Part shown: positions 1 through 64,000 of the stretch, one piece after another | Layout of the letters: each line of letters begins with the position of its first letter | How positions within the stretch are numbered: position 1 is the stretch's first letter | Origin: an uncultured Verrucomicrobiae bacterium | GTDB lineage: Bacteria; Verrucomicrobiota; Verrucomicrobiia; Palsa-1439 | Assembly (NCBI GenBank): GCA_963836315.1 | Contig: CAWIJG010000002.1 | Coordinates: 1,447,786 to 1,511,785, forward strand | DNA length: 64,000 nucleotides | Direction of reading: 5' to 3' | The notes under the pieces: model-generated | Database searches by the model: none | Seen by the model: the letters and a program-made list of their open reading frames with translations, nothing else | What the model was told of the DNA's origin: nothing | Position numbers and translations under genes: made by a program

Positions 1-3000
1 CCCGAGTTGCGCCATCAACTCGCGCACTTCCTGCGCGATAAAATGCATGAAATTGACGACGTACTGCGGGTCGCCACTGAACTTCGCGCGCAACTGCGGG
101 TCCTGCGTCGCTACGCCGACGGGGCACGTATTGAGATGACACACGCGCATCATGATGCAGCCGAGTGTGACCAGCGGCGCCGTGGCGAAACCGAATTCCT
201 CCGCCCCGAGCAACGCGGCGACGACGACGTCGCGGCCGGTCTTGAGCTGGCCGTCAACTTCCACGTAAATGCGGCTGCGGAGATTGTTAAGAACCAGCGT
301 CTGCTGTGCTTCTGCTAGGCCGAGTTCCCATGGCGTGCCCGCATGCTTGATGCTCGACAGGGGCGACGCACCCGTGCCGCCATCGTGACCGCTGATGAGC
401 ACCACATCCGCATGCGCCTTCGCGACGCCCGCGGCGACAGTACCCACGCCGATTTCGCTGACGAGTTTCACGCTGATACGGGCGTGCTCGTTGGCGTTCT
501 TGAGGTCGTGAATCAACTCGGCGAGGTCCTCAATCGAATAGATGTCGTGATGCGGTGGCGGCGAGATAAGCCCGACGCCGGGCGTCGAAAAACGCACTTT
601 CGCGATCCACGGGTACACCTTCGCACCGGGCAACTCGCCGCCTTCACCGGGCTTCGCGCCCTGCGCCATCTTGATCTGAAGTTCCTTCGCCTGTGTCAGG
701 TAATGGCTTGTGACACCGAACCGGCCGCTCGCGACCTGCTTGATCGCGGAATTCTTGCTGTCGCCGTTCGCCATCCGTGGATAGCGCCCGGGATCCTCGC
801 CCCCTTCACCCGTGTTGCTCCGCCCGCCGATCCGGTTCATGGCAATCGCCAGCGCCTCGTGCGCTTCCTTGCTGATCGAGCCGTAGCTCATCGCCCCGGT
901 CTTGAACCGTTTGACAATGCTCTCCACCGGCTCGACTTCTTCAATCGGGATTGGTTGTGGCGCGAACTTGAACCCGAACAGCCCCCGCAACGTGCAGAGG
1001 CTCTTCGCCTGGTTATTGACCAGTTCCGAGTACTCCTGGAAGACCTTGTAGTTATTCGTGCGCGTCGAAAGCTGGAGTCGGTGAATCGTCTCGGGGTTGA
1101 ACAGATGGGCCTCACCGTCCTGCCGCCATTGGTACTGGCCGCCGGCATCGAGGGTTGCCCCGTTAATGGGGCGTACGGGAAACGCGTGGCGATGGCGGGC
1201 GCGGACTTCCCCGGCGATGACGTCGATGCCGACGCCTTCGATCTGCGAAGCGGTGCCGGTAAAGTACTTGTCGACGACCGTGTGATTGAGACCGATGGCC
1301 TCGAAGATTTGCGCCCCGCAATAACTCTGGATGGTCGAAATGCCCATCTTGGCCATCGTCTTGACGACGCTCTTGGTCACAGCTTTGAGGTAGTTCTTGA
1401 CCGCCTTCTTGTGGTCGATGTTCTTGAGAATGCCCTGGCGAATCATGTCATCGAGCGTCTCAAATGCGAGGTAGGGATTGATCGCCGCCACGCCGTAACC
1501 GATCAACAGCGCAAAATGATGCACCTCGCGCGGCTCTCCCGATTCGACCACCAACCCGACGCGCGTACGTGTTCCCTTGCGGATCAGATGATGATGCATG
1601 CCCGCGGCGGCCAACAACGCCGGGATCGCCGCGTTCTCGGCGTCGACGCCGCGGTCGGACAGAATCAGGATGTTATGGCCATCCTTGATGGCTTTACTCG
1701 CCTTGACGAACAATCTCTCAAGCGCTTTTTCCAGACCCTTGCCGCCTTCATCCACCCTGAAGAGTGTCGACAGTGTAATGGACTTGAAGCCGGGGCGGTC
1801 AATGTGGCGTAAGCGCTCGAATTCCTCGTTGCTGAGGACGGGACCCTTCAGCCGGATCTGGCGACAGCTCATGGGCTGTGGATCAAGCAGGTTTCCTTCG
1901 GGACCAATGGTCGTGTACGTGGACGTGATGAGTTCTTCGCGAATGCAATCGATTGGCGGATTGGTGACCTGCGCGAACAATTGCTTGAAATAGTTGTAGA
2001 GCAATTGCGACTTGTTCGAAAGTACCGCCAACGGTGTGTCCGTGCCCATCGAACCAAGCGGCTGCACGGCGTCCTTCGCCATCGGCGCCAGGAGGACACG
2101 CAGGTCCTCGAAGGTGTACCCGAACGCCTGTTGCCGCAGCAGCACCGTGGCATGATCGGGTTGATGTACCTGCGACGGCTCCGGAAGGTCTTCGAGATCC
2201 ACCAGGCTTTCCTTGAGCCACACGCGGTACGGGCGTTCGGTGGCGATCGTCTGCTTGATCTCCTCGTCAGCCACGATGCGGCCAAGTTCGGTATCGACGA
2301 GAAACATGCGGCCTGGTTGGAGCCGTCCCTTCTGCAACACGCGTTCGGGGGCAATGTCGAGCACGCCAACTTCCGACGCCATGATGACCTGGTCGTCCTT
2401 CGTCACATAATAACGCGAGGGACGCAACCCATTGCGGTCAAGCACCGCGCCAATCTTGACGCCATCGGTGAAGGCAATCGAGGCCGGACCGTCCCACGGC
2501 TCGATCAGGCAACTGTGGTACTCGTAAAACGCCTTCTTCTCCTCGCTCATGCTTTCGTGCCCCGACCACGGCTCGGGAATCATCATCATCACCGCGTGTG
2601 GGAGCGAGCGTCCGCTCAGCACAAGAAACTCCAGGCAATTGTCAAACATGGCCGAGTCGCTGCCGTCCTCGTTGATGATCGGCAACAGTTTCTTGACGTC
2701 GGCGCCAAACAGATCGGACTCCAATAACGACTCGCGAGCGTGCATCCAATTGATGTTGCCGCGGAGCGTGTTGATCTCGCCATTGTGCGCGACGTAGCGA
2801 TACGGGTGCGCGCGATCCCAACTCGGGAACGTGTTGGTGCTGAATCGGGAGTGCACCAGCGCCAGCGCGGATTCGATAGTGGGGTCAAGCAGGTCGGGAT
2901 AGAACCCCTCGACTTGCTCGGGCATCAGCATTCCCTTATAGACGACCGTCTTGTAGGAAAGGCTGGAGATGTAAAAGCGGTTACCGCCCTTGATGCCGGC

Positions 3001-3567
3001 ATAGCGAATGCCTCGTTCTGCGAGTTTGCGGATGACGTACAGCTTGCGCTCGAACACCATGTCGTCTTTGATCTTCGGGTCGCGCGCGATGAACACTTGG
3101 CGGACGATGGGCTCGGATGCGCGGGCCGTGTCACCCAGAGACGTGTCGCAGGTCGGAACGGTGCGCCAACCGAGCAGGCGATGACCTTCGTTCTCGACGA
3201 GCTCCTCGAAAAGCTTCTCGCACTTGTAGCGCTCGGACTTGTCGGGCGGTAGATACACCATGCCGACGCCGTACTCACCGTACGCGGGCAGTGCGATCTT
3301 CTCCTTGGCGCACTCCTTCTTCAGGAATTCATGCGGGACTTGCATCAGAATGCCCGCGCCATCGCCTGTGTTCGCCTCGCAACCGCACGCGCCGCGATGG
3401 CGCAGATTCATGAGCACCGTGAGCGCTTGGCGAACGATGCCGTGGGACTTCCGTCCCTTCGTGTTCACGACGAAACCGACGCCGCAGGAGTCGTGTTCGA
3501 AACGGGGATCGTACAGTCCCTGTTTCTCCGGCCAGCCGTATGGGGTGATCGGGCGGACGTTACTCAT
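1..3567 (-). CDS. gltB: Glutamate synthase large subunit; N-terminal part only, runs off the left edge
   Basis: Minus-strand frame from ATG at 3567 reads MSNVRP...[18 protein letters not shown]...[18 protein letters not shown] (Ntn amidotransferase N-terminus). It stays open to the window edge, so it is absent from the ORF track. Confidence 0.97.
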
Positions 3568-3994
3568 TGCGTGCGTTCACGAAACTCGCCTTTGGAGCGT
3601 GACTATATGACAAGTTTGCCATGGTTTTTCAACGTCATTGTCCATCTTTCACTAATTTTTTCTCTGGCGTAAATCCGGGAGCGTGGCCTGCATGTTCTCC
3701 AGGAACAGCGAGCCACTTGACAGGTTTCATGACACGATCCAGCGCTTCGACATGCCCTCAGCATACAATAGGACCTGTGTCTTCCACCCGACCGAGCGTT
3801 GGAGGTGGAGGTCGATTACACATCATGCCTTGTGAACTCCGGTACAACATTTTGGGTTTTACCAGCCAGATCTAAGATGTAGAATTATTCACAAATACTA
3901 CTTTTGTGTTGAATTTAATTCAGAAAATAGCAAAATTATGAACGAAAACAAGCGAAATCTTCAGTTTTCTTGAATTGCTGATGAAGGCATAACC

Positions 3995-4570
3995 ATGCGC
4001 ACATTTGACGATCAGGAACGAGCCATACTCAAGGCGCTCATCCGCGACCCGCGCCAGAGCGACAACTATATCAGTAAGATCACCAAGGTGCCGACCCCGA
4101 CAGTGCGGCGCAAGCGCAAGCGGTTTGAAGAAGAAGGATTGATCAATTACTTCGCAGCCATTGACATGCAGGAAACAGGCGCGGGCACATTCGGCGCGCG
4201 GCATCTGTACATCATTAAATTTCGCATTGGCGTTACGGTGAAACAAATTGTTGACGAAATCAAGAGCGAGCCAAACGTGCGCTCGGTGTTCACCGACCTC
4301 ATCTACGAATCCCACATCGCGGAACTGGACGGTCATGTCGCCTTGGTCATGATCATTGAGGGCAAGAACGACGCCGACATCATCGAGAACGTTCAGGGCA
4401 AGATCATACCCTCGTTGCGCAAGAACCACGGCCCCGAGTCCATCGAGGAGATTTCCACCCTGCGCCTGCTCAGCCCGATCCGTGTCTTCCACAATTATGT
4501 GCCGCTCGTGAACATGCATCAGGGCGTTCTGCGTGACGATTGGACAAATGACGCCATTTTTGTGGGCTAA
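3995..4570 (+). CDS. Lrp/AsnC family transcriptional regulator
   Basis: N-terminal AsnC-type HTH (DDQERAILKALIRDPRQSDNYISKITKVPTPTVRRKRKRFEEEGLI) plus RAM-like C-terminus; divergent from gltB. Confidence 0.85.
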   Translation: MRTFDDQERAILKALIRDPRQSDNYISKITKVPTPTVRRKRKRFEEEGLINYFAAIDMQETGAGTFGARHLYIIKFRIGVTVKQIVDEIKSEPNVRSVFTDLIYESHIAELDGHVALVMIIEGKNDADIIENVQGKIIPSLRKNHGPESIEEISTLRLLSPIRVFHNYVPLVNMHQGVLRDDWTNDAIFVG

Positions 4571-4675
4571 GAGAGGGTTGCACAAAGTGCTTCGCCCTCG
4601 CCTTGTCGGGATGTAAATTGCCTGCGGATGGCGCCGTGAGGCAAATAACTTCTTTGCGGGGCTGGCGTCTTTTAT

Positions 4676-5449
4676 ATGAGCGACACGAAAGTCATCTTCT
4701 GGGACGTGTACGGAACGCTCCTCACCGCGCATAGTGGAAGCCTTGATTCGTTGTTCAAACGCAAAACCGAGCTTCGGCTGGCATTCGAGCGCACGGTCAG
4801 GAATTTCAACCTCCACGCCGTTCCCGCGCGTCTGCACGACCTGTTTCTGCGTAGCGTCCAAGCCGAGCGGGAAGCGCGTGTGGCCGAGGGCATTGCGTAC
4901 CCCGAGGTGCGCGTCGACGAGATTTGGTTCAAACTGCTGGAGAAGTTTCAGCCTGAGGAATTGCCCACGATCAGTTTCGCCCGCGAGGTCGCGTTGTTCT
5001 TCGAACGGCAAGCCAACCCGAAGCAGCTTCAGCCGCGCGGGTTTGAAGTGTTGACGACGCTCAAACAACGGGGGCTGCGCCAGGGGATTATCTCCGACGC
5101 ACAATTCTACACGCCGATCGAATTGTCCGAATTGCTACGGGAGGAGAGTGGCAGCGCGATTCGTACGTACGAATCCATCTTTGACACGCAACTCGTGTTT
5201 TTTTCGTTTGACCTCGGCGTGGCCAAGCCTGACTTCACCGGATTCCGTCGTGCGGTCGAAGCGTTGACCCGCGAAAACATCATGCCGGACGATTGTGTGT
5301 TTGTGGCCAATTCGACGGCCAACGATATCGCGCCCGCGCAGCATGTTGGATTCAGGGTGGTTCTATTCGCGCCAGAGGCTGTCCCTGACTCAGCGACCAA
5401 ACCCGATCTGGTGATTCACAACCTCAGGCAGTTACTGGAATGGCTATGA
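4676..5449 (+). CDS. HAD-superfamily hydrolase
   Basis: Motif I FWDVYGTL, GIISDAQ, GVAKPD, and NDIAPAQHVG tail. Confidence 0.85.
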   Translation: MSDTKVIFWDVYGTLLTAHSGSLDSLFKRKTELRLAFERTVRNFNLHAVPARLHDLFLRSVQAEREARVAEGIAYPEVRVDEIWFKLLEKFQPEELPTISFAREVALFFERQANPKQLQPRGFEVLTTLKQRGLRQGIISDAQFYTPIELSELLREESGSAIRTYESIFDTQLVFFSFDLGVAKPDFTGFRRAVEALTRENIMPDDCVFVANSTANDIAPAQHVGFRVVLFAPEAVPDSATKPDLVIHNLRQLLEWL

Positions 5450-5586
5450 AGACGGCGATGTTGCGTTATTACAGATACTCTTGCGAAGTTGCGGTGTTTA
5501 AGTCAAAGTTGGAAATCAGCGGGCTGGACGATGGCAGGCCCCGCAAGTATGTCGATTGTGACAAAATGGAAAGGGTCGATAGCAAC

Positions 5587-6228
5587 ATGAAACGTCTTCA
5601 ACTGGTTTTCGCGGCTGCGCTTGCCGTGGCAGTGTTGGCTGCAGCGGGTTGCTCGAAGAAGGAATCCGAGACACCACCGCCACCGCCCGTATCCACAACG
5701 ATCCTGAATCCGCAATCACCGACAGTACCGCCATTACCGGCGGTCGTGACTCCGACACCGGTATCGACGGAGGCCGCCGCAACAAATTCAGCGGGGGTGG
5801 ACGACGAGGCTGCGGCACAAGTGAAAAAGCTGGAGAGCGACTACCAGAACACCCAGGACTTCCAGAAACGTGTCGTGATCCTCTACGACCTCAGTTCCAC
5901 CGAGTCGCCTGATACCATCGATGCCATCGCCCGACTCTTTCTCAATGAGAAGGACCCGGAACTGAAGGTCGAGTTGGTCAACTCGCTGACGGATATCGAC
6001 GGGCAGAAGGACAAGAAGTTGGCGGTTCTGAGCAGCGCCGTGCGGGGTGACCAGCCGAAGGATGTCCGGTTGGAGGCGATCGACGGCATGGCCGACGTGG
6101 AAGACAAGCGCGCCATTCAGATCCTGCAGTCATTCGCGAACGACCCGGATGAAGAGATTCGGGACGCGATCAAGGACACCATCGAGCAGTTGCAGACGGT
6201 GACGACCGAGCCGCAACCGGGTCAGTAG
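5587..6228 (+). CDS. Lipoprotein with Pro/Thr-rich linker and HEAT-like repeats
   Basis: Start reassigned to MKRLQLVF at 5587. Lipobox-like AAAG-C, low-complexity linker, helical repeats (VRLEAIDGM, EEIRDAIKDTI). Confidence 0.7.
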   Translation: MKRLQLVFAAALAVAVLAAAGCSKKESETPPPPPVSTTILNPQSPTVPPLPAVVTPTPVSTEAAATNSAGVDDEAAAQVKKLESDYQNTQDFQKRVVILYDLSSTESPDTIDAIARLFLNEKDPELKVELVNSLTDIDGQKDKKLAVLSSAVRGDQPKDVRLEAIDGMADVEDKRAIQILQSFANDPDEEIRDAIKDTIEQLQTVTTEPQPGQ

Positions 6229-6252
6229 GCGCATCGGGCGGCAAGATTGTCG

Positions 6253-6281
6253 TTGACGGAGGGCAAAGCTTCCGCTATTTT
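6253..6281 (+). promoter_or_regulatory. Putative sigma70 promoter of rplU-rpmA
   Basis: TTGACG-N17-TATTTT, about 35 bp upstream of the rplU start. Confidence 0.5.
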
Positions 6282-6316
6282 TCACCCCCCTTCCCATTGA
6301 GGAAAGAGGACACATT

Positions 6317-6634
6317 ATGTATGCAGTAATTCGAACAGGCGCCAAACAATACCGCGTTCAAGCCGGCGACGTTTTGGAGGTTGAACTCCTTGACGGCGAG
6401 AAGGGCAAAGAGATTGCGCTGGAAGACGTTTTGTTGGTAGCTGACGGCGACAAGGTGCAGGTCGGCAAGCCGAACGTCAAAGGCGCGCGCGTGACCGCCG
6501 AGGTGATTGATCCCGACAAAAAGGGTACGAAAGTCATCGCTTTCAAGTTTCGCAGGCGCGAAGGATACCACCGCAAGCGCGGCATTCGCCCGCACCACAC
6601 CGTCTTGAAGATCAAGGAAATCGTCGTAAAATAG
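6317..6634 (+). CDS. rplU: 50S ribosomal protein L21
   Basis: MYAVIRTGAKQYRVQAGD...GIRPHHTVLKI; directly upstream of rpmA. Confidence 0.98.
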   Translation: MYAVIRTGAKQYRVQAGDVLEVELLDGEKGKEIALEDVLLVADGDKVQVGKPNVKGARVTAEVIDPDKKGTKVIAFKFRRREGYHRKRGIRPHHTVLKIKEIVVK

Positions 6635-6667
6635 TAGTTCGCAAGTCAGGCGTCGGAGGGTTTCGTC

Positions 6668-6934
6668 ATGGCACATAAAAAAGGACAAGGTAGTTCACGC
6701 AACGGACGCGACAGCGTCAGCAAGCGGCTGGGCGTGAAACGATTTGGTGGCGAACTTGTTGGTGCCGGCAGCATCATTATCCGCCAACGCGGCGCCCGCT
6801 TCGTGGCGGGAAGCAACGTTGGCATCGGGCGCGACTGGACCCTGTTTGCTCTTGCCGAAGGCAAAGTCCGCTTCGACCGCAATGGTCGCCGCGTCAATAT
6901 TGACCCTGTCGCCGCACCCGCCAACAAAACGTAG
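6668..6934 (+). CDS. rpmA: 50S ribosomal protein L27
   Basis: [28 protein letters not shown] signature. Confidence 0.99.
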
Positions 6935-7051
6935 CACTATTCCTTTCACGATGGATTGGGCAGATTCATGTCTGCCTCTTTCTCTTTTGTACTCGCTGGC
7001 AAGTCTCCCCTGCTTAGCACTTCTCCGCCACCTATGGTAAACTCTGACCAT

Positions 7052-8104
7052 ATGACGGCTTTGCGCACAGTAACCGAGACGGTGACGGCGGGCGTCAATC
7101 TTTCGCGTGACGACGTGGCGGAGGCGGTGCGCGCGCTGCTCGACGACGTTGTTGCGGATGAAGCCAAGGCCGATTTCCTCACGGCACTGGCACGGAAAGG
7201 CGAGTCGGCCGAGGAAATTGCCGCGTTTGCACTGGAACTGCGGGCCCGCGCGGTCGATCCGCAGATTGACCCGGCACGGTTCAGTGGCGTGGTGCTGGAT
7301 ATAGTCGGCACGGGCGCGGACATGACGCACACGTTCAACATTTCGTCGTGCACAGTGTTCGTCGCGGCGGCGGCGGGCGTGGCGGTGGCCAAGCATGGCA
7401 ATCGCGCCATCACCAGCAAGTGTGGCAGTGCGGACGTGCTGGCGGCGCTGGGGGCCAGGATCGAACTTTCGCCAGAGGCGGCGCGCCACTGTCTCGAGAC
7501 GACCGGCGTGACGTTTTTCTTTGCGCCGCATTATCATCCTGCATTCAAGGTCATCGCCCCCGTGCGAAAGAAACTGGCGGAGCGCAATCAACGCACAGTC
7601 TTCAATATTCTCGGTCCGCTCGTCAATCCTGCGCGCCCGACGCATCAACTCGTTGGCGTGTTCAACCGTGCACTGGTGGGACGGTTTGCCGAGGTCCTGC
7701 GTTTGCTTGGGCTGAAGCACGCGCTGGTCGTGCATGGAGACGGACTTGACGAATTATCCACGATGGGCGTCAATACCATGGCTGAGTTGTGGTCGGATCG
7801 TATCGAAGAAACGGAGCGCGATTTCCGCGTGCCACATACCTTGTGGCGTGGTTCCACGGTGAAACCGGCGGAAGTGTTTGGCGGCGACCCCGCGACGAAT
7901 GCCGGCATCGTGCGTGACGTGCTCGGCGGCACGGACCGGGGCGCGCGACGCGACATCGTGTTGCTGAACGCGGCGGCAGCCCTCGTGGTCGCGGAAAAAG
8001 CGACTGACTTCGTTGGTGGATGGAATATGGCGGCGGAGTTGATCGACAGCGGTGCGGCGAGGGAACGGCTGGAGCGGTTTGTGGACGCGACAAATCGGGG
8101 ATAA
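7052..8104 (+). CDS. trpD: Anthranilate phosphoribosyltransferase
   Basis: DIVGTGAD, KHGNRAITSKCGSAD, FAPHYHPA, RTVFNILGPLVNP, GLDE motifs; start moved to MTALRT at 7052. Confidence 0.96.
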   Translation: MTALRTVTETVTAGVNLSRDDVAEAVRALLDDVVADEAKADFLTALARKGESAEEIAAFALELRARAVDPQIDPARFSGVVLDIVGTGADMTHTFNISSCTVFVAAAAGVAVAKHGNRAITSKCGSADVLAALGARIELSPEAARHCLETTGVTFFFAPHYHPAFKVIAPVRKKLAERNQRTVFNILGPLVNPARPTHQLVGVFNRALVGRFAEVLRLLGLKHALVVHGDGLDELSTMGVNTMAELWSDRIEETERDFRVPHTLWRGSTVKPAEVFGGDPATNAGIVRDVLGGTDRGARRDIVLLNAAAALVVAEKATDFVGGWNMAAELIDSGAARERLERFVDATNRG

Positions 8105-8175
8105 TTCGATTGGTATCCAGCCATGAGTTTTCACTGTACATTTCATGGCTTTACAGGCATCTGAATTGCTTAGGT

Positions 8176-8598
8176 ATGGCTGGCAAAAGAGACAAACCCA
8201 TGATTCGCCTCGATTACGCGGCGTTGGGTGACAACTCAGGGCGAGACGATGAGATCCCCCGGGAGCTGATCAAGAAGGCCAAGGGCCTTCTTGGCCGACG
8301 GGCACGTACAGAGGTTTTGCAGATGATGGATCAGTCGTTGCGCGTACAAGCCGCTGAGGTCGCCCGACGACAGATGGATCCCCAACGGCTCCATGAAGTC
8401 GGCCGGCAGGCCGTATTGGAGGCCATCAAATCGTATCCAATCGACCAGACAGGGGATTTTCGCGAGTTCGCCGTCGCCCTCGCGCGACAGGCAATGATTC
8501 TTGCCAAGAGCAAGGCACACGCCGATGCGGTTCCGCTGGCGCCGCCGCCGTTGCGAGATAAACAAGCGCCGCCACCAAAACCCTCGGAACCAGAATAG
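8176..8598 (+). CDS. Small protein resembling an isolated sigma70 region 2, with Pro-rich tail
   Basis: LHEVGRQAVLEAIKSYPIDQTGDFREFAVALARQAM aligns by eye with the region 2.2-2.4 pattern DLxQEGxxGLxxAxxxFDxxxGxxFxTYAxxWIRQAI; no region 3/4. Confidence 0.55.
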   Translation: MAGKRDKPMIRLDYAALGDNSGRDDEIPRELIKKAKGLLGRRARTEVLQMMDQSLRVQAAEVARRQMDPQRLHEVGRQAVLEAIKSYPIDQTGDFREFAVALARQAMILAKSKAHADAVPLAPPPLRDKQAPPPKPSEPE

Positions 8599-8638
8599 AA
8601 TTGCATTCAGGTTCCGGTCGTCGCATCCTCAGAGCACT

Positions 8639-9157
8639 ATGCTCATCAGTAAGAAGATCAACGACGCAATCAACCAGCAAGTCGGCAATGAATTCGGCGC
8701 TTCGCTTCAGTACGTGGCCATTGCCGCGCACTTCGACGAGGAGGCGCTGCCGCAATTGGCCGCACACTTCTACCAGCAGGCTGCGGAAGAGCGCGATCAT
8801 GCCATGCGGTTTGTGAAGTTCCTTGTCGAGACCGACGGCGAAGTGGTCATTCCCGCCGTGAAGGCCCCGAAGCACAAATTCGCTTCGGCCGAAGAGGCGG
8901 TACAATTATCGCTCGACTGGGAGGTTGAAGTGACCCAGCAGATTCATAAACTCGTCGATCTGGCAAAGAAGGAAGTCAATTACACGACCGATAACTTCCT
9001 GCAGTGGTTCGTCAAGGAACAACTTGAAGAAGTCTCCTCGATGGACAATCTTCTCAAAGTGATTCGCCGCGCCGGCGAAGATGGGTTGTTGCGTGTGGAA
9101 GAGTATCTTGTCCGAAAGTCCGGCCACAGTCCGTCGCCCGAAGCAGACGCCCCCTGA
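8639..9157 (+). CDS. ftnA: Non-heme ferritin
   Basis: AINQQVGNEFGASLQY, EERDHAMRF, WEVEVTQQI, FLQWFVKEQLEE ferroxidase pattern; start at 8639. Confidence 0.92.
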   Translation: MLISKKINDAINQQVGNEFGASLQYVAIAAHFDEEALPQLAAHFYQQAAEERDHAMRFVKFLVETDGEVVIPAVKAPKHKFASAEEAVQLSLDWEVEVTQQIHKLVDLAKKEVNYTTDNFLQWFVKEQLEEVSSMDNLLKVIRRAGEDGLLRVEEYLVRKSGHSPSPEADAP

Positions 9158-9183
9158 CCGCATCCAGTGAGTGTTGATGTCGA

Positions 9184-9867
9184 GTGTCGCGAGCGGCGGT
9201 TCTGGCCGTAACCAGCGTGGAGGCGACCGACATTTGCGCAGGCCGCGACCGTATGGTTCGTGAACAAATCGAATCGCGGGGTGTCACGAATGCCACGGTG
9301 CTCGCCGCGATGCATCAGGTTCCGCGGCACGAATTTGTGCCCGAACGCTGGATCGATGCCGCCTACGAGGACCATCCACTCCCCATCGGTCACGGGCAAA
9401 CCATTTCGCAGCCGTACATCGTCGCGCTGATGACCGAATTGCTGCAACTCGCACGAGGCACAAAGGTTCTGGAAGTCGGCACCGGGTCGGGGTACCAAGC
9501 AGCGATTCTTGCTGAGGTCGGGGCGGAGGTTTTCTCCATTGAGATTCTTGAACCATTGGCCAAAGAGTCGGCGGATCGCCTCCGACGCCTCGGCTATGAT
9601 AGGGTTCGCGTCAAACAGGGCGACGGCTATCTCGGCTGGCCTGAGCATGCCCCATTCGACGCGATTATTGTCACTGCCGGCGCGGACCACATTCCCCCGC
9701 CATTGGTGGAGCAACTGAAGCCGGGTGGCCACATGGTGATCCCAGTGGGCGAGGCACACGGAGAGCAAATGCTGACCCATATGGAGAAGGGTCTTGACGG
9801 TAAAATGACCACACACAACGTGGCTCCCGTCCTGTTTGTGCCGCTGACACGTGAATCCGCCAGTTGA
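9184..9867 (+). CDS. pcm: Protein-L-isoaspartate O-methyltransferase
   Basis: VPRHEFV, PLPIGHGQTISQPYIVA, VLEVGTGSGYQAA, GDGYLGWPEHAPFDAIIVTA. Confidence 0.97.
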   Translation: MSRAAVLAVTSVEATDICAGRDRMVREQIESRGVTNATVLAAMHQVPRHEFVPERWIDAAYEDHPLPIGHGQTISQPYIVALMTELLQLARGTKVLEVGTGSGYQAAILAEVGAEVFSIEILEPLAKESADRLRRLGYDRVRVKQGDGYLGWPEHAPFDAIIVTAGADHIPPPLVEQLKPGGHMVIPVGEAHGEQMLTHMEKGLDGKMTTHNVAPVLFVPLTRESAS

Positions 9868-9873
9868 TGGGCT

Positions 9874-11802
9874 TCACAGCCCTGAGTCGAGTACCGAACG
9901 GACGAGCCGGTTGAGCGCCTCAGCGTTGTAGGGTTTTTGCAGGTAACCGAGGCAGCCGTGGCGCAACATGCGTTCGCCTTCCTGATCGTGGCTGTAGCCG
10001 CTGGATACGATGACACGCACATCCGGGTTGATTTCCTTAATGTGTGCAAAGAGTTCGGGTCCGCTGACCTGCGGCATCGCCATGTCGGCAATCACCAAAT
10101 CGATTTCCTTCTGATGCTCGCGGTACGTCGAGAGCGCCGCCGCGCCGTCCGGCGCGCTGAGCACCTTGTAGCCCTTCGCTTCGAGGCCGATCTGCGCCAT
10201 TTCGCGGATCACATCCTCGTCCTCGGCCAGCAGGATGCACTCTTGGCCGCCGCGCGTTTTCGCTTCCGTTGGCACAAGTGTTTTGCTCGGGGTCTTCTGG
10301 GATGCCGGGAGGAAAACCTCAAACAACGTTCCCTGACCTGGTTTTGATTCAACTCGCAATTCACCGCCGGCACCTTTCACGATGCTGAGCACCATCGATA
10401 GCCCAAGCCCCGTGCCTTTGCCCGGCCGTTTGGTGGTGAAGAAGGGCACGAACACGCGCGCGAGCGTCGCTACATCCATGCCGCATCCCGTGTCGCGGAA
10501 CCCGAGGGTGACGTAATCGCCATCCGGCAGGGAAAGCGCGGGGCGGAACGGATCGGACGCATCCAGGTGCACGTTGCAGGTCGTAATCGTGAAGATGCCG
10601 CCTTCGGGCATGGCGTCGCGTGCGTTGACGGCGATGTTGAGGAAGACCTGCTCGAGTTGAGATGGATCAACCTCGATAGGATGGAGATCCCCGGCAAACT
10701 GGCGCTGAATGAGGATCGATTTGTCGAAACTGCGATCGAGCATCTTGAGAGTCTGCTCGATACAGTCGTTGGGGTTGATCACGGTTAAGCGCGGCCCTTC
10801 CCGCCGAGCGAAAGCGAGCAACTGTTTCGTCAGTGCCGCACCGCGGTGCGCGCTGGCCTCCGTCGCCTCCAGGTACCGATACGTCGGGCTGGACGGGTCA
10901 GTCTGTAGTTTCACATAACTGGCGCACGCAAGAATCGCCGCGAGCACGTTGTTGAAATCATGCGCAATGCCGCTCGTCAGGGCGCCGATGGACTCGATCT
11001 TCTGCATTTGGACGAGGTCGCGGTACAACTCCTCGGCTTGCACGGCGCCGGCAACGATGTTAGCGACGGTTTGCATTTCCGCGGCCAACGACTGCGAAAT
11101 TTCCCGGGAGCTGCGGTAAAAGACGCCGATGAGACCGACAAGTTCCTTGCGGCGGACAACAGGGCTTAGCACGGCGCAGGCGATTCGCTCGCGCTCACAG
11201 ACCTTGGCCAATCCGGCCGGGGCAGCTTGGGCTGCATTGAGGAGAACAAGTTGATGTGGGTCGGTGTGCATTTGTTCGAACGCGGGAAGCGACCAGTCCG
11301 CCGCTCCGAGTTGTCCGAAACTGTGTGCTGTGAACCCGAACGCTCCCTTGAGGATGAACTGTGTCAGGCCGTTTTTCTCGGTCACCCAGGTGGCCACGAC
11401 ATCGGCCTCAAAAAGCTGCGCGATTTCTTCGAGCACCTCCTGCGAGATTTGCGCGACGTCGAGTTTATCGATTAAGGCGCGCGAGATCTGGTTCAGCGTC
11501 GATTGCCGCTGGAAGGCGAGGCGTTGGGAAAGTTCGATCTCGCGAAGACGGGTGGCCTGAAGTTCCTCATGGTTTCGTTGGACGCGTTGGACGTATAGGC
11601 AGGTTTCGGCCGCAGAGAGTGAGATCAGCAGCAACGAGGCGCTGCTCAACGGGAGACTGACCTGGACCCACGAATCACTATCGTTGTTGAGTCGCCCGAT
11701 GAGCATGTAGGAGAGCGTGATCACCAGCGCCATTCCGTAGAGTCGCGCGCGTGGCGACCGGTCCCGGGTGTTGCAACTTTTGGCGGTTGGATGTTGCGCC
11801 AT
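9874..11802 (-). CDS. Membrane hybrid sensor histidine kinase (GAF-HisKA-HATPase-REC)
   Basis: Two N-terminal hydrophobic segments, GAF-like region, SGIAHDFNN H-box, NIAVNARDAM, FFTTKRPGKGTGLGL, receiver domain (LLAEDE...DMAMP...LQKP). Confidence 0.93.
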   Translation of the reverse strand: MAQHPTAKSCNTRDRSPRARLYGMALVITLSYMLIGRLNNDSDSWVQVSLPLSSASLLLISLSAAETCLYVQRVQRNHEELQATRLREIELSQRLAFQRQSTLNQISRALIDKLDVAQISQEVLEEIAQLFEADVVATWVTEKNGLTQFILKGAFGFTAHSFGQLGAADWSLPAFEQMHTDPHQLVLLNAAQAAPAGLAKVCERERIACAVLSPVVRRKELVGLIGVFYRSSREISQSLAAEMQTVANIVAGAVQAEELYRDLVQMQKIESIGALTSGIAHDFNNVLAAILACASYVKLQTDPSSPTYRYLEATEASAHRGAALTKQLLAFARREGPRLTVINPNDCIEQTLKMLDRSFDKSILIQRQFAGDLHPIEVDPSQLEQVFLNIAVNARDAMPEGGIFTITTCNVHLDASDPFRPALSLPDGDYVTLGFRDTGCGMDVATLARVFVPFFTTKRPGKGTGLGLSMVLSIVKGAGGELRVESKPGQGTLFEVFLPASQKTPSKTLVPTEAKTRGGQECILLAEDEDVIREMAQIGLEAKGYKVLSAPDGAAALSTYREHQKEIDLVIADMAMPQVSGPELFAHIKEINPDVRVIVSSGYSHDQEGERMLRHGCLGYLQKPYNAEALNRLVRSVLDSGL

Positions 11803-12140
11803 GGAAATACCTCACCGGCTTCGGACGTTTTCGAGCAGAGAATGTGCCGCATCTCGGAATTACGAAAAACAGGCCATTTTTGGCAGCATTTGGTCAAAAT
11901 CCAAGGAACTCGAGAAGCAGGATGGAACTCGGGCGAACAAAATTGCACCGCAGGTTTCTGCAAATCGCGGCCGCATTGCCATCACGAGGGCCGCGGTTAT
12001 AAGGTGTGGCCGCCGTACGGGGGGCCGGTTGGTATGCGGGTGTCATCGGCTTTTCCGATGGCATCAGGAGATTTTCGGATTGCACGGCACGCCCAATTAC
12101 CAGTATGTACTGAGCCAGCCAGGTCCAGGCGTATTTTCTC

Positions 12141-13067
12141 ATGAAACGTAGAACACGATTGTGGCTCCGATTCATACTGATCCTGATGTTGGCAGGAGGC
12201 GTGTATCTATTGCTGCGCAACTACGAGCAGGAGTTCGTCTATGCTCCGAGTGCGTTCCTGCAGAAGACGCCCCGGGAAGCCGAGATGGCCTTCGACAACA
12301 TTGCTCTCGTGGCGGACGATGGCGTCAACATTCAAGGGTGGTTTGTCCCGGCGCAGCCGCTGGAGCAAGAAGTGCCCGCGACCAATTCGATGCCTCCCAC
12401 GCTGCTGTTCTTCCACGGAAAAACGGGCAACATCGGCGATTGCCTCGAAAAGATCCATTTCTTTCACGACATGGGACTAAACGTGTTTATCATCGACTAC
12501 CATGGTTACGGCAAGAGCGGTGGCGCTCCGACCGAGCGCGCCCTGACCGGCGACGCACTGGCGGCTTACTTCTACCTCGTTGAGAAACGCGGCGTGAAGC
12601 CCGAGCGTCTATACATTTACGGCGAAGACCTCGGGGCGGCGGTGGGCATCGATCTGGCGGCCAGGGTTCCGGCGGCGGGGTTGATCACGGAAGGCGCGAA
12701 TGCATCGATCATCGAGAAAATCGAAGACGACTGGCCGTTGATTCCGTGGCAATTCCTGCTTCGCAACCAATTCGATTCTCTCACCAGGATCCGCGACGTC
12801 CATATCCCCATCTTGCTGATCCACAGCGCCGAGGATGAGCTGGTGCCATTCAACAGTTCGCGTCGCCTCTGCGCGCTGGCGCACGACCCGAAGGAACTCG
12901 TTGAGATTCACGGCACGCATGACGGCGCGTTCATCAAGTCGTTCGACGTGTACTACGACAAGATCGAGCATTTCGTGCGCGAACAATCCAAAGACAAATC
13001 TGCTGACACCGCTTTCTCTTCCTCAACGCAAACCAATGCGCCGGCGTCCAAAGAATCGACGCCATGA
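12141..13067 (+). CDS. Membrane-anchored alpha/beta hydrolase (ABHD13/BEM46-like)
   Basis: N-terminal TM, LFFHGKTGNI, IDYHGYGKSGG, nucleophile elbow reading YGEDLGAA (Asp where Ser is usual), IHSAEDELVP, HGTH. Confidence 0.85.
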   Translation: MKRRTRLWLRFILILMLAGGVYLLLRNYEQEFVYAPSAFLQKTPREAEMAFDNIALVADDGVNIQGWFVPAQPLEQEVPATNSMPPTLLFFHGKTGNIGDCLEKIHFFHDMGLNVFIIDYHGYGKSGGAPTERALTGDALAAYFYLVEKRGVKPERLYIYGEDLGAAVGIDLAARVPAAGLITEGANASIIEKIEDDWPLIPWQFLLRNQFDSLTRIRDVHIPILLIHSAEDELVPFNSSRRLCALAHDPKELVEIHGTHDGAFIKSFDVYYDKIEHFVREQSKDKSADTAFSSSTQTNAPASKESTP

Positions 13068-14830
13068 TCCGAACGATCGCGCTGGTAACGGTTTTACTGC
13101 TGGGCGTATTGCGCCCCGCGCCGGCGGCCGACACCCTGCGGCCTGAGCAACTCAAGCCGGGGATGAAGGGATACGGCCTGTCGGTGTTCAAGGGCACCAA
13201 ACCCGAACGATTTGAGGTGGAAGTCGTCGGTGTGTTGAAAAACGCCCTACCCAAGCAGGACATGATCCTGATCCGCATGAGCGGCGCCGACCTTGAGAAA
13301 CACAAGGTCATCGCGGGGATGAGCGGCAGTCCGGTATACATCGACGACAAGCTGATTGGTGCGCTCGCCTACGGCTGGACATTCGAGAACGAACCGCTGG
13401 CGGGCGTCACGCCAATCCACAATATGATGGCACAATTGAAGAGACCCTACCTGTCGCCTTCGCCGGTCACCACGTCCGTCTCGCTCAGTCGTTCGTCATC
13501 GACGCCGTCGCTGTTCGCGTTGCCGAATGCGGCTCTCTCTCGCGCGGCGGAGGATTTCGACACCCCGCGTCCTCTTCTGACACCTCTTTCGCTTGGCGGA
13601 TTCAGCCCGCGTGTAATCGGGCAGATTGCCTCCCGGTTCACAGGCATCGGGATGATGCCGGTCGCGGCTGGTGGCGCGGGAGGCGTGGCGTTGCCGCGCC
13701 GGAGCGGCGACATCGAAGCCGGCGGCTCGATCGGCGTGCAGTTGATCCGTGGCGATCTTAACGCGACAGCCGTCGGCACGGCCACCTACGTGGAGAAGAA
13801 CCGGATTCTTGCGTTCGGCCATCCGTTTTTCCAAGGCGGCTCGGTGCAGGCCCCGGCGGTATTGGCCGAGGTGCAGATCATCATGTCGAGTGTGGAACGT
13901 TCGTTCAAGCTGGCCACTCCCGTCGCCGAGATCGGTTCGATGGTGGGTGACTGGCAGAGCTGCATCGTCGCGGACGCGAAGGTGCAAGCGAAGATGATTC
14001 CGGTGAGCATCGACGCCGCCAACCACGACATGGGCCAGTCGGAACATTATGACGTCGAGGTGATGGAGAATCAGATGTTCACCCCTCAACTCGTGATTGC
14101 GGCGATCGCGGAGAGCGTCACGGCCGCATCGGGTTCCTCACAGGACACCACCGCGCGGATTTCCGTAAGCGCCGAGTTGGGGCCGACAAAGTCGGGCGGG
14201 TCGGCGCGTACGATTACCGTGGCCAACACCTTTTTCAACCCGGGCGGCGGGCTTCTCGACTTCGAGGCGCTGATGCCGCTCGTCGCGATGTTCAACACGC
14301 CGTTCGGCAGCCCGACGGTGAAACGCGTGGACGTGACAGTGGGCGCGTCGCTTACCCGTCAGACCGCCGAGATCAAGCGCGCCTACTTCAGCAAATCGGA
14401 AGTGGAGCGCGGCGAAACGGTCCCGCTCACCGTCGTGATTAAACCGTTCGGGCGGCCGGAGGTCACGAAAACGATTCCCATCCAGGTTCCGGCGGCCACC
14501 GACATGATGCGCCAACTTGCGGTGGCGGTGATTGCCGGCGGCAACGCGCCGACAGATGCCGCGCCGCCCGATAGTCTTGACGATTATCTCGACGTAATCC
14601 AAAAGGAGCATCGCAATACGGATTTAGTCGCGCTGTTGCCGACCGCCAGCCAGGGGATGCAGTACCACGGCAAACTGCTGAAGAAACTTCCGCCCAGCGT
14701 CGTCGGCATTCTCAACGACTCCAGCACCGGTGACGTGGGGGTGGGCGCGGACATTGTGCAACTGGTGGAACCGACCGATTGGGTGCTCAGCGGGCAAGCC
14801 ACAGTCCGCGTCCCGATCCGACAGGAATGA
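13064..14830 (+). CDS. Exported SpoIVB-like (S55) peptidase-domain protein
   Basis: Signal peptide; GYGLSVFKGTKPERFEVEVVGV, IAGMSGSPVY, VGTATYV...AFGHPF; overlaps the upstream stop (ATGA). Confidence 0.85.
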   Translation: MIRTIALVTVLLLGVLRPAPAADTLRPEQLKPGMKGYGLSVFKGTKPERFEVEVVGVLKNALPKQDMILIRMSGADLEKHKVIAGMSGSPVYIDDKLIGALAYGWTFENEPLAGVTPIHNMMAQLKRPYLSPSPVTTSVSLSRSSSTPSLFALPNAALSRAAEDFDTPRPLLTPLSLGGFSPRVIGQIASRFTGIGMMPVAAGGAGGVALPRRSGDIEAGGSIGVQLIRGDLNATAVGTATYVEKNRILAFGHPFFQGGSVQAPAVLAEVQIIMSSVERSFKLATPVAEIGSMVGDWQSCIVADAKVQAKMIPVSIDAANHDMGQSEHYDVEVMENQMFTPQLVIAAIAESVTAASGSSQDTTARISVSAELGPTKSGGSARTITVANTFFNPGGGLLDFEALMPLVAMFNTPFGSPTVKRVDVTVGASLTRQTAEIKRAYFSKSEVERGETVPLTVVIKPFGRPEVTKTIPIQVPAATDMMRQLAVAVIAGGNAPTDAAPPDSLDDYLDVIQKEHRNTDLVALLPTASQGMQYHGKLLKKLPPSVVGILNDSSTGDVGVGADIVQLVEPTDWVLSGQATVRVPIRQE

Positions 14831-14837
14831 TCAACCA

Positions 14838-17051
14838 ATGAGAATACTCGCCCTCCTTTTCCTTTCATCTTTCCTCCTTCACTCGTCCGCCTTCGCGGTG
14901 AAAACCGAGCGTTGGGAGATGAAGACGCCACAGGACTTCATGAACGGCAAGTTGCAGCGGCTCATCGTCACCAGCAATGGCGAATTGCGGCTCGGCTACG
15001 ACACCACGAAACTTGGCGAATTTGCCAAGGAGATTTGGTGCTCGGCGGTGGGACGCGACGGCACGATTTACTTCGGCACGGGATCGCCGGCCGATGTCTA
15101 TGCGCTCGGCAAGGATGGCAAAACGATGAAGCTCTTCTCCGCCGACTCGATTGCCGTGACCGCGCTGGCGCTCGATTTGCGGGGCAATCTCTACGCGGCC
15201 ACCATGCCCGAGGGCAGGATTTACAAGGTCCCCACGAGCGGCAAGGCAGCCGAAGTGAAGACGGATGAACCGTTCAGCAAACTGCGCGCCCCGTATATCT
15301 GGTCGCTCGTTGTGGACAAGCAGGGCCAGCTCTTCGCGGGCACGGGCCCGGACGGGAAGGTTTTCTCCATCGGTACGGATGGCAAAGCGGAGGAATGGTT
15401 TGCGGCGGAGGATTCCAACATCCTGTGTCTGGCGTTGGATGCCGAGGGGGCGTTGCTGGCGGGTGGCAGCGACCGCGGTTCGCTCTACCGGATCACAAGG
15501 AAAGGCCAGGCGGTGGTGCTTCACGAATTCGCGGAGGACGAGGTGAAGGTGATTGCGGTGAGCGGTAACGAAGTCTATATCGGCGTGAACAAGCAAAAGA
15601 CGAGACGTCCACGAGGGGCGGTGGGACGACGCCCGAGCGCGGCGGAATTCGAGGATCTCACACAGCGATTGACCGGCCAGTTCGGTGCGGCGACGACCCC
15701 GGAAACGCTGGGGCGCGACCGCGAGACGCCGCCCGAAGCGCGCCTGGCGAACCTGCTCACGGGGACGCTCTACGTGCGGCACACGGATGGACGTGTCGAC
15801 CGGCTGGCGAATTGGGACAATGAATCTGTGTTGGATCTGAAAGTTGAAGGCGAGGGCTCCGTCGTGGTGGGCATGGCGGGCAAGGGCCGCGTGTACCGCG
15901 TGCGCGACAGCCAGAATTGGGAGTTACTGTTCGATTTTGACGAGCAACTGGCGCTGACGCTCGGGCTACGCGACGGCAACCTGGCGTTCGTCGGCACCGG
16001 CAACATCGGCAACGGATACGCCATCGACCCGCAAAAGGCGCGGGACGGCGAGTTGACGAGTGAAGTCCACGACTGCCGTTTCTCCACGACCTGGGGCAAT
16101 CTCATGTGGATGGGCAGCGGGGCCATCACGGTCGCCACGCGCACGGGCAACACGGCGTTGCCCGACCCGACGTGGTCGGAGTGGTCGGAGCCGTTGAAAA
16201 CCTCACCCGCAAAAGTGACCAGCCCGCGCGGGCGATTCATCCAGGTGCGCGCCCGTCTGGCTACCGCTTCCGAGCCGGTGCTGCAATCGTTGAGCTTGTA
16301 TTACCGGATGCAGAACCAGAAACCCGAAATCTCATCCGTCGAGATTGGGGACAAGCCGAAACCGACGGAGAAGCCGAAGGCCGGTCCGCAAAGCGATTCG
16401 AAGACGGCAGGCGGCGACACCAGCGACGCTGTCTCGGTCAACGGCGCCGCCATCCAACTCGCAACGTCAACGACGCCGACGGAGGAAGCCCGTCCTAAAC
16501 CCGCCAACCCGATCAAGGAGATTCGCTGGCACGCCAACGATAAGGACGGCGACACGCTGGTGTATCGGCTGTTTTACCAGGCAGACGGCGATGACGCATG
16601 GGTGGCCGCGTTCCTGGAGAAGCCGTTGAAGAAGACCGAGTATTCATGGGACACGGAGTCCATCCCCGACGGGTGGTATCGGATCAAGGTCGTCGCCAGC
16701 GATGAGGAATCCAATCCTGCGGGAGAAGCGTTGACGGACGAGAAGGTCAGCGATCTACTCAAAGTGGATAATACACGGCCGCAAGTGCTGCAGCTTGCAT
16801 ACGACGCGCCGAATGGAATCCTCAAGGGAATCGCTCGCGACAACCTGAGCCTGATTCGCTACCTCGAATATTCGGTCGATGGCGGCGAATGGAAGTATTT
16901 CGCCCCGAAGGATGGCGTATTCGACGACCGCGAGGAAGCCTTCGAGGTGAAGCTCGGTGCGCTCGCGTCCGGCCCGCATTCCATCGCCGTCCGCGCAACC
17001 GATGAGGAGGGCAACGTCGGCGTCGAGAAGGTATCGGTAAAGGGAAAGTGA
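14838..17051 (+). CDS. Exported beta-propeller repeat protein with C-terminal FN3/Ig-like domains
   Basis: Start MRILALLFL at 14838; repeated G-x-I/L-Y-x-G-T blades; WSEWSEP motif; beta-rich C-terminal domains (YRIKVVASD, IAVRATDEEGN). Confidence 0.75.
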   Translation: MRILALLFLSSFLLHSSAFAVKTERWEMKTPQDFMNGKLQRLIVTSNGELRLGYDTTKLGEFAKEIWCSAVGRDGTIYFGTGSPADVYALGKDGKTMKLFSADSIAVTALALDLRGNLYAATMPEGRIYKVPTSGKAAEVKTDEPFSKLRAPYIWSLVVDKQGQLFAGTGPDGKVFSIGTDGKAEEWFAAEDSNILCLALDAEGALLAGGSDRGSLYRITRKGQAVVLHEFAEDEVKVIAVSGNEVYIGVNKQKTRRPRGAVGRRPSAAEFEDLTQRLTGQFGAATTPETLGRDRETPPEARLANLLTGTLYVRHTDGRVDRLANWDNESVLDLKVEGEGSVVVGMAGKGRVYRVRDSQNWELLFDFDEQLALTLGLRDGNLAFVGTGNIGNGYAIDPQKARDGELTSEVHDCRFSTTWGNLMWMGSGAITVATRTGNTALPDPTWSEWSEPLKTSPAKVTSPRGRFIQVRARLATASEPVLQSLSLYYRMQNQKPEISSVEIGDKPKPTEKPKAGPQSDSKTAGGDTSDAVSVNGAAIQLATSTTPTEEARPKPANPIKEIRWHANDKDGDTLVYRLFYQADGDDAWVAAFLEKPLKKTEYSWDTESIPDGWYRIKVVASDEESNPAGEALTDEKVSDLLKVDNTRPQVLQLAYDAPNGILKGIARDNLSLIRYLEYSVDGGEWKYFAPKDGVFDDREEAFEVKLGALASGPHSIAVRATDEEGNVGVEKVSVKGK

Positions 17052-17277
17052 TGCTATAGCAGTGCCAGATGTTTTGCGCAGGCATCCAAGGTGTCTTCGT
17101 CTGGTGCTGAGAGCTTCGAGCGGAAATGTCCGTTTTATAGGGCTGACACTGACGACAGACATTTTGACCGCTTGTGTCAATACTAAGGACTGACCCTTTC
17201 CAGCGCTCCGTTACCGGAATTGCTTGTCACCCAGCCAAGGCAGCAACCGGAGATTTCCGAGCAAGTCAACGTCACGG

Positions 17278-17531
17278 AACGGCAGAGACCCTTCGACAAG
17301 CTCAGGGTGACAAACCGGGGAGGAAATCGGACACTACACCGGGGACGGCCCGCGCTCGGCGAGCGCGGCTACAAGGGGCAAACCTGCCAAACGAAAGGCA
17401 ACGACAGAGACCCTTCGACAAGCTCAGGGTGGCAAACCGGGGGGAAATCGGACACTACACCGGAAACGACCGACGCTCATAGAGCGCCGCTACGAGAGGC
17501 GGACCTACCAAACGAAAGGCAACGGCAGAGA
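17278..17531. repeat. Tandem array of about 121-122-bp units (two full copies plus the start of a third)
   Basis: Units start at 17278, 17400 and 17521. They share cagagacccttcgacaagctcagggt..caaaccgggg..gaaatcggacactacaccgg and ccaaacgaaaggca; each full unit contains a hairpin followed by CTAC. Confidence 0.9.
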
Positions 17532-17786
17532 TTTGCCGCAGACGACAGCGGCGTCTCGTCGGACTCGGCTTTCGACAAGCTCAGGATGACAGACAGGGAA
17601 GGGGTAGGCGTTAGGCGGACGTTGGCGAGTATCGGGAATCGATAGTTTTTGCTGGACGGGGCGGGGTCGGTGGTGGTATAGGGGCGATAGTTGTTTGAAA
17701 TAGGACGGTCGGTTTGAAAGACGGCGCTCAGAGGCGGCCGAGACGGCCGCTACTACAATTGTGGCGTCGGTTGGGAGGGGGGAGTC

Positions 17787-17975
17787 CTATAAAAGTATGT
17801 TTTTGCGAAGCGAACCCAACTGAAAATTTCGCATCTATTTTGGCATTAACCAATTAAGTAAAATGATGGTTGGGTTCGGTCGACCGGACCGAACCCATTT
17901 TGAGGGGTGCCGGAAGCGTTTTGGTGTCGAAAACGGGGTGGTTTTGACCAAACCGAACCCAAAGCGAACCCAATT
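17787..17975. repeat. CGAACCCAAC inverted-repeat element, copy C (diverged)
   Basis: CGAACCCAAC at 17811-17820 and GTTGGGTTCG at 17869-17878 (48-nt spacer); more CGAACCCA motifs at 17890, 17954 and 17965; flanks resemble copy B. Confidence 0.8.
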
Positions 17976-18221
17976 CAAGGCACCGGGCGGCGGCAACTCC
18001 GAAAAGGATTCGCGAGCAGGCCCATGCTACACCGGGGCGGCTGGGACAGCCGCTACTACACGAGGGCAGGCAGCCGAAACTACAAGGGAGGTCGGGAAAC
18101 TGTGCCAGTACGAAGCATTGACTCTGTGGATTTGAATGAGGACATTACTTACGCCGCGTGAAGGCACGCTGACTACAACGACAGAGATGCTTCGACAAGC
18201 TCAGCATGACAGACTGATTGG

Positions 18222-18880
<659 letters not shown>

Positions 18881-18884
<4 letters not shown>

Positions 18885-20393
18885 TTCGGCGGCGGGATTA
18901 TTTGCGGTTGACGACGCAGAAGCTGGGACTGCGGAAGAAGCGGGCCGTATTTGCGATCCTTTCCGTTGCTCTCGGCGTGATTGTGGTGGTCAGTGTGAAT
19001 TCCCTGATGGAAGGCGTGCGCGATGTGGCCGTAAAGACGATTTGGACGGAGGAGATCGACCCCAACGTCATCCGGGTATACGCGGGAGAGAATCCGTACG
19101 AGTTTACGTCGCCCGAGGAGGGACAAAAGCAAAAGGCCAGGAAGCGGATGCAGTATTTGAGCGAGTCGGTGTTCGATGAGATTCGCGGCTGGTCCGGGGT
19201 CGAAGCCGCCGACCGGCCCGTCGTGGTGGCGCCCGTGAGCATCAGCGCATTCGGCAAGAGACCGCAGCCGGTTGCCGAGCTTCAGGGTGTGCCCGAGCCG
19301 ATGCTGCTGGAATACGTAACGGACCGCGCGCTGGTGACCGGCAGCACCAACTCGATCCCGCTCGTTGTCGGGGAGCGGGAGGTGCGATTGCGCTTCGATG
19401 AAAAGCGCGGCAAACTGGGGGACGACCCGGCGGGCGAAAAGAACCTGGCTGGGGCGGGAAGTGACCATCGTTCTCGGCGACAACTACGCGCGACTGTCGG
19501 GTTTCGCCTATGATTACGCCAAGCGCAAATACCAGCCGGTGAGCGGCGACGATGTGACGGCGCAACATGACGCCATGGAACGCAGCTTCCGCGGCATGTA
19601 TGATACGACGATCTTCAACACCACGCTCACGCTCAAAGGGCGGGTTGTCGGTTTCTGTCCGGGTAGCAAAGTGTTAATGCCGTTTGACACGGCCGTCATG
19701 TGCGAGAAGTGGCTCGACCAGCGCCGGCGCCTCGCCTTGCGAAATCCCCCACCCGCAACGGACGAGGTGGTGTACGGAGAACGCGGACGCCGCACGCCCA
19801 GATCGGGTGAATACACCGAGGGGGTCGTGCTGGTGAAGCCCGGCGCGGACATCGAGGCCGTGGCCAAACGCATCGAAGAGATGGGGTTTTCCGCGGCGAC
19901 GCGGGCGCGCACGTTCGAGAATCAGGCGCGCGCCTTTGACAGCACGGTGCGCATTGTGAAGCAAGTCGCGTTCGCGTTTGGCAGCTTGATTCTCGGGCTG
20001 GCGTGCGGGCTGGTATGGAGCACCACCTCCAAGACCGTGTCCGACAGCCGCGTCGATATCGGACTGTTCCGCGCGCTCGGCGCCACGAAGCGGGAGATTC
20101 GCCGCTTGTTTCTCGGCGAGGCGGTCTTGCAGGGGGTGCTCGGGACCGTGTTCGGAATGGTGTTGGGTTGGGCGCTGGCGATCGGGATCAGCCATTGGGT
20201 CATCAACTTCGCCCGAGGGCAGGTGTTTGACCCCGAAGAGGCGCTGCTCATCCCCGACTCGATTTTCTCCATCAATCTGAGATTTTGCCTCCTGCTGATC
20301 GTCGGCGCGGCGCTGGTTTCACTGCTGGCCGGTCTGCGGCCCGCCAATCGCGCCGCCAACATCGATCCCGTCAAGGCGCTGAAGAGGGAATAA
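18881..20393 (+). CDS. MacB/FtsX-family ABC permease, split by an apparent +1 frameshift near 19440
   Basis: N-terminal half (18881..19513, ILSVALGVIVVVSV) and C-terminal FtsX half (to 20393, IGLFRALGAT...AANIDPVKALKRE) lie in different frames; removing one base at GAAAAGAACC joins them. Confidence 0.8.
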
Positions 20394-20412
20394 CGGTTCG
20401 GTGCACCAGGAA

Positions 20413-22419
20413 CTATACGCGGATCGGCAGCAGGACGAAGGGGAAGCCGGCGCGGTAGAAACGTTTTTGGACGGCGAAGACGGTGTAGTTGTGGAGCCAG
20501 CGCGAGGCGATGGTGTCCTTCGGGAAAACGAGTTGACCGCCGAAAAAGACGCTATTGGGGAATTTCGTGACGATCTTCGGTGCGACCTGCGCCAGTTCTT
20601 CCACGACATCCGTGCCCAGCGAGTAAAAACCTTCGGCATGGTAGCCGTGCTCGCGCATGTAGTCGACGTAATGTTCGAGTTCGTCGAGCACATGGTTGCG
20701 GAGGCTATCGATTTCGTCGGTGCCCTTGAAGTTGCCCGCGTCGACGACGCCGACCTGGACAAAGACGAAGTTTTTGAACACCCCGCCGAACACGCGCATT
20801 ACCCCATACAGCGTGTGAAGACCGAGGCCGTTGAAACCGCTGACGAGAATGATGGCGGTTTTGGCCTTCGGGTTGCACTCGGGCACGGGCTCGGGTGCGT
20901 TGGCATCACTCATACCGGTCTCGGTTGCAGCGGTTTGGACGAGATCGTTGAGACGGCGCAGCAGGTGCCCCGTGTAACGATAGTGGCGGCGGATCAGCAG
21001 CGCCACGACGATCAGGCCGGCGGTCAACACGACCGTGATGGCACCGCCTTCGCGGAACTTGAGGACGGTCATCAGGACGAGGATTGCGCTGCACAAGACG
21101 AGGCCGAGACCGTTGACGAACAATTTCTTGCGGCGATGGTCGACCCCTTTGTCGGTGACCCACCAGTGGCGCACCATGCCGAGTTGGGAGAGAGTGAAGG
21201 TGATGAACACATTGATGCTGTACAAGACCACCAGAAATCTCACCGAGCCACCCGACAACCACATGACCAGGAACGCCGCGAGACCCATGAGCAGAATGCC
21301 ATTCTGCGTCACGAGGCGGTCGCTGAGCGTGGCGAACTTCGTCGGCATCCAGCGGTCAAGCGCCATGTTCGAAAGCACGCGCGGGCCGTCAAGGAAACCC
21401 GCCTGCGCGGCAACGAACAGCAGCAGCGCCTCGGAAATCAACGTCACGAGCACGAACCACCGTGCGCCAGCGCCCCAGTTGGCTGTCAGCGTTTCGAACA
21501 ACACGGCGTTGAGGGTCTTGCCTTCCTGATAGTTCACGTGCAGGAGCAAATAGGCGAACATCAGTCCCGTGGCGGTAAACGCCAGAGAGATGGCCATGTA
21601 CTGCATGGTCCGTTTGCCCGTTTGCACTTTCGGTTCACGCAGGATCGGCAGACCGTTGCTGACGGCTTCGATTCCAGTATACGTGCCCGCGCCCAGGCTG
21701 TAGGCGCGCAGCATCAGCAGAAGCATTCCGAACAACCCGAGTTCGGTGTGGGCCTGCCGGACAGTGTCCGTCGTCGCACTCAGGACTTGGCCGAAATCGC
21801 CCGCGTGCACGACCAGCGCGTACAGGATCACGAAGATGTGGGTGACGACGAAAACCATGAAGATGGGAACTAATGTCACCACCGATTCCTTCACGCCGCG
21901 AAGGTTCAGTACCGTCAGAACCAGCACTCCCGCGATCGCAAAGCTCAGCCGGTACGGGAGCCAACCGGCAGGCAGGAAGCTGAACAACGCATCGGCCCCG
22001 CTGGCAATCGAGATCGTGATCGTCAGCACATAGTCGATGAGTAGCGCGCACCCGGAAACCATGCCGACGGTGGGCGAGAGCAATTTACTCGCGACGAGAT
22101 AGCCGCCGCCGCCGGTCGGAAATAATTCAATGATTTGCGAGTAACTCGCGCTGATGACGAACACTGTCAGGGCTGATGCCAAGCCGATGAAAATGCTAAG
22201 ATAGGGATGCGTCCCCAGCGCCAGGAACGCTTCTTGAGGACCGTAGCAGGATGACGACAAGCCATCGGCGCCAAGTCCCACCCACGCGAAGAACGCGATC
22301 AGGGACAACTTATGGAAGACGGAACGATCATGCGGGCTGAGAGCCCGACCGATGACCAGCGCCCTTACCCGCTCGGGCAGGTTCTTGGGCGATGGTGTGG
22401 AACCTATCTTTTCGTCCAT
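20413..22419 (-). CDS. APC-family permease, KimA/YdaO-like potassium transporter
   Basis: GADGLSSSCYG (KimA TM1 DxLSSxxYG) and TGIEAVSNG (TM6) motifs; about 12 TM segments and a soluble C-terminal domain; preceded by a ydaO-type riboswitch; start set at MDEKIG 22419. Confidence 0.85.
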   Translation of the reverse strand: MDEKIGSTPSPKNLPERVRALVIGRALSPHDRSVFHKLSLIAFFAWVGLGADGLSSSCYGPQEAFLALGTHPYLSIFIGLASALTVFVISASYSQIIELFPTGGGGYLVASKLLSPTVGMVSGCALLIDYVLTITISIASGADALFSFLPAGWLPYRLSFAIAGVLVLTVLNLRGVKESVVTLVPIFMVFVVTHIFVILYALVVHAGDFGQVLSATTDTVRQAHTELGLFGMLLLMLRAYSLGAGTYTGIEAVSNGLPILREPKVQTGKRTMQYMAISLAFTATGLMFAYLLLHVNYQEGKTLNAVLFETLTANWGAGARWFVLVTLISEALLLFVAAQAGFLDGPRVLSNMALDRWMPTKFATLSDRLVTQNGILLMGLAAFLVMWLSGGSVRFLVVLYSINVFITFTLSQLGMVRHWWVTDKGVDHRRKKLFVNGLGLVLCSAILVLMTVLKFREGGAITVVLTAGLIVVALLIRRHYRYTGHLLRRLNDLVQTAATETGMSDANAPEPVPECNPKAKTAIILVSGFNGLGLHTLYGVMRVFGGVFKNFVFVQVGVVDAGNFKGTDEIDSLRNHVLDELEHYVDYMREHGYHAEGFYSLGTDVVEELAQVAPKIVTKFPNSVFFGGQLVFPKDTIASRWLHNYTVFAVQKRFYRAGFPFVLLPIRV

Positions 22420-22495
22420 AGCGGCCCGCCCCACGACCGCATACATCGCGGCAACCTCGAACGAGAGACCGAGTTATCCATCGTGCAGTTCAAGT

Positions 22496-22635
22496 TTCCT
22501 CTTATTCGACTACGAGGTTGGCTGACGGGCTCAGGCCGAGAAGAATAAGATCGCCCGTTCCAACTCAATGTCCGGAATCCGCCCGAACAACCCGCGTCCC
22601 CATTTCGTGCAACGGGCATATGGATTCGGAAATGA
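22496..22635 (-). ncRNA. c-di-AMP riboswitch (ydaO/yuaA class)
   Basis: Minus strand reads CCGAATCC...GGGGACGC...GGGCGGATTC...GGGCGATCTT...GAGCCCGTCAGCCAACCTCGTAG, matching the conserved 5' and 3' blocks of ydaO; it sits in the leader of a KimA homolog. Confidence 0.85.
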
Positions 22636-22642
22636 ACGTGCG

Positions 22643-22670
22643 AGCATAGCACAGCGGGCCCGCGAGTCAA
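22643..22670 (-). promoter_or_regulatory. sigma70 promoter for the riboswitch-kimA transcript
   Basis: Minus strand TTGACT-N16-TATGCT immediately upstream of the riboswitch 5' end. Confidence 0.7.
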
Positions 22671-22773
22671 TGCAAGCAACAGCTTGTCAATCAGGTAATC
22701 GCTCCAGATGGAGACTCATCCCTCATTCATTTGCCCGGGCCGGGGGGAGACGTGATCGGCGACGAGTCTTCGC

Positions 22774-23115
<342 letters not shown>

Positions 23116-23244
23116 CTATTGCCAGCCTGCACAGGATCGCCATCACAGATGGCGCCGAGATGACAATCCCTGCGGCCTGAGCATACTGGCCCTGGCAGAA
23201 CGCTGGGTTGCGTCGCTACCAGGGCCACGATGCGTTGTGTCATG

Positions 23245-24537
23245 TCAGAACAGATAGGCTACGCCTACGCCAAGCGTGAACTGGTCGCGGATGCCATTGT
23301 AGGTGCCGGCCTTGTCCGAGTGGTCCCAGCGAACCTCCGGGCGTACCTGGAAGTTGTCCACGGGCTTCAAGTTCAGCGTCAGTGTGGAACTGTAAAGCTC
23401 TGGAGTGTCGCCAACCGGGAGGCCGAACGTGGCACCAGTGCGGCTGCCTTTCCTGTCCCTCAAGAAATCCTGGCGGAATGCCAGTTCAACCTTGTCGGTG
23501 AAGTCATACAGCAACCACGCGCCGGCCGCATACCATTCCGCATCGGACTGTGTGGTACCGTCGGAAAGAAAGGCGTTTTCTTCGTGACCGTAATCAACCT
23601 GAACATAGCTGTTGAACTTATCAGTGAACTTGTGATTGACGACGGCCTCGACACCGTCACGCCAGTTGCCGGTCGCGCCGGCCCCAGCGGGAGGAACTGT
23701 CTGTTCGGGGCCGCCGTAGCCGAGCACGGCAACCGTTGTATTGGAATCCACCGCATAGCCGACACGGCCCATGTAGGACATGCCGAAGTTGTTGTCGGGC
23801 AATTGGTCCCAACCGTTGAACACCACAAACTCGGTGTCGAGCTTGTCATTCCACTGATAGGCCAATTGGACGCCGGTCTGCGTGAAGTTCTCGACGAACA
23901 GGAATTGGTTCCCTTCCGAGAAGTTCGGGTTCGACACCTGCTCAATGACTTCCACGCCCATCAGGGTCACGGTCTTGCCGAGGATGACCTTCAAGCCGTT
24001 GCCGACCGGAACGTTGACGTCGACAAACGCCTGCTCCAGATCACCATCCGTCCCCAAGTTGAAGCCTGAAGAGTGGATGACGCTTGCATCTTGACCGAAA
24101 ACCAGGTCGGCGCGATATCCAATGGCCCAGTTGGTCGGATTGTAACTGATCGGCTTCTCCAAGGCCAATTTGAAGTCGTCAACCGTGAATTGATTGGCGT
24201 GTGTGTCGAATGTTCGACCAACGATCGTGTGCGTGCCTTTCGTGTCGTTGAAGTCATACATGTAGGAAGCTTCCATGAACCCGCTAATCTCCGTCTGGCC
24301 GAGGAAATCCAGCGACTTCTGCGGAATGTCCGACTTGGCTACCGCAAGATTCTGCGTGCTGTTGGCTTCCAAGGCGGAAACCCGCTTTTCCAAGTCGTCG
24401 CTGCGCTTTTTCTGTTCCTCATAGAGCGTCTTATAGTCCCCCTCGTCCGCATGGACGACAGGAACTCCTCTCGCCATCAACACCGCCGCCGCCACACACA
24501 TCCATACGGCTTTGAGTTTATTGATCCTCACCGTCAT
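23245..24537 (-). CDS. Outer-membrane beta-barrel porin (BBP2/OmpL-like)
   Basis: Signal peptide, short coiled coil, alternating beta-strands, LMGVEVIE..NPNFS, VRPEVRWD, C-terminal aromatic YLF. Confidence 0.8.
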   Translation of the reverse strand: MTVRINKLKAVWMCVAAAVLMARGVPVVHADEGDYKTLYEEQKKRSDDLEKRVSALEANSTQNLAVAKSDIPQKSLDFLGQTEISGFMEASYMYDFNDTKGTHTIVGRTFDTHANQFTVDDFKLALEKPISYNPTNWAIGYRADLVFGQDASVIHSSGFNLGTDGDLEQAFVDVNVPVGNGLKVILGKTVTLMGVEVIEQVSNPNFSEGNQFLFVENFTQTGVQLAYQWNDKLDTEFVVFNGWDQLPDNNFGMSYMGRVGYAVDSNTTVAVLGYGGPEQTVPPAGAGATGNWRDGVEAVVNHKFTDKFNSYVQVDYGHEENAFLSDGTTQSDAEWYAAGAWLLYDFTDKVELAFRQDFLRDRKGSRTGATFGLPVGDTPELYSSTLTLNLKPVDNFQVRPEVRWDHSDKAGTYNGIRDQFTLGVGVAYLF

Positions 24538-24714
24538 GTCCTCCGTTTATTGTGGGTTTTTTTTATGTTGGTCTCGTGAACTGCGCGTACTATTCGAATC
24601 TAACAACTCCGACTCGGGTGCGTTGAATTAAAACACTACCGAAACCCGCTAACAAGCCGTCAACACATTTTCGTGGCTTCCCCTCACAACACGCCTCGCA
24701 TGGCCGTGATCGTT

Positions 24715-24730
24715 TGCAGGCGCTGTGCCA
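24715..24730 (-). promoter_or_regulatory. sigma54 (-24/-12) promoter for porin-glnB
   Basis: Minus strand TGGCAC-AGCGC-CTGCA, with correct GG-N10-GC spacing. Confidence 0.7.
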
Positions 24731-24818
24731 CGGGATTGTCGCAAAGGCGCAACCGGCTGTTTTTCAGCTAGTTACGCTTATTCGACAGCTTCGGTTTTCC
24801 TTGGCGCTTCGCTCTTTG

Positions 24819-24835
24819 TTGACCAGTGTGGTCAA
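24819..24835. promoter_or_regulatory. NtrC-like upstream activator site
   Basis: Perfect palindrome TTGACCA-GTG-TGGTCAA (ACCA-N3-TGGT core as in NtrC boxes), about 90-105 bp upstream of the -24 element. Confidence 0.55.
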
Positions 24836-24937
24836 TTCGAAACAACGCCACGCGTCAGCGGCGTAAGTTCGATACTCAATAGAATCGGCTTTTCTTTCGT
24901 CTGGAATTTCGCAGCGTATTCGTTCAGATTGAACGAT

Positions 24938-24995
24938 GGTGATGGGGTTCGCCTGCAACTGCCCCCGCGATGACGGGGCGCTAATGACTCCTACC
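24938..24995 (+). ncRNA. Fluoride riboswitch (crcB motif)
   Basis: GGTGATGGGGTTCGCC...GCTAATGACTCCTAC with an internal GCCCC/GGGGC stem, directly upstream of crcB. Confidence 0.92.
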
Positions 24996-25012
24996 ACGGT
25001 TGAGGGGATGCG

Positions 25013-25441
25013 ATGGTCAGATTCTGGTTGTTGGTATTTGGCGGAGCACTTGGCACCCTGGCCCGGTACGGGCTTAACGGAGTCATCTCCGAGCATCAGT
25101 CGAAACACTTCCCGGTGGCGGTGGTCTTCCCGCTCGGCACCCTCGTCGTCAATGTCAGCGGTTGCTTCGCCATCGGCGTCATCGCGGCGGTGAGCGGACC
25201 CGCCACGGGACGCGCCTGGCTCAAGCCCGAATGGCGCGACTTCCTTATGGTCGGTTTCTGCGGCGGCTACACCACGTTTTCCAGCTACGGACTGCAAACA
25301 CTCAACCTTGCCCGGGATGGCGAGTGGCTCGCGGTCACGCTCAATATCGTTGGCTCGAACGTGCTCGGCTTGCTCGCCGTCTATCTCGGCTGGGTCTGTG
25401 GTCGCGCGCTTCAGGCGAAACTCCATGGAGGTGCATTGTGA
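25013..25441 (+). CDS. crcB: Fluoride efflux channel Fluc/CrcB
   Basis: GGALGTLARY, FPLGTLVVNVSGCF, GFCGGYTTFSSY. Confidence 0.96.
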   Translation: MVRFWLLVFGGALGTLARYGLNGVISEHQSKHFPVAVVFPLGTLVVNVSGCFAIGVIAAVSGPATGRAWLKPEWRDFLMVGFCGGYTTFSSYGLQTLNLARDGEWLAVTLNIVGSNVLGLLAVYLGWVCGRALQAKLHGGAL

Positions 25442-25779
25442 AACTCGAAGGCGAAGGCTCTCTCCTGCGCATTTATCTCGGCGAACAGGACAAATGGCAT
25501 CATCAACCCCTCTACGAGGCGATTGTGCTCAAGGCCCGCGAAATGGGCCTCGCGGGCGCGACTGTCCTCCGCGGCCCGATGGGGTTTGGCGCCAATTCGC
25601 ATCTGCATACCGCGAAGATTCTCCGGCTCAGCGAAGACCTGCCCGTGTTGATCGAGATCGTTGACAAACAAGACCGGATCGACGCGTTCCTCCCCGAACT
25701 CGACAAGATGATGGGCGACGGCCTCGTCACACTTGAGAAAGTGCACATCATCCGCTATCGTGGTACTGGACCGGCCTGA
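25438..25779 (+). CDS. DUF190 family (P-II-like) protein
   Basis: GTG start overlapping the crcB stop; LRIYLGEQDKWHHQPLYEAIV, GATVLRGPMGFG, SEDLPVLIEIVD. Confidence 0.9.
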   Translation: MKLEGEGSLLRIYLGEQDKWHHQPLYEAIVLKAREMGLAGATVLRGPMGFGANSHLHTAKILRLSEDLPVLIEIVDKQDRIDAFLPELDKMMGDGLVTLEKVHIIRYRGTGPA

Positions 25780-25792
25780 TTCCGTTGCTTCC

Positions 25793-26080
25793 ATGCGACT
25801 GCAATATCGCGATGACAATACATCCGTTGCTTTTCGACTGAGCGCATCACATGCGCAACATGTTTCGTTGGTCGTCCGCCTGGCCAGGGGCGACAAAACA
25901 ATGACTCGCGGCATGCGCAAAGGCATCGATGGCGTCTGGCATGCCAAAGTGGAATTGACTCGCGGACGCCATATGTATCGCTTTCTTGTGGACAACGCGC
26001 CCACGCTCGACCCCGCATCCCGCGGTGACATCACCGACGAACACGGTGCCGTGTGGAGCACGTGCGAAGTTGGCCATTGA
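25793..26080 (+). CDS. Small CBM48/AMPK-beta-like glycogen-binding domain protein
   Basis: VAFRL..HAQHVSLV...MRKGIDGVWHAKVEL.RGRHMYRFLVD..PTLDP pattern. Confidence 0.7.
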   Translation: MRLQYRDDNTSVAFRLSASHAQHVSLVVRLARGDKTMTRGMRKGIDGVWHAKVELTRGRHMYRFLVDNAPTLDPASRGDITDEHGAVWSTCEVGH

Positions 26081-26097
26081 GTCGCCATGTTGCTCGA

Positions 26098-27132
26098 TCA
26101 TGCCCGACCGGACCGCAATGAGGCTTCGAGTTGCTGCAGATCTTTGGGCAGTGCGGCGATCCACGTCATCCGGACACCGGGCTTGTCGGGATGCTCCAGA
26201 CCCAGGATTTCAGCGTGCAACGCCTGGCGCGGAAAATCGATGCGCGCGGTTTTCGGCGCCTCGCTGTGATACTTCGGGTGATACGTTCGATCCCCCACCA
26301 ACGGCAGACCCGCATGGGCAGCCTGTGCGCGAATCTGATGTTTGCGCCCGGTCTCCAGCCGCAACCGCAATTTGGTGACGATCTTCTGGTTGCCGGCCAT
26401 CGGGAACTGCGCGATCACCTCGTAGTGCGTGATGGCCTCCAGCGCCTCGGCTTTGGCGTCCCTGGCTTCCGCATCGGTGATGACGAACTGGCGCAGTTGG
26501 TCCGCGCTGAGCTTTAGCCAATTCCGCCATGTGCCCTGGGATTGTTGCGGCCGGCCTTCCACATAGGCCACATATTCCCGTTTCATCGTGTGCAACTTCA
26601 ATTGGTCGATGAGCCGTTGCCGCGCCGCCGGATTCATCCCCATGCAAAATACGCCGCTGGTGTACTGGTCGAGCCGATGCACGGGCAAGGGTTCCAACAA
26701 GCGATACGCGGGTGGCAACGAACGCCCGTGGCCGGGCAGGCCGCGGTTCTGGGCGCGCAGTTTGCCCGCCAGAAAATCCGCGAGGATGCTGAGAGCCGAC
26801 AGATCGCAGTTGTCCGCCGGCACCGAGATCAAGCCCGGCCCCTTGTTCACCACGGCCAGCGCGGTATCGAGATGGAGAACCGCCACCCGCGGATGAATCC
26901 GCCACCCGCCCGGCCCGCAATCCAACGCCGTGGCATGTCGGCCCAGCAATTCCAGCGTGTCCTGCGGATCGGGCATCGCTCGATTCGGCTGGCGAATGAC
27001 CACGCCCTTGACGCTCACGCGCCCCGCCAGAATCCATTGCTTGGCGCGCTTCTTCGGCGTGTCCGGATGCTTCTGCAGCAACCACTCCAGCAGTGGCCGG
27101 GCTTTGTTCCCGGTGGTATCTCCGAGCGTCAT
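26098..27132 (-). CDS. RluA/RluD-family pseudouridine synthase with S4 domain
   Basis: VVNKGPGL, VHRLDQYTSG (catalytic Asp), LETGRKHQIRAQ, LVGDRTY, RQALHA; start set at 27132. Confidence 0.92.
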   Translation of the reverse strand: MTLGDTTGNKARPLLEWLLQKHPDTPKKRAKQWILAGRVSVKGVVIRQPNRAMPDPQDTLELLGRHATALDCGPGGWRIHPRVAVLHLDTALAVVNKGPGLISVPADNCDLSALSILADFLAGKLRAQNRGLPGHGRSLPPAYRLLEPLPVHRLDQYTSGVFCMGMNPAARQRLIDQLKLHTMKREYVAYVEGRPQQSQGTWRNWLKLSADQLRQFVITDAEARDAKAEALEAITHYEVIAQFPMAGNQKIVTKLRLRLETGRKHQIRAQAAHAGLPLVGDRTYHPKYHSEAPKTARIDFPRQALHAEILGLEHPDKPGVRMTWIAALPKDLQQLEASLRSGRA

Positions 27133-27228
27133 GCTGTAGGGCAACATGAGACATGACACGGGGAAGGTCAATCCGATCCGGCGGGACAAAACGGCTTTGC
27201 CAATCCGGCCGCGGAGGTATAATGAGTC

Positions 27229-28285
27229 ATGAGCGATAGTCCGGCACCGGAAGGAATCCCCGTTTCCCCGCACCAGCGGCGACCGCGCTATTCCGGAAAG
27301 AACCCGCGGCGTTTCGACGAGAAATACAAGGAGCGGGATCCGGAGCGTTACCCCGAAACGGTTGCGAAAGTGCTCGCCTCCGGCAAGACGCCGGCAGGCA
27401 CGCACCGACCCATCATGGTCGCGGAGATTCTCGAGGTGCTGCATCCGCAGCCGGGTGAAGTGGCCGCGGATTGCACCCTGGGCTACGGCGGTCACGCCCG
27501 TGAACTGCTGGCCAGGTTGCAGCCCGGCGGACGCCTCATCGGGCTCGACGTCGATCCCGTCGAGTTGCCCAAAGCCGAGGCGCGGATGCGTGCCAGTGGG
27601 TTGGGTCCGGAAATTTTCGTGGCGCACCGCAGCAATTTTGCCGGCCTGCCGAAAATCCTCGCTGTCGAACAACTCTCCGGAGTCGACCTGATCCTCGCGG
27701 ATCTTGGCGTATCTTCCATGCAACTCGACGATCCGCCCCGCGGTTTCTCGGTCAAGTTCGAAGGACCGCTCGACATGCGGATGAACCCGCGGCGCGGTCA
27801 GCCCGCGTCCGCGCTGCTGGAAAGAATCAGCGCCGACGCCCTTGCCATCCTGTTGGCGGAGAATGCCGACGAACCGCACGCCCGGCTCCTGGCCGGCGTC
27901 CTCGCGGGCCGCACGCTTCCCACGACGACCGCGCTGACCAATGCCGTCCACCGCGCCCTGTTGCGGGCGGCAACGGACAGACGAGCGCGACGACTCCATC
28001 CGTCGCGTCTTTCAGGCGTTGCGCATCGCCGTGAACGACGAATTCTCCGCCCTCGACAGCTTCCTGCGAAATCTCCCGGTTTGTCTCAACCCCGGCGGAC
28101 GCGTCGCCATCCTGACGTTCCACTCCGGCGAAGACCGCCGCGTGAAGAAAGCCTTTGAAGCCGGCCTGCGCGACGGGATCTACGCCGACATCGCCCGCGA
28201 AGTCATCCGCCCCACGCCCGCCGAACGCCACGACAATCCGCGTTCCGCCTCCGCCAAGCTTCGCTGGGCGCGCAAAGCGGATTGA
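27229..28285 (+). CDS. rsmH: 16S rRNA m4C1402 methyltransferase RsmH-family paralog, frameshift near 27970
   Basis: HRPIMVAE, DCTLGYGGH, DLGVSSMQLD, GPLDMRM in the first frame; RVFQALRIAVNDE, ILTFHSGEDRRVK, NPRSASAKLR in the second frame (27941..28285). Confidence 0.9.
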
Positions 28286-28296
28286 CGGTGGGGGGA

Positions 28297-29526
28297 TCAT
28301 TCGCGCGCCATGGCGCCGCCAGCAATCCAGCCGGTCGTCCACGCCGCCTGGAAATTGAAACCGCCGGTGATGCCGTCAATGTCCAGCAGTTCACCGGCGA
28401 AATAAAGGCCCGGGCAGACCCGGCTTTGCATCGTCCGGAAATTCACCTCGCTCAGGCGCACGCCGCCGCAGGTCACAAACTCCTCCTTGTTCAGGCTCTT
28501 GCCGGTCACCGGCAATTCCGTCCGGATCAATTGCTGGAGCAGGCTGTGCTGCGCGGAACGCGTGATCACGCCCCAGCGCGTATCCCGCTTCACGCCCGCG
28601 GCCAGGACCAATTGTTCCCACAGCCGCGCCGGCAATGGCGGGATCGGCGTATTCACCACCAGCCGGGCTGGCTGCTGGCTGCGACGCCACTGAAGCTCGG
28701 TCGCAATCTCTTCCTGGTCGAGCTTCGGCAGCCAGTGCACGTGCAGCGGAAACCGGTAGTCGCGATCATGCAACACCCGCGCCCCCCACGCCGAAAGACG
28801 CAGGATCACCGGGCCGCTCAGTCCCGAGTGCGTCACCAGCAACGCGCCGCGCTCCCGCAACTCCGTGTCCGGAACCGAGGCGTCCACCGATTCGACCGAG
28901 ATCCCCGCCAGTTCCCGCAGCCACGGCGTCTCCAGTTGAAACGTGAACAACGATGGCACCGGCGGCTCCAGCGTATGCCCGAGCGACACCGCCACGTCAC
29001 CGGCGGCCGCCGTCCGGCATCCTCCCGTGGCCAATAACAGCCGGTCACAGAACAGCGTCTCGCCGTTGGTTGGCGTCAGGTCGAAACCGCCTTCCGCGCG
29101 ACGGGCGACCCGCTCCACCCGACACGCCGTCCGCAACGTCACGCCCGCCGCTTTGGCCGCGCTCACCAGACAATCGATGATCGTCTGCGACGAATTGCTG
29201 AGCGGGAACATCCGTCCATCGCATTCGGCGTTGAGCTTCACGCCCCGGGCCGCAAACCAGGCGACGGTATCGCGTGCTTGGAATCGTTGAAACGGTCCGA
29301 TCAACTCCTTTTCGCCCCGGGGGAATCTCGTGGCAAAATCCCGGGGATCGAAACACTTGTGCGTCACGTTGCAGCGTCCACCGCCGGAAATCCGGACCTT
29401 GGAAAGAAACTCCGCGCCCCGCTCCAGGATGGTGACCTTGGCATCCGGCAACGCTTCCGCGCACGTGATGGCCGCAAAAAACCCCGCCGCGCCGCCGCCG
29501 ACCACGATGATTTGTCGTGAACTCAT
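28297..29526 (-). CDS. HI0933/YhiN (BaiN-like) flavoprotein
   Basis: GGGAAGFFAA, KVRISGGGRCNVT, GRMFP, VTCGGV, LYFAGELLDIDGITGGFNFQAAWTTG. Confidence 0.93.
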   Translation of the reverse strand: MSSRQIIVVGGGAAGFFAAITCAEALPDAKVTILERGAEFLSKVRISGGGRCNVTHKCFDPRDFATRFPRGEKELIGPFQRFQARDTVAWFAARGVKLNAECDGRMFPLSNSSQTIIDCLVSAAKAAGVTLRTACRVERVARRAEGGFDLTPTNGETLFCDRLLLATGGCRTAAAGDVAVSLGHTLEPPVPSLFTFQLETPWLRELAGISVESVDASVPDTELRERGALLVTHSGLSGPVILRLSAWGARVLHDRDYRFPLHVHWLPKLDQEEIATELQWRRSQQPARLVVNTPIPPLPARLWEQLVLAAGVKRDTRWGVITRSAQHSLLQQLIRTELPVTGKSLNKEEFVTCGGVRLSEVNFRTMQSRVCPGLYFAGELLDIDGITGGFNFQAAWTTGWIAGGAMARE

Positions 29527-29537
29527 GGGAATCCAGT

Positions 29538-29837
29538 TCAGGGATACGGCAACACGCGACGACGCGCGGAATCGGCCTGCGCGCGATATAAAATCGCCAC
29601 ATGGCCGACGATCCAGACCAGTTCGCTGTTCGTGCGTGCCGCCATCTCGGCGGCGAGGGATTTCTTCTCTTCCTTGAACGCGGTGAACTTGATCTTGATC
29701 AGTTCGTGATCGCTTAGCGCCTGCTCGACTGCCGCCAACAACTCGTCAGTCACGCCCGCTTTGCCGACGTACACAACGGGTTCCAGCCGCTGCGCCAGCG
29801 ATTTCAACTTGCTAATTTGTTTGTTCGACAAGCTCAT
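29538..29837 (-). CDS. yhbY: YhbY/CRM-domain RNA-binding protein
   Basis: LKSLAQRLEPVVYVGKAGVT, ALSDHELIKIKF, IVGHVAILYR. Confidence 0.93.
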   Translation of the reverse strand: MSLSNKQISKLKSLAQRLEPVVYVGKAGVTDELLAAVEQALSDHELIKIKFTAFKEEKKSLAAEMAARTNSELVWIVGHVAILYRAQADSARRRVLPYP

Positions 29838-29914
29838 AAGTCACATCCAGCATGGAACCGCGTCTGCTCAACGTCAACGGGAATAGCCCCACGAGAGCCG
29901 AGCAGCCTTTCGGT

Positions 29915-30245
29915 ACCCCCAAATTGGGTTTGTTCTGGCTTTGTGCCAAAAACCACCCTCCCGGGGCTGTTTTCCAGCATTTATTTCCCGTTTTTTGCCT
30001 CTTTTTGCAAAACGAACCCAACTCTGTATTTTTTCTCAACCTATTCATTCCAAGACGCTTCCAGGTTTTTCAGTTGGGTTCGTTTGGCAGAAACACTCTT
30101 TTCTATAGAGGGCTTCCTGCCCGTCGTCATGTCTTCGGCCTTCCCGCATGTCTCTATGATCCATGCTCACACCCCAATTCTCCCACACTTCCTGAAAACT
30201 CGTTAGTGCACTTTGGAAGGTTTGGAAGGTTTGGAAGCTTTTTTC
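29915..30245. repeat. CGAACCCAAC inverted-repeat element, copy A (inverted relative to B and C)
   Basis: 29947-30120 is the reverse complement of about 45645-45826; 30165-30245 matches about 45311-45395, including (TTTGGAAGG)x2-TTTGGAAGC. IR at 30013-30022 and 30073-30082. Confidence 0.9.
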
Positions 30246-30437
30246 ATTGTGAGGTTTGGAGCCGAGCCGCTGGGAGCGGCGGAGCCGAGTCGGACGAGAC
30301 GCCGTCGCGGCAAACGCAACACCGAAGGTGGCCCGAAGGGCGAGCCGAGCGGGAGCGAGCGAGTGCAACGTTTGGAAGCTTTTCTTGGCTGTGACGCGCG
30401 CCACTCCGGCGGTGTTTGAGAAACGTGTTTTGGGGTA

Positions 30438-30468
30438 TTGACCCGTCTATCGCTTCACAGTTTAGGGT
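30438..30468 (+). promoter_or_regulatory. MerR-type promoter with 19-bp spacer
   Basis: TTGACC (30438-43), 19 nt, TAGGGT (30463-68), upstream of the mini-domain gene and merR. Confidence 0.6.
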
Positions 30469-30533
30469 TTGCATCGTGATGGCCATCATGGCGACCGAAA
30501 CAACAACATCGAACGATTGAAAGGAAGCGGCCA

Positions 30534-30719
30534 ATGCAAAAGAAAATGACCGTCGAGAATTGGATTGCCCTGTTCCGGGAACTGGGGCTTGATGATGCGC
30601 AAATGCAGAAATGGCATCGTTTGTTCGAGGCGCGATATCCGGAGGGGCACCAGAGTTTCCTGGAATGGTTGGGGTTGCCACCGGAAAAATGTGCGCTCAT
30701 CCGCACCCAGAGCCGGTAG
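30534..30719 (+). CDS. Stand-alone homolog of the adjacent MerR C-terminal effector domain (61 aa)
   Basis: RBS AAGGAAG; 24 of 56 aligned residues identical to the MerR C-terminus (W..L.R..G.DD..M..WH..FE.R.PE.HQ.FL..LG.P). Confidence 0.85.
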   Translation: MQKKMTVENWIALFRELGLDDAQMQKWHRLFEARYPEGHQSFLEWLGLPPEKCALIRTQSR

Positions 30720-30773
30720 CCGATCCGGGGCGGTGGCAACCGGCGACCGCGGCCCCGCGGCCGGCCTGACATC

Positions 30774-31316
30774 ATGAAATCTTGCACGATTACGAAGCTC
30801 GCCCGTTCGTTTGGATTGTCGCGCAGCACGCTGCTCTATTACGACCGGATGGGCCTGTTGCCGGCTTCGGGGCGAACCGCGGCCGGCTATCGCTGCTATA
30901 CGGATCGGGACCGCGAGCGGCTGGAACGAATCTGTGACTTCCGCCAGGCCGGGCTGGCTCTCGCGGACATCCGGATGCTTCTTTCATCGAAAGGCAAAGC
31001 CCGCGCGAAAGTCCTGGAACGACGGTTCCGCGAATTGGGGAACGAACTTCTCGATTTGAGAAGCAAGCAACACTTGCTGGCCAAGATGTTGAAGGGCATG
31101 GCTGCGGGCGGCTGTCCGCCAGCCGTGGACAAAGACATGTGGGTGGAGATGTTGCGGGCCGCGGGCATGGACGATCGGGCCATGGCACGCTGGCATGCGG
31201 AATTTGAACGGAGAGCCCCGGAGGCGCACCAGAAGTTCCTCGCATCGCTCGGCATTCCGAAAAACGAAATCCTCCGGATTCGGACGTGGTCGGCCGGGTC
31301 CTGGAGGGGAGTGTAG
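30774..31316 (+). CDS. MerR-family transcriptional regulator
   Basis: TITKLARSFGLSRSTLLYYDRMGLL...GYRCY...RLERICDFRQAGLAL; coiled coil; C-terminal effector domain. Confidence 0.95.
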   Translation: MKSCTITKLARSFGLSRSTLLYYDRMGLLPASGRTAAGYRCYTDRDRERLERICDFRQAGLALADIRMLLSSKGKARAKVLERRFRELGNELLDLRSKQHLLAKMLKGMAAGGCPPAVDKDMWVEMLRAAGMDDRAMARWHAEFERRAPEAHQKFLASLGIPKNEILRIRTWSAGSWRGV

Positions 31317-31427
31317 GAAGACCTTCGGCCCGACAAACCGGCGCGGCTATAGGAGAGCGCCCAGCCGCAGGTCTGAGGCTTCGGGAAAACCGTTGGCAGA
31401 AGGTATGATTATGGATAGCATGCGGGC

Positions 31428-32303
31428 ATGAACAAGCTTCCGGATACGGTTCGGATTGAGGCGGGACGGGGTGGGTTGCGCCGCCTGGTGATTGGGACGG
31501 CACAGGCTGACGCGGAGATCTATCTGCAGGGGGCGCACGTGACGCATTTCCAGCCGCACGGTGCAAAACCGGTGCTGTTCATGAGCGCGAAGAGTTGGTT
31601 CGAACCAGGCAAACCGATTCGCGGCGGGGTGCCGATTTGTTTTCCGTGGTTCGGCCCGCGACAGGACGGGAAACCGGGCGCCGCGCACGGGTTCGCGCGG
31701 TTGCTGGAGTGGGAATTGACCGCGGCGGAGCAGGTCGGCGATGGCCCCGTCGAAATCGGGTTGCGGCTGGTGTCCAACGACGCGACCCGCAAGGAATGGG
31801 ACGGAGAATTTGAAGCGGAGTACCGCGTGACCGTCGGCGCGGCGCTGGGCTTGCGGTTGCGCGTACGGAATACCGCCCAACAGCCATTGCGCATCGAGGA
31901 AGCACTGCACACCTATTTGGCGGTTGATGATGTACGGCAGGTGACCATCGAAGGGTTGGCGGGCACGGCGTATTCGGACCGGGTCGGGACGCCCCACGAG
32001 GAGACCGAAGGCGCGGCCCCCATTCGCATCACGGCCGAGACGGACCGGATCTACAGGAACACGCATGCCATGTGTGTGGCGCACGACCCCGGTTGGAAGC
32101 GGCGGTTGGTGATCGAGAAGACCGGCTCGGACGCCACGGTCGTGTGGAATCCATGGATTGCCAAAGCCAAGGCGATGCCTGATTTCGGCGACGACGAATG
32201 GCCGTCGATGTTGTGCATCGAAACCTGCAACGTCCGCGAGCACGCCGTGACCATCGCGCACGGCCAGTCGCACGGCATGGGAGCCGTCATTCGCGTGGAA
32301 TGA
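31428..32303 (+). CDS. D-hexose-6-phosphate mutarotase (YeaD-like aldose 1-epimerase family)
   Basis: QGAHVTHF, PIRGGVPICFPWFG, HGFAR, EALHTYL, VVWNPW, MLCIE. Confidence 0.93.
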   Translation: MNKLPDTVRIEAGRGGLRRLVIGTAQADAEIYLQGAHVTHFQPHGAKPVLFMSAKSWFEPGKPIRGGVPICFPWFGPRQDGKPGAAHGFARLLEWELTAAEQVGDGPVEIGLRLVSNDATRKEWDGEFEAEYRVTVGAALGLRLRVRNTAQQPLRIEEALHTYLAVDDVRQVTIEGLAGTAYSDRVGTPHEETEGAAPIRITAETDRIYRNTHAMCVAHDPGWKRRLVIEKTGSDATVVWNPWIAKAKAMPDFGDDEWPSMLCIETCNVREHAVTIAHGQSHGMGAVIRVE

Positions 32304-32424
32304 ACCGCCACCGCTTGGCGGATTCTTTCCCGGCGGCGGATGTTCCCGACACAGATGCGCCTGGCATCCGGATGATTTACCCCTTGCCGACCTCGGGTAC
32401 TGCCAGTAGCTTTCACGACCTCTC

Positions 32425-34302
32425 ATGTTGACGATCTCGGAAATGACGAAGGCGTTTGGGGCGCGCGTGCTCTTTGAGGACGCGTCGCTGCAGGTCAATC
32501 GTGGCGACCGCATCGGGTTGGTCGGGCCGAATGGCGCGGGCAAGTCCACATTGTTCTCACTCGTGCTCGGCCACGATTGGCCCGACGCGGGCGAGGTGTC
32601 CATCGAACGCAACACGACCGTCGGTCATCTGCCGCAGGAAACGGCGCCGGTCGGCGACGAGACGGTGTTGGAGTTGGCGACAGCCATTCCGGCGGAAGCC
32701 GCTGAATTTCTTGGCCAGCAACTCGCGCCGAAGGCGAAGAAGATTCTGGCCGGGCTGGCGTTTCGTGAACGGGATTTCGACCGTCCGCTGAAGGCGATGA
32801 GCGGCGGCTGGGTGATGCGGGCGCACCTGGCCCGGTTGCTCGTGCAAGAGCCGGATCTGCTGCTGCTCGACGAACCGACCAATCATCTCGACCTCGAAGC
32901 GTTGCGGTGGTTCCAGGAATACTTGAAAACGTATCCCGGCGGAATCGTGGTTATCTCGCACGACCGTGAGTTTTTGAACCAACTCGTCGGCAGCATTGTG
33001 GACATTCGCCAGAGCCGGTTGCTGCGGTATCGCGGCAACTACGACGAGTATCTGGTCCAGCGCGCGGCGCAGGCGGAGCAGCATCTGGCGGCTTACAAGA
33101 ACCAGCAGCGCGACATCCAGCGGCTGCAGGAGTTCGCCGACCGGTTTCGCGCCAAGGCCAGCAAAGCCTCGCAGGCCCAGGCCAAGCTCAAGCAGATCGA
33201 ACGCATGGACAAGATCGAGGCGCCGGTGAACGAAGCGCGGTCGATCAAGTTCCGATTCCCGCAACCGACGCGCAGCGGACAGCGCGTCATCACCCTCAAG
33301 GGCATCCACCACGCCTACGGCGAGACCGTGGTGTATCGCGGTATGAACTTCGAGGCCGAACGCGGTCAGCGCATCGTGCTGGTCGGCCCGAACGGCGCGG
33401 GCAAGTCCACGCTGTTGAAACTCCTGGCCGGGGTGTTGCCGGTACAATCCGGCACGCGCGAACCAGGTTTGAACACGAAGGTGGGGTACTACGCCCAGTA
33501 TCGCGTGGAGATGCTGAACGCCGATCGCACCGTGGTCGAAGAAGCGCTCGACACCCCGCAGCGGGTGTCGGAGCAACTCGTGCGCACCGTGCTCGGTTCG
33601 TTTCTGTTTCGCGGCGACGACGTATTCAAATCGGTCGGCGTGCTCAGTGGCGGCGAGAAAAGCCGGTTGGCGTTGGTCAAACTGTTGCTCGATCCGCCGA
33701 ACCTGCTGTTGATGGACGAGCCGACCACGCACCTAGACATGGCGAGCATCGATGCGCTGATTCACGCGCTCGAGCATTACGAAGGCACGCTGATCTTCAT
33801 CAGCCACGATGTGTATTTCATCCGCAAACTGGCGAAACACGTCCTGCACGTGAACGCCGGCAAACTCACACCGTACCACGGCGACTACCAGTACTATCTC
33901 GAGAAATCCGCCGCCACCTCGGCGCAGGCGGCCCTCACCGCCGGTGCGACCAAAACGGCCACGCCCGCCGTTGTCCCCGCCGATCGTTCGCGCGTGAAGG
34001 ATCGCGAGCGAAAGCGGTTCGAAGCCGAAGCCCGTCAGGCGCGGGCGCGCGAACGGCAGGCGCTGCAGCACACCGTGCGCGAACTGGAGAAGGAAATCGC
34101 GCGACTGGAGCAATTGCAGAAGGACTTCACCGCGGAGTTGGAGAATCCCGAGACCTACCAGAAACCCGGTCGGGCCGTGGCGGTGAACCGGGAATTGAGC
34201 GCCGTCACCGAAGATCTCGCGCGCACCGTGGCGGATTGGGAGGAAGCCGGAACGCGGCTGGGCGAGTTGTTGGCGGAGGCCGCGCCGTCGCCCCAAAAAT
34301 AA
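32425..34302 (+). CDS. ABC-F family ATP-binding protein
   Basis: Two GPNGAGKS Walker A motifs, MSGGW and LSGGEK signatures, two DEPTN/THLD motifs, inter-ABC linker, C-terminal coiled coil. Confidence 0.95.
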   Translation: MLTISEMTKAFGARVLFEDASLQVNRGDRIGLVGPNGAGKSTLFSLVLGHDWPDAGEVSIERNTTVGHLPQETAPVGDETVLELATAIPAEAAEFLGQQLAPKAKKILAGLAFRERDFDRPLKAMSGGWVMRAHLARLLVQEPDLLLLDEPTNHLDLEALRWFQEYLKTYPGGIVVISHDREFLNQLVGSIVDIRQSRLLRYRGNYDEYLVQRAAQAEQHLAAYKNQQRDIQRLQEFADRFRAKASKASQAQAKLKQIERMDKIEAPVNEARSIKFRFPQPTRSGQRVITLKGIHHAYGETVVYRGMNFEAERGQRIVLVGPNGAGKSTLLKLLAGVLPVQSGTREPGLNTKVGYYAQYRVEMLNADRTVVEEALDTPQRVSEQLVRTVLGSFLFRGDDVFKSVGVLSGGEKSRLALVKLLLDPPNLLLMDEPTTHLDMASIDALIHALEHYEGTLIFISHDVYFIRKLAKHVLHVNAGKLTPYHGDYQYYLEKSAATSAQAALTAGATKTATPAVVPADRSRVKDRERKRFEAEARQARARERQALQHTVRELEKEIARLEQLQKDFTAELENPETYQKPGRAVAVNRELSAVTEDLARTVADWEEAGTRLGELLAEAAPSPQK

Positions 34303-34476
34303 CTATTGCTATTCTGGCGGGATGCCCTATGGTTACGGAGCTAGCAGATAGAAGCAGTTGCAGTGAGATTGGTGGAATGTCAGTCAGGCCTCGCAGCTCG
34401 GTGACAGTCCGAAACCCGAATCGTTCGGGAACAGTCACTGAGACCTCCTAATCGCAGCAGAAAGAATAAACACATA

Positions 34477-34806
34477 ATGGCTACCAAGCTATTCGTAGGA
34501 AATCTGTCGTTCAACACCAGCGAAGGGGACATCCTCGACCTGTTCAAACAGGCGGGCAACGTCACCAGCTGTGAACTCATCATGGACAAGTTCACCAACA
34601 AGTCCCGTGGGTTCGCCTTCGTGCAAATGGGCACGCAGGAAGAGGCCACCAAGGCCATTGCCGATCTTAACGGCAAGGAATTGGATGGTCGCGCGTTGAC
34701 CGTCAACGAAGCCAAGCCCCGTGAAGACCGCCCCCGTGGCGGTGGCGGCGGTTTCGGCGGTGGCGATCGCGGTGGACGCAAGTTCGCCGGCAGCAATCGC
34801 TTCTAA
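34477..34806 (+). CDS. RRM (RNP-1) RNA-binding protein with Gly-rich tail
   Basis: KLFVGNL (RNP2), KSRGFAFVQM (RNP1), LTVNEAKPREDR, GGGG tail. Confidence 0.95.
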   Translation: MATKLFVGNLSFNTSEGDILDLFKQAGNVTSCELIMDKFTNKSRGFAFVQMGTQEEATKAIADLNGKELDGRALTVNEAKPREDRPRGGGGGFGGGDRGGRKFAGSNRF

Positions 34807-34834
34807 CCCTTTTCAGAGTTAGTCGTTCAAACAG

Positions 34835-34870
34835 AAAGGCGTCCCGTGCAAACGGGGCGCCTTTTCTTTT
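34835..34870. terminator. Intrinsic, probably bidirectional terminator
   Basis: AAAGGCGTCCCG-tgcaaa-CGGGGCGCCTTT-TCTTTT between two convergent genes. Confidence 0.85.
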
Positions 34871-34888
34871 GGCTCGGTCTCGCGGCTT

Positions 34889-35302
34889 CTATTCCAACCC
34901 CACCGGCCGGCGGGATTGTTTCTTCTCGCCATGACGGGACTTGTTGTCGAGCATCCGCTGGGTGGCGCGTCGGCTGCGACGACGTTTCTGGCGGCGGATC
35001 TTTTCGACGCGCGTGCGCTCGGCATCGACGTAACCCTTTTTGAGCGCCTCGATCTTGTCGAGCAGGAGACGTCGTGCGAGATAGCGATTGAGCCCCTGCG
35101 AGCGCGTGGTCTGGCATTTGACCTGGAGACGTGTCGGGCCGTGGAGCAACATCACGCACGTGGCGGTCTTGTTGACGTTCTGGCCGCCGTGACCGCCTGA
35201 ACGGACGAACGTCTCTTCAATGTCGGCTTCCCGCACGCCGAGCGCGGCCATGCGCTGCGCGAGTTGGGTTTCCTTCTCCGGGCTGACAGGGAACGCGCTC
35301 AC
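34889..35302 (-). CDS. arfB: ArfB/YaeJ-like peptidyl-tRNA hydrolase (stand-alone RF-1 domain)
   Basis: FVRSGGHGGQNVNK, VKCQTTRSQGLNR, basic C-terminal tail. Confidence 0.85.
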   Translation of the reverse strand: MSAFPVSPEKETQLAQRMAALGVREADIEETFVRSGGHGGQNVNKTATCVMLLHGPTRLQVKCQTTRSQGLNRYLARRLLLDKIEALKKGYVDAERTRVEKIRRQKRRRSRRATQRMLDNKSRHGEKKQSRRPVGLE

Positions 35303-35407
35303 GACCCCAGCGTAACCGGCCCTGGCTGGAAAGACAATGGAGAGGTGCGGCTTTTTCGTTGATGCGCGCGCCGCGGGACGTTACAAGATTTGAGGGCGGT
35401 GATTCTG

Positions 35408-35454
35408 ATGAGCAAACCGATTCGTGTCATTCAATATGGACTGGGCGCCATCGG
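35408..35454 (+). repeat. 47-bp direct repeat, left copy (5' end of the FKBP gene)
   Basis: 42/47 identical to 41555-41601; the last 26 nt are identical. Confidence 0.9.
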
Positions 35455-36859
35455 ACTGTGCACCATCGTCCTCGCGCCCGCCTTACCTCAACCGACGCCG
35501 GCTGTCATCTCTGCGACTCCCGTGTCGGCCTTTACCGATCAGCAAATCATCGAGACCTGGGGCTGGATCATCGCGCAGGAGCACAAAGTCGCCGGGATCG
35601 AGATCAAGGAAACCGAGATTCGCGATTTCTTGAAAGGGTTTTTCGCCGGTGTCAAGGGTCAGCCATCTCCGTACGATTCGCAAAAAGCGTATCCGAACGT
35701 GGAACGGCTGGCCAAAGCGCGGCGGAAACAAGTCGTGCGCGCCATCGAGCAGAAGAATGAGGCTGAGGCCAGGGCATTCTTCGACGGACTGAAGCTGAAT
35801 CCAGGCGTCGTCGAACTACCCGGTGGCGCCCGGTGTGAAATCATCAAACGCGGCAGCGGTCCCTTGGCGAAGCCGCAGCAGACCGTGAACGTGCACTACA
35901 CCGGACGCCTTATCAATGGCGGGGAGTTTACCCAATTCGGGCCTCTTGATATGGTGCTGGTGCCCAATCGAAGCGTTTGCCGTGGCTGGTTCGACGCGGT
36001 GCAGAAGATCAACAAGGGCGGCACGATCAAGCTGTACGTTCCGCCGCCACTGCCTGAAGATGAGGCTCTCAAGTGGGGCATTCCGCCGGGCTCGATGATG
36101 GTTTTTGAAATCGAATTGCTCGCCATCAAGGAGACTTCCGCGCAGGATTTGGAGAACGCCTTGATTCCGCCGGCACCGGACCTCGAGCCGCCTCCGCCTT
36201 CCGGCTATAGCGAGTCACAGGTCCTCGAGTGCTGGGGCTGGAACATTGCGCGGAATGCGCGCGCCAACAAATGTGAATTGAGTGACGCGGAGATCTCCTG
36301 GCTTGCGAACGGTCTTGCCGCCGGGATCAAAGGCGAACCATTGTCGGTCAACCCGCAAGAAATCGGTTCGGTCTTGGATAAGTTTGTCGCCGACCGCCGT
36401 GAACGAATCCGCAGTGCGGATCGGCGGAAACAGTTTGACGAGATGAATCGGTTCTTCTCCGGGCTGGAGGCGAACACGAATGTCGTCGAACTGCCCGACG
36501 GGTTGCGTTACGAAATCATCCATCCCGGCGGCGGTCCGTATCCGAAACCGGGTCAAATTGTGCTCGTGGACTACACTGCGAGCCTGCTCAATGGAACGGT
36601 GTTCGACAAGACTTATAACGAACCACTGCACGTCCAGATCGGGTCGGTCATCCCGGGTTGGAATGAGGGAATCCAAAAGATTAACAAGGGCGGCAGGATC
36701 AAGCTCTACATTTCGCCCTCGCTTGGCTACGGGGACGAGGACTCATCCGGCGTCGTGGCGCCCATCCCGGCCAACTCGACGCTGATTTACGACATTGAAC
36801 TGCTGGACATCCAGGATGCGCCCGAGAACGCCCCCGCGCCTTCCCCGGGGAAAAAGTGA
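35408..36859 (+). CDS. Tandem-duplicated Mip/FkpA-type FKBP peptidyl-prolyl isomerase
   Basis: Two FKBP_N + FKBP_C modules (VHYTGRLING...GW...KGGTIKLYVP; VDYTASLLNGTVFD...VIPGWNEG...LGYG); start at ATG 35408. Confidence 0.9.
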   Translation: MSKPIRVIQYGLGAIGLCTIVLAPALPQPTPAVISATPVSAFTDQQIIETWGWIIAQEHKVAGIEIKETEIRDFLKGFFAGVKGQPSPYDSQKAYPNVERLAKARRKQVVRAIEQKNEAEARAFFDGLKLNPGVVELPGGARCEIIKRGSGPLAKPQQTVNVHYTGRLINGGEFTQFGPLDMVLVPNRSVCRGWFDAVQKINKGGTIKLYVPPPLPEDEALKWGIPPGSMMVFEIELLAIKETSAQDLENALIPPAPDLEPPPPSGYSESQVLECWGWNIARNARANKCELSDAEISWLANGLAAGIKGEPLSVNPQEIGSVLDKFVADRRERIRSADRRKQFDEMNRFFSGLEANTNVVELPDGLRYEIIHPGGGPYPKPGQIVLVDYTASLLNGTVFDKTYNEPLHVQIGSVIPGWNEGIQKINKGGRIKLYISPSLGYGDEDSSGVVAPIPANSTLIYDIELLDIQDAPENAPAPSPGKK

Positions 36860-36861
36860 GC

Positions 36862-38904
36862 TTACGGTTGGTTGCGGTTGAGATCCCCGACCGGTTTCCC
36901 GCGCAATTGCGCAAGTGTTTCAGAAGCGTCGGATAAACCCGGGTCAAGCTGCAAAGCCTGCTCCAAATGGCGGATGGCTTCCTCGGTTTTCTCCAGTGTC
37001 GCCTCCGCCAGTCCCAGCCCCAAATATGCAGCGGCATAGTTGGCCCGGCTGTCGATCGCAGCCTGAAAATGCGGGATGGCGTCTGCCATCTGGTTCCGGC
37101 TGAAGAGCAGGACACCGACATTGTATTGGGCGTCGGCGAATCCCGGCCTCAACTCAATTGCGTGACGATACTTGTCCAACGCCTCCTCGGAGCGGCCCAA
37201 ATCTTCCAGCGCCGAGCCGAGTCCGTAATAAGCGTTGGCGTCGTTTGGATCCAGTGCCAATGCCCGATGGTAGTGCGCGCAGGACTCGTCTGCACGATTG
37301 AGAGCTCGGAGCGAATCGGCCAAACTGCATTGGGCATGCGCGAAATTTGGATTCAATTGGAGGACCTTTTCATAATGCGACAACGCCTCGTAATCGCGAT
37401 TGAGAAAGGCCAGGGCATTGGCATAGCGGTAATGCGCCTCGGCGTGGTCCGGCTTGATCCTCAACACCTCCGCGTAGGCGGCCAACGCCTCGTCGCTATG
37501 GCCAAGTCTTTCAAGGACGATCCCGAGTCGGAAACGGGCGGTGACGTAATCGGGTTTGATTTCGAGCGCGCGTCGAAAATAAAAGCGGGCCTTGTCGAGA
37601 CGACCCTCATTGAACAAAGCGCTGCCGAGATAACAGTGGGCCAGATAGTTGTTTTCCGTCACGGCCAGCGCATGTTCATAAAGAGTATGCGAGTTCTGCC
37701 AGACTGCCAGTTGATTCCATGTGCGGGCCGCGCAACCCGCCAGCGCCAGCGCGACCGCTGCGGTCGCCAGCCTCCGCGTGGTTGAAGAAGACAACGTCCA
37801 TTCGCGCACCGTCCAAAGCAGCGCGAGTTGCACGCCGAGGATCGGCAGGTAGGTATAACGGTCGGCCTTGGCCTGAAGTCCTACCTGCACGAGCCCGATG
37901 ACCGGCACGAGCATGCCGAGAAACCACAGCCAGCCCGTCGCCAACCACGGACGTCGGCGCCATTGCCACAGCGCCACGCCAGTGACCGCCAGCGTCAGCA
38001 CGGTTCCGACCGCCACGGTGGCGACCGGCCAGTGCCGGGGAAGCGGGTACCCCACCGCCAAATCGAATGGCCAAAAGAACTTGCCAAGATAACTGACAAC
38101 CGACATTACGGCATTTTCCAGCCGAACATCAAAGGACAACCTCTCGGCGACGGCGCCGCCGTTTCTTTGGACGAGATACGTCACAACGCACGACGCGGCC
38201 GACAATGCGAAGAACGGCGTTTTCTCGAGCCAAAGCGAGGCGGTTATCCCTGTCGAACCGGCACGTCGTAGCGGCCACCGGTCGAGAAGCAACAACAGAC
38301 ACGGCAATGTCACCAGCATGGGTTTGGACAGGAGCCCAGCCGCAAACGCCGCAACGGCGAGCATGTAATGTCGCCACGCCAGGGGATTGTTTTCCTGGCG
38401 CTTCTCCGCATAGACAGCGTACGCCCAGAGGGTCAGCAGCCCGAAGAAAGCGCAGAGCAGATCCTTGCGTTCGGACACCCACGCCACCGACTCGACGCGC
38501 AGCGGGTGCCACGCGAACAACGCGGCACACACGGCGCTCGTCCAAAACGCACCCGTCAGTCGTCGTAGCGCAAGGAACGCCATTACCGCGTTGAGTGCGT
38601 GCCAAAAAATGTTTGTGGTGTGGTGTCCGTGCGGATTGGATCCGAAGAGTTGGCAATCCAGCATGTGCGAGAGCCACGTGAGCGGATGCCAGTTGCCGGC
38701 ATCGCCCGAAGTGAATGCCCACTGGATTCCCGTCCTGGTGATTCCACTTTGAACATGGATATTCCGGGTAATGTAATCCGGATCGTCGAGGTCGAGAAAA
38801 TCATGGTTCACCGCGCGACTGAAGAGCAACAGCGTGCCGCAAAACAGCGTGGCGCAGACGGCGTACAAGCGCCAGCCGGACCGTTCCGCCGTCGGCCGTT
38901 TCAT
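36862..38904 (-). CDS. TMTC-like membrane glycosyltransferase (GT-C) with C-terminal TPRs
   Basis: DFLDLDDPDY, WHPLTWLSH, FAWHPLRVESVAWVSERKD, SKPMLVT, DRYTYLP, followed by about 6-7 TPRs. Confidence 0.88.
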   Translation of the reverse strand: MKRPTAERSGWRLYAVCATLFCGTLLLFSRAVNHDFLDLDDPDYITRNIHVQSGITRTGIQWAFTSGDAGNWHPLTWLSHMLDCQLFGSNPHGHHTTNIFWHALNAVMAFLALRRLTGAFWTSAVCAALFAWHPLRVESVAWVSERKDLLCAFFGLLTLWAYAVYAEKRQENNPLAWRHYMLAVAAFAAGLLSKPMLVTLPCLLLLLDRWPLRRAGSTGITASLWLEKTPFFALSAASCVVTYLVQRNGGAVAERLSFDVRLENAVMSVVSYLGKFFWPFDLAVGYPLPRHWPVATVAVGTVLTLAVTGVALWQWRRRPWLATGWLWFLGMLVPVIGLVQVGLQAKADRYTYLPILGVQLALLWTVREWTLSSSTTRRLATAAVALALAGCAARTWNQLAVWQNSHTLYEHALAVTENNYLAHCYLGSALFNEGRLDKARFYFRRALEIKPDYVTARFRLGIVLERLGHSDEALAAYAEVLRIKPDHAEAHYRYANALAFLNRDYEALSHYEKVLQLNPNFAHAQCSLADSLRALNRADESCAHYHRALALDPNDANAYYGLGSALEDLGRSEEALDKYRHAIELRPGFADAQYNVGVLLFSRNQMADAIPHFQAAIDSRANYAAAYLGLGLAEATLEKTEEAIRHLEQALQLDPGLSDASETLAQLRGKPVGDLNRNQP

Positions 38905-40152
38905 TGTGACGCCGACTGACCCTTGAGCGTCGCGATGACCCCGGTGATTTCTTGTCGGTCTTCCGGCAGCAGGTCCTTGGTCGTTTGGAAATACCGTTCG
39001 GCTGCGGGAAGATCAACCGTCACCCAATTCCGCAGCACTGTAACCAAGGTTTCCGAGCGCAGCTTGGGGTTGACGACGCTGACAGCCCAGCTGATTGCCA
39101 AATCGGGTTTGAGGGAATCCATCGTTGCCACTGCCGCAGCACCCTGATCCGTATCCGGCCCGGTCTCGTGGCTATTGATCCATTGGGAGGCCGCTTCGGG
39201 ATCATGTTTGACCCAACGTTCCAGCGACTGGCTCAGTAGCGAGCCGCGCTCGGCATCCGACGGCAACTGCATCACGAACTGAACGAGTGCTGCGGGATCA
39301 GCTTCCGCCCAGCCGCCGACGATGCCATGGAGCGCCTGATTTCTCACGTCCGGGTCTTCGATGGCAGCGGCCGCCTGGGAGGCTTGCGCCGGCTGGAATT
39401 CCGCCCATCGTGAATACGCTCCGGCCATCCAGCCCGAACGGGTTTCCTCGTCGCCGGCGGCGGCCATGTGGGCGGCGGTTTCAAAGTCGCCCGCATCGCA
39501 CAAGGCGTTGATCAAGCTGGAGCCATACCCGCGGGCTTCGTCGGGGTTATTGCGAATCAGGGACAGGCCAAGGGCCACCGCACCGTCGGGATTGGCGGCA
39601 ACCGCACCAGTAAACACTGTTGATAGCGCCCTTTCGCGATCATTGGAATCGGGCAAGGCGAGCGCCCAACTGGCGGCGTTGGTCGGTGACGAGCGCGCCC
39701 AGCCGCGCAACGAGGCTTGGACCAACGCTTCGCGCAATTTCAAGTTGCCTTCGGCTTGGGCGACGGTCATGGCGCGGGTGGGATCAACAGCCGCCAGTTT
39801 TTCCAACAGGTTGGCGAGCGTGGCGTTGCGCGTGGGAGTACCGGGTTTGGACAACGAGCATGTTGCCATTGTTGTTCACCCCAACCCGACAGCGGTGCCG
39901 GGGTTGCTTGAGTCTGGGTTTCAGCAACGGAAGCGGCAATCGGCTTACCGGCGGATGAGGTGACGCCTTCGCCGCACGCGGGCGATATGGAATTGTTGGA
40001 TTGTGCCTGAGGCGATTCCGGGCGCGCCTGGTTGGACCGTGAAAGTCGGCCGACGCAAGAAACAAACCACTCCCGATTACAATACCGCCGCACAGTGTCA
40101 GCGACTTATTCCAGCGAGACTTGACGAAGCGGAAGTGCAGGCACCGGATCAT
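38901..40152 (-). CDS. Membrane-anchored helical-repeat hypothetical protein; one gene broken by two apparent frameshifts (about 40040 and 39855)
   Basis: TM segment in the frame of 39784..40152, Ser/Pro linker in the frame of 39767..40093, and repeats (WAxxDPxAAxxW type) in 38901..39869 join into one coherent protein. Confidence 0.65.
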
Positions 40153-40235
40153 TAATCGATTTACCGGCCTGAGACAACTATGGGGACAAGGCGAGTGCCA
40201 AGATCCCCATAGCGTGAAGCAGGCAGACGACCTTG

Positions 40236-41079
40236 TTATTGCAGCGTCGAGTTCGTTACGACGACGTTGCGAGAGGTCATCCTTGTTCTTGTTGCCATAG
40301 GTATGGCAGGCGTCGAGATGATCTTGCCCGTGTTATGGTTGTGATCAATACCGTGGGCGGAATCGCCCGCCGTATTGTTATAAGCGGGCAACTGAAGTAA
40401 GTGATGCGCGACGTTGTCGCCGGTGATGCCCAGTCTTAAAGCCGTTGCCGTTGCCCGTCTTGCCATTCCAACTGCCTTCATTGTAGGACTTGCAGCCGCT
40501 GGTGACTGACCGCGCTGGCGGCTTTTCAAGGTCGAAGCCGTCATCCGAGTTCTGATGGGCGTCGCAATTGGTGAATTTATTCCCCGAGCTGGCGCCCTGT
40601 TTGCAGCCGTAGCCATCCGCGTTTCCGCCCGAGCTGTCGGCGTTTTGCTTGCTAATGCAGTTGTTAACGGTGTTGTTCTTTGCGCTGCTGCCGATGAGTT
40701 CAATGCCCGTGTTGTAGTTGCCCACGGCGGTGCAGGATTGGATGCTGCATGACGAGCCGTACACGATGATGCCATGGTTCGCACCCGTCACGGTGAAGCC
40801 TGAGAGGGTCACACCGCTATTGCCCGACGGCACATAAAAGCCGTCCGCATTGGCTCCGGTGGTGAATTGGAAGGTGGCCGACCCTTTGACGGTCACACCG
40901 CTCGGCACCTGGATTCTTGTGCTGATACCACCATACGTGCCGGACACACTGACTGTTTGTCCAGACTTCGCGGCTTGGATCGTGGCCACGATGGCATTGT
41001 TCGCCTGGGCCACTGAACAACCCAGTAGAACAGCGACTGCCGCCAGACCTACATACTTACGACCAGGACTGTTTGACAT
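40236..41079 (-). pseudogene. Secreted right-handed beta-helix protein, PL9 (PelL-like) type, with several indels (may be sequencing error)
   Basis: Signal peptide; NADGYGCK, NSDDGFDL, GNGNGFK-LG, GIDHNHN motifs; the C-terminus continues in other frames to the stop at 40236. Confidence 0.65.
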
Positions 41080-41554
41080 AACTCTGTCTCCTATCTGTAT
41101 CTGTTGTTCCCGTTGTTTGGTTTATCCTGCCTCACCGAATCGTGAAAAACGGATATTGGGATCCCCTCGCAATAGACGAAAATCGAAGTAAAGCGGCCAG
41201 GATGGCCTGAGAGCGATACGATGTGTGCAGACACAATAACCAACGCCTACCTTCCGCCAGGGTTGATATCAGAAGCTGATTTTAGAGTAACAGGGCTCGA
41301 GACTTCGCGTCTATACGACGTTCTGCAAGATTCAGTGAATTTACTGCGTGGAGGCGAAAAAAATTTAGTGGACTAAACCCGGTCTTGGTTTTTCGCGGGA
41401 GAGGTGGCATGGAATTCCGGAGAGACTGACGCCGGAAGGAAGAAACAGTTACGTTCAAAGGTTGGTGGGACGAACGGATGCACGAACGCGGCACCCGGCT
41501 TTTTCATTGAAGCAGTTGCAGCAAGGGGCTACAAAGCAGGGAGCGAGCGACATC

Positions 41555-41601
41555 ATGGACAAACGAATTCGTGTTATTCAATATGGACTGGGCGCCATCG
41601 G
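41555..41601 (+). repeat. 47-bp direct repeat, right copy (5' end of the dehydrogenase gene)
   Basis: 42/47 identical to 35408-35454. Confidence 0.9.
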
Positions 41602-42557
41602 GTGCGCGACGGCGCGCCTGGTATTGAGCCGGCCGGGACTGCAATTGGTCGGCGCGGTCGACCGCAATCCGAAACTGGCGGGCAAGGATTTGGGCGACGT
41701 GCTCGGCGTGGATCGCAAGCTCGGCATTGTCGTGACGGACAAGCCGGTGATCCTGTTTGCGCAGACCCCGGCGGACGTGGTGATTCATTGCACGACGTCG
41801 AGCTTTGTCGAAGCCTACGAGCAACTCACGGAGATCGTGCGGGCGGGCCTGCATTGCGTGACCTCATGCGAAGAAGCGCTGTTCCCGTACTACCGCCACA
41901 AGGTGCTGGCGGGAAAGCTCGACGATTTGTGCATCCAGAAATCCGCCGCGGTGGTCGGCACAGGCGTCAACCCCGGGCTGGTGATGGACACGCTGGCGTT
42001 GCTGCTCACTTTGGCGTGTCAGCGCGTGGACGCGGTGCGCGTGATGCGCGTGGTTGATGCGGCGCACGCGCCGCGAAGCGTTGCAGCGCAAAGTGGGGGC
42101 GTCCCTGAGCGAATCGCAATTCAACAAGCTGAACCGGCAACGCAAAGTCGGGCACGTCGGCCTGGCCGAATCGCTCGTGTTTCTGGCGGACGGGCTGGGG
42201 TGGGCGCTGGACGAATTGAATGAGAGCGTGACGCCTGTGATTGCCAAGAAGACGGTCAAGACGAAGTTTCTCACCGTGCCGAAGGGCGCGGTCGCGGGCA
42301 CGCGACAATTTGCGCGCGGCACACGCGGCGGCATGGAAATACTGACCCTGGAATTGCAGATGTACATCGGCGCGCCGAACCCGCGCGACATGATCGAGAT
42401 CGTTGGTAGACCGCCCCTGAGCCTGGTGATTGAAGGCGGCGTGCCGGGCGACGTGGCCACACCGGCGATCCTGGCCAACACGTTGCCACGGCTCATCGAA
42501 TGCCGGCCCGGGCTGCACACGATGCGCACGCTCGGCCTGCCGCGGATGACGCTCTGA
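41555..42557 (+). CDS. NAD(P)-dependent oxidoreductase of the 2,4-diaminopentanoate dehydrogenase / amine dehydrogenase-like family; frameshift near 42066
   Basis: IQYGLGAIG Rossmann motif, CVTSCEE, GTGVNPG; the second frame (42054..42557) supplies RREALQRKVG, HVGLAES, GGVPGD.AT. Confidence 0.8.
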
Positions 42558-42559
42558 TC

Positions 42560-43093
42560 ATGTCGAACATCGTCTACTTCGACCTGGAGACCCAGAAGAG
42601 CGCGGCGGAAGTCGGCGGCTGGGACCGGAAACGCGACATGAAAATGTCGGTGGGCGTCACCTACAACACAGGTGACGGTCAGTATCGGATTTTCCCCGAG
42701 GACAAGGTTGCCGACCTGGTCCGGCAACTCACGCGGGCGGACATCGTCGTCGGCTTCAACATCATCAATTTCGATTACGAAGTGCTTCACGGCTACACGC
42801 CGCTCGATTTGCACGCGACCCCGACACTCGACCTGATGGCCGATCTGGAATTGAAACTCGGGCACCGGCTCTCGCTCGATTCCATCGCCAAGGCCACGCT
42901 CAACGCGCCGAAGGTGGCGGACGGCCTGCAGGCGTTGAAATGGTGGAAGGAAGGCCGGATCCTGGAGATCGCCGAGTATTGCTGTTTCGACGTGAAGATC
43001 ACCAAGGAACTCCACGAATTTGGCCGGCAACACGGCGAAGTTTCCTACATCGACCGCCTCGGCCAGAAACGCAGCGTCAAGGTGAAGTGGTAG
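42560..43093 (+). CDS. RNase H-like (DEDD, YprB/RNase_H_2-type) nuclease
   Basis: YFDLETQ, VVGFNIINFDY, SLDSIAKATL, EYCCFDV. Confidence 0.85.
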   Translation: MSNIVYFDLETQKSAAEVGGWDRKRDMKMSVGVTYNTGDGQYRIFPEDKVADLVRQLTRADIVVGFNIINFDYEVLHGYTPLDLHATPTLDLMADLELKLGHRLSLDSIAKATLNAPKVADGLQALKWWKEGRILEIAEYCCFDVKITKELHEFGRQHGEVSYIDRLGQKRSVKVKW

Positions 43094-43158
43094 GGCGGTC
43101 CGAGAACTTTGTCGGCTGGTTTTGACAGATCACTCACAGATTGCGTATTCTGTTTCCC

Positions 43159-44151
43159 GTGAAGAACAGGCCTATTCTTTACATCAACATACCTTGGATG
43201 AAACGCTACAAAGGGGCTTCTTCTGGAAACGATATGCCGCAGGGCGACTTTTCGTATACAAAGAGCAAACCACTGAATGACCACACTCAGTTCAATTTCA
43301 AGCGATACAGGCGAGAAGTACTACGGCCATGTTCCCGGGAGCACAAGCCCGGACCTGAAGAGGCTCGGAGGGGTCAGACACGCCGAGTTTGTTGATGGCG
43401 TTACCGTCGTATGGATTGCGACCGACCCAGACTCTCGCGGACGAGTTATCGTAGGCTGGTATCGAGATGCTAGGGTTTGGGGCGAAAGACAAGAGTCGGT
43501 TGGAGCGTTGGCACAAGAGCGGACCGCTACGTGGGGGGAATCCTGCGGGTTTTCCGTCGAGGCGCCAGTCGCTCCGTCAGGACCCGTAGATCCAGGAAAA
43601 CGTCCGGCTTTGCCAATCCATGGGCGTTCTCGTAAGGGGAAACCCGGTCAGAATCCATTCTGGTATGGAAATCCATTGGTTAACAGGCGTGTCCTCAAGA
43701 TGATTGCTAGCGGCAGATCATCGCGTGTGGGGTCTTCACGACATAACGTCCCATCCAGCGTTGGTCATGGCGGATGGCTGCAGGACACACGTCAGAGACA
43801 GAAGATTGAAAAGAACGCCATGACGCGAGTGATGAAGGAGTACTCAAGAAACGGTTATGATGTCGAGGATGTCAGTTCCCGTAAGCTCGGGTACGACGTA
43901 CGCGCTGTTTCGAGAGTGGGGGAGCTGCATTCGAGGTTAAGGGATCGAAAGCCGTCGCATTGAGCATCGAGCTTACTCCGAACGAATTCTCGTTCGCCAA
44001 GAAAGATTGCAGAGCTTTTCGCTTATGTGTTGTTCTTAATGCTCTCACGAAGCATCCGAGGTTGCGAATCTTCCGACCTGACCGGATGGTCTGCAATGGT
44101 GCGATGAGTCTGGAAACACTGTCTGCGCTGTTGAAAGAATCGGGGCGATGA
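43159..44151 (+). pseudogene. DUF3883-type PD-(D/E)xK nuclease with N-terminal recognition domain; two apparent frameshifts (about 43302 and 43930)
   Basis: LYINIPWMKRYKG...FNFK / DTGEKYYGHV...VVWIAT...VIVGWYRDARV...IEKNAM...GYDV / EVKGS..IELTPNEF across three ORF segments; looks less GC-rich than its neighbours. Confidence 0.7.
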
Positions 44152-44304
44152 TCAGGGAATAATTAGCGGAGCGTAAAGTCATCTCTCCACCGGACGCGCT
44201 GGGAGTCGAGTGGAGAATCTATGTCGCGAGAACACGATGGTCCTCTACGTCTCTGCAAACGGAAGCGGAATGACTTTGTTCTTGTCGGAACGGTAGGGCG
44301 CATG

Positions 44305-44458
44305 TTGACACGGCCATGGGGACAACCCTCACCCTGACCCTCTCCCTTAAGAAGGGCGAGGGGATAGAAGAAGGGGCGCATCTTGACACGGGCCATGGCT
44401 GACAACCCTCACCCTGACCCTCTCCCTTAGAAAGGGCGAGGGGACAGAAGGGGCGGGG
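44305..44458. repeat. Two tandem 78-bp REP-like units
   Basis: Units at 44305 and 44383: TTGACACG(G)GCCATGG..GACAACCCTCACCCTGACCCTCTCCCTTA..AAGGGCGAGGGGA.AGAAG, each with a CCCTCTCCC/GGGCGAGGG hairpin. Confidence 0.88.
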
Positions 44459-44527
44459 TCGCGCCCGGAAGGGCGCTCCCACAATAACTTATTGAGCAGA
44501 CCATGAACGTCTTCTGTCCAATCCCCC

Positions 44528-45187
44528 ATGAATCAACGACTCCGGGTTTTCTGGCGGGAATGGGTTTTACCGGCGTTGGTGGCGGTCGCCGTCCTTGCGC
44601 CGTTGCGGTCGGCGGTGGCGGATTGGAACGATGTGCCGAGCGGTTCCATGATGCCGACGATTCTCGTGGGCGACCGGATTTTCATCAACAAGCTGGCGTA
44701 CGATCTCAAAGTCCCGTTCACCACGTGGCAGATCGCCAAGTGGGCCGACCCGCAGCGGGGCGATATTATCGTGTTCCCGTCGCCGACGGAGGGTATACGG
44801 CTCGTGAAGCGCGTCGTCGCGGTGCCGGGTGACCGCATCGAACTGCGGGACGATCATCTCTTCATCAATGACGAACCGGCTTCCTATGCGTTGATCGACC
44901 GCGGCACGCCGTCGGCCCTGATCGTGAGTGAGACCGTTTCCGGGAGAACTCATCCGTTGCGGATTGAGCCGCAGAGACCGGCAATGCGGTCGTTCGGGCC
45001 GGTAGAGGTTCCGTCGGGATGTTACTTTATGATGGGTGACAACCGGGACAACAGTGCCGATTCGCGCTATTTCGGGTTCGTGTCACGGGACCGCATCCTG
45101 GGCCGCGCGACGACGGTGGCGATGTCGTTCGACCACGACCATTACTACAAGCCGCGATTCGAGCGGTTCGGCCAGAGCCTGCATTGA
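44528..45187 (+). CDS. lepB: Signal peptidase I
   Basis: VPSGSMMPT (Ser), GDRIFINK, LVKRVVAVPGD (Lys), MMGDNRDNSADSRYFG. Confidence 0.96.
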   Translation: MNQRLRVFWREWVLPALVAVAVLAPLRSAVADWNDVPSGSMMPTILVGDRIFINKLAYDLKVPFTTWQIAKWADPQRGDIIVFPSPTEGIRLVKRVVAVPGDRIELRDDHLFINDEPASYALIDRGTPSALIVSETVSGRTHPLRIEPQRPAMRSFGPVEVPSGCYFMMGDNRDNSADSRYFGFVSRDRILGRATTVAMSFDHDHYYKPRFERFGQSLH

Positions 45188-45272
45188 CGCATTCGCCAAG
45201 GCTACGGTGCGCCCCGACAGAGCGGGGCGGCTACAAACACAGCGTGCGGGAGCGGGTCAAGCCACCGCACGG

Positions 45273-45303
45273 CAAGGCGGCGTCGAGCCGCCGCACTCCA
45301 AAG
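45273..45303. repeat. REP-like hairpin ending in GCACTCCAAA
   Basis: GGCGGCGTCGAGCCGCCGCACTCCAAAG; GCGGC/GCCGC stem. Confidence 0.6.
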
Positions 45304-45310
45304 CGGAGCG

Positions 45311-45845
45311 AAAAGAAAAGCTTCCAAACCTTCCAAACCTTCCAAAGTACACATACGGTATTTCCGGAAGTTGTGAGAGAATCGGGGTGTGAGAGAAAGG
45401 ATTAGGAGTCAGTTTTGAAAACGACTCGGAGGAGGCGATGCGCCTCAAGACAGGAGATCGGGGAGCCCCCTCACCTTAATCCTCTCCCCTCGAGGGGCGA
45501 GGAGACAGGAGGCCGGAAGTCCCCTTACCTTAACCTTTGCTCCGAACTCCGGTGCGGGGCTCCGTGGCGCCTTGCGGACTCGGCTCCTCTCAAGGGGGGA
45601 GACAGAAGGCAATTGCGACCTTGGAAATGGAGGTTGGCAGGGGGCCTCTCTTATAGAAAAGAGTGTTTCTGCCAAACGAACCCAACCAAAAAAATTGTAT
45701 CTGTCTCGGCATGAATGTGTTGGGAAAAAATTCAGGTTGGGTTCGTTTTGCAAAAAGAGGAAAAAAAGAGGCAAAAAACGGGAAATAAATGCTGGAAAAC
45801 AGCTCCGGGAGGGTGGTTTTTACGCACAAACGAACCCGATTTGAG
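45311..45845. repeat. CGAACCCAAC inverted-repeat element, copy B, with inserted REP-like hairpins
   Basis: IR at 45677-45686 and 45736-45745 (49-nt spacer), third motif at 45831; reverse-complement homology to 29947-30245; CCCTCACC-type hairpin inserted at about 45467-45505. Confidence 0.9.
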
Positions 45846-45913
45846 GCACGGATGGGGACCCCGTACACGACACGAGGGCAGGCAGCCGACGCTACAACGG
45901 CGTGGGGGAAGCA

Positions 45914-45940
45914 GAACCTTCGTGCCGTTGCCGTGTCCAA
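45914..45940 (+). promoter_or_regulatory. ECF (RpoE-like) promoter, probably autoregulatory
   Basis: GAACCT-N16-TCCAA just upstream of the ECF sigma gene. Confidence 0.65.
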
Positions 45941-45954
45941 CTGATTGCGTTACG

Positions 45955-46545
45955 ATGCGGACAATGACCTCCAGCGAATCCGACGTCGCGCTCATGCTGC
46001 GCGTGCGTCAGGGCGATCACGACGCCTTTCGGGAATTGATCGAGCGCCACCAACGCTCGGTGATCAACACGATCCATCGCGCCATTGGCGACGCGTGGGA
46101 GGCGGAGGACCTGGCGCAGCGGGTTTTCGTGCAAGTCCATCGTTCGGCGAAACGGTATAAGCCGACCGCGAAATTCACGACGTGGCTGTTCACCATCACG
46201 CGGAACACGATCCTCAACGAACATCGCCGCCGCAACCGCCATCCCTCCGAATCGCTCGATGCGCTGCAGGAGCCGTCCGACCCGGAGGGCGTGGGCTGGC
46301 AGGCGGCGGACGCAGGCGCTCGCGATCCCGCGCAGGAGGCGGTCGGACACGAGTTGCAGGAGAAGATCAGGGAAGCGGTCCGCGAATTGCCCGAGGCCCA
46401 ACGCACGGCGGTCATCCTGTGCCGGTACGAGGGGCTGGCGTATGAGGAAATCGCGGAGGTGCTGGGTTGTACAGTCTCCGCCACGAAATCACTATTGCAC
46501 CGCGCGCGGCTGACGTTGAAGGAGAAACTGCGTGGGTATTACTAG
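45955..46545 (+). CDS. ECF RNA polymerase sigma factor (RpoE/SigW-like)
   Basis: GDHDAFRELIERHQ, EAEDLAQRVF, AKFTTWLFTITRN, LPEAQRTAVIL..YEGLAYEEIAEVL; the ORF-track 5' extension lies in repeat DNA. Confidence 0.95.
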   Translation: MRTMTSSESDVALMLRVRQGDHDAFRELIERHQRSVINTIHRAIGDAWEAEDLAQRVFVQVHRSAKRYKPTAKFTTWLFTITRNTILNEHRRRNRHPSESLDALQEPSDPEGVGWQAADAGARDPAQEAVGHELQEKIREAVRELPEAQRTAVILCRYEGLAYEEIAEVLGCTVSATKSLLHRARLTLKEKLRGYY

Positions 46546-46594
46546 GCGAAACTCTTTCACGAGCCTGGTGTTAAACCAGATAGAGAGGAAAGAC

Positions 46595-47032
46595 ATGAGT
46601 TGCAGGGCAGTCATAGATCAATTCGCCGAGCGGCTGGATGGACGGTTGGACGAGCCGCGGCAAGCCGCATTTGACGCGCATCTCGCAGGGTGCGCCGATT
46701 GCCGCCGCGAGTGGGCAGCGTACGCCGGCGCATGGCGAGCGCTGGATCGCGATGAGGGAATTGAGCCGTCGTTCGGGTTTGCCGAGCGCACGCTGCGGCG
46801 CCTGAACGAACCGCAAGTGGCAGTCCGGTGGTGGGTTTGGCGGCCCTCGTTGCGTTGGGTGGCGCTGGCGGCGACGGTTGTCGTGCTTGGCGTAGGCGGG
46901 TGGGTCGGGCACGAGCAAATGGCCGGGAGAAAAAGCGCCGAAACCTATGCCCGCATCCAGCAGGCGGATTATCTTGAGGATTTCGACGTGATTGCCAACC
47001 TCGACCGACTCAAGGGAAACAACCAACTGTGA
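46595..47032 (+). CDS. Zinc-binding (ZAS) anti-sigma factor
   Basis: N-terminal Cys, HLAGCADC (HxxxCxxC), one TM segment. Confidence 0.9.
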   Translation: MSCRAVIDQFAERLDGRLDEPRQAAFDAHLAGCADCRREWAAYAGAWRALDRDEGIEPSFGFAERTLRRLNEPQVAVRWWVWRPSLRWVALAATVVVLGVGGWVGHEQMAGRKSAETYARIQQADYLEDFDVIANLDRLKGNNQL

Positions 47033-47535
47033 GACGAATCTTTCTGTCGACGGTGCTGGCGATCGGCACGGTAATGGTTGCCGCGCAGGCGCAGCAGGAA
47101 CCCACGTCGGCACCGCCTCTGCCGCCTCCGGCTGTCGATCAAACGAAGCCCAAGCCGAGGCCGTCGATAACAGAGGAGCAACGCCTCGACGCGACCTGGG
47201 GCAAGATGTCGGTCGAAGGAAAGACCAGACTGATGCGCCTCCATCGCGCGCTTTCCGAGATGCCGCCCGAGGAACGGAAATTCATTCACGACCGCATCGA
47301 GCGTTTCCTGAACATGTCGCCGGCGGAGCGCGAGAGACTCAATCAAAACAGGCAGCAATGGGAGCAGATGTCACCCGAGCAACGGCAGATGGCCCGGGAG
47401 GAATTCCGCAGGCGCCGTCAGGAGCTTGAAGAACGGTGGAGTCGCGAGCATCCGGGAGAGGAGCCACCGACGAATCCGTCGCCGGCCCCCAAGTCGCCGC
47501 CGCCGCCCCCGCCCCCTGTACCGCCGGCGCCATGA
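47029..47535 (+). CDS. Exported DUF3106-like helical protein
   Basis: Signal peptide; repeated W/F-xx-M-S/P-P-E-E/Q-R units; poly-Pro ends. Confidence 0.75.
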   Translation: MRRIFLSTVLAIGTVMVAAQAQQEPTSAPPLPPPAVDQTKPKPRPSITEEQRLDATWGKMSVEGKTRLMRLHRALSEMPPEERKFIHDRIERFLNMSPAERERLNQNRQQWEQMSPEQRQMAREEFRRRRQELEERWSREHPGEEPPTNPSPAPKSPPPPPPPVPPAP

Positions 47536-47604
47536 CGCTTATTTGGATGGTAGGAAACCCAAACCAATATCACGATACCCAACAAACCAAAGAAGGAGAT
47601 ACGA

Positions 47605-48094
47605 ATGAAACGCGGAATGATCATCGCCTGTTTGATCGGCCTGATGGCCCCCTTGGGGGTGCGGGCCCAGGGAACGAACGCGCCGCCCCCCACGCCACCG
47701 GGAGGGGACCGGCCGATGCGGGCCCGGCCAAACATGGACAACCTGTTGCCGCCGCCCGTGCTGGGGGATCTGGCGCTGACGCCGGACCAGAAGACCAAGT
47801 ACGATGCTCTGGCAGCGGATTACAAGAAGGACTTTGCAAAGTGGCGTGAAAGCAACCCACCAACGGGAGAGCCGCCGTCGCCCGAGGCTCGTCAAGCCGT
47901 GAGAGACCTGCGTAAGAGTTACACGGACAAGGTGCGCACATTCCTTACGGACGACCAAAAGACCAAACTCGATCAAGCTCTCGAACGCATGCGATCACGC
48001 GGCCCGCGTGGCCCCGGCGGGCGGCTCGGGCGGCCCGGGCGGAGCAGGCGGCGCACCGCCACCGCCACCGCCACCACCGCCGGCTGACAAGTAA
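47605..48094 (+). CDS. Exported Spy/CpxP-like (LTxxQ) protein; probable frameshift in the tail near 48030
   Basis: Signal peptide; LTPDQK and LTDDQK motifs; an alternative frame gives GPGGAGGAPPPPPPPPADK* ending at 48094, whereas the ORF track stops at 48087. Confidence 0.7.
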
Positions 48095-48113
48095 GACTTG
48101 CGGTCGTCATTCC

Positions 48114-48149
48114 ACGCCGCGTGAGGTGGCATTCAGCCTCACGCGGCGT
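48114..48149. terminator. 13-bp perfect hairpin between convergent genes
   Basis: ACGCCGCGTGAGG-tggcattcag-CCTCACGCGGCGT; overlaps the rsmB stop. Confidence 0.7.
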
Positions 48150-49401
48150 TTGTTCTTTGAAACCTGGCGACGAACGCGCCATCCACTCCGTCGCGTGGCG
48201 GAAACAGCGAACGTGTCGCTTCGACTGCAAAATGGGGATGGGCTGCCTGAAAGGTTTCGACGACGCGTTCGTTCTCTTCTGGTTCCAGACTGCACGTGCT
48301 GTACACCAGCAAGCCGCACGGCTTCACAAAATTCGCTGCGGAAGCGAGCAGTCTTGCCTGCAGCCCCGCGAGCCGGATGATCTCGGTTTCTTCCAGCCGC
48401 CAGCGCAAGTCGGCACGACGCCGAAGCACGCCGGTGTTCGAGCATGGCGCATCCACCAACACCCTATCGAATTCCTCGCCCCGCAAACAGCGATCCAGGC
48501 GTGTTCCTTCGCACGCCAGCGTCGCGACGATGTCCACGCCCAAGCGACGGCAGTTCTCGCCCACCAGCGCCAATCGCGAGTTCGTCGAATCGGCGGCGAT
48601 GATGCGGCCCCGGTTCTGCATCTTCTGCGCGAGATACGTGGTCTTGCCGCCCGGTGCCGCGCACATGTCCAACACGGAATCGCCGGGCTGCGGGTCGAGC
48701 ATTTCCACGGCGAGGAGTGTGGAGGGATCCTGTACGTAGAACTCACCGTTCACAAACGATTTGGCCTGAAAAAGCCCCGTCGTGTTGGTTATCCGCCAGC
48801 AAAGAGGATGGTTGGCAGGCTCCGTTGCGATATCGGTGGGTTTTGCGGAGGCCTTCAGCGTGTTGATTCGCACGTAGAGTGGAGGAGGCTGATTATTCCA
48901 TTCACATAGCGCCGCTGCTGGTTCGCGGCCCAGACGCGCCGCCCACCGTTCCCACAGCCATTCGGGATGGGAGTAGTAGACCCACGGCTTGGTTTCACGA
49001 GTGGCATTGAGCTTCTCGCGCAACAGGGTGCGGTTGCGGTCCGCCCGACGCAGGATCGCATTGACGAATCTCACTTCCGCTTCGCCGGCATGCGCCTTGG
49101 CCAGGGCGACCGATTCATTGACCGCGGCGTGAGCGGGTGTTCCGAGGAAGAAAAGCTGGTAGAGGCCGAGATGGAGGATATTGGCGACGACAGGACGCGG
49201 CGGTTTGGTCACGAGCTGCCCGGACAGGAATTCAAGCGAAAGCCTTTGTCGCAGGCAACCGTAGAACAATTCGGTGGCAAAGCCGCGGTCGGAATGCCCG
49301 AGCGAGGACTCGGCCAACGCGCGATCGAGAAGCTCGTCGGCGAACAGGCGTGATTTCGGCCAGCGGTTGAGCAGATCCAAGGCGAGTTCCCGAGCATTCA
49401 C
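48139..49401 (-). CDS. rsmB: 16S rRNA m5C967 methyltransferase (NusB-like + NOL1/NOP2 domains)
   Basis: GTG start at 49401 (MNARELAL); LHLGLYQL, AAVNESV, FVNAILR, YVQDPST, DMCAAPGGKT, VDAPCSNTG, YSTCS. Confidence 0.95.
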   Translation of the reverse strand: MNARELALDLLNRWPKSRLFADELLDRALAESSLGHSDRGFATELFYGCLRQRLSLEFLSGQLVTKPPRPVVANILHLGLYQLFFLGTPAHAAVNESVALAKAHAGEAEVRFVNAILRRADRNRTLLREKLNATRETKPWVYYSHPEWLWERWAARLGREPAAALCEWNNQPPPLYVRINTLKASAKPTDIATEPANHPLCWRITNTTGLFQAKSFVNGEFYVQDPSTLLAVEMLDPQPGDSVLDMCAAPGGKTTYLAQKMQNRGRIIAADSTNSRLALVGENCRRLGVDIVATLACEGTRLDRCLRGEEFDRVLVDAPCSNTGVLRRRADLRWRLEETEIIRLAGLQARLLASAANFVKPCGLLVYSTCSLEPEENERVVETFQAAHPHFAVEATRSLFPPRDGVDGAFVARFQRTNAA

Positions 49402-49493
49402 GAGTCGTGAGGCTAGCACAAACGGCTTGAGTTTGAACAGCAGAGGACTAGGGTCTCGCGGTAAGCCCCGTGAGGATTTAGAGGAGACTAAAA

Positions 49494-50795
49494 GTGAGGC
49501 GTTTCCAGTCGTGGATGTGGTGCGTCCTGGTGTTTCTGATGGCATCGGCGGCTTTTGGTGAGCAGGCATCTGTGGCGAAGGTCGATACCGGTGACACCGC
49601 ATGGATGTTGGCGTCGGCAGCGCTGGTGATGTTGATGACGCCGGGTCTGGCACTGTTTTACAGCGGGATGGTGCATCGCAAGAACGTGCTCGGCACGATG
49701 ATGCACAGTTACATTCTACTCGGACTCATCACCGTGCAGTGGATGCTGTGGGGGTACAGCCTGTCGTTTGGTCCCGATGTCGGGTCGGTGATCGGCAACC
49801 TGAAGTGGGTTGCCTTGTCGGGCGTCGGGGCTCAACCAAGTCCCGATTACGCGCCCACGATACCCCACAATGTCTTCATGGTTTACCAGATGATGTTTGC
49901 GATCATCACGCCGGCGCTGATTTTTGGCGCCATCGCCGAGCGCATGAAGTTCTCCGCCATGGTCGTATTCTCAGTGCTTTGGGCGACGCTTGTTTACGAT
50001 CCCATCTGTCATTGGGTGTGGGGGGTGGGTGGCTGGATTCGCAACCTTGGCGCGCTCGATTTTGCGGGCGGGACGGTCGTGCATATCAGTTCGGGCCTTT
50101 CCGCACTGGTGGCGGCGATGGTGCTGGGAGCGCGACGCGGCGACCGCAAGCTGGAGCCGCACAACATGACCCTGACAGTCCTGGGGGCGGGCATCCTCTG
50201 GTTCGGCTGGTTTGGTTTCAACGGCGGCAGCGCGCTGGGTGCGAACGGCCTGGCGGGGACGGCGTTTGTGAACACGCACATCGCTTCGGCCGCCGCGACG
50301 CTCGCATGGATCTTCATCGAATGGTGGCAGCGCGGCAAACCCAGCGTGCTGGGCGTGGCGTCGGGTTGCGTGGCCGGGTTGGTCGCAATCACACCGGCGG
50401 CGGGATTTGTTGCGCCGGTGGGGGCGTTGTGCATCGGCCTGCTGGGCGGTGCGGCCTGCTACGTCGGGGTCACGATCAAGAATCGGTTCCGCTTTGACGA
50501 CACATTGGACACATTTGGCGTGCACGGCATCGGGGGCATGGTTGGTGCATTGCTGACGGGAGTGTTCTGCACGGTCGCCGTGAACTCGGGCGGCGCGAAC
50601 GGTCTGTTCTATGGCAATCCGAAGCAGTTGCTCTCACAAGCCATCGGCGTCGGCGCGACAGTCGCGTACTCGGTCGTTGTGACATGGATTCTGCTCAAAG
50701 TCGTCGATGCGGTGATCGGCCTGCGCGTCACGCACGAGGAAGAGGAGCAGGGTCTCGATTGGACGCAGCACGGCGAAAGCGGATATAACCTCTAG
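49494..50795 (+). CDS. amtB: Ammonium transporter
   Basis: MTPGLALFYSG, FAIITPAL, LDFAGGTVVH, LWFGWFGFNGGS, DDTLDTFGVHG, GLDWTQHGESGY. Confidence 0.98.
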   Translation: MRRFQSWMWCVLVFLMASAAFGEQASVAKVDTGDTAWMLASAALVMLMTPGLALFYSGMVHRKNVLGTMMHSYILLGLITVQWMLWGYSLSFGPDVGSVIGNLKWVALSGVGAQPSPDYAPTIPHNVFMVYQMMFAIITPALIFGAIAERMKFSAMVVFSVLWATLVYDPICHWVWGVGGWIRNLGALDFAGGTVVHISSGLSALVAAMVLGARRGDRKLEPHNMTLTVLGAGILWFGWFGFNGGSALGANGLAGTAFVNTHIASAAATLAWIFIEWWQRGKPSVLGVASGCVAGLVAITPAAGFVAPVGALCIGLLGGAACYVGVTIKNRFRFDDTLDTFGVHGIGGMVGALLTGVFCTVAVNSGGANGLFYGNPKQLLSQAIGVGATVAYSVVVTWILLKVVDAVIGLRVTHEEEEQGLDWTQHGESGYNL

Positions 50796-50855
50796 CGGAT
50801 TTGGTCCAACTTCGCTATGGTGCAGGGGCGGCGCGATTGCCGCCTCTGCTGTTTT

Positions 50856-52256
50856 ATGGTGAAAGCACATGACATCCTTGCCATCGTCGGCCGACCCAAC
50901 GTCGGCAAGAGCACGCTGTTCAACCGGATCGCGGGCCGGCGGATCGCCATTGTGCATGAACAACCAGGCGTGACACGCGATCGCGTCAGCGCCGTGGCGC
51001 GGTGGGGTCAGAAATCGTTCGAGATCATCGACACAGGCGGAATCGCGTTCATGGATGAGGAGAAGAGCGGTGACGTCCTGGCCAACGCAGCGAGACATCA
51101 GGCCGAAGTCGCCATCGAAATGGCGTCGGCGATCATCCTGGTCGTGGATGTGACCGAAGGCGTAGTGCCGCTTGATCTTGAAATTGCGCGCCGGCTGCGC
51201 TCCAGCGGCAAGAATATCTTCCTCGCAGTCAACAAGGTGGACAACGCCCGTCGCGCGCGCAACGAAGGGGAATTCACCGAGTTGGGTTTTGACGGGACCT
51301 TTTCCATTGCTGCCGTGCACGGCACCGGCGTTTCGGAACTGGTGGATGCTGCCACGGAAGGATTCGCTGCCGGCGAAAATCAGGAGACAACGCGACCGAC
51401 GCGGATCGCCATTGTGGGACGCCCGAACGTGGGCAAGTCGTCGCTGATCAACGCGATCCTGAAGGACGAACGAACAATCGTCAGCGATATCCCGGGCACC
51501 ACCCGCGACTCGGTGGATGTGCCGTTCGCGGTGCAAGGCAAGCCGTACTTGCTGATCGATACAGCAGGACTGCGACATCGACGGAAGATCAAGACATCAA
51601 TCGATCAATTCGGGCTGATGCGCGCGGAACGCACCATCCGCGAATGCGATATTGCGGTACTGGTGTTGGATGCCGTCGCGGGCGTGACGAAACAGGATAA
51701 GAACATCGCGGGGCAGATTGCGGAGGCGGCGCGCGGCTGCGTGGTACTGGTGAATAAATGGGACTTGGCGGCGGAGGAGGAACGCAGGGAGCGAGGGAAG
51801 AAAAAGAGGAAGACCTTCCGCGAGCAATACCTGGAAGCCCTGCGGAAAGAATTGTTCTTTCTCGATTGGGCGCCGGTATTGTTCGCGTCGGCGAAGACGG
51901 GCGAGAATCTGGGCCAGTTATTCGATCAGATTTCCGTCATTGAGCGTGAAGTGGCCCGACGCGTGGAAACGCCCCAACTGAACAAGCTGCTGATGCATGC
52001 GATGGACTCGTATCCACCGCCGTATGTGAGCGGCAAGCGATTTAAGATCTTCTACGCGTTTCAAAAAGCTTCACAACCACCGACGTTTCGGCTATTCGTC
52101 AACCAAGCGAGTTGTTTGACGCCGCACTACAAGCGGTTCCTGGTTGATAAGATTCGAGCGGGTTGGGCATTCACCGGCTGCCCAGTTTTGCTGGAATGCC
52201 GGGAGCGGGAGCGACGTAAATTCGTCAGGAACGCGCCGAGAACTTCGCGGGATTGA
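50856..52256 (+). CDS. der: Ribosome biogenesis GTPase Der (EngA)
   Basis: Two GRPNVGKS/DTxG/NKxD GTPase domains plus a KH-like C-terminus; start at 50856. Confidence 0.98.
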
Positions 52257-52285
52257 AAAAAAGTGCGGGTGGGCGTACTTTGGAC

Positions 52286-52338
52286 TTGAAAACACAATCT
52301 GTAGGGTCCTATAGTGCCGCCCGCACTATTAGCGGTGG
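52286..52338 (+). promoter_or_regulatory. sigma70 promoter with tandem NrdR boxes
   Basis: TTGAAA-N18-TATAGT; NrdR-like boxes ACACAATCTGTAGGGT (52292) and GCACTATTAGCGGTGG (52323), 31 bp apart. Confidence 0.7.
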
Positions 52339-52398
52339 TTTCCAGCCTGGATATTGACCGCCGAAAGTCGCAGCTAATTTGCTTTTGAGGAGGGTAAA

Positions 52399-55300
52399 GT
52401 GATCAATTTGAAGCAGAGTGTGGGGGAGCTTTCCGCGCACAAGGGCAAAACGACCCGAAAAGACCCTGGCAATGATATGCCAATTTCAAGCGAAACAACC
52501 AAGCGCGCCAAACGCGGCAGCCAAACTCCAACGGGCGATTCACCGGTAGCGCCGAAAAAAAGCGGTTGGGTTGTCCCGCGCGTGTTCAGCCGACCGGACG
52601 TAGGGCCGTTCGACGAAGTGGAATGGGAGCAGCGCACGGCTGAGATCACCGACGACACGGGAGGGGTGATCTTCAAGCAGGAGAATGCCGAGGTCCCGAA
52701 GAGTTGGTCTATTCTCGCGACAAAGGTTGTTGTCTCCAAATACTTCTATGGCGAGAACGGAACCCCAGAGCGCGAGCGCAGTGTTCGTCAACTGATCCAC
52801 CGCGTCACCCGCACGATTGCCGATTGGGGTAAGCGTGACGGCTATTTTGCCACCGACAAGGACGCCGAGATTTTTTATGACGAGCTGACCTGGTTGTGCC
52901 TCAACCAGCACGGCTCCTTCAATTCGCCGGTGTGGTTCAACTGCGGTCTTTTCAGCCAGTACGCGGTCGGCAAACACAGCGGCGCGGGTAGTTTCTACTT
53001 TGACCGCGGCACAAAGACCGTCCAGCGCGCCCCGACGCAGTACGAGTATCCGCAATGTTCGGCGTGCTTCATCCAGTCCGTCGGCGACACGATGGAAGAC
53101 ATCATGGAACTGGCGCGTAGCGAAGCGATGCTCTTCAAGTATGGCAGCGGGACCGGCACGGACCTTTCCTCGCTACGCAGCTCGCGCGAGAAACTCTCGG
53201 GCGGCGGTTGCCCCAGTGGCCCGTTGTCGTTCCTCAAGGTGTACGACGCCATCGCCAGCGTGGTGAAATCCGGCGGCAAGACGCGCCGCGCCGCGAAGAT
53301 GAACACGCTGAAGGTCTGGCATCCCGACATCAAGGATTTCATCGACGCCAAGCAAAAGGAAGAACGCAAAGCGTGGGCGCTCATCGAGCAGGGGTATGCG
53401 GGGGACTTCAACGGCGACGCCTACGGTTCGATCTCGTTCCAGAATGAAAACCTTAGCGTGCGCGTGACCGACGATTTCATGCGGGCGGTGCTGGACGACA
53501 AGGATTGGGCGACTCATTGGATTACGAATCCGAGCAAGCCGGGTCCGAAGTACAAGGCGCGGGAATTGATGCGGGGCATCGCCGAGGGCACGTGGATCTG
53601 CGGCGACCCGGGCGTGCAGTACGAGGACACGATCCAGCGTTGGCACACCTGCAAGGTCACCGGGCCGATCAACTCGAGCAATCCCTGCAGCGAGTACATG
53701 TTCCTCGACAACAGCGCGTGCAACCTCGCGTCGCTGAACCTCATGAAGTTCGTGCGCGCCGACGGCGCGTTCGACGTCGAGCGATTCAAGTCGGCGGTGG
53801 AGATTTTCATCACCGCGCAGGAGATCATGGTCGACAACGCCAGCTATCCGACCGAAAGCATCGCGCGGAACAGTCATATGTTCCGTCCGCTCGGCCTGGG
53901 GTTCGCCAACCTCGGTTCACTGATCATGTCCATGGGGCTGCCGTACGATAGCGACGAAGGCCGCGGCATGGCGGGCGCGATCACGGCGATCATGCATCTG
54001 CACGCCTACACGCAATCGGCGCGGCTTGCCGAAAAGATCGGTGCCTTTGAAGGCTTTACCAGGAACCGCGAACCGATGTTGCAGGTCATGGAAATGCACC
54101 GCGACGCGGTCAAGCGCATCCACCCGAGTTGCCCCGATACCCTGCGTAGCGCGGCACAACGTTGCGGCGACGAGGCCGTCGAGTTGGGGCGGCGCTTCGG
54201 CTATCGGAACTCGCAGGTCACCGTGCTCGCGCCGACGGGCACCATCGCGTTCATGATGGATTGCGATACCACGGGCGTCGAGCCCGACATCGCGCTGGTG
54301 AAGTACAAACTGCTCGCGGGCGGCGGGATGTTGAAGATTGTCAACCGGACCGTGCCGATGGCGCTGCGGAAACTCGGCTACAGCGAGCCGCAAATTGCCG
54401 ACATCCTGAAGTATATCGACGAGAACGACATGATCGAAGGCGCGCCGCACCTGCAGGAGAAGCATGTCGCGGTGTTCGACTGCGCGTTCAAGCCCGCCAA
54501 AGGCAAACGCAGCATCCAGTACATGGCGCACCTCAAGATGATGGCCGCCACGCAGCCGTTCCTCAGCGGCGCGATTTCCAAGACGGTGAACATGCCGCAG
54601 GAGTCCACCGTGGAAGACATCATGCACAGCTACCTGGAGGGCTGGCGACTCGGGTTGAAGGCGGTGGCGATTTATCGGGACGGCTCGAAACGCTCGCAGC
54701 CGCTCAGCACTTCGAGCGGCAACGGCGCTACGCCGGCTGAAGTGGCCGCCAAGGAAATCGATTCCTTCAAATCGCGGATTGTGGAACTCGAGGAAGAAGC
54801 GAAGAAGATGCGCGCCCGCCTTGGCGCGCCCGCGCGCAATCGATTGCCCGACACGCGCCAGGCTATCACGCACAAGTTCGACATCGCGGGCCATGAGGGC
54901 TACATCACGGTCGGCTTGTTCGCCGACGGCACGCCGGGCGAGCTGTTCATCACGATGGCGAAGGAAGGTTCGACCATCGGCGGATTGATGGACACCATCG
55001 GTACGCTGGTCAGCCTCTCGCTGCAGTACGGGGTGCCGCTGGAGACGCTCGTCAAGAAGTTCGCGCACCAGCGCTTCGAGCCGAGCGGGTTCACCAAGAA
55101 CCACGATATTCCGATCGCGAAGTCGATCTGCGATTACCTGTTCCGCTGGCTGGGCTGCCAATTCATTCCCGGATACCGCGAGGCCAATTCGCCGAGCGCC
55201 GGGCAGGCCGAATTCTCTCTCAAGGAAGTTGCCGAGCAGGAGAAGAAGGTCGTCAACAAGCCCGTCGCGGACCTCGAACAGACGGAGGAAGCGCCGGCGC

Positions 55301-55467
55301 GCCCGACTGGCGGCCGTGAACGCCTGACCGCCGTGCAACAACTGAGCCGGACCGTCCAGCATTTCATGCAGGATGCGCCCGTTTGCGACACGTGCGGCGC
55401 CATTACCGTCCGCAACGGTGCCTGCTACAAGTGTCTGAATTGCGGCAATTCCATGGGATGCTCCTAA
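52399..55467 (+). CDS. nrdJ: Class II (B12-dependent) ribonucleotide reductase with TSCPD/Zn-ribbon C-terminus
   Basis: FNSPVWFN, QCSACFI, SNPCSE, LAPTGTI, GAISKTVN, YRDGSK, C-terminal CxxC...CxxC; the start could be ATG 52477. Confidence 0.97.
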   Translation: MINLKQSVGELSAHKGKTTRKDPGNDMPISSETTKRAKRGSQTPTGDSPVAPKKSGWVVPRVFSRPDVGPFDEVEWEQRTAEITDDTGGVIFKQENAEVPKSWSILATKVVVSKYFYGENGTPERERSVRQLIHRVTRTIADWGKRDGYFATDKDAEIFYDELTWLCLNQHGSFNSPVWFNCGLFSQYAVGKHSGAGSFYFDRGTKTVQRAPTQYEYPQCSACFIQSVGDTMEDIMELARSEAMLFKYGSGTGTDLSSLRSSREKLSGGGCPSGPLSFLKVYDAIASVVKSGGKTRRAAKMNTLKVWHPDIKDFIDAKQKEERKAWALIEQGYAGDFNGDAYGSISFQNENLSVRVTDDFMRAVLDDKDWATHWITNPSKPGPKYKARELMRGIAEGTWICGDPGVQYEDTIQRWHTCKVTGPINSSNPCSEYMFLDNSACNLASLNLMKFVRADGAFDVERFKSAVEIFITAQEIMVDNASYPTESIARNSHMFRPLGLGFANLGSLIMSMGLPYDSDEGRGMAGAITAIMHLHAYTQSARLAEKIGAFEGFTRNREPMLQVMEMHRDAVKRIHPSCPDTLRSAAQRCGDEAVELGRRFGYRNSQVTVLAPTGTIAFMMDCDTTGVEPDIALVKYKLLAGGGMLKIVNRTVPMALRKLGYSEPQIADILKYIDENDMIEGAPHLQEKHVAVFDCAFKPAKGKRSIQYMAHLKMMAATQPFLSGAISKTVNMPQESTVEDIMHSYLEGWRLGLKAVAIYRDGSKRSQPLSTSSGNGATPAEVAAKEIDSFKSRIVELEEEAKKMRARLGAPARNRLPDTRQAITHKFDIAGHEGYITVGLFADGTPGELFITMAKEGSTIGGLMDTIGTLVSLSLQYGVPLETLVKKFAHQRFEPSGFTKNHDIPIAKSICDYLFRWLGCQFIPGYREANSPSAGQAEFSLKEVAEQEKKVVNKPVADLEQTEEAPARPTGGRERLTAVQQLSRTVQHFMQDAPVCDTCGAITVRNGACYKCLNCGNSMGCS

Positions 55468-55493
55468 GGGTACGGAGCGCCGCACAACACAGG

Positions 55494-55524
55494 AAGCCCC
55501 GGGCCCGGCTCGGGGCTTTTTGTT
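55494..55524 (+). terminator. Intrinsic terminator after nrdJ
   Basis: AAGCCCCG...CGGGGCTT followed by TTTGTT. Confidence 0.8.
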
Positions 55525-55604
55525 TGCGTCGCGGAGCTTGACGCGCAGACACGCAGGCAGTTAAATAGGGAGCTCTTACACCAAGACGATTCAGGAGACA
55601 CATC

Positions 55605-55922
55605 ATGGCAACAGTAGCAGCACCGAAAGCAGGCGTGACACACGCCCGCCCGAAAGCGAAAGACGACAAGAGCGGCAAGAAAGAGGTAAAAGTAGTCTAC
55701 CCGAGCGATTTTGGCTCGCACGCCAGCATGGCGAATGAAGAATTGACCGGCAAGATCGCGACCGCCAAACAGGACGCAACGGACCCGTGGGTGATTTTGG
55801 CCGACGAACGCGGCCCGTACGCCACCCGCAAATCGCGGCTCGATTCCGGGTTGGCAGACCCGAACCGTTGCGCCGATCAACCCGGGCGCGATCAGGCGGT
55901 CAAGGATTTGACCGCCGCCTGA
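55605..55922 (+). CDS. Small hypothetical protein with Lys-rich N-terminus
   Basis: Strong RBS (AGGAGA), upstream TTGACG-N17-TTAAAT, downstream terminator; no family recognised. Confidence 0.8.
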
Positions 55923-55945
55923 CGGCCGGATAGTTTTAGAGTCGG

Positions 55946-55980
55946 AGCGCCAGAGCGAGACACGTGTTCTGGCGCTTTTG
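55946..55980 (+). terminator. Intrinsic terminator
   Basis: AGCGCCAGA-loop-TCTGGCGCT-TTTG. Confidence 0.7.
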
Positions 55981-56049
55981 GCTTTTGGGGGAGGCCGCTC
56001 GCCCTACAAGATGGACAAACTGCCACAAATACGATTTGCTAGGGACACC

Positions 56050-57846
56050 ATGTCAAACGAGCCAGCAACGCAACCGTCCGATTTCATCCGCGACATTGTC
56101 AAAGCCGATGTGGCGGCGGGGAAATACCAGAAGATAGTCACGCGTTTCCCCCCGGAGCCGAACGGGTACCTCCATATCGGCCACGCGAAATCCATCTGCC
56201 TGAATTTCGGCATCGCCCACGAGTTCGGCGGCCAGTGCAACCTCCGCATGGACGACACGAACCCGACCAAGGAGGACGTGGAATACGTCGACTCCATCAC
56301 GACCGACGTGAACTGGCTGATCGCCGGCTGGGCGGATGATCGTCTCGGATTCAAACCCGTCGGCGTGACGCCGGAGCCGCGAGAGGTCAACGGCAAGGCG
56401 GATTTTTATCTGGGAGCGGTGAACCCGAAATCGGCTGGCAATGGCGTGAAGCTCGAACCGTTCTACGCCTCGGACTATTTCGACCAGATCTATGTGTTCG
56501 CCATCGAACTGATCAAGAAGGGGCTCGCGTACGTGTGCGATCTGACGCTGGAGGAGATGGATGCGTACCGGGGCGCGCCCGACAAGCCCGGGAAGGACAG
56601 CCCGTTCCGCAAGCGTCCCATCGCAGAGAGCCTCGATCTCTTCGTCCGCATGAAGAACGGCGAGTTCCCCGACGGCAAATGCACGCTGCGGGCGAAGATC
56701 GACATGGCGTCGCCGAACATCTGGATGCGCGATCCCGTGTTGTACCGCATCCGCCATTCGGAGCACCATCACACGGGCGACAAATGGTGCATCTACCCGA
56801 TGTACGATTTCGCGCATTGCCTGAGCGATTACATCGAAGGCATCACGCACAGCATCTGCACGCTGGAGTTCGAGGTGCACCGCCCGCTCTACGACTGGAT
56901 TCTGGAGAACCTCGATTTGCCACGCCCGTTGCCGCACCAATTCGAGTTTGCCCGGCTCAGCGTCGGCTACACCGTCATGAGCAAACGCAAGCTGATGCAA
57001 CTCGTGAAAGAAGGCATCGTCAATGGCTGGGACGACCCGCGCATGCCAACCATCAGCGGACTGCGCCGGCGCGGCGTCACCCCGCAGGCGTTGCGCGATT
57101 TCGCCTACAACATCGGCATCACCAAATACAACGGGCTCACCGATGTGGCGGTGCTTGAATACTGCATTCGCGAAGACCTCAACAGGCGCGCGTTGCGCCG
57201 TCTCGCCGTACTGCGTCCCCTCAAGGTGGTCATCACGAATGTTCCCGAAGGCCACGTCGAAGAACTCGATGCCGTCAATAACCCCGAAGATCCTTCCGCC
57301 GGTACGCGCAAAGTCCCGTTCAGCCGCACACTGTACATCGAGCAGGACGACTTCATGGAAACGCCGCCGCCGAAGTTCTTCCGATTGAGACCCGGCGGCG
57401 AAGTCCGTTTGAAATACGCCTACATCATCAAGTGTGACGAGGTCATCAAGGACGCGGCAGGGAAGGTGACTGAACTCCGTTGCACCGCCGATCTCGGCAG
57501 CAAGATGGGCGGCCCGACTTCTTCGCGCAAGATCAAGGGTACGATTCACTGGGTTTCCGCCGCCCACGCCATCGACGCCGAAGTCCGCCTCTACGACCGG
57601 CTCTTCACCGTGCCGGAGCCGGATTCCGAAGGCGACTTCAAAGCCCACATCAACCCGCACTCGCTGGAAGTTGTTACTGCCAAGTGCGAGCCCAGCCTGA
57701 AGGACGCGAAACCGGAATTGCGCTACCAGTTCGAACGCCTCGGCTATTTCACCCTCGACCTCGACACCAAGCCCGGTAAACCGGTCCTAAATCGGACGAT
57801 CACGCTGAAAGATGCGTGGGCGAAGATCGAAAAGAAGCAGGGGTAG
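56050..57846 (+). CDS. glnS: Glutamine--tRNA ligase
   Basis: [55 protein letters not shown]; start at 56050. Confidence 0.98.
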
Positions 57847-58074
57847 GCCAAAACGAGTGCCGCTCCTAACGGCGGCGTGTTAGCAAAGCTGAATCGTGAC
57901 TCGACGATTCCGCGAGCATGTTGGGGACTACCCTGTCGGGGAAGCGCACGGAAGTCACATCTTTTGGACGTGTTGCCCCGCCGCCAGCGGATTGGTCGCA
58001 TCGGCCAGACGAATCAATGTCTGACGGAAAGCAGATTGGCGTCACCCGCGAAATGAGATTAAACTCAAGACGCC

Positions 58075-59052
58075 ATGGAAAAACTGCGAATCTTTGTGGA
58101 CTTTGCCGCGTCCCCGGATGTGTTAGCGGTGCTGCAAGAGGGCGCCAAGGGGCATCAACTGGTTTTTCCGGAAAAGCCCGCGGCCTCCGTCCTCGCCAAA
58201 GCGGAACGTGATCCCCAATTCGCCACGGTGAATGTCGCTTTCGGCCAGCCTGATCCCATCGCCATTGCGGAGGCAGGCCAATTGAAATGGATCCACGTCA
58301 GCTCGTCGGGAATCACGCGGTATGACACCCCGGAATTTCGCGCGCGGATGGCTCAACGCAACATCGTAGTGACCAACAGCGCGAGCGTGTACAACGAGGC
58401 GTGCGCCGCCCACGCGCTGAGTTTCATGCTGGCGCAGGCCAGGAAATTGCCTCTCGCACTCAAGACCCGAACCGCTGGCGGCACGCCTGCCTGGCATGCC
58501 GTTCGCGCCTCGTGCCGGACCCTCCGGGGCGAAACGGTCCTGATCGTGGGTTACGGCGCGATTGGGAAACGGCTGGCCGAACTGCTGCGGCCATTCGACA
58601 TGAAAATCATCGCCTATCGTCGGAAAGCGCGCGGCGATGAAGGCGTGCCGGTCATCACGGAAGACCAATTGGCCCACACGTTGGCCAACGGCGTCGATCA
58701 CATCGTCGATATCCTACCGGAGAGCGCGGAGACACTGCATTTCTTCGATTCCGCTCGTTTCGCCACCGTCAAACCCGGCGCGATCTTCTACAACATCGGC
58801 CGGGGCACGACGGTCGATCAGGAGGCACTGCTCGAAGCCTTGCGTTCGGGACGCATCGCCGCCGCCTGGCTGGATGTGACCGAGCCGGAACCGTTGCCGG
58901 ACGATCATCCTCTCTGGGCCGAGCCGAACTGCTTTATTACCCCGCATGTGGCGGGAGGACACGCTGACGAAGCCAAGACGTTGGTCCGCCATTTCCTCAA
59001 GAACCTGGACCGATTCGTCCGAGGACAGCCCCTCTTGGATCGAGTCATGTGA
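58075..59052 (+). CDS. D-2-hydroxyacid dehydrogenase
   Basis: VGYGAIG, FYNIGRG, LDVTEPEPL, ITPHVAG. Confidence 0.94.
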   Translation: MEKLRIFVDFAASPDVLAVLQEGAKGHQLVFPEKPAASVLAKAERDPQFATVNVAFGQPDPIAIAEAGQLKWIHVSSSGITRYDTPEFRARMAQRNIVVTNSASVYNEACAAHALSFMLAQARKLPLALKTRTAGGTPAWHAVRASCRTLRGETVLIVGYGAIGKRLAELLRPFDMKIIAYRRKARGDEGVPVITEDQLAHTLANGVDHIVDILPESAETLHFFDSARFATVKPGAIFYNIGRGTTVDQEALLEALRSGRIAAAWLDVTEPEPLPDDHPLWAEPNCFITPHVAGGHADEAKTLVRHFLKNLDRFVRGQPLLDRVM

Positions 59053-59092
59053 AACGCCATGGGGCAGATCCCGGCTTTCTGAGTTTGGCGGC

Positions 59093-59899
59093 CTAGCTTA
59101 ACGTTTCGGCGCTGTACCGGGCGATGAGTCCGGTGCGTTGAGCGTGATGATAGACGCTGGCGAAATAGCGGCAGGCCAGAAAAATGTAAACGACGGCCAG
59201 AGCCATCGCCCCCGCCAGGGTAAATCCTGAGACCGCCCCTCCGGCGACGATCCGCCGCATGCCTTCGAACACATACGACGGCGGTAGCAGTTTCGAAATC
59301 CACTGCATCCACTGTGGCAACGTCGAAAGGGGATAGAAGACCCCGGCAAACGGCGACAGGAGGGCGGGAACGGGCCAAACGAGCCACTCCGAAGCCGGTC
59401 CGAGCCGGAGCACCAGGGCGCATCCGAAAACTCCGAGCGAGATCCCGAACAGGAACAGCACGAGCAAAAACGGGAAGAACATCAGCCCGTAGGTGACGAA
59501 CGACAGGCCGAACACCGTGGTTGCCAACACGAGCATCACGATCAATCCGACCAGGCTCGTCGCGATGCTGGTGATGACGAGACCGGCCAGATACTGCGAA
59601 ATCGAGAGCGGCGTCGCGAAGATGTTGAGGAAATTGCGCGCCCACACGTCCTCGAAGAACGCCGCCGCCACCCCATGCATGATGCGGGTGAAGAAATCCC
59701 AGAGCAGCACTGCGCCGAGGAGCGACGGCACGAAGTTCAGACCCGACGTGGTGACAGTGTTCAGGTACCGGGTGATGAATCCCCATAACAGGATATCGAC
59801 CGCGACCCAGGCGAACAATGGCAGCAGGCGAGCCGGGCTTCCTCGCAGGAGATAAAAATGGCGGAGCACGATGGCCCCAACGCGTCGGAGACCCTTCAT
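59093..59899 (-). CDS. ABC-2 type permease
   Basis: Six hydrophobic segments, FEDVWARNF, GVFYPLSTLP; start overlaps the ATPase stop. Confidence 0.9.
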   Translation of the reverse strand: MKGLRRVGAIVLRHFYLLRGSPARLLPLFAWVAVDILLWGFITRYLNTVTTSGLNFVPSLLGAVLLWDFFTRIMHGVAAAFFEDVWARNFLNIFATPLSISQYLAGLVITSIATSLVGLIVMLVLATTVFGLSFVTYGLMFFPFLLVLFLFGISLGVFGCALVLRLGPASEWLVWPVPALLSPFAGVFYPLSTLPQWMQWISKLLPPSYVFEGMRRIVAGGAVSGFTLAGAMALAVVYIFLACRYFASVYHHAQRTGLIARYSAETLS

Positions 59900-60645
59900 G
59901 TCCCGGGTCCTTCCAGCGTGAGGGGCTGTTGCGCCACGGTGATGAACAGTTCTTCCAACGTCGCTTTGCCGTGTTCGCCCGGCAGTGTCTTCGGATTGCC
60001 CTGGAGCAGGATCTTCCCGTGCGAGACGAACAGCACCCGGTCGCATACGTCCTGGACCTCGTACATGTTGTGCGAGGTCCACAGCACGCCGCCCGTGCCC
60101 TGCGCGACGTAGGTCCGAATCCGGCCGCGGATGTCACGCGCCACCGACGGATCGAGCGAGGCGGTCGGTTCGTCCAACAACAGCAGGTGCGGACGATTGA
60201 GCATTGCTTTGGCGAGAGCCGCGCGGGTTTGTTCTCCCGAGGACAGCACCCCGCTCTTCACATCGCGAAAGGATTTCAGATCGAATTGTTCCAGCAACTC
60301 TTCGATTCGTTCGGGCAGATGGTCCACTCCGTAGATAAGTCCGAAGATGCGCAGGTTTTGGGAGACGGTGAGATTTCCGGGCAGCGGAGAATAGACGGCC
60401 GCGAAATTCGTGCGTTCCAGGGCCTGGGAACGATGGGTGGCGAGATCCACCCCTTCGATTCGGATGCCGCCCGAACTCGGCTGGACGACGCCGAGGATCA
60501 TGTTGATGGTCGTGGTTTTTCCCGCGCCATTGGGACCCAGCAGCCCGACGATCTCATTGTGTCCGACCTCGAATGAAACGCCGTCCACCGCGACTGTGTC
60601 GCCGTACTCTTTCCGCAACTCTGTTACCGACAGCACATCGGACAT
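59896..60645 (-). CDS. ABC transporter ATP-binding protein
   Basis: GPNGAGKT, LSSGE, LLLDEPT, TSHNM. Confidence 0.95.
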   Translation of the reverse strand: MSDVLSVTELRKEYGDTVAVDGVSFEVGHNEIVGLLGPNGAGKTTTINMILGVVQPSSGGIRIEGVDLATHRSQALERTNFAAVYSPLPGNLTVSQNLRIFGLIYGVDHLPERIEELLEQFDLKSFRDVKSGVLSSGEQTRAALAKAMLNRPHLLLLDEPTASLDPSVARDIRGRIRTYVAQGTGGVLWTSHNMYEVQDVCDRVLFVSHGKILLQGNPKTLPGEHGKATLEELFITVAQQPLTLEGPGT

Positions 60646-60750
60646 CCCGCGAACCCTCCTTCATCCAATTTGGGGAGCCAGTATCAGCAGTCCGAGTTTA
60701 CTTCGCAACTGTTTAGCGTCCGTTCGCCGAGTCCATCGTGGGCGGCGACA

Positions 60751-62173
60751 CTACCGGCTAAGCTCAAATGCCTTCATGATGGTGGCGTACTTGGTGAGCA
60801 TGTTGGGGACTTCCCAGTCGGGGAGGCGCCCGGCGCGGAGGTAGCGCAGGTAGTTTTCGGTGACTTGGGCGAAATGCGCTTCGTGGCCGACGTCGTACTT
60901 ATCCGGCACGGTCACCCACCACGAATGTCCATCGCGTCCGAAACTAACGCCGGGATGTTTTTGTTGTAGAGATGCAATGGCGGCTTTGAGGGCCGATTCG
61001 AAGGCTGCGTCGTCTGTCTTGCCGGCATTCTCGATGTACAAAACCGGTTTGTATTTCTGCTCCGCGCCCTGGCGGATGACGAGGTTCGCTTTCGTCCCGC
61101 GCATCATGGAATAGTGCCGGTCGTCCGCGCCCGGTGGCGCTTCGAAATTCCAAGTGACCGACACCTTGCGCATACACGCCGCGCAGTCTGTACGTGAATT
61201 CGCCGTTGGCGTAATCCTGAAGCACGCCGTTCTTCACGTCGGGTTTCAGAAAGTCCGGGAACGCGTCCGCGCCCGTCACCAGCTTGAATTGTTCGCGCGT
61301 GATGGGCGTGGCCCAGCGCCGGGCGCTCAACACGTTGACATCCGAAGGGCTCAACGCCTGCTCCGGGAATGCTTCCCATTGGATCAGGTCGACCAAATGA
61401 GTTGTGATATCCACGATCCCTTCGCCTTGCTGGCGGACGTCAAAGAACCATTGCGGGCGCTTCAGCGACGCACCAGCCACGATCTTGGAAAAGTGGTGGA
61501 CGCTCTCCATGGTGATGGCAGGTTCGTCGGCCGAGCCTTTCACCAATTCACCGAACAGCCCGGGTTGTTGCGACAACTCTCGTTGCAGCATCGTGGTGAT
61601 CTCGTAGCGTTCGGTCATGATGTCGTACAAGAGAACGTGGTTGGAGGCTGCGACGGTGAACGCCTGCTGCAATCGCGGGAAATCACCGGGAGTGATGACC
61701 ATCGGTTTGTCGGCCAGCACGTTCAGGCCAGCTTGGACCGACCGCAGGATGAAATCCGTCTTTTGCGTGTTCTTGCCCGAAACCACGACCACGTTGCCGG
61801 GCTTCTCGGACAGCATTTTCTCCATGAAGTCCGGGCCGGTATAGACTTTTTCCTGCCAATGCGTCGGCTGGTCGGCCCGGGTGTTAAACCACTCGATCCG
61901 TTTCAGGTGTTCGGCGAGGTCGTCGGGGCCTAGCGCATAGACGTGCACCAGCGGATCGACGTCGGCGTACATGAACTTCTGCACCAGCGCCGCGTGGAAA
62001 TGGCCCGGGTCGAGTGTGATCAATCGGAATGAGGCAGGTTTCGGATTGTTGTCGGCCATTGCGTAAGTCCCGTTCACGATCCATCCGCACAGCAGCAGCA
62101 ACATCAGGATGCGATGGGCACCCGGCGTTTTGCCAGCGACGTTGGCGGGGCTGGAGAACACAGCGGATGCCAT
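60751..62173 (-). CDS. Exported Gfo/Idh/MocA-like putative oxidoreductase; frameshift near 61172
   Basis: LDPGHFHAALVQK, NVLADKPM, YDIMTERYE, GEGIVDITTHLVD; the second frame continues KVSVTWNFE...GHEAHF...EVPNMLTKY. Confidence 0.78.
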
Positions 62174-62310
62174 GACCCGGCACTATGCCAGCCGAATCCC
62201 CAAAGGGCAACGCTGGAGCTTCGCGGTACGGGTGTCGGAACACTTCCGCGAAACGTTGAAGTTATGGCGCGAACAGGCGCAAACCAGACGGAACGTCTTC
62301 CGTCCGCATA

Positions 62311-63036
62311 CTAGGTGCCGCTGGCCGCTTTGATGGCTTGACGGATGCGGAGTTCGTTGGCCCCGATCACGGTTTCGACTTCTTTGCCATTTTTGTCGTA
62401 GATGATGATGTGGGGGATGGAGGTCACGTTGTACTCCTGCGCGAGGACGCGGTCTTTATCGATGTTGACCTTTTGCAGCGCGATGTTGGGATTGCCTTCC
62501 GCGATCTTCTCCAATATCGGGCCAATGTGCCGGCAGGGGCCGCACCAATCGGCATAGAAATCGACAATCGTTATCTTGCCGCGTTCGAGCTGGATGGAGC
62601 CCTCGCCTTGGGGATGCGAACGGGAGGACGACACGGGAATCGTTGCAGGCTTGGGCGGGTGAGGCGGTTTACCGGGCGGGTTGCTGTCCTTGGCGCTGAT
62701 GGTGACGTCGTCCACCTCAACCGCCGCGACGCGCTGGTCCGCTCCGCTCAGGGGCGTGATGACGAACGAGCCATTTTCGAAACTCCGCGCGAGCCCACTC
62801 AAAATCGTGTGCTTGCAGGTGGTGAGATTGGCGGTCTCGGAATCGAAATCGATCCGTTTGACCTGTTGAAGACTCACGTGGGTGACGGTTCCATCCTTGC
62901 TGGCCACTTCGAATCGCTGGTTGATCAGGGCGAGAACGCGGGCTTCGGTTTTCGTGCCGTCTTGGAATTCGATTACATCGGCACGGGCGCCGACCATGGT
63001 CACCAAGCACAAGAACACTGGCAGTATTCGCTTCAC
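62311..63036 (-). CDS. Exported thioredoxin-domain protein with two N-terminal small beta-barrel repeats
   Basis: Signal peptide, two roughly 45-aa beta repeats, Pro linker, DFYADWCGPC, IPH cis-Pro loop. Confidence 0.85.
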   Translation of the reverse strand: MKRILPVFLCLVTMVGARADVIEFQDGTKTEARVLALINQRFEVASKDGTVTHVSLQQVKRIDFDSETANLTTCKHTILSGLARSFENGSFVITPLSGADQRVAAVEVDDVTISAKDSNPPGKPPHPPKPATIPVSSSRSHPQGEGSIQLERGKITIVDFYADWCGPCRHIGPILEKIAEGNPNIALQKVNIDKDRVLAQEYNVTSIPHIIIYDKNGKEVETVIGANELRIRQAIKAASGT

Positions 63037-63185
63037 AATGGGTGATTACAGCAGGTTTTTTGCCTGATTTGGCGGTCGCCCGCGGGATTTTGTGCGGCTT
63101 GCCTAGCACACCTGTATCCGATATACCCACAGACGAAAGGCGCGCGCCCGGGAATCGGCAGCCCAACGCTGAAAGAGACACACGC

Positions 63186-64000
63186 ATGTCCTCATTGCGT
63201 TCGTTGGATTTGATGGTCATCGGCCTTTACATGGCGGCCATGGCTGGCATCGGGTTATGGTTTGCCCGCCGCCAGACTTCCACCGAGACGTATTTCGTCG
63301 CCCGGCGGGCCGTGCCGCATTGGGCGATGGGGCTTTCGATGTTCGCCACGATCATCAGCAGCATTACGTTTATCGCGTACCCGGGATCGGCGTACGCGGG
63401 CAACTGGAACCTTCTGGTTCCCGGCTTCATGGCGGTGGGCGTTCTCCTGTTGGTCGGCGGGGTTATCATTTCGTTTTTTCGCCATGCGGTCGGGTTGAGC
63501 GCGTATGAGTATTTCGAGCATCGGTTTGGCTACGGCGCGCGGGCGTACAGCGCGCTGGCGTTCACGGCAGGGCATTTCTCGAAAATGGGCTTCGTGCTGT
63601 TCACGATTACAGCCGCGATCAGCGGCATGACGGGTTGGGGCGCCTACCACGTGATTATCGGGGTCGGTCTCGTGACGATTCTCTATACAATGGTCGGGGG
63701 TTTGGAAGCGGTCATCTGGACGGAGGTATTGCAGGGGATCGTCAAGGTAGTGGGCGTGGTGATCATCATCAGCGTGTTGCTTTGGATCATGCCAGGCGGC
63801 CCGGGAGCGGCATTCCACCTTGCCACGGAGAAACATAAATTCAGTCTCGGCAGTCGGGACTTCAATCTTTCCCAAAACGGCAACTTTTGGGTGATGATCC
63901 TTTACGGGTTTTTCTGGTATCTGCAAAAATACACCGCCGACCAAACGCTGGTGCAACGGTATCTCGTTGCAAAATCAGACCGCGATGCGATCAAAGGCGT
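63186..64000 (+). CDS. Sodium:solute symporter (SSS family); runs off the right edge
   Basis: YFVARR..PHWAMGLSMFAT..SSITFIAYPG, SAYEYFEHRFG, YT.VGGLEAVIWTEVLQ, DQ..VQRYL; open to the window end. Confidence 0.93.
   Translation, partial: MSSLRSLDLMVIGLYMAAMAGIGLWFARRQTSTETYFVARRAVPHWAMGLSMFATIISSITFIAYPGSAYAGNWNLLVPGFMAVGVLLLVGGVIISFFRHAVGLSAYEYFEHRFGYGARAYSALAFTAGHFSKMGFVLFTITAAISGMTGWGAYHVIIGVGLVTILYTMVGGLEAVIWTEVLQGIVKVVGVVIIISVLLWIMPGGPGAAFHLATEKHKFSLGSRDFNLSQNGNFWVMILYGFFWYLQKYTADQTLVQRYLVAKSDRDAIKG

Follow-up and report, generated by a model that had tools for sequence, protein, structure and literature searches.

A protein of 588 residues (P0001), encoded in the 64,000-nucleotide stretch of DNA analysed here (the window) from an uncultured Verrucomicrobiae bacterium, is predicted to be an active, exported serine endopeptidase of the SpoIVB/S55 lineage whose two catalytic barrels are swapped along the chain, a reading to which we assign a probability of roughly 0.8. 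In endospore-forming Firmicutes, SpoIVB is the signalling protease of the sigma-K checkpoint; it is represented in the databases by MEROPS S55, Pfam PF05580, TIGR02860 and PDB 9LNF. Few enzyme folds have been studied as closely as the chymotrypsin fold, and within clan PA the order His-Asp-Ser is regarded as invariable. That canonical order (His before Ser) is not found in P0001, where Ser87 lies ahead of His253. The gene and the protein are laid out as follows:

13064–14830, + strand: gene for the permuted S55-like protease P0001, 588 aa, stop codon included
13064–13129, + strand: signal peptide, residues 1-22, MIRTIALVTVLLLGVLRPAPAA, read from the sequence, with a helix at residues 2-15 in the predicted structure
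13151–13438, + strand: barrel 1 (residues 30-125), homologous to the C-terminal, Ser-bearing barrel of S55/SpoIVB with its terminal helix
13316–13333, + strand: GMSGSP motif (residues 85-90); Ser87 is encoded at 13322-13324
13439–13567, + strand: Ser/Pro/Thr-rich disordered linker, residues 126-168, connecting the old C- and N-termini (pLDDT 29-46)
13568–13699, + strand: small conserved beta-alpha-beta element distinct from a PDZ domain, residues 169-212 (TPLSLGGFSP...), in which P174 is invariant
13700–13978, + strand: barrel 2 (residues 213-305), homologous to the N-terminal, His-bearing barrel of S55/SpoIVB
13754–13756, + strand: Asp231 codon (RGD), invariant, aligned to SpoIVB Asp213
13820–13822, + strand: His253 codon (AFGHPF, residues 250-255), aligned to SpoIVB catalytic His236
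13949–13951, + strand: Asp296 codon, invariant, 43 residues past His253 and just ahead of the last strand of barrel 2
13979–14827, + strand: C-terminal region (residues 306-588), predicted to form about three domains of alpha/beta and beta-sandwich type

The open reading frame (13064-14830) is real, and the preliminary description had placed Ser87 (nt 13322) and His253 (nt 13820) exactly. The Ser/Pro-rich linker that it saw between the Ser and His segments corresponds to residues 126-168, and of the approximately 300 residues of additional domains that it expected beyond the His barrel about 280 are found. The signal peptide lacks a lipobox Cys, and its cleavage would leave a mature protein beginning at about residue 23. 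The C-terminal region (306-588) is predicted mostly at pLDDT 75-94 and gave no match in a Pfam scan or a PDB sequence search.

Pfam and NCBIfam matches in P0001 are confined to residues 39-115 and extend only over the C-terminal portion of the S55 and SpoIVB models. PF05580 matches at 34.8 bits (E 2.2e-8; profile positions 126-202 of 210), above its gathering cut-off of 25 bits, and TIGR02860 at 34 bits (positions 312-387 of 402), which leaves P0001 short of the equivalog cut-off of 305 bits and sets it apart from SpoIVB. Barrel 1 also matches the 9lnf chain in a profile search (230-319; E 5e-10) and the SpoIVB C-barrel in hhalign (E 5.5e-25), and Foldseek aligns it with probability 1.00 to 9lnf, MucD, DegS and 3C proteases over ~100 columns. 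Its predicted structure consists of six strands and one helix, with GMSGSP located between strands 3 and 4. The motif aligns with GM(A/S)GAP of 9lnf and B. subtilis-group SpoIVB, and Ser87 with the SpoIVB catalytic Ser378. Because the mature protein begins at about residue 23, no His-bearing segment is possible upstream of Ser87.

For the other half, barrel 2 is shown by profile comparison to be homologous to the N-terminal His barrel of SpoIVB. The relative P0275 aligns colinearly with P0001 (466 aa at 30% identity, E 1e-52) and is matched twice by PF05580 in permuted order, residues 45-110 falling on profile positions 126-192 and residues ~232-303 on positions 13-84 (72 positions, E 2.4e-4). 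An HMM of SpoIVB N-barrels matches both P0275 (E 4e-7) and P0276 (E 5e-6). Iterated from a seed of canonical SpoIVB N-barrels only, and with 314 shuffled or reversed decoys in the set, a profile search picks up P0001 at iteration 2 (residues 225-278, E 0.003) and again at iteration 3 (218-301, E 1.7e-16); it takes in all 157 family members and none of the decoys. The hhalign pairing is reciprocally specific, with N-to-N comparisons at P 4e-4 to 1e-3 against 0.07-0.14 for cross pairs, and the true barrel-2 score was attained by none of 200 column shuffles; the global mode yielded nothing useful for the barrel comparison. Furthermore, the similarity between barrel 2 and the SpoIVB N-barrel is colinear across 65-100 columns, beyond the motif alone.

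Could only the Ser barrel derive from S55, the His barrel being unrelated, its GT.T...GH motif convergent and the protein a non-catalytic binding or scaffold protein? Such a half- or pseudo-protease would fit the direct similarity of P0001 and SpoIVB in barrel 2, which is weak and non-significant when intermediate sequences are left out (HMMER -2 to +3 bits; hhalign probability 6-35%). Residues 168-322 alone have no match in a single-sequence Pfam scan, and a profile of 85 relatives compared with PDB sequences selects the His motif as its second stretch, yet at -3.7 bits. The isolated barrel-2 model is likewise of low confidence (pLDDT 64.7, one of five models folded) and its Foldseek matches are non-significant (E>=0.26) and generic, PA proteases being frequent among them, together with other beta-barrels such as PilZ and flavin-binding split barrels. 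However, the curated Pfam S55 model covers 72 profile positions in the barrel-2 region of colinear relatives, the seeded search converges on all 157 family members without a decoy, and the similarity is colinear well outside the motif. The combination of a sole invariant His253 with an invariant Ser motif would also be hard to account for without catalysis, and we consider a half-protease quite improbable.

With barrel 1 matching the C-barrel and barrel 2 the N-barrel of SpoIVB, the circular permutation proposed in the preliminary description (Ser half first, His half second) holds, and the exchange of the two barrels is established at the level of sequence. The PDZ domain, described there as missing, is indeed absent: Pfam gives no match at E<=1, comparison with the SpoIVB PDZ region by hhalign gives P 0.29, and an hhalign search of the linker and the C-terminal region of P0001 found no PDZ remnant. 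With barrel 2 artificially placed ahead of barrel 1 the S55 score rises by little, from 34.8 to 38.5 bits, in a single stretch, and Foldseek with the whole P0001 model aligns one barrel only because it is a sequential aligner. An extra upstream N-barrel, as in a duplication intermediate, was sought at the extended N-termini of P0186, P0215 and P0230, which contain no S55 N-half. That the reversed order is an artefact of misassembly, of a wrong start codon or of a rearrangement local to one genome is refuted by thousands of independent assemblies, spread over several phyla, in which order, length and motifs are the same. Nothing was found in favour of an artefact, which carries next to no probability; the signal peptide directly precedes barrel 1, and a complete hydrolase gene lies upstream.

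Across the 85 relatives (~30% identity), G85-M-S87-G-S-P90, G230-D231, G238-T239, G252-H253 and D296 are invariant, and His253 is the only invariant His. Since the Ser, His and Asp motifs are all retained in these sequences, the pattern is not due to chance. The likeness to SpoIVB takes in export, the homology of both barrels and the correspondence of GMSGSP to Ser378, of G-T-x-T...A-x-G-H to His236 and of Asp231 to Asp213, and P0001 probably uses the Ser/His mechanism of a chymotrypsin-fold protease. Six strands are predicted for barrel 2; His253 follows the third of them and Asp296 comes just ahead of the sixth (301-304). In chymotrypsin the His, Asp and Ser motifs hold the strand positions at which they are modelled in the P0001 barrels, and the position of Asp296 resembles that of chymotrypsin Asp102. 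Asp296 would thus be a candidate third residue of the triad, and Asp231 may be an alternative acidic partner of His253. The third member is uncertain because Asp296, invariant in the P0001 family, aligns to an Asn in B. subtilis SpoIVB (Asn290) and because the third catalytic residue of SpoIVB itself is disputed (PMC12502668).

In the mechanism that we propose, P0001 would be exported through Sec and adopt the chymotrypsin fold of clan PA, with the breakpoint of the permutation in the inter-barrel linker and the two six-stranded barrels encoded in reverse. Barrel 1 would supply the nucleophile Ser87 and barrel 2 the general base His253, oriented perhaps by Asp296 or Asp231, while the variable disordered linker and the beta-alpha-beta element (126-212) would bridge the old C- and N-termini. 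The barrels would pack as in canonical PA proteases, Ser87 and His253 meeting at the interface to form an active enzyme. Alternatively, the active site may not lie within one chain, and the barrels may pair in trans in a domain-swapped oligomer or form a two-chain enzyme following self-cleavage of the linker. Such an arrangement would suit a linker that is long, flexible and very variable in length (Ser-to-His spacing of 109-301 residues across the family) and the poor folding of isolated barrel 2 out of context, and self-cleavage close to the N-terminus is known for SpoIVB itself (PMC12502668). It is nevertheless unlikely, as the full-length monomer model reaches pTM 0.72 with barrel 2 at pLDDT 75-87 (the active-site loops at only 60-65), and the linker sequence is unconserved among relatives and offers no conserved motif as a possible cleavage site. 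The earlier suggestion that the linker acts as an autoprocessing or regulatory element finds no support in a sequence so poorly conserved and so variable in spacing. An active site assembled within a single chain is the arrangement that we retain.

The genes flanking the protease are the following:

12141–13067, + strand: alpha/beta-hydrolase gene, 308 aa, upstream, complete, its stop overlapping the protease start by 4 nt
14838–17051, + strand: secreted beta-propeller/FN3-like protein, downstream, starting 7 nt past the protease stop
18222–20393, + strand: ABC ATPase and MacB/FtsX-type permease, after the module, the permease frame broken near 19444

The hydrolase-protease arrangement is likewise found in two further loci (L123 and L124), and the synteny of protease and beta-propeller is conserved. 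In other organisms the propeller is fused to the protease, as in P0214, residues 734-1349 of which match the downstream protein (E 3e-61). The member of the family in Halobacteroides halobius (Halanaerobiales), P0293, lies directly upstream of TamB-BamA-OmpH (Skp). The propeller fusion together with this adjacency points to a role in the cell envelope. The protease would act in the periplasm or the envelope, where its C-terminal domains (~280 residues) and the beta-propeller protein encoded downstream may recruit substrates.

Two proteins from diderm Firmicutes carry a comparable N-terminal S55 annotation, a likeness judged by description only: Vpar_0521 of Veillonella parvula, with a C-terminal DUF1090 (PMC5491611), and F7NM31 of Acetonema longum, an S55-domain protein that co-purified with BamA (PMC13018214). 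The architecture of Vpar_0521, with DUF1090 at the C-terminus, was not encountered in the permuted family. Together with the TamB-BamA-Skp neighbourhood, these reports suggest that the permuted protease could take part in the biogenesis or quality control of outer-membrane proteins (PMC5491611; PMC13018214).

Differently to SpoIVB, in which a PDZ domain is followed by the protease domain, P0001 has no PDZ domain, presents Ser before His, joins its old termini through a 90-residue linker with a beta-alpha-beta insert, carries a 280-residue C-terminal extension and belongs to a non-sporulating Verrucomicrobium. The S1C periplasmic PA proteases (HtrA/DegS/DegP/MucD and Rv3671c) give an equally good one-barrel structural match (Foldseek probability 1.00), and they share a periplasmic location with P0001, for which an envelope quality-control role like theirs is plausible; they differ in their canonical His-Asp-Ser order and C-terminal PDZ domains, and no sequence-level match of P0001 to them was found.

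A large, naturally barrel-swapped family would offer a test of how chain connectivity bears on folding, zymogen-like regulation and catalysis. It also reveals that PF05580-type models detect only half of the catalytic domain, and because they see only that half, such proteins carry the label "S55 domain-containing" with no His recognised in them, and could pass for fragments or pseudo-proteases. The TamB, BamA and Skp neighbourhood and the propeller fusion offer a lead to a new proteolytic function in the envelope or outer membrane, and the permuted family may help to trace where the sporulation protease SpoIVB came from. No permuted protease of the S55 or trypsin-like kind was found in the literature, in a search that covered subscription journals thinly and in which absence is no proof. 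Tentatively, and with considerable doubt as to the whole, P0001 might be the first case recognised in nature of a circularly permuted clan PA chymotrypsin fold, active through a Ser87-His253-Asp296 triad, in a new phylum-spanning envelope protease family of diderms that works with a beta-propeller partner and the BAM/TAM machinery and has the sporulation protease SpoIVB as its sister lineage.

The family is a very large, uncharacterised one in bacteria with an outer membrane. P0001 has at least 3606 homologues and 6015 clusters at 50% identity (more than 6000 for the family), with Ser87, Asp231, His253 and Asp296 invariant in the 85 relatives examined. Members occur in Verrucomicrobiota, one deltaproteobacterial MAG, Armatimonadota and diderm Firmicutes, and close homologues of P0001 are named Verrucomicrobiia/Verrucomicrobiae. 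The host genome contains one S55 match, and some Firmicutes genomes hold both the permuted family and canonical SpoIVB.

The protein encoded at 13064-14830 appears to carry the two halves of a SpoIVB-type protease in reversed order, and we read it as an exported serine protease of the S55 lineage with circularly permuted barrels, at a probability of a little under 0.8. Translation of the ORF puts the serine and histidine motifs exactly where the preliminary description had them:

13064-14830, forward strand: protease ORF, encoding 588 residues
Ser87 codon at 13322, forward strand: GMSGSP motif, residues 85-90, read from the sequence
His253 codon at 13820, forward strand: AFGHPF motif, residues 250-255, read from the sequence
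Residues 126-168, between GMSGSP and AFGHPF: Ser/Pro/Thr-rich linker, disordered in the AlphaFold2 model (pLDDT 29-46)

The N-terminus has the sequence of a typical Sec signal peptide and the Ser-bearing domain begins about 8 residues past its predicted end, so that no His-bearing segment can stand upstream. PF05580 (Peptidase_S55) and TIGR02860 (SpoIVB) both cover residues 39-115 only, corresponding to the C-terminal part of each profile (126-202 of 210 and 312-387 of 402, respectively). Pfam and TIGR profile searches returned neither a PDZ domain nor any other family at E<=1, bearing out the PDZ absence noted earlier.

Three concurring lines of evidence identify the first domain (barrel 1, residues 30-125) as the SpoIVB serine barrel. 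The window protein matches chain residues 232-308 of the solved SpoIVB structure (9LNF), spanning the S378A site, with an E-value that improves to 5e-10 for a profile of 85 relatives. Compared by hhalign with a canonical SpoIVB alignment made from 109 genomic loci, barrel 1 pairs with the C-barrel at E 5.5e-25 (probability 99.6%). Foldseek aligns the full model over ~100 columns, with probability 1.00, to 9LNF, MucD, DegS, Rv3671c and picornaviral 3C proteases. In the AlphaFold2 model barrel 1 is six-stranded, GMSGSP falling between strands 3 and 4 and a short helix following, which is how the C-terminal barrel of chymotrypsin-fold enzymes is laid out.

Is the second barrel (barrel 2, residues 213-305) the SpoIVB histidine barrel? 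This is the crux of the permutation question, direct sequence similarity to SpoIVB being weak. HMMER repeatedly paired AVGTATYVEKNRILAFGH with the SpoIVB segment containing His236 as the second-best stretch, with negative scores. With hhalign, the pairing of the His253 and His236 regions is the top match (P 0.001-0.006), and the posterior alignment of barrel 2 with the SpoIVB N-barrel is colinear over 65-100 columns. The match is reciprocally specific: family barrel 2 reaches P 1e-3 against the N-barrel vs 0.07 against the C-barrel, and family barrel 1 against the N-barrel gives 0.14. None of 200 column-shuffled controls attained the true score (23.8, against a shuffled mean of 12.0, SD 2.6), and the reversed profile scored 11.9.

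The decisive evidence on barrel 2 comes from intermediate sequences. SpoIVB-phylum genomes also hold ORFs of 560-755 residues that match the S55 C-half only and share the window protein's architecture: a signal peptide, then GMSGSP at about residue 95, then GH ~150 residues on. One of these ORFs, P0275, aligns colinearly with the window protein at 30% identity across 466 residues (E 1e-52), His motif against His motif. Its residues 45-110 correspond to PF05580 profile positions 126-192, and its residues ~232-303, searched as an isolated fragment, to positions 13-84 (21.6 bits, E 2.4e-4 against all Pfam); a single protein thus matches both halves of the S55 model in reversed order. A SpoIVB N-barrel HMM built here finds P0275 at E 4e-7 and a second relative, P0276, at E 5e-6. 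A jackhmmer-style iteration was then seeded with canonical SpoIVB N-barrels only, against 157 family members and 314 shuffled or reversed decoys. It took in 2 real sequences in iteration 1, 43 in iteration 2, where the window protein reaches E 0.003 over residues 225-278, and 157/157 in iteration 3, where it reaches E 1.7e-16 over residues 218-301. None of the 314 decoys was taken in during any iteration; the lowest E-value among them was 0.17-0.72 over iterations 1-3 and 7.4 in iteration 4. On these profile searches, we regard homology of residues ~213-305 to the S55 N-barrel as established. The circular permutation proposed in the preliminary description is supported at the sequence level, barrel 1 corresponding to the S55 C-half and barrel 2 to the N-half.

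The full-length AlphaFold2 model has a mean pLDDT of 74.9 and a pTM of 0.72. Barrel 2 has six predicted strands, with His253 after strand 3 and Asp296 a few residues before strand 6, the places of His57 and Asp102 in chymotrypsin. The isolated barrel 2 fragment modelled poorly (pLDDT 64.7, folded in one of five models), and Foldseek matches to this poor model were not significant, norovirus and FMDV 3C proteases, SplF, Umb trypsin-like subunits and 9LNF being frequent among them. The two barrels would pack into a canonical active site, and we infer both this three-dimensional site and the activity of the protein. In the SpoIVB crystal structure His236 lies beside residue 378, and Asp363, the traditional assignment, is ~24 Å off; the third catalytic residue is unsettled (PMC12502668). 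In the alignments made here, the family's invariant Asp296 and Asp231 pair with Asn290 and Asp213, respectively, of B. subtilis-type SpoIVB; the permuted family may therefore hold a more canonical triad than SpoIVB, and these equivalences may bear on SpoIVB's own third residue (9LNF). Canonical SpoIVB loci (L002-L111) have a conserved Asn at the position equivalent to Asp296.

The permuted architecture is not limited to a single genome. An exhaustive search gave 6015 clusters at 50% identity (1799 at E<=1e-30), mostly of 550-650 residues and aligning end to end. Residues invariant in 85 representatives (~30% identity) include G85-M-S87-G-S-P90, G230-D231, G238-T239, G252-H253 and D296, His253 being the sole invariant histidine. 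Named members come from Verrucomicrobiia, one deltaproteobacterial MAG, Armatimonadota and, within Firmicutes, the outer-membrane-bearing Halanaerobiales and Limnochordia. In the window's phylum the gene is patchy (10/121 genomes, single copy), and a canonical S55 protein is missing from the window's genome. Many SpoIVB-phylum genomes (G044, G129, G011, G045, G077, G115 and others) hold both a canonical SpoIVB and a permuted member, as coexisting paralogous lineages, neither replacing the other.

Between 109 and 301 residues (median 166) separate Ser from His in the family, which marks the linker as a variable joint, and no conserved motif was found in it across the family. The earlier suggestion of an autoprocessing or regulatory element finds no support in a linker that is disordered, unconserved and highly variable in length, properties expected of a joint closing the old termini after circular permutation. 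SpoIVB cleaves itself (PMC12502668), so the window protein may do likewise.

Family proteins already carry the database label 'SpoIVB peptidase S55 domain-containing', which makes the family known as sequence, with its serine half recognised. A limited literature search found no description of reversed barrel order in S55 or any chymotrypsin-fold protease. We class the family as S55 by descent, although it fails the clan's defining residue order: the His-Ser order of SpoIVB is reversed in the window protein. The PDZ present in SpoIVB is absent as well.

Immediately upstream is an alpha/beta-hydrolase gene whose stop overlaps the protease start, and a gene for a secreted beta-propeller/FN3-like protein begins 7 nt past the protease stop, followed further downstream by an ABC ATPase and a MacB/FtsX-type permease. 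The same five-gene order surrounds a 62%-identical homologue (loci L123, L124). In other organisms protease and propeller form a single polypeptide of 1280-1480 residues; in one such fusion, P0214, residues 734-1349 match the downstream propeller gene (E 3e-61). The fusion argues for a physical partnership of the two proteins. In Halobacteroides halobius (L122, CP003359.1, 7001-15384) a family member lies downstream of the flagellar L/P-ring genes FlgH/FlgI and directly upstream of TamB, BamA (POTRA/Omp85) and OmpH/Skp; in diderm Firmicutes this is the cluster for outer-membrane biogenesis. The window protein would be a periplasmic or envelope serine protease, its C-terminal domains and propeller partner selecting substrates. 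Two S55-domain proteins, candidate members of the permuted family, are described in this setting, one from the outer-membrane fraction of Veillonella (PMC5491611) and one co-purifying with BamA in Acetonema (PMC13018214). A role in outer-membrane biogenesis or quality control is a lead, not a finding.

Further features of the window are as follows:

9874-11802, reverse strand: hybrid GAF histidine kinase-receiver, divergent, upstream of the module
12141-20393, co-directional: conserved module of alpha/beta hydrolase, permuted S55 protease, beta-propeller/FN3 protein, ABC ATPase and MacB/FtsX permease
17052-18221: 1.1-kb non-coding gap
18881-20393: MacB/FtsX-type permease gene, split over two reading frames
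24929-25000, forward strand: fluoride riboswitch (crcB motif, RF01734), scoring 41.6 bits where the gathering score is 34

In relatives, the ABC genes come straight after the propeller gene, where the window has the 1.1-kb gap. The gap holds four copies of a ~58-nt repeat (core TTCGACAAGCTCAGGGTGAC), of which two lie within a ~120-nt tandem unit, and an 18-nt palindrome (17868-17895); the whole resembles an inserted cluster of repeats or miniature elements. The permease break lies near 19443-19445: set against the intact homologue from L123 (503 aa), the gene matches residues 1-187 in one frame to ~19444 and residues 188-503 in the next from ~19443. The split is due to a frameshift (pseudogene) or to a sequencing error close to a G-run.

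Follow-up and report, generated by a model that had tools for sequence, protein, structure and literature searches.

What is the role of a 61-residue protein that is encoded directly upstream of a MerR-family regulator and resembles the C-terminal domain of that same regulator? This question is raised by a two-gene locus in the window, the whole 64,000-nucleotide stretch of DNA analysed here, which comes from an uncultured Verrucomicrobiae bacterium. The initial annotation proposed that a promoter of the MerR type drives the small gene, that the small protein is a diverged, separately encoded paralog of the regulator's effector domain, and that the two genes form a sensor and a sponge comparable to the TipA and AlbA systems. 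We have compared the locus with its relatives in other genomes and have weighed this proposal against three other explanations of the pair.

A small gene and a regulator with a common domain

The small gene (30534..30719, + strand) is a 61-aa ORF for a stand-alone four-helix domain protein; a Shine-Dalgarno-like AAGGAAG can be read from the sequence ahead of it (30521..30527, +). The merR gene (30774..31316, +) follows after 54 bp, likewise on the + strand, and encodes a protein of 180 aa with a match to Pfam MerR_1 (PF13411, 3.5e-16). Its winged-HTH DNA-binding domain, assigned by Pfam (30783..30989, +; MerR residues 4-72), exceeds the gathering scores of both PF13411 (3.5e-16) and PF00376 (1e-11). 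This is followed by the long helix alpha5 of the AF2 model, the MerR dimerisation coiled coil (30999..31103, +; residues 76-110), and by a C-terminal four-helix domain (31131..31310, +; residues 120-179) that is a paralog of the small protein.

By BLASTP the similarity extends over small-protein residues 10-58 and MerR residues 123-171 (23/49 identical, 47%; E 9e-16). A global alignment with the MerR C-domain gives 43% identity, with which the 24/56 identities of the initial annotation agree. The W, WH, FE, HQ and FL motifs that it listed are all present in the alignment, as W10/W123, W27H28/W140H141, F31E32/F144E145, H39Q40/H152Q153 and F42L43/F155L156. The AF2 model of the small protein (pLDDT 90.9) has helices at residues 7-16, 21-34, 36-45 and 50-60; that of MerR (pLDDT 85.9) consists of a canonical wHTH, the helix 76-110, a low-confidence linker and four helices within residues 120-179. 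The shared domain is a four-helix unit of ~55 residues with invariant W, WH..FE, P..H, FL and R.

Searches of Pfam and NCBIfam at E<=1 gave no model for the small protein or for the C-terminal 60 residues of MerR. For the small protein there was no sequence match in the PDB and no Foldseek match to it (best E 2.1). When the whole MerR model was compared with the PDB by Foldseek, the N-terminal ~110 residues aligned with MtaN, HiNmlR, CadR, CueR and BmrR, and nothing matched beyond them. A full-text literature search found no description of the small gene/merR pair or of its domain. The small protein has a weak profile match to designed engrailed homeodomains (E 0.09), and one phmmer match is a eukaryotic protein with eight homeodomains (P0136); the small protein and these homeodomain matches have the HTH-like pattern L..LGL...Q...W in common. 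DNA binding by the small protein was considered and rejected, since L30 and E32 occupy the positions at which homeodomains contact DNA and the small proteins carry a mean net charge of about -2.8.

Distribution and age of the pair

A phmmer search of 1.84 billion cluster representatives gave 378 matches, in which stand-alone forms of ~60 aa and MerR-fused forms of ~175-185 aa are mixed. Homologues of the small protein itself were collected by a word-indexed search; the 81 clusters found are 55-105 aa long, most of them 58-61 aa, with identities of 51-92%. In a scan of species-representative genomes we found 80 loci in at least eight phyla. They belong to the Verrucomicrobiota, Acidobacteriota, Geobacterales/Desulfuromonadales, Syntrophales and Desulfobacterales, and also to the Omnitrophota, Nitrospirota, Lentisphaerota, Magnetococcales and Gammaproteobacteria. 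At 66 of the 80 loci a merR that encodes this C-domain lies behind the small gene in the same orientation, at a distance of 11-259 bp, mostly 45-75 bp; the search for stand-alone homologues adjoining merR that the initial annotation had suggested was thus positive. Apart from merR, the pair has no conserved neighbours across the related loci.

Larger groups were sampled for the frequency of the domain. It occurs in 15 of 301 Verrucomicrobiota genomes, each with exactly two matches ~600 bp apart, which correspond to the pair. It occurs in 79 of 301 Desulfuromonadia genomes, mostly with two matches and in some with three, these being counts of matches and not of pairs. Fourteen of 400 Gammaproteobacteria genomes were positive; seven of these have two matches (six adjacent pairs and one split across contigs) and seven have a single one. 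The module is widespread in anaerobic sediment and soil bacteria and is present in about one quarter of the sampled Desulfuromonadia. Orphan small paralogs under other promoters are found in Geomonas.

Phylogenetic analysis of the domain places all 47 MerR C-domains together in a clade with a support of 0.97, and none of the 79 small proteins falls within it; this separation points to one old duplication with joint inheritance since. The median dN/dS among 171 moderately diverged pairs of small genes is 0.21. Conservation, joint inheritance and this low ratio together indicate that the small ORF encodes a real protein under selection. A recent, decaying duplication absent from other genomes, the outcome that the initial annotation had set against its own proposal, was rejected on the basis of the 80 intact orthologs, the single ancient split and the dN/dS value. 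What had been called a diverged, separately encoded paralog is the product of an ancient duplication, held under purifying selection and co-inherited with MerR and the promoter in many phyla.

The pattern of conservation within the domain has both common and paralog-specific parts. In the small proteins W27, H28, F31, E32, P36, H39, F42, L43, W45, L46 and R57 are invariant, and F14, L30, Q40, E44 and W45 are specific to this group. In both paralogs, using small-protein numbering, H28, E32, P36, H39, F42 and L43 are invariant and W10, G18, W27, F31, L46 and R57 nearly so (97-100%), followed by D20 (82-94%) and M24 (83-90%). Since MerR-only relatives keep them as well, the common invariant residues are attributed to the function or fold of the domain itself. 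H28 and E32 are separated by one turn of helix 2, and H39 lies just past the P36 turn, on helix 3; the three residues are a plausible candidate for a 2-His/1-Glu site. The C-domains of paired-type MerRs have, in addition, conserved E143, R146, R147 and E165. The corresponding residues of the small protein are L30, a mostly acidic residue at 34, and R/K52, and MerR-only relatives are without the patch.

A MerR-family regulator outside the Cys-loop metal sensors

In a profile search of the PDB the nearest solved DNA-binding halves are TipAN (2vz4, 1.5e-18) and MtaN (1jbg, 2.1e-18). Against the NCBIfam equivalogs for metal sensors the regulator scores 43-50 bits, below cut-offs of 143-168, and these matches are mostly to the N-terminal HTH, with a portion of the coiled-coil helix. 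At the end of alpha5, where a Cys/His metal loop was looked for, the MerR homologues have no conserved Cys or His in or after the helix; Cys113 of the window protein is not conserved. The regulator is a member of the MerR family by its HTH, its alpha5 helix and its 19-bp-spacer promoter, and it falls outside the Cys-loop metal sensors (MerR, CueR, ZntR, CadR/PbrR). Some JGI records label these MerR proteins 'thiopeptide resistance regulator'.

A conserved promoter that is unique in the genome

The promoter ahead of the small gene consists of a -35 hexamer TTGACC of the MerR type (30438..30443, +), nearly invariant in relatives, a 19-bp spacer CGTCTATCGCTTCACAGTT (30444..30462, +), which is conserved across phyla and is the presumed MerR operator, and a -10 hexamer TAGGGT (30463..30468, +), for which the family consensus is TAGCGT. 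An over-long spacer of 19-20 bp is a hallmark of activation by MerR (PMC8113463). We aligned the 130 bp upstream of the small gene for the 79 loci with sufficient upstream sequence. The 31-bp element TTGACC-YGTCTAYNGCTTCACASTT-TAGCGT is nearly invariant in 68 of them and in the window, and the spacer is 19 bp long in all 68. The TTGACC-19 bp-TAGGGT promoter at 30438-30468 described in the initial annotation is in this way borne out by its relatives and exceeds by far what chance would produce. Across the same phyla in which the element stays nearly invariant, the proteins are ~55-65% identical.

The spacer has a weak pseudo-dyad, GTCTAC(C|G)CTTCAC, with its centre at position 8.5 and symmetry at about 6-7 of its 14 positions; the dyad of the mer operator sits at about the same place. 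The left half of the operator, GACCYGTCTAY, is common to the MerR-only relatives, and the right half differs. Judged from sequence conservation, the 31-bp element is very probably bound by MerR.

The same element was used to look for other targets. With a weight matrix made from the remaining loci the window site reaches 51.4 bits, and no other site in the 4.2-Mb genome exceeds 8.1; restricted to the central 23 bp, the two values are 40.3 and 13.6. A degenerate pattern with three mismatches allowed finds one site in this genome. A wider regulon was therefore rejected, neither the pattern scan nor the weight-matrix scan having given a further site in the genome of the window. Since the site is unique, the regulator appears to control essentially only its own two-gene operon, and the autoregulatory loop would be closed, with MerR acting on the promoter from which it is itself expressed. 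Eight other genomes have one promoter site per module. Geobacter sp. OR-1 has a third site, which belongs to a decayed module with the promoter fused to the last 17 codons of a merR, and in an acidobacterium a second promoter site drives a separate cargo gene. A standard promoter and terminator scan, which is blind to 19-bp spacers, gave nothing useful.

RNA hairpins and the predicted ratio of the two proteins

At the predicted transcript start there is a palindrome or stem-loop (30474..30491, +) with the core GTGATGGCCATCAT at 30476-30489. The family consensus of this element is GTCATGGCCATGAC, located ~7 nt past the -10 hexamer in most loci; relative to it the window stem has a compensated change, C3>G with G12>C. 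Among 34 distinct canonical sequences, double changes occur in five of the six proposed pairs and 90% of cells are paired; for the majority of measures, at most 1 of 500 shuffles matches the observed values. In the verrucomicrobial relatives the stem is lengthened to 9 bp with a GUGU loop, and distant members have unrelated or longer stems at an unchanged position. This covariation, together with the occurrence of differing stems at one position, favours an RNA stem-loop over a protein site at fixed spacing, and a role as a DNA palindrome is a possible but lesser alternative.

A second, GC-rich stem-loop lies between the small gene and merR (30719..30765, +) and is proposed to be an attenuator or a 3' stabiliser. 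A strong hairpin of this kind is present at almost every locus. In the 64 loci scored, the intergenic hairpin has a median dG of -26 kcal/mol and a median z of -2.9 against dinucleotide shuffles, with z<-2 in 47 of the 64; the sequences differ between lineages. A T-rich tail like that of an intrinsic terminator follows it in 16 of the 64 loci. For the window alone the values are z -0.26 for the 5' stem and dG -29.3 kcal/mol with z -0.85 for the intergenic hairpin, the latter z being so weak because of the high GC content. Both hairpins are thus supported by comparison with relatives, and the window versions are no better than shuffled sequence. A search of 29500-31500 for known RNA families found none that is relevant.

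Bacterial mRNAs are protected by stem-loops at their 5' terminus, and hairpins between cistrons serve as attenuators or 3' stabilisers. Across the loci the small gene also has the stronger Shine-Dalgarno sequence, with on average 4.7 of 6 matches to AGGAGG compared with 3.9 of 6 for merR (Wilcoxon p 2e-6). From the 5' stem-loop, the intergenic hairpin and the better Shine-Dalgarno sequence together, the small-gene message is predicted to be stable and well translated, with far less merR, so that the small protein would be made in large excess over MerR.

Other genes in the first position

Related operons show that the position behind the promoter can be filled in different ways. In Gammaproteobacteria the same type of promoter and regulator occur without the small gene. 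On a Vibrio plasmid (L094) a TTGACCTGTCTACAGGTTTCAGGTT-TAGACT promoter drives a gene for an EamA/DMT transporter that overlaps merR. The first slot encodes a 164-aa protein in one locus (L102) and a 133-aa helical protein in two others (L104 and L106), and merR stands directly behind the promoter in L103, L105, an Acinetobacter plasmid and a Pseudoalteromonas plasmid record. The L102 protein shares 35% identity (E 4e-26) with the product of the cargo gene behind the extra operator-bearing promoter of the acidobacterium. The cargo proteins of L102 and of L104/L106 have no Pfam match; the sole PDB hint for the L102 protein is a weak match to the aromatase/cyclase BexL (E 0.09), and an SRPBCC-like identity is unproven. 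Fusions are found as well: four Geobacter-type loci encode the regulator joined to a class I SAM methyltransferase (421-428 aa), and one representative protein joins it to a GNAT acetyltransferase. Searches for the identity of the fused methyltransferase and GNAT domains gave generic matches below cut-offs only and no clue to a ligand.

The operons with the regulator and no small gene indicate that MerR is able to function in the absence of the small protein. The first slot resembles a place for exchangeable cargo, occupied by an exporter, by putative binding proteins or, most often, by the free sensor domain. The EamA exporter, the 164- and 133-aa slot proteins and the methyltransferase and GNAT fusions are typical of resistance-type cargo.

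Comparison with known systems

TipA-class proteins have been described as minimal autoregulated multidrug-resistance systems (PMC7762955). The operon described here resembles this class (TipAL/TipAS, SkgA, Mta) and AlbA/AlbAS in having a MerR activator, with a DNA-binding domain nearest to TipAN/MtaN. Like TipAL/TipAS it would be autoregulated from a long-spacer promoter, and it would likewise supply an excess of a free copy of its own effector domain that sequesters the inducer. Unlike in the TipA class, the free domain is encoded by a separate gene, is ~45% identical to the fused one and has no counterpart made as an internal-start isoform; Met at residue 122 of MerR, a possible internal start, is present in only 23% of homologues. 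The C-domain and the small protein also lack a match to PF07739 (TipAS), and neither PDB sequences nor Foldseek gave a match to TipAS or AlbAS, so that the structural comparison envisaged in the initial annotation places the domain outside both. Stoichiometry here apparently depends on RNA hairpins and Shine-Dalgarno strength and not on alternative initiation. The operon would work like the TipA class yet is not a member of it, having neither the TipAS domain nor the internal-start isoform.

Small metal binders under the control of MerR-type regulators are known from GolS/GolB, CueR/CopZ and PbrR/PbrD. The proposed arrangement is similar, a MerR sensor inducing a small soluble protein that binds the inducer; in the metal systems, however, the binder is not homologous to the sensor domain. 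A stand-alone MerR effector domain also has a precedent (PMC3048380) in a drug-binding module from an integron cassette that is related to BmrR and GyrI-like, although the GyrI-like fold is unrelated to the domain here. Neither the metal systems nor the GyrI-like modules are closed two-gene loops with a pair of paralogs.

In layout the operon is also like SinI/SinR (and SlrA/SlrR) of Bacillus subtilis, where, according to PMC3163267, a small homologue of the C-terminal domain is encoded immediately upstream on the same strand; the same paper places the heterodimer surface of sinI-sinR at residues conserved between both proteins. SinR belongs to the Xre-type repressors and has a large regulon, and sinI responds to an outside signal, Spo0A, whereas the regulator here is a MerR protein with its own, genome-unique promoter. 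The shared domain is moreover unrelated, without a Pfam match to SinI. The resemblance to sinI-sinR is one of layout only.

Function of the pair

We propose that the operon encodes a TipA-like sensor together with a sequestering protein, and put the chance that this is correct at about even. A MerR dimer would sit on its own promoter and activate it once a signal is bound by the C-domain. This signal would most likely be a metal ion or a toxic small molecule, held by the surface formed by W, H28, E32, H39 and R57. Transcription would begin at the 5' stem-loop, and most transcripts would end at, or gain stability from, the GC-rich hairpin after the small gene. With this hairpin and the better ribosome-binding site of the small gene, induction would give a large excess of free domain over regulator. 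The free domain would bind the same ligand and soak it up, protecting the cell and turning the switch off when free ligand drops.

This proposal draws on the closed loop, the signals for an excess of the small protein, the TipA/Mta-like DNA-binding domain and the resistance-type cargo found in the same slot. The residues that are invariant in small proteins, paired MerRs and MerR-only relatives alike are as expected for an intrinsic binding site or fold. A helical bundle of 55 residues is small for a drug pocket, so that binding would probably need a dimer. The suggestion of metal or heme binding, made in the initial annotation from conserved His residues, derives solely from the invariant H28/E32/H39, which might form such a site. 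A bolder version of the sense-and-sequester proposal is possible, although we lean against it: the WH..FE..P..H unit would be a new ligand-binding family, and the operon a minimal circuit of old paralogs whose ratio is set by RNA. In this joint version a metal or redox-active cofactor may be held between two protomers, each contributing two His and one Glu, and the ratio of sensor to sponge would be set by the 5' stem-loop and the intergenic attenuator.

The layout of sinI-sinR, with a small homologue of the regulator's C-terminal domain directly upstream, suggests instead an antagonist: the small paralog would bind the C-domain of MerR, or the site at which that domain docks, and change MerR activity in the resulting heterocomplex. 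This is the foremost rival of the sequestering proposal, and we regard it as rather unlikely. The E143, R146/R147 and E165 patch, which is found in paired-type regulators and is absent from MerR-only relatives, fits a co-evolved contact; E143/R146/R147 could touch the small protein directly, which would favour the antagonist, and the orphan small paralogs under other promoters resemble extra antagonists of the SlrA kind. A single operator per genome, however, leaves such a circuit without an output beyond itself, and related operons fill the slot with an exporter or other cargo that is no partner of the regulator. AF2 gives the small protein a compact and confident fold on its own (pLDDT 91), a stoichiometric partner would not need signals for a large excess, and a Pfam match to SinI is absent. 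The accompanying idea that the C-domain is a self-association or autoinhibition module, which would make the operon a feedback or bistable switch and no detoxifier, is one in which we have correspondingly little confidence. An antagonist would be, to our knowledge, the first SinI/SinR-style partner switch in the MerR family.

Two further explanations give the small protein a more active part, and both seem improbable. The small protein could be the primary receptor of the ligand, a ligand-bridged heterodimer of small protein and C-domain then activating MerR; the example of a metal site completed by H28/E32/H39 from each partner is just as hard to credit. The invariance of the same 2-His/1-Glu set in both paralogs and the strict co-occurrence of the small gene and merR in Verrucomicrobiota agree with this co-sensor. 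MerR-only relatives nevertheless keep the residues and the promoter without the small gene, so the domain can work without a partner, and a required co-sensor under the promoter that it activates would form a runaway positive loop. Alternatively, and again with small probability, the small protein could act on another cellular target, a protein or an RNA, and share only its fold with the sensor domain. Its invariant E44, W45, Q40 and F14, absent from the C-domain, and the orphan copies under their own promoters, for which independent expression is predicted, would suit such an effector, but nothing points to any target; the net charge of about -2.8 and the replaced DNA-contact positions of the homeodomain speak against nucleic-acid binding, and the polar residues in common with the sensor domain would be left unexplained.

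Significance

If the sense-and-sequester proposal is true, the TipA principle would have been reached a second time and independently in this operon, by gene duplication rather than by alternative translation starts, and on a domain without a database model or a structural relative. The module is compact (~880 bp) and self-contained, and it is common in the Geobacterales, Syntrophales, Verrucomicrobiota and Acidobacteriota, which include environmentally important anaerobes. Once the ligand is found, the promoter, the regulator and the binder, all of them conserved, would be ready for use as an orthogonal biosensor. The identity of the ligand would also reveal the function of several hundred 60-aa proteins annotated as 'hypothetical' and of the 'MerR family' proteins paired with them.

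Sequence context and reading frame of the module

Upstream of the module, no convincing ORF is present in some 600 bp of the window (29850-30437), which are bordered on the far side by a YhbY-like gene on the minus strand (29538-29837). Within this ORF-poor stretch are a short tandem of three copies of TTTGGAAGG (30213-30245) and, near 30370, a copy related to it, GTTTGGAAGCTTTT. Nucleotide similarity between the window and its closest relative, locus L001, begins only at 30428, 10 bp 5' of the -35 hexamer. Between 30534 and 31313 of the window, merR is in frame with the small gene, with one TAG and 18 sense codons lying between the two. The common reading frame is probably a coincidence, since it is not conserved: in L001 the pair is out of frame.

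The small protein also matched P0136, a eukaryotic protein of 2210 aa that contains eight homeodomains, with an E value of 2e-9. The score arises from eight weak matches to the helix 2-turn-helix 3 segment (L..LGL...Q...WF); it reflects a similarity of pattern and does not argue for homology.

Decayed, orphan and plasmid-borne relatives

The third operator site of Geobacter sp. OR-1 (locus L090, 516-612) is, as judged from its sequence, a decayed module, because a perfect promoter copy is joined directly to the 3' end of a merR, of which only the last ~17 codons (…LPSLGISEKEALLIRNW*) are left. A gene for an MBL-fold hydrolase lies 350 bp downstream. A second, orphan small paralog of 63-71 aa is found in eight Geomonas/Citrifermentans loci (L038, L045, L060, L063, L070, L074, L076 and L078); it has no adjoining merR, and its upstream sequence is different and lacks the TTGACCYGTCTA element. 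The genomes that harbour this paralog carry the full module too. A regulator with the C-terminal domain and no adjoining small gene (L092) is located on the mobilizable 302-kb plasmid p4 of Acinetobacter haemolyticus (CP085288.1), where it is transcribed divergently from two genes, one for a DUF3147 protein and the other for a transporter of the VIT family (Fe/Mn).

Enzyme fusions and other cargo

Four loci (L023, L035, L047 and L049) have MerR ORFs of 421-428 aa, in which a class I SAM methyltransferase is fused C-terminally to the regulator; the small gene is still found upstream of these fusions. The best NCBIfam match of the methyltransferase part is the DVU_1556 family, below the cut-off. 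Another such regulator, P0217 (356 aa), has a GNAT acetyltransferase at its C-terminus.

Other proteins are encoded behind operator-bearing promoters. One family recurs there in a gammaproteobacterium (L102, 643-1134) and an acidobacterium (L091, 594-1250), whose proteins share 35% identity; the acidobacterial member carries a Tat-like signal, and the sole hint of a fold is a weak match to the aromatase/cyclase BexL. In two gammaproteobacterial genomes the first-gene slot behind the MerR-type promoter of the module holds a 133-aa protein (L104, 739-1137; L106, 737-1135), which had no match in Pfam or PDB and may represent another uncharacterised cargo family.

Follow-up and report, generated by a model that had tools for sequence, protein, structure and literature searches.

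A four-gene cassette has probably inserted into a dehydrogenase gene of an uncultured Verrucomicrobiae bacterium in such a way that the resident gene start was captured by an FKBP gene and a second copy of that start keeps the dehydrogenase gene complete; this reading is given a probability of about three in four. A 6.1-kb cassette of envelope genes would have entered a conserved Ord/DapB-like dehydrogenase gene, which otherwise has arfB as its direct neighbour, 47 nt into its coding sequence, in an ancestor that this organism shares with two or more metagenomic relatives. The resident leader, start codon, and 16 codons, encoding Rossmann β1 and the GxGxxG motif, have stayed on the left and are joined to the FKBP gene, and a second leader with 16 codons at the right end keeps the dehydrogenase gene complete. 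The window referred to below is the whole 64,000-nucleotide stretch of DNA that was analyzed, and positions are counted from its first nucleotide.

34477–34806, + strand: RRM-type RNA-binding protein gene, resident in the left flank (Pfam RRM_1, E = 6e-23); same place in L074 and the P0121 contig
34889–35302, − strand: arfB-like (RF-1 domain) peptidyl-tRNA hydrolase gene bordering the insertion site on the left (Pfam RF-1, E = 6e-22)
35349–35407, + strand: left (resident) dehydrogenase leader, with GGCTTTTTC, now preceding the FKBP gene; continuous with arfB as in G002, L074, and L045
35408–35454, + strand: left repeat copy, dehydrogenase codons 1–16 (MSKPIRVIQYGLGAIG), now the first 16 codons of the FKBP gene
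35408–36859, + strand: chimeric gene of dehydrogenase stub, rest of the native signal peptide, and double FkpA-like FKBP, 483 aa
36862–38904, − strand: polytopic membrane protein with C-terminal TPR repeats, 680 aa (TPR families), earlier called TMTC-like
38901–39869, − strand: 322-aa helical protein, cassette member; no family above threshold
40236–41079, − strand: PL9/Pel9A-like right-handed β-helix protein with signal peptide (Pfam Beta_helix, Pel9A-like)
41080–41496, no strand: 417-nt spacer upstream of the PL9 gene; 50.6% GC in the 41000–41499 bin
41497–41554, + strand: right dehydrogenase leader, with GGCTTTTTC, a divergent copy that now precedes the dehydrogenase
41555–41601, + strand: right repeat copy, dehydrogenase codons 1–16 (MDKRIRVIQYGLGAIG)
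41555–42557, + strand: Ord/DapB-like NAD(P)-dependent dehydrogenase gene, 333 aa if read through (DapB_N and DAP_DH_C on two pieces)
42560–43093, + strand: RNase H-fold exonuclease gene, right neighbour of the dehydrogenase (Pfam RNase_H_2)

The 47-nt direct repeat that the preliminary description had reported was reproduced by a repeat search. Its copies (35408–35454 and 41555–41601, spacing 6147) are 89% identical, with 42 of 47 positions equal, the last 26 nt identical, all five mismatches within the first 21 nt, and an abrupt end to the likeness at nt 47/48. The 26-mer (ATTCAATATGGACTGGGCGCCATCGG) occurs twice in the window, and still twice with three mismatches permitted. Both copies open ORFs, the left one that of the FKBP protein and the right one that of the dehydrogenase, and codons 1–16 of the latter, assigned to Rossmann β1-GxGxxG in the preliminary description, head a protein with DapB_N and DAP_DH_C domains. 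Weaker similarity was found for ~60 nt upstream of both ATGs (35349–35407 versus 41497–41554), covering a conserved promoter-like leader of the form TTGAnG-N17-TACAA(G/A), so the duplicated unit is ~107 nt and not 47.

At the left junction, the alignment of the relative G002 to the flank stops at 35454. The left stub matches the G002 dehydrogenase start at 45 of 47 positions (manual count from printed sequences), the left leader is 84% identical to the G002 dehydrogenase leader, and the left leaders of this genome and of L045 have common derived changes, GATTTGA(G/A)G. By sequence comparison, the left copy is identified as the resident dehydrogenase leader. Its elements are TTGATG (35359–35364), a 17-nt spacer, and TACAAG (35382–35387), followed by the 5′UTR, and conservation across 33 dehydrogenase loci suggests that the leader is a promoter. 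The absence of the final T in its −10 element kept the leader from being called in a σ70 consensus scan, so it is a putative promoter on grounds of conservation.

Related genomes were searched for an empty site with arfB beside the dehydrogenase, a check put forward in the preliminary description, and such sites were seen in G002 (L024/L044), in the JGI contig L074, and in the ENA contig P0121 (gene calls only). Their order is ABC-F, RRM, arfB on the minus strand, a 105-nt spacer, an intact 333-aa dehydrogenase, and the exonuclease, which follows the dehydrogenase in every congener locus long enough to judge. The arfB product of the window has 97% amino acid identity to that of G002, where the gap between arfB and the dehydrogenase is likewise 105 nt. 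G002 aligns to window positions 31399–35454 (94%) and 41499–43094 (92%), and the overlap between the two alignments is the repeat. Leaders at the empty sites carry the genus-consensus 5′UTR GACACGGAGCG. The whole filled arrangement with both junctions is present in an independent ENA assembly, L046, and the left junction (arfB-stub::FKBP-TMTC) is present in the JGI contig L045; an exact junction search in GTDB genomes gave no match.

A false assembly join at the repeat, or a chance likeness of the FKBP N terminus to the dehydrogenase start, is next to negligible as an explanation. The assembly of this genome comprises 17 contigs and has local frameshifts, which would fit an assembly chimera, but the same junctions were recovered in two independent assemblies from other samples (both in L046, the left one in L045), and the divergence of the stub in L045 keeps pace with that of its flanks. 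Misassembly, named at the outset as a finding that would overturn the interpretation, is therefore not borne out. Against chance likeness, the similarity to dehydrogenase loci at the left end includes 105 nt of non-coding leader continuous with arfB, and no match to the 26-mer was found in 100 dinucleotide-preserving shuffles of the window.

It is very improbable that the block is ancestral and that the cassette disappeared from G002, L074, and the P0121 lineage through recombination between the direct repeats. Repeats with a 26-nt identical core could permit such a deletion, its product would combine a left leader with a right gene body, as in G002, and the flank identities (92–94%) do not cleanly separate G002 from L045. 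However, the empty-site leaders are without the derived changes of the left leaders of this genome and L045, and the reading calls for three separate losses, each of them precise. In the 779-nt RRM-arfB-leader region, 10 sites back a split of this genome, L046, and L045 from G002 and L074, with 5 and 1 for the alternative splits; these short-region data favour a monophyletic filled clade and suggest that the empty genomes lie outside it. The cassette is also absent from 16 of 17 congeners, and a PL9 gene was found within 1.5 kb upstream in 0 of 19 dehydrogenase loci examined in relatives.

The inserted block is a conserved module of genes for a double FKBP, a membrane-TPR protein, a helical protein, and a PL9-like β-helix protein. 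The four genes occur in the same order in L047, L049, L050, L052, and L058, and L054 and L057 contain the first three before the contig ends. The one congener with the cassette, G012, has all four genes in another order on a contig separate from its dehydrogenase, and its FKBP is 52% identical. The membrane-TPR gene is syntenic in other cassette copies; the N-terminal 400 aa of the 680-aa protein gave no Pfam match, and for the L046 fragment of this protein just a weak PMT_2 match was recorded. Orthologues of the helical protein are 70–73% identical and take the same cassette position in L047, L049, L050, and L052. The last ~75 codons of the PL9 gene contain three frame changes in this assembly (tblastn with the L047 orthologue, frames −3, −1, −3, −1), and L099 encodes an intact 281-aa relative. 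The 417-nt spacer shows no similarity to sequence upstream of the dehydrogenase in relatives.

The inserted DNA is, as judged from homologue comparisons, foreign to the lineage. The nearest FKBP outside the filled clade is 62–66% identical, versus 81–93% for the dehydrogenase within the genus, and other cassette copies lie in different contexts, never beside the dehydrogenase and without any dehydrogenase fragment. The block does not stand out as foreign by its GC content (0.58–0.63 versus 0.60–0.64 in the flanks). Pfam searches of all block ORFs and a whole-genome search for PF00589 agree with the earlier statement that no integrase lies in the block: no recombinase was found in the block or the 64-kb window, and the nearest PF00589 match is ~165 kb away. 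The Pfam search of the block ORFs gave no match to a transposase family, no inverted match of at least 8 nt was found between the insert ends, and Rfam and tRNA scans of the region returned nothing relevant and no tRNA. A transposon or insertion sequence is not indicated, there being neither transposase nor terminal inverted repeats and a repeat of 47–107 nt versus a duplication of 2–15 bp.

A degenerate integrase-type island at an attB site in the 5′ end of the dehydrogenase gene, bringing a replacement leader and N terminus like SXT/R391 at prfC, with its integrase lost or acting in trans, is extremely improbable. It would account for the perfect 26-nt core at both ends and for a right copy whose divergent 5′ end makes the target gene whole again, as is typical of gene-end-targeting elements. 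Beyond that identical core, the hallmarks of attL/attR were not found: there is no recombinase, the cassette copies of other genomes lie at unrelated sites and include no dehydrogenase fragment, and no tRNA or terminal inverted repeats were detected. The block is fully taken up by its four genes. Among close relatives the dehydrogenase genes retain the 26-mer, with several differing positions among wider family members, and because it encodes the conserved Rossmann motif its identity needs no att function. SXT reportedly supplies a new promoter and N terminus for prfC, as Hochhut and Waldor are said to have described in 1999. The locus resembles integrative elements that target 5′ ends in that the incoming DNA would bring a divergent promoter and first codons so that the target gene stays whole, and in that the displaced resident 5′ end remains at the other junction. 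It differs in having no integrase, att-type element, or conjugation genes, and in that the displaced 5′ end, instead of persisting as a dead remnant, continues in frame into the leading gene of the insert.

The preliminary description had proposed integration at the 5′ end of the dehydrogenase with an attL/attR-like duplication; insertion there is upheld, but the right copy is not a simple duplicate of that type, being far more divergent and possibly foreign. Homology to dehydrogenase leaders on the right begins at 41494–41497, the leader elements are TTGAAG (41507–41512), a 17-nt spacer, and TACAAA (41530–41535) followed by the 5′UTR, and the copy has the peculiar states MDKR and CATTGAAGCAGTTGCAG. 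The right leader is 65% identical to the left copy, 71% to G002, and 74–76% to the leaders of G003, G017, and G004, with a range of 68–76% across congeners' leaders overall. In a maximum likelihood tree, it stands apart from the clade of the left leaders of this genome and L045 (84% support). None of 120 dehydrogenase homologues has an N terminus beginning MD, the only MDKR-like starts among them are distant xxKRIR or xxDRIR variants (62–64% and 73% identity), and the leaders of the three homologues with a variant start that were looked up are unlike the right copy. The 1.1-kb contig L099, the sole close contig reached through PL9 homologues for the L045 lineage, ends before the right junction. 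These comparisons hint that the right leader may be foreign and may have arrived with the cassette from another lineage.

The dehydrogenase body is resident-type from about 41574 and orthologous to that of G002 (dS 0.24), and its sequence identifies it as vertically inherited. A foreign origin of the whole dehydrogenase was ruled out by the equal lineage-specific synonymous counts (16 in this genome, 19 in G002). A crossover deeper in the gene, considered because Cys17 is common to this genome and G003, was rejected since Cys17 is likewise present in P0121 and P0122, the nearest relatives with an empty site.

Duplication of the target in place is rather unlikely. Here the insertion, through staggered breaks with fill-in or through template switching, would have copied the ~107 nt of leader plus 47-nt coding sequence, and the right copy would then have diverged fast, through relaxed constraint or because divergence stabilized the insert against repeat-mediated deletion. 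One event would account for both junctions ending at the same nucleotide, and an AU test did not reject a resident origin, in which the right copy would group as sister to the left ones (p = 0.27). The dehydrogenase of this genome also appears relaxed (11 nonsynonymous to 16 synonymous lineage-specific changes versus 3 to 19 in G002) and carries a frameshift, so its leader might drift, and no donor with the cassette beside the dehydrogenase was found in ~15 cassette- or dehydrogenase-bearing contigs (protein collection, a scan of metagenomes, and 11 look-ups of contigs). Between the right leader and G002, ~33% of the 79 positions outside the invariant 26-mer differ (manual count), which is only modestly above a synonymous, neutral p-distance between the two genomes that is itself already 20.5%. 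Against duplication in place, that ~33% compares with a left leader that has remained 84% identical to G002 overall, dehydrogenase leaders are normally 85–90% conserved even at dS 0.7–1.0, and the right leader is nearer to G003, G017, and G004 than to its supposed parent. The expected likelihood weight was 0.16 for the right copy as sister to the left copies versus 0.76 for the unconstrained tree, and insertion mechanisms are not known to give a target duplication of ~100 nt.

For the preferred reading, insertion with a second gene start at the right end, the conserved 26-nt stretch of the dehydrogenase start may have served as the homologous anchor for recombination. Illegitimate recombination of the one-sided, homology-facilitated kind is a possible route, as is ordinary homologous transfer of a locus that had been filled before; target duplication on the spot was perhaps not involved. 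Homology-facilitated illegitimate recombination is described for naturally transformable bacteria and for E. coli conjugation (PMC3240628), and in an analogous model T6SS effector modules, anchored in a conserved gene upstream, displace one another serially (PMC5361080). The locus resembles homology-facilitated illegitimate events in its foreign DNA and in having no dedicated recombinase, and it would resemble them in homology at one end only, with one joint in a conserved stretch, here the 26-nt dehydrogenase start, and another that stops abruptly without homology. It differs in that both joints lie within one 47-nt segment, which is not known to be typical of this kind of recombination. For a one-sided illegitimate event, the placing of both joints inside the same 26-nt stretch would be a coincidence. 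It is decidedly doubtful that the cassette is an integrase-free, gene-restoring mobile module that carried a leader and 16 codons as a portable homology arm, by way of the 26-nt Rossmann stretch, and as a repair patch, the displaced resident start being reused as promoter and half-signal-peptide of its first gene.

In the chimeric gene, an in-frame fusion joins the dehydrogenase leader, start codon, and 16 initial codons to FKBP sequence from about codon 17 onward. A regex check found the dehydrogenase-like N terminus to be absent from 119 of the 120 best FKBP homologues, and all homologues inspected, including that of the congener G012, have an ordinary, unrelated classical signal peptide of their own. 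The different N terminus looked for in FKBP orthologues at the suggestion of the preliminary description was thus present in all but one, and this sole exception (P0001/L045, FKBP 84% identical, starting MSKPIRIICHGLGVIG) lies in the same arfB neighbourhood. As read from these alignments, the captured dehydrogenase start replaces the FKBP gene's own promoter, start codon, n-region, and first half of the h-region. The earlier idea that the stub forms the n/h-region of a plausible signal peptide holds for the n-region and the front half of the h-region; its co-option as an export signal is upheld as regards capture, which takes in the putative dehydrogenase promoter, the 5′UTR, and the start codon as well, and export itself is predicted.

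The n-region of the hybrid N termini carries a charge of +2; at least 18 consecutive residues are uncharged, and the maximum KD12 is 2.4–2.5, compared with 2.2–2.9 for native signal peptides and 1.1–1.5 for dehydrogenase N termini, the hydrophobicity profile being a crude measure of signal-peptide character. By the same crude measure, the features of a Sec (SPase I) signal are present, namely a positive n-region, an uncharged h-region, and small residues at −3/−1. Orthologue signal peptides are of similar length, and L045 keeps an orthologue-type cleavage region, LLAQ/ETN; cleavage is less certain in this genome than in L045 because APA/LPQP replaces the AQ/E type. From hydrophobicity and purifying selection, the hybrid MSKPIR-VIQYGLGAIGLCTIVLAPA probably works as a Sec signal peptide. 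Transcription and translation of the FKBP gene probably now begin at the captured dehydrogenase start. Ahead of the mature domain there is just one further in-frame start codon, a GTG at codon 39 with no obvious Shine-Dalgarno sequence, and initiation there would, on reading the sequence, yield a product with no signal peptide. A lipoprotein reading of ...IGLC... was rejected on inspection, since Leu at −1 is unfit for a lipobox and L045 has Ser for Cys.

The FKBP has been under purifying selection since the fusion. Between this genome and L045, dN/dS is 0.25 for the whole gene and 0.20 from codon 61 onward, a stretch that largely equals the mature protein, and the frame is kept over a 7-codon indel directly after the signal peptide. 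With dS of 0.31 for the FKBP gene and 0.26 for arfB, the cassette and its flank have co-diverged. The stub codons show 5.7 nonsynonymous to 1.3 synonymous changes and are therefore freed from the Rossmann constraint.

Evolutionary gain and replacement of signal peptides have been surveyed in Enterobacterales (PMC5952966). The present case is alike in that an unrelated N-terminal segment would assume the n-/h-region role and only charge and hydrophobicity must fit. Signal peptides tolerate sequence variation, as Kaiser et al. reportedly found in 1987 in random-sequence replacement experiments. In contrast to other replacements, the source here is known to the nucleotide as Rossmann β1/GxGxxG of a neighbouring cytosolic enzyme, the promoter and translation start came along, and only the front half was replaced. 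The locus is a natural example of gene-start capture and no new kind of system or molecular machine. It offers a dated, nucleotide-resolved case in which a cytosolic enzyme's putative promoter, translation start, and Rossmann β1/GxGxxG segment came to serve as the front half of a predicted export signal for an incoming periplasmic chaperone, in a chimera kept under purifying selection over species-level divergence (dS about 0.3). It would illustrate how little sequence specificity a signal-peptide n/h-region requires, that insertion within a gene is tolerable when a second gene-start copy exists, and that foreign DNA can use a conserved coding stretch as its landing site. A testable set is formed by the two natural hybrid signal peptides together with their Rossmann parent and the signal peptides native to orthologues.

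The FKBP protein itself contains two FKBP_N/FKBP_C units (Pfam), and in NCBIfam it scores 183.9 against fkpA PRK10902 (cut-off 215) and 100.3 against BamJ (cut-off 100, one domain only). It resembles FkpA-type periplasmic FKBPs in joining an FKBP_N dimerisation/chaperone domain to an FKBP_C PPIase domain and in that inspected orthologues have signal peptides, but differs in its tandem-duplicated unit and its place inside a conserved four-gene module. The dehydrogenase is, by sequence family, an Ord/DapB-like member with no substrate assigned; against NCBIfam Ord, which has a cut-off of 400, the orthologue in G002 reaches 267.8. Its frame is broken by one extra G at 42064 in this assembly only, as compared with G002 and L046, and the frameshifts in the dehydrogenase and PL9 genes reflect either decay of the locus or assembly indel errors. 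Native orthologue signal peptides hold L-G-(V/A) codons resembling GLGA of the dehydrogenase, a likeness that is only suggestive of microhomology at the illegitimate joint.

A 47-nt direct repeat had been reported in the preliminary description, and its coordinates, identity and spacing were reproduced: the two copies lie 6147 nt apart (start to start) and match at 42 positions, the final 26 nt being free of mismatches, with a weaker likeness extending ~60 nt upstream of both ATGs. With up to three mismatches permitted, the 26-mer was found in the window at these two places alone, and there were no matches in 100 dinucleotide-preserving shuffles; across the whole genome these are the only two repeat copies. 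The left copy opens an FKBP gene, the first of a four-gene cassette, and the right copy opens an Ord/DapB-like dehydrogenase gene (DH).

35408-35454, left repeat copy
from 35408, + strand, cassette gene 1, FKBP, opened by the left copy (483 aa, two FKBP_N/FKBP_C units)
minus strand, cassette gene 2, 680-aa membrane protein with TPR repeats
minus strand, cassette gene 3, 322-aa helical protein
minus strand, cassette gene 4, PL9-like beta-helix protein with a signal peptide
41555-41601, right repeat copy
41555-42557, DH, opened by the right copy (DapB_N + DAP_DH_C)

Relatives were found with and without the cassette. The closest GTDB relative, G002, carries ABC-F, RRM, arfB (- strand), a 105-nt spacer, DH and an exonuclease gene (Exo), and it aligns to window positions 31399-35454 (94%) and 41499-43094 (92%), so that the repeat is the overlap of the two alignments. 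The same empty arrangement occurs in L074 (a 182-kb JGI contig; DH 90% identical) and in the ENA contig encoding the DH homologue P0121 (93%; gene calls only). The filled arrangement was recovered from L046, a noisy 14.7-kb ENA contig with a left flank 99.6% identical (arfB-stub::FKBP...PL9-DH-Exo, the stub being DH codons 1-16), and from L045, a 3.8-kb JGI contig ~89% identical (RRM-arfB-stub::FKBP-TMTC). Because these are independent assemblies, covering the whole arrangement and its left part, respectively, the misassembly that had been considered is very unlikely. Across the 779-nt RRM-arfB-leader region, 10 sites separate the filled genomes (this one, L046 and L045) from G002 and L074, against 5 and 1 for the alternative splits, and the filled genomes have in common derived 5'UTR changes that the empty ones lack. 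Both observations weigh against repeat-mediated loss of the cassette in three empty lineages, which is the less likely history; the simplest reading is a single insertion that took place before the filled genomes diverged from one another.

Just as at the empty sites, the left leader and stub adjoin arfB without a break; they also match the DH leader of G002, and therefore represent the resident DH start, in agreement with the proposal that FKBP had acquired a DH-derived N-terminus. Such a start was missing from 119 of the 120 best FKBP homologues (regex check), and unrelated, classical signal peptides of comparable length were seen in all homologues inspected. The sole exception, P0001, is the FKBP of L045 and starts MSKPIRIICHGLGVIG-LSAILLAQ/ETN. 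P0001 retains a cleavage region of the orthologue type (P0007 and G012 have AQ/E(T/P)N). The junction therefore exchanged the n-region together with the front half of the h-region, and the remainder of the native signal peptide stayed in place. On inspection, one in-frame start remains between the junction and the mature domain, the GTG of codon 39, which has no obvious Shine-Dalgarno sequence and whose product would be without a signal peptide; FKBP therefore probably relies on the ATG that it captured, with the UTR and putative promoter.

Comparison with L045 gave a dN/dS of 0.25 for FKBP (dS 0.31) and of 0.20 from codon 61 onwards, which is essentially the mature part, with the frame held through a 7-codon indel. 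As the dS of arfB is similar (0.26), the cassette and its flank have co-diverged since the fusion. The 16 stub codons differ by 5.7 nonsynonymous versus 1.3 synonymous changes and have been freed from strict Rossmann constraint. On a crude scale, the hybrid N-termini carry a charge of +2 in the n-region and 18 or more consecutive uncharged residues, and their hydropathy over 12 residues peaks at 2.4-2.5, compared with 2.2-2.9 for native orthologue signal peptides and 1.1-1.5 for DH N-termini. Export of the hybrid FKBP is thus predicted with good support from purifying dN/dS, the kept frame, the stub changes and signal-peptide-like hydropathy. The left stub of this genome is unchanged (35429-35454), whereas that of L045 differs at 6 of its 47 nt, with 5 of the changes falling in the 26-mer. 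Gene conversion over short tracts between the two 26-nt copies of this genome could account for the contrast, as could adaptation of the signal peptide in L045.

The four-gene module (35408-41079) was found on many Verrucomicrobiae-type metagenome contigs (loci L043, L047, L049, L050, L052, L054, L057 and L058), in identical order on several and with extra PL9 paralogues at some. At none of these other loci does DH adjoin the cassette, and their contexts are unrelated. Among the 17 congeners the module is confined to G012, where the order of the four genes differs and DH lies on another contig (FKBP 52% identical), and the closest FKBPs outside the filled clade are 62-66% identical; the cassette is therefore foreign to the lineage. 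One guess at its role is that it helps to fold or modify beta-helix proteins that are secreted. PL9 shares 84-86% identity with one L047 paralogue, the other cassette proteins 62-71%. Upstream of the helical-protein gene, and out of frame with it, an ORF at 39784-40152 (- strand) codes for a TM-like segment (SLTLCGGIVIGSGLFLASADF) similar to the anchor at the N-terminus of the helical proteins of G012 and L047, which are longer; the gene may be frameshifted or start earlier than 39869.

No recombinase, transposase or tRNA was detected within the insert and no inverted repeats at its ends, and the nearest tyrosine-recombinase match lies ~165 kb away, in line with the absence of an integrase noted previously. 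It is unlikely that the insert is an integrase-borne island like SXT at prfC (PMC4344509), given that no recombinase was found and that copies of the cassette at other sites have no DH fragment with them.

DH is a single-copy gene in each of the 17 congeners, as it is in most family members searched. Wherever it was found, it keeps the downstream Exo, the N-terminus MS(E/K/N/Q)PIRVIQYGLGAIG and the leader GGCTTTTTCGTTGA(A/T)G-N17-TACAAG-UTR, while the gene upstream of this constant leader varies between most genomes. From its conservation the leader is read as a putative promoter; a consensus promoter scanner made no call on it. The leader and first 47 nt (35349-35454 and 41497-41601; loci L024-L042 and L060-L073) are conserved at the nucleotide level genus-wide and less strictly family-wide. 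Their 85-90% identity at a dS of 0.7-1.0, synonymous sites included, suggests that an element acting in cis regulation or translation initiation has gone unrecognised; Rfam returned no family match for them. A recurrent synteny breakpoint directly upstream of GGCTTTTTC is also suggested. The gene at 24898-26083 has a homologue directly upstream of DH in many congeners (G004, G005, G011, G012, G031 and G034) and lies ~10 kb further left here, so the 26.1-35.3 kb segment (ABC-F, RRM, arfB) is an older insertion upstream of the leader, common to G002. In the distant relative L097 (DH 73% identical), DH is directly preceded, on its own strand, by a PMT/PMT_2 glycosyltransferase gene (2221-3813); this gene has no relation to the cassette, though it belongs to the functional area of the membrane-TPR protein. 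Between RRM and arfB, sub-threshold Rfam matches at 34813-34872 (+ strand; ctRNA_p42d, 28.8 bits; BjrC68, 25.5 bits) most likely represent a terminator hairpin.

The DH body from ~41574 on is 92-94% identical to G002 (dS 0.24), with near-equal lineage-specific synonymous changes (16 versus 19), and is vertically inherited DNA of the ordinary kind. Cys17 was rejected as a donor mark, as the nearest empty-site relatives carry it too. The odd part of the right copy is its leader and codons 2-7, and its MD start occurs in none of 120 DH homologues. The right leader is 65% identical to the left copy, 71% to G002 and 74-76% to G003, G017 and G004, whose leaders also precede that of G002 in blastn searches. 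In a maximum likelihood tree the left copies of this genome and L045 group together (84% support), and the right copy falls elsewhere on a long branch. Insertion at the DH 5' end, as originally proposed, is upheld by the empty sites, but the accompanying attL/attR-like duplication ranks lower: a ~107-nt target duplication, after which the right copy diverged fast, is less likely given these identities and an expected likelihood weight of 0.16, versus 0.76, for the right copy as sister to the left ones, although that placement is not rejected (AU p = 0.27). The right leader differs at ~33% of positions free to vary (manual count) against a synonymous p-distance of 20.5%, only a moderate excess, and the evidence on its origin is not decisive. 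Arrival of the right leader with the cassette from another lineage is somewhat more likely. Recombination would then have been anchored in the strongly conserved 26-nt stretch, either as one-sided homology-facilitated illegitimate recombination (PMC3240628) or as ordinary homologous transfer in which the locus had been filled beforehand; a secondary deletion might also have produced the left joint. No donor arrangement, with the cassette beside DH, was found among the other cassette- or DH-bearing contigs looked up.

Insertions at gene 5' ends in which a second copy of that end keeps the gene whole are known, as here for DH. Recombination anchored in a conserved stretch is likewise a known ingredient, here proposed as part of the same event, as is replacement of the front half of a signal peptide by unrelated sequence, seen here in FKBP; signal-peptide gain and loss are common (PMC5952966). 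What is unusual is the in-frame reuse of the displaced DH start, which supplies the first incoming gene with a putative promoter, a translation start and half of its signal peptide; unusual, too, is that the captured gene start can be traced back to its source to the nucleotide. The event is a combination of known ingredients and a testable evolutionary case, not a new system.

The DH frame is split into two ORFs by one extra G at 42064, absent from G002 and the near-identical L046, which is either the onset of pseudogenisation or an assembly indel. Lineage-specific DH changes (11 nonsynonymous/16 synonymous here; 3/19 in G002) may reflect relaxed selection after the insertion. At the 3' end of PL9 (40236-40450), the reading frame of the last ~75 codons changes three times when compared with orthologues; in L046 and L099, PL9 is intact and its 3' allele clearly different. 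Local indel errors would explain the frameshifts of DH and PL9 just as well as relaxed selection. The stretch at 39870-40400 is the most divergent of the block relative to L046.
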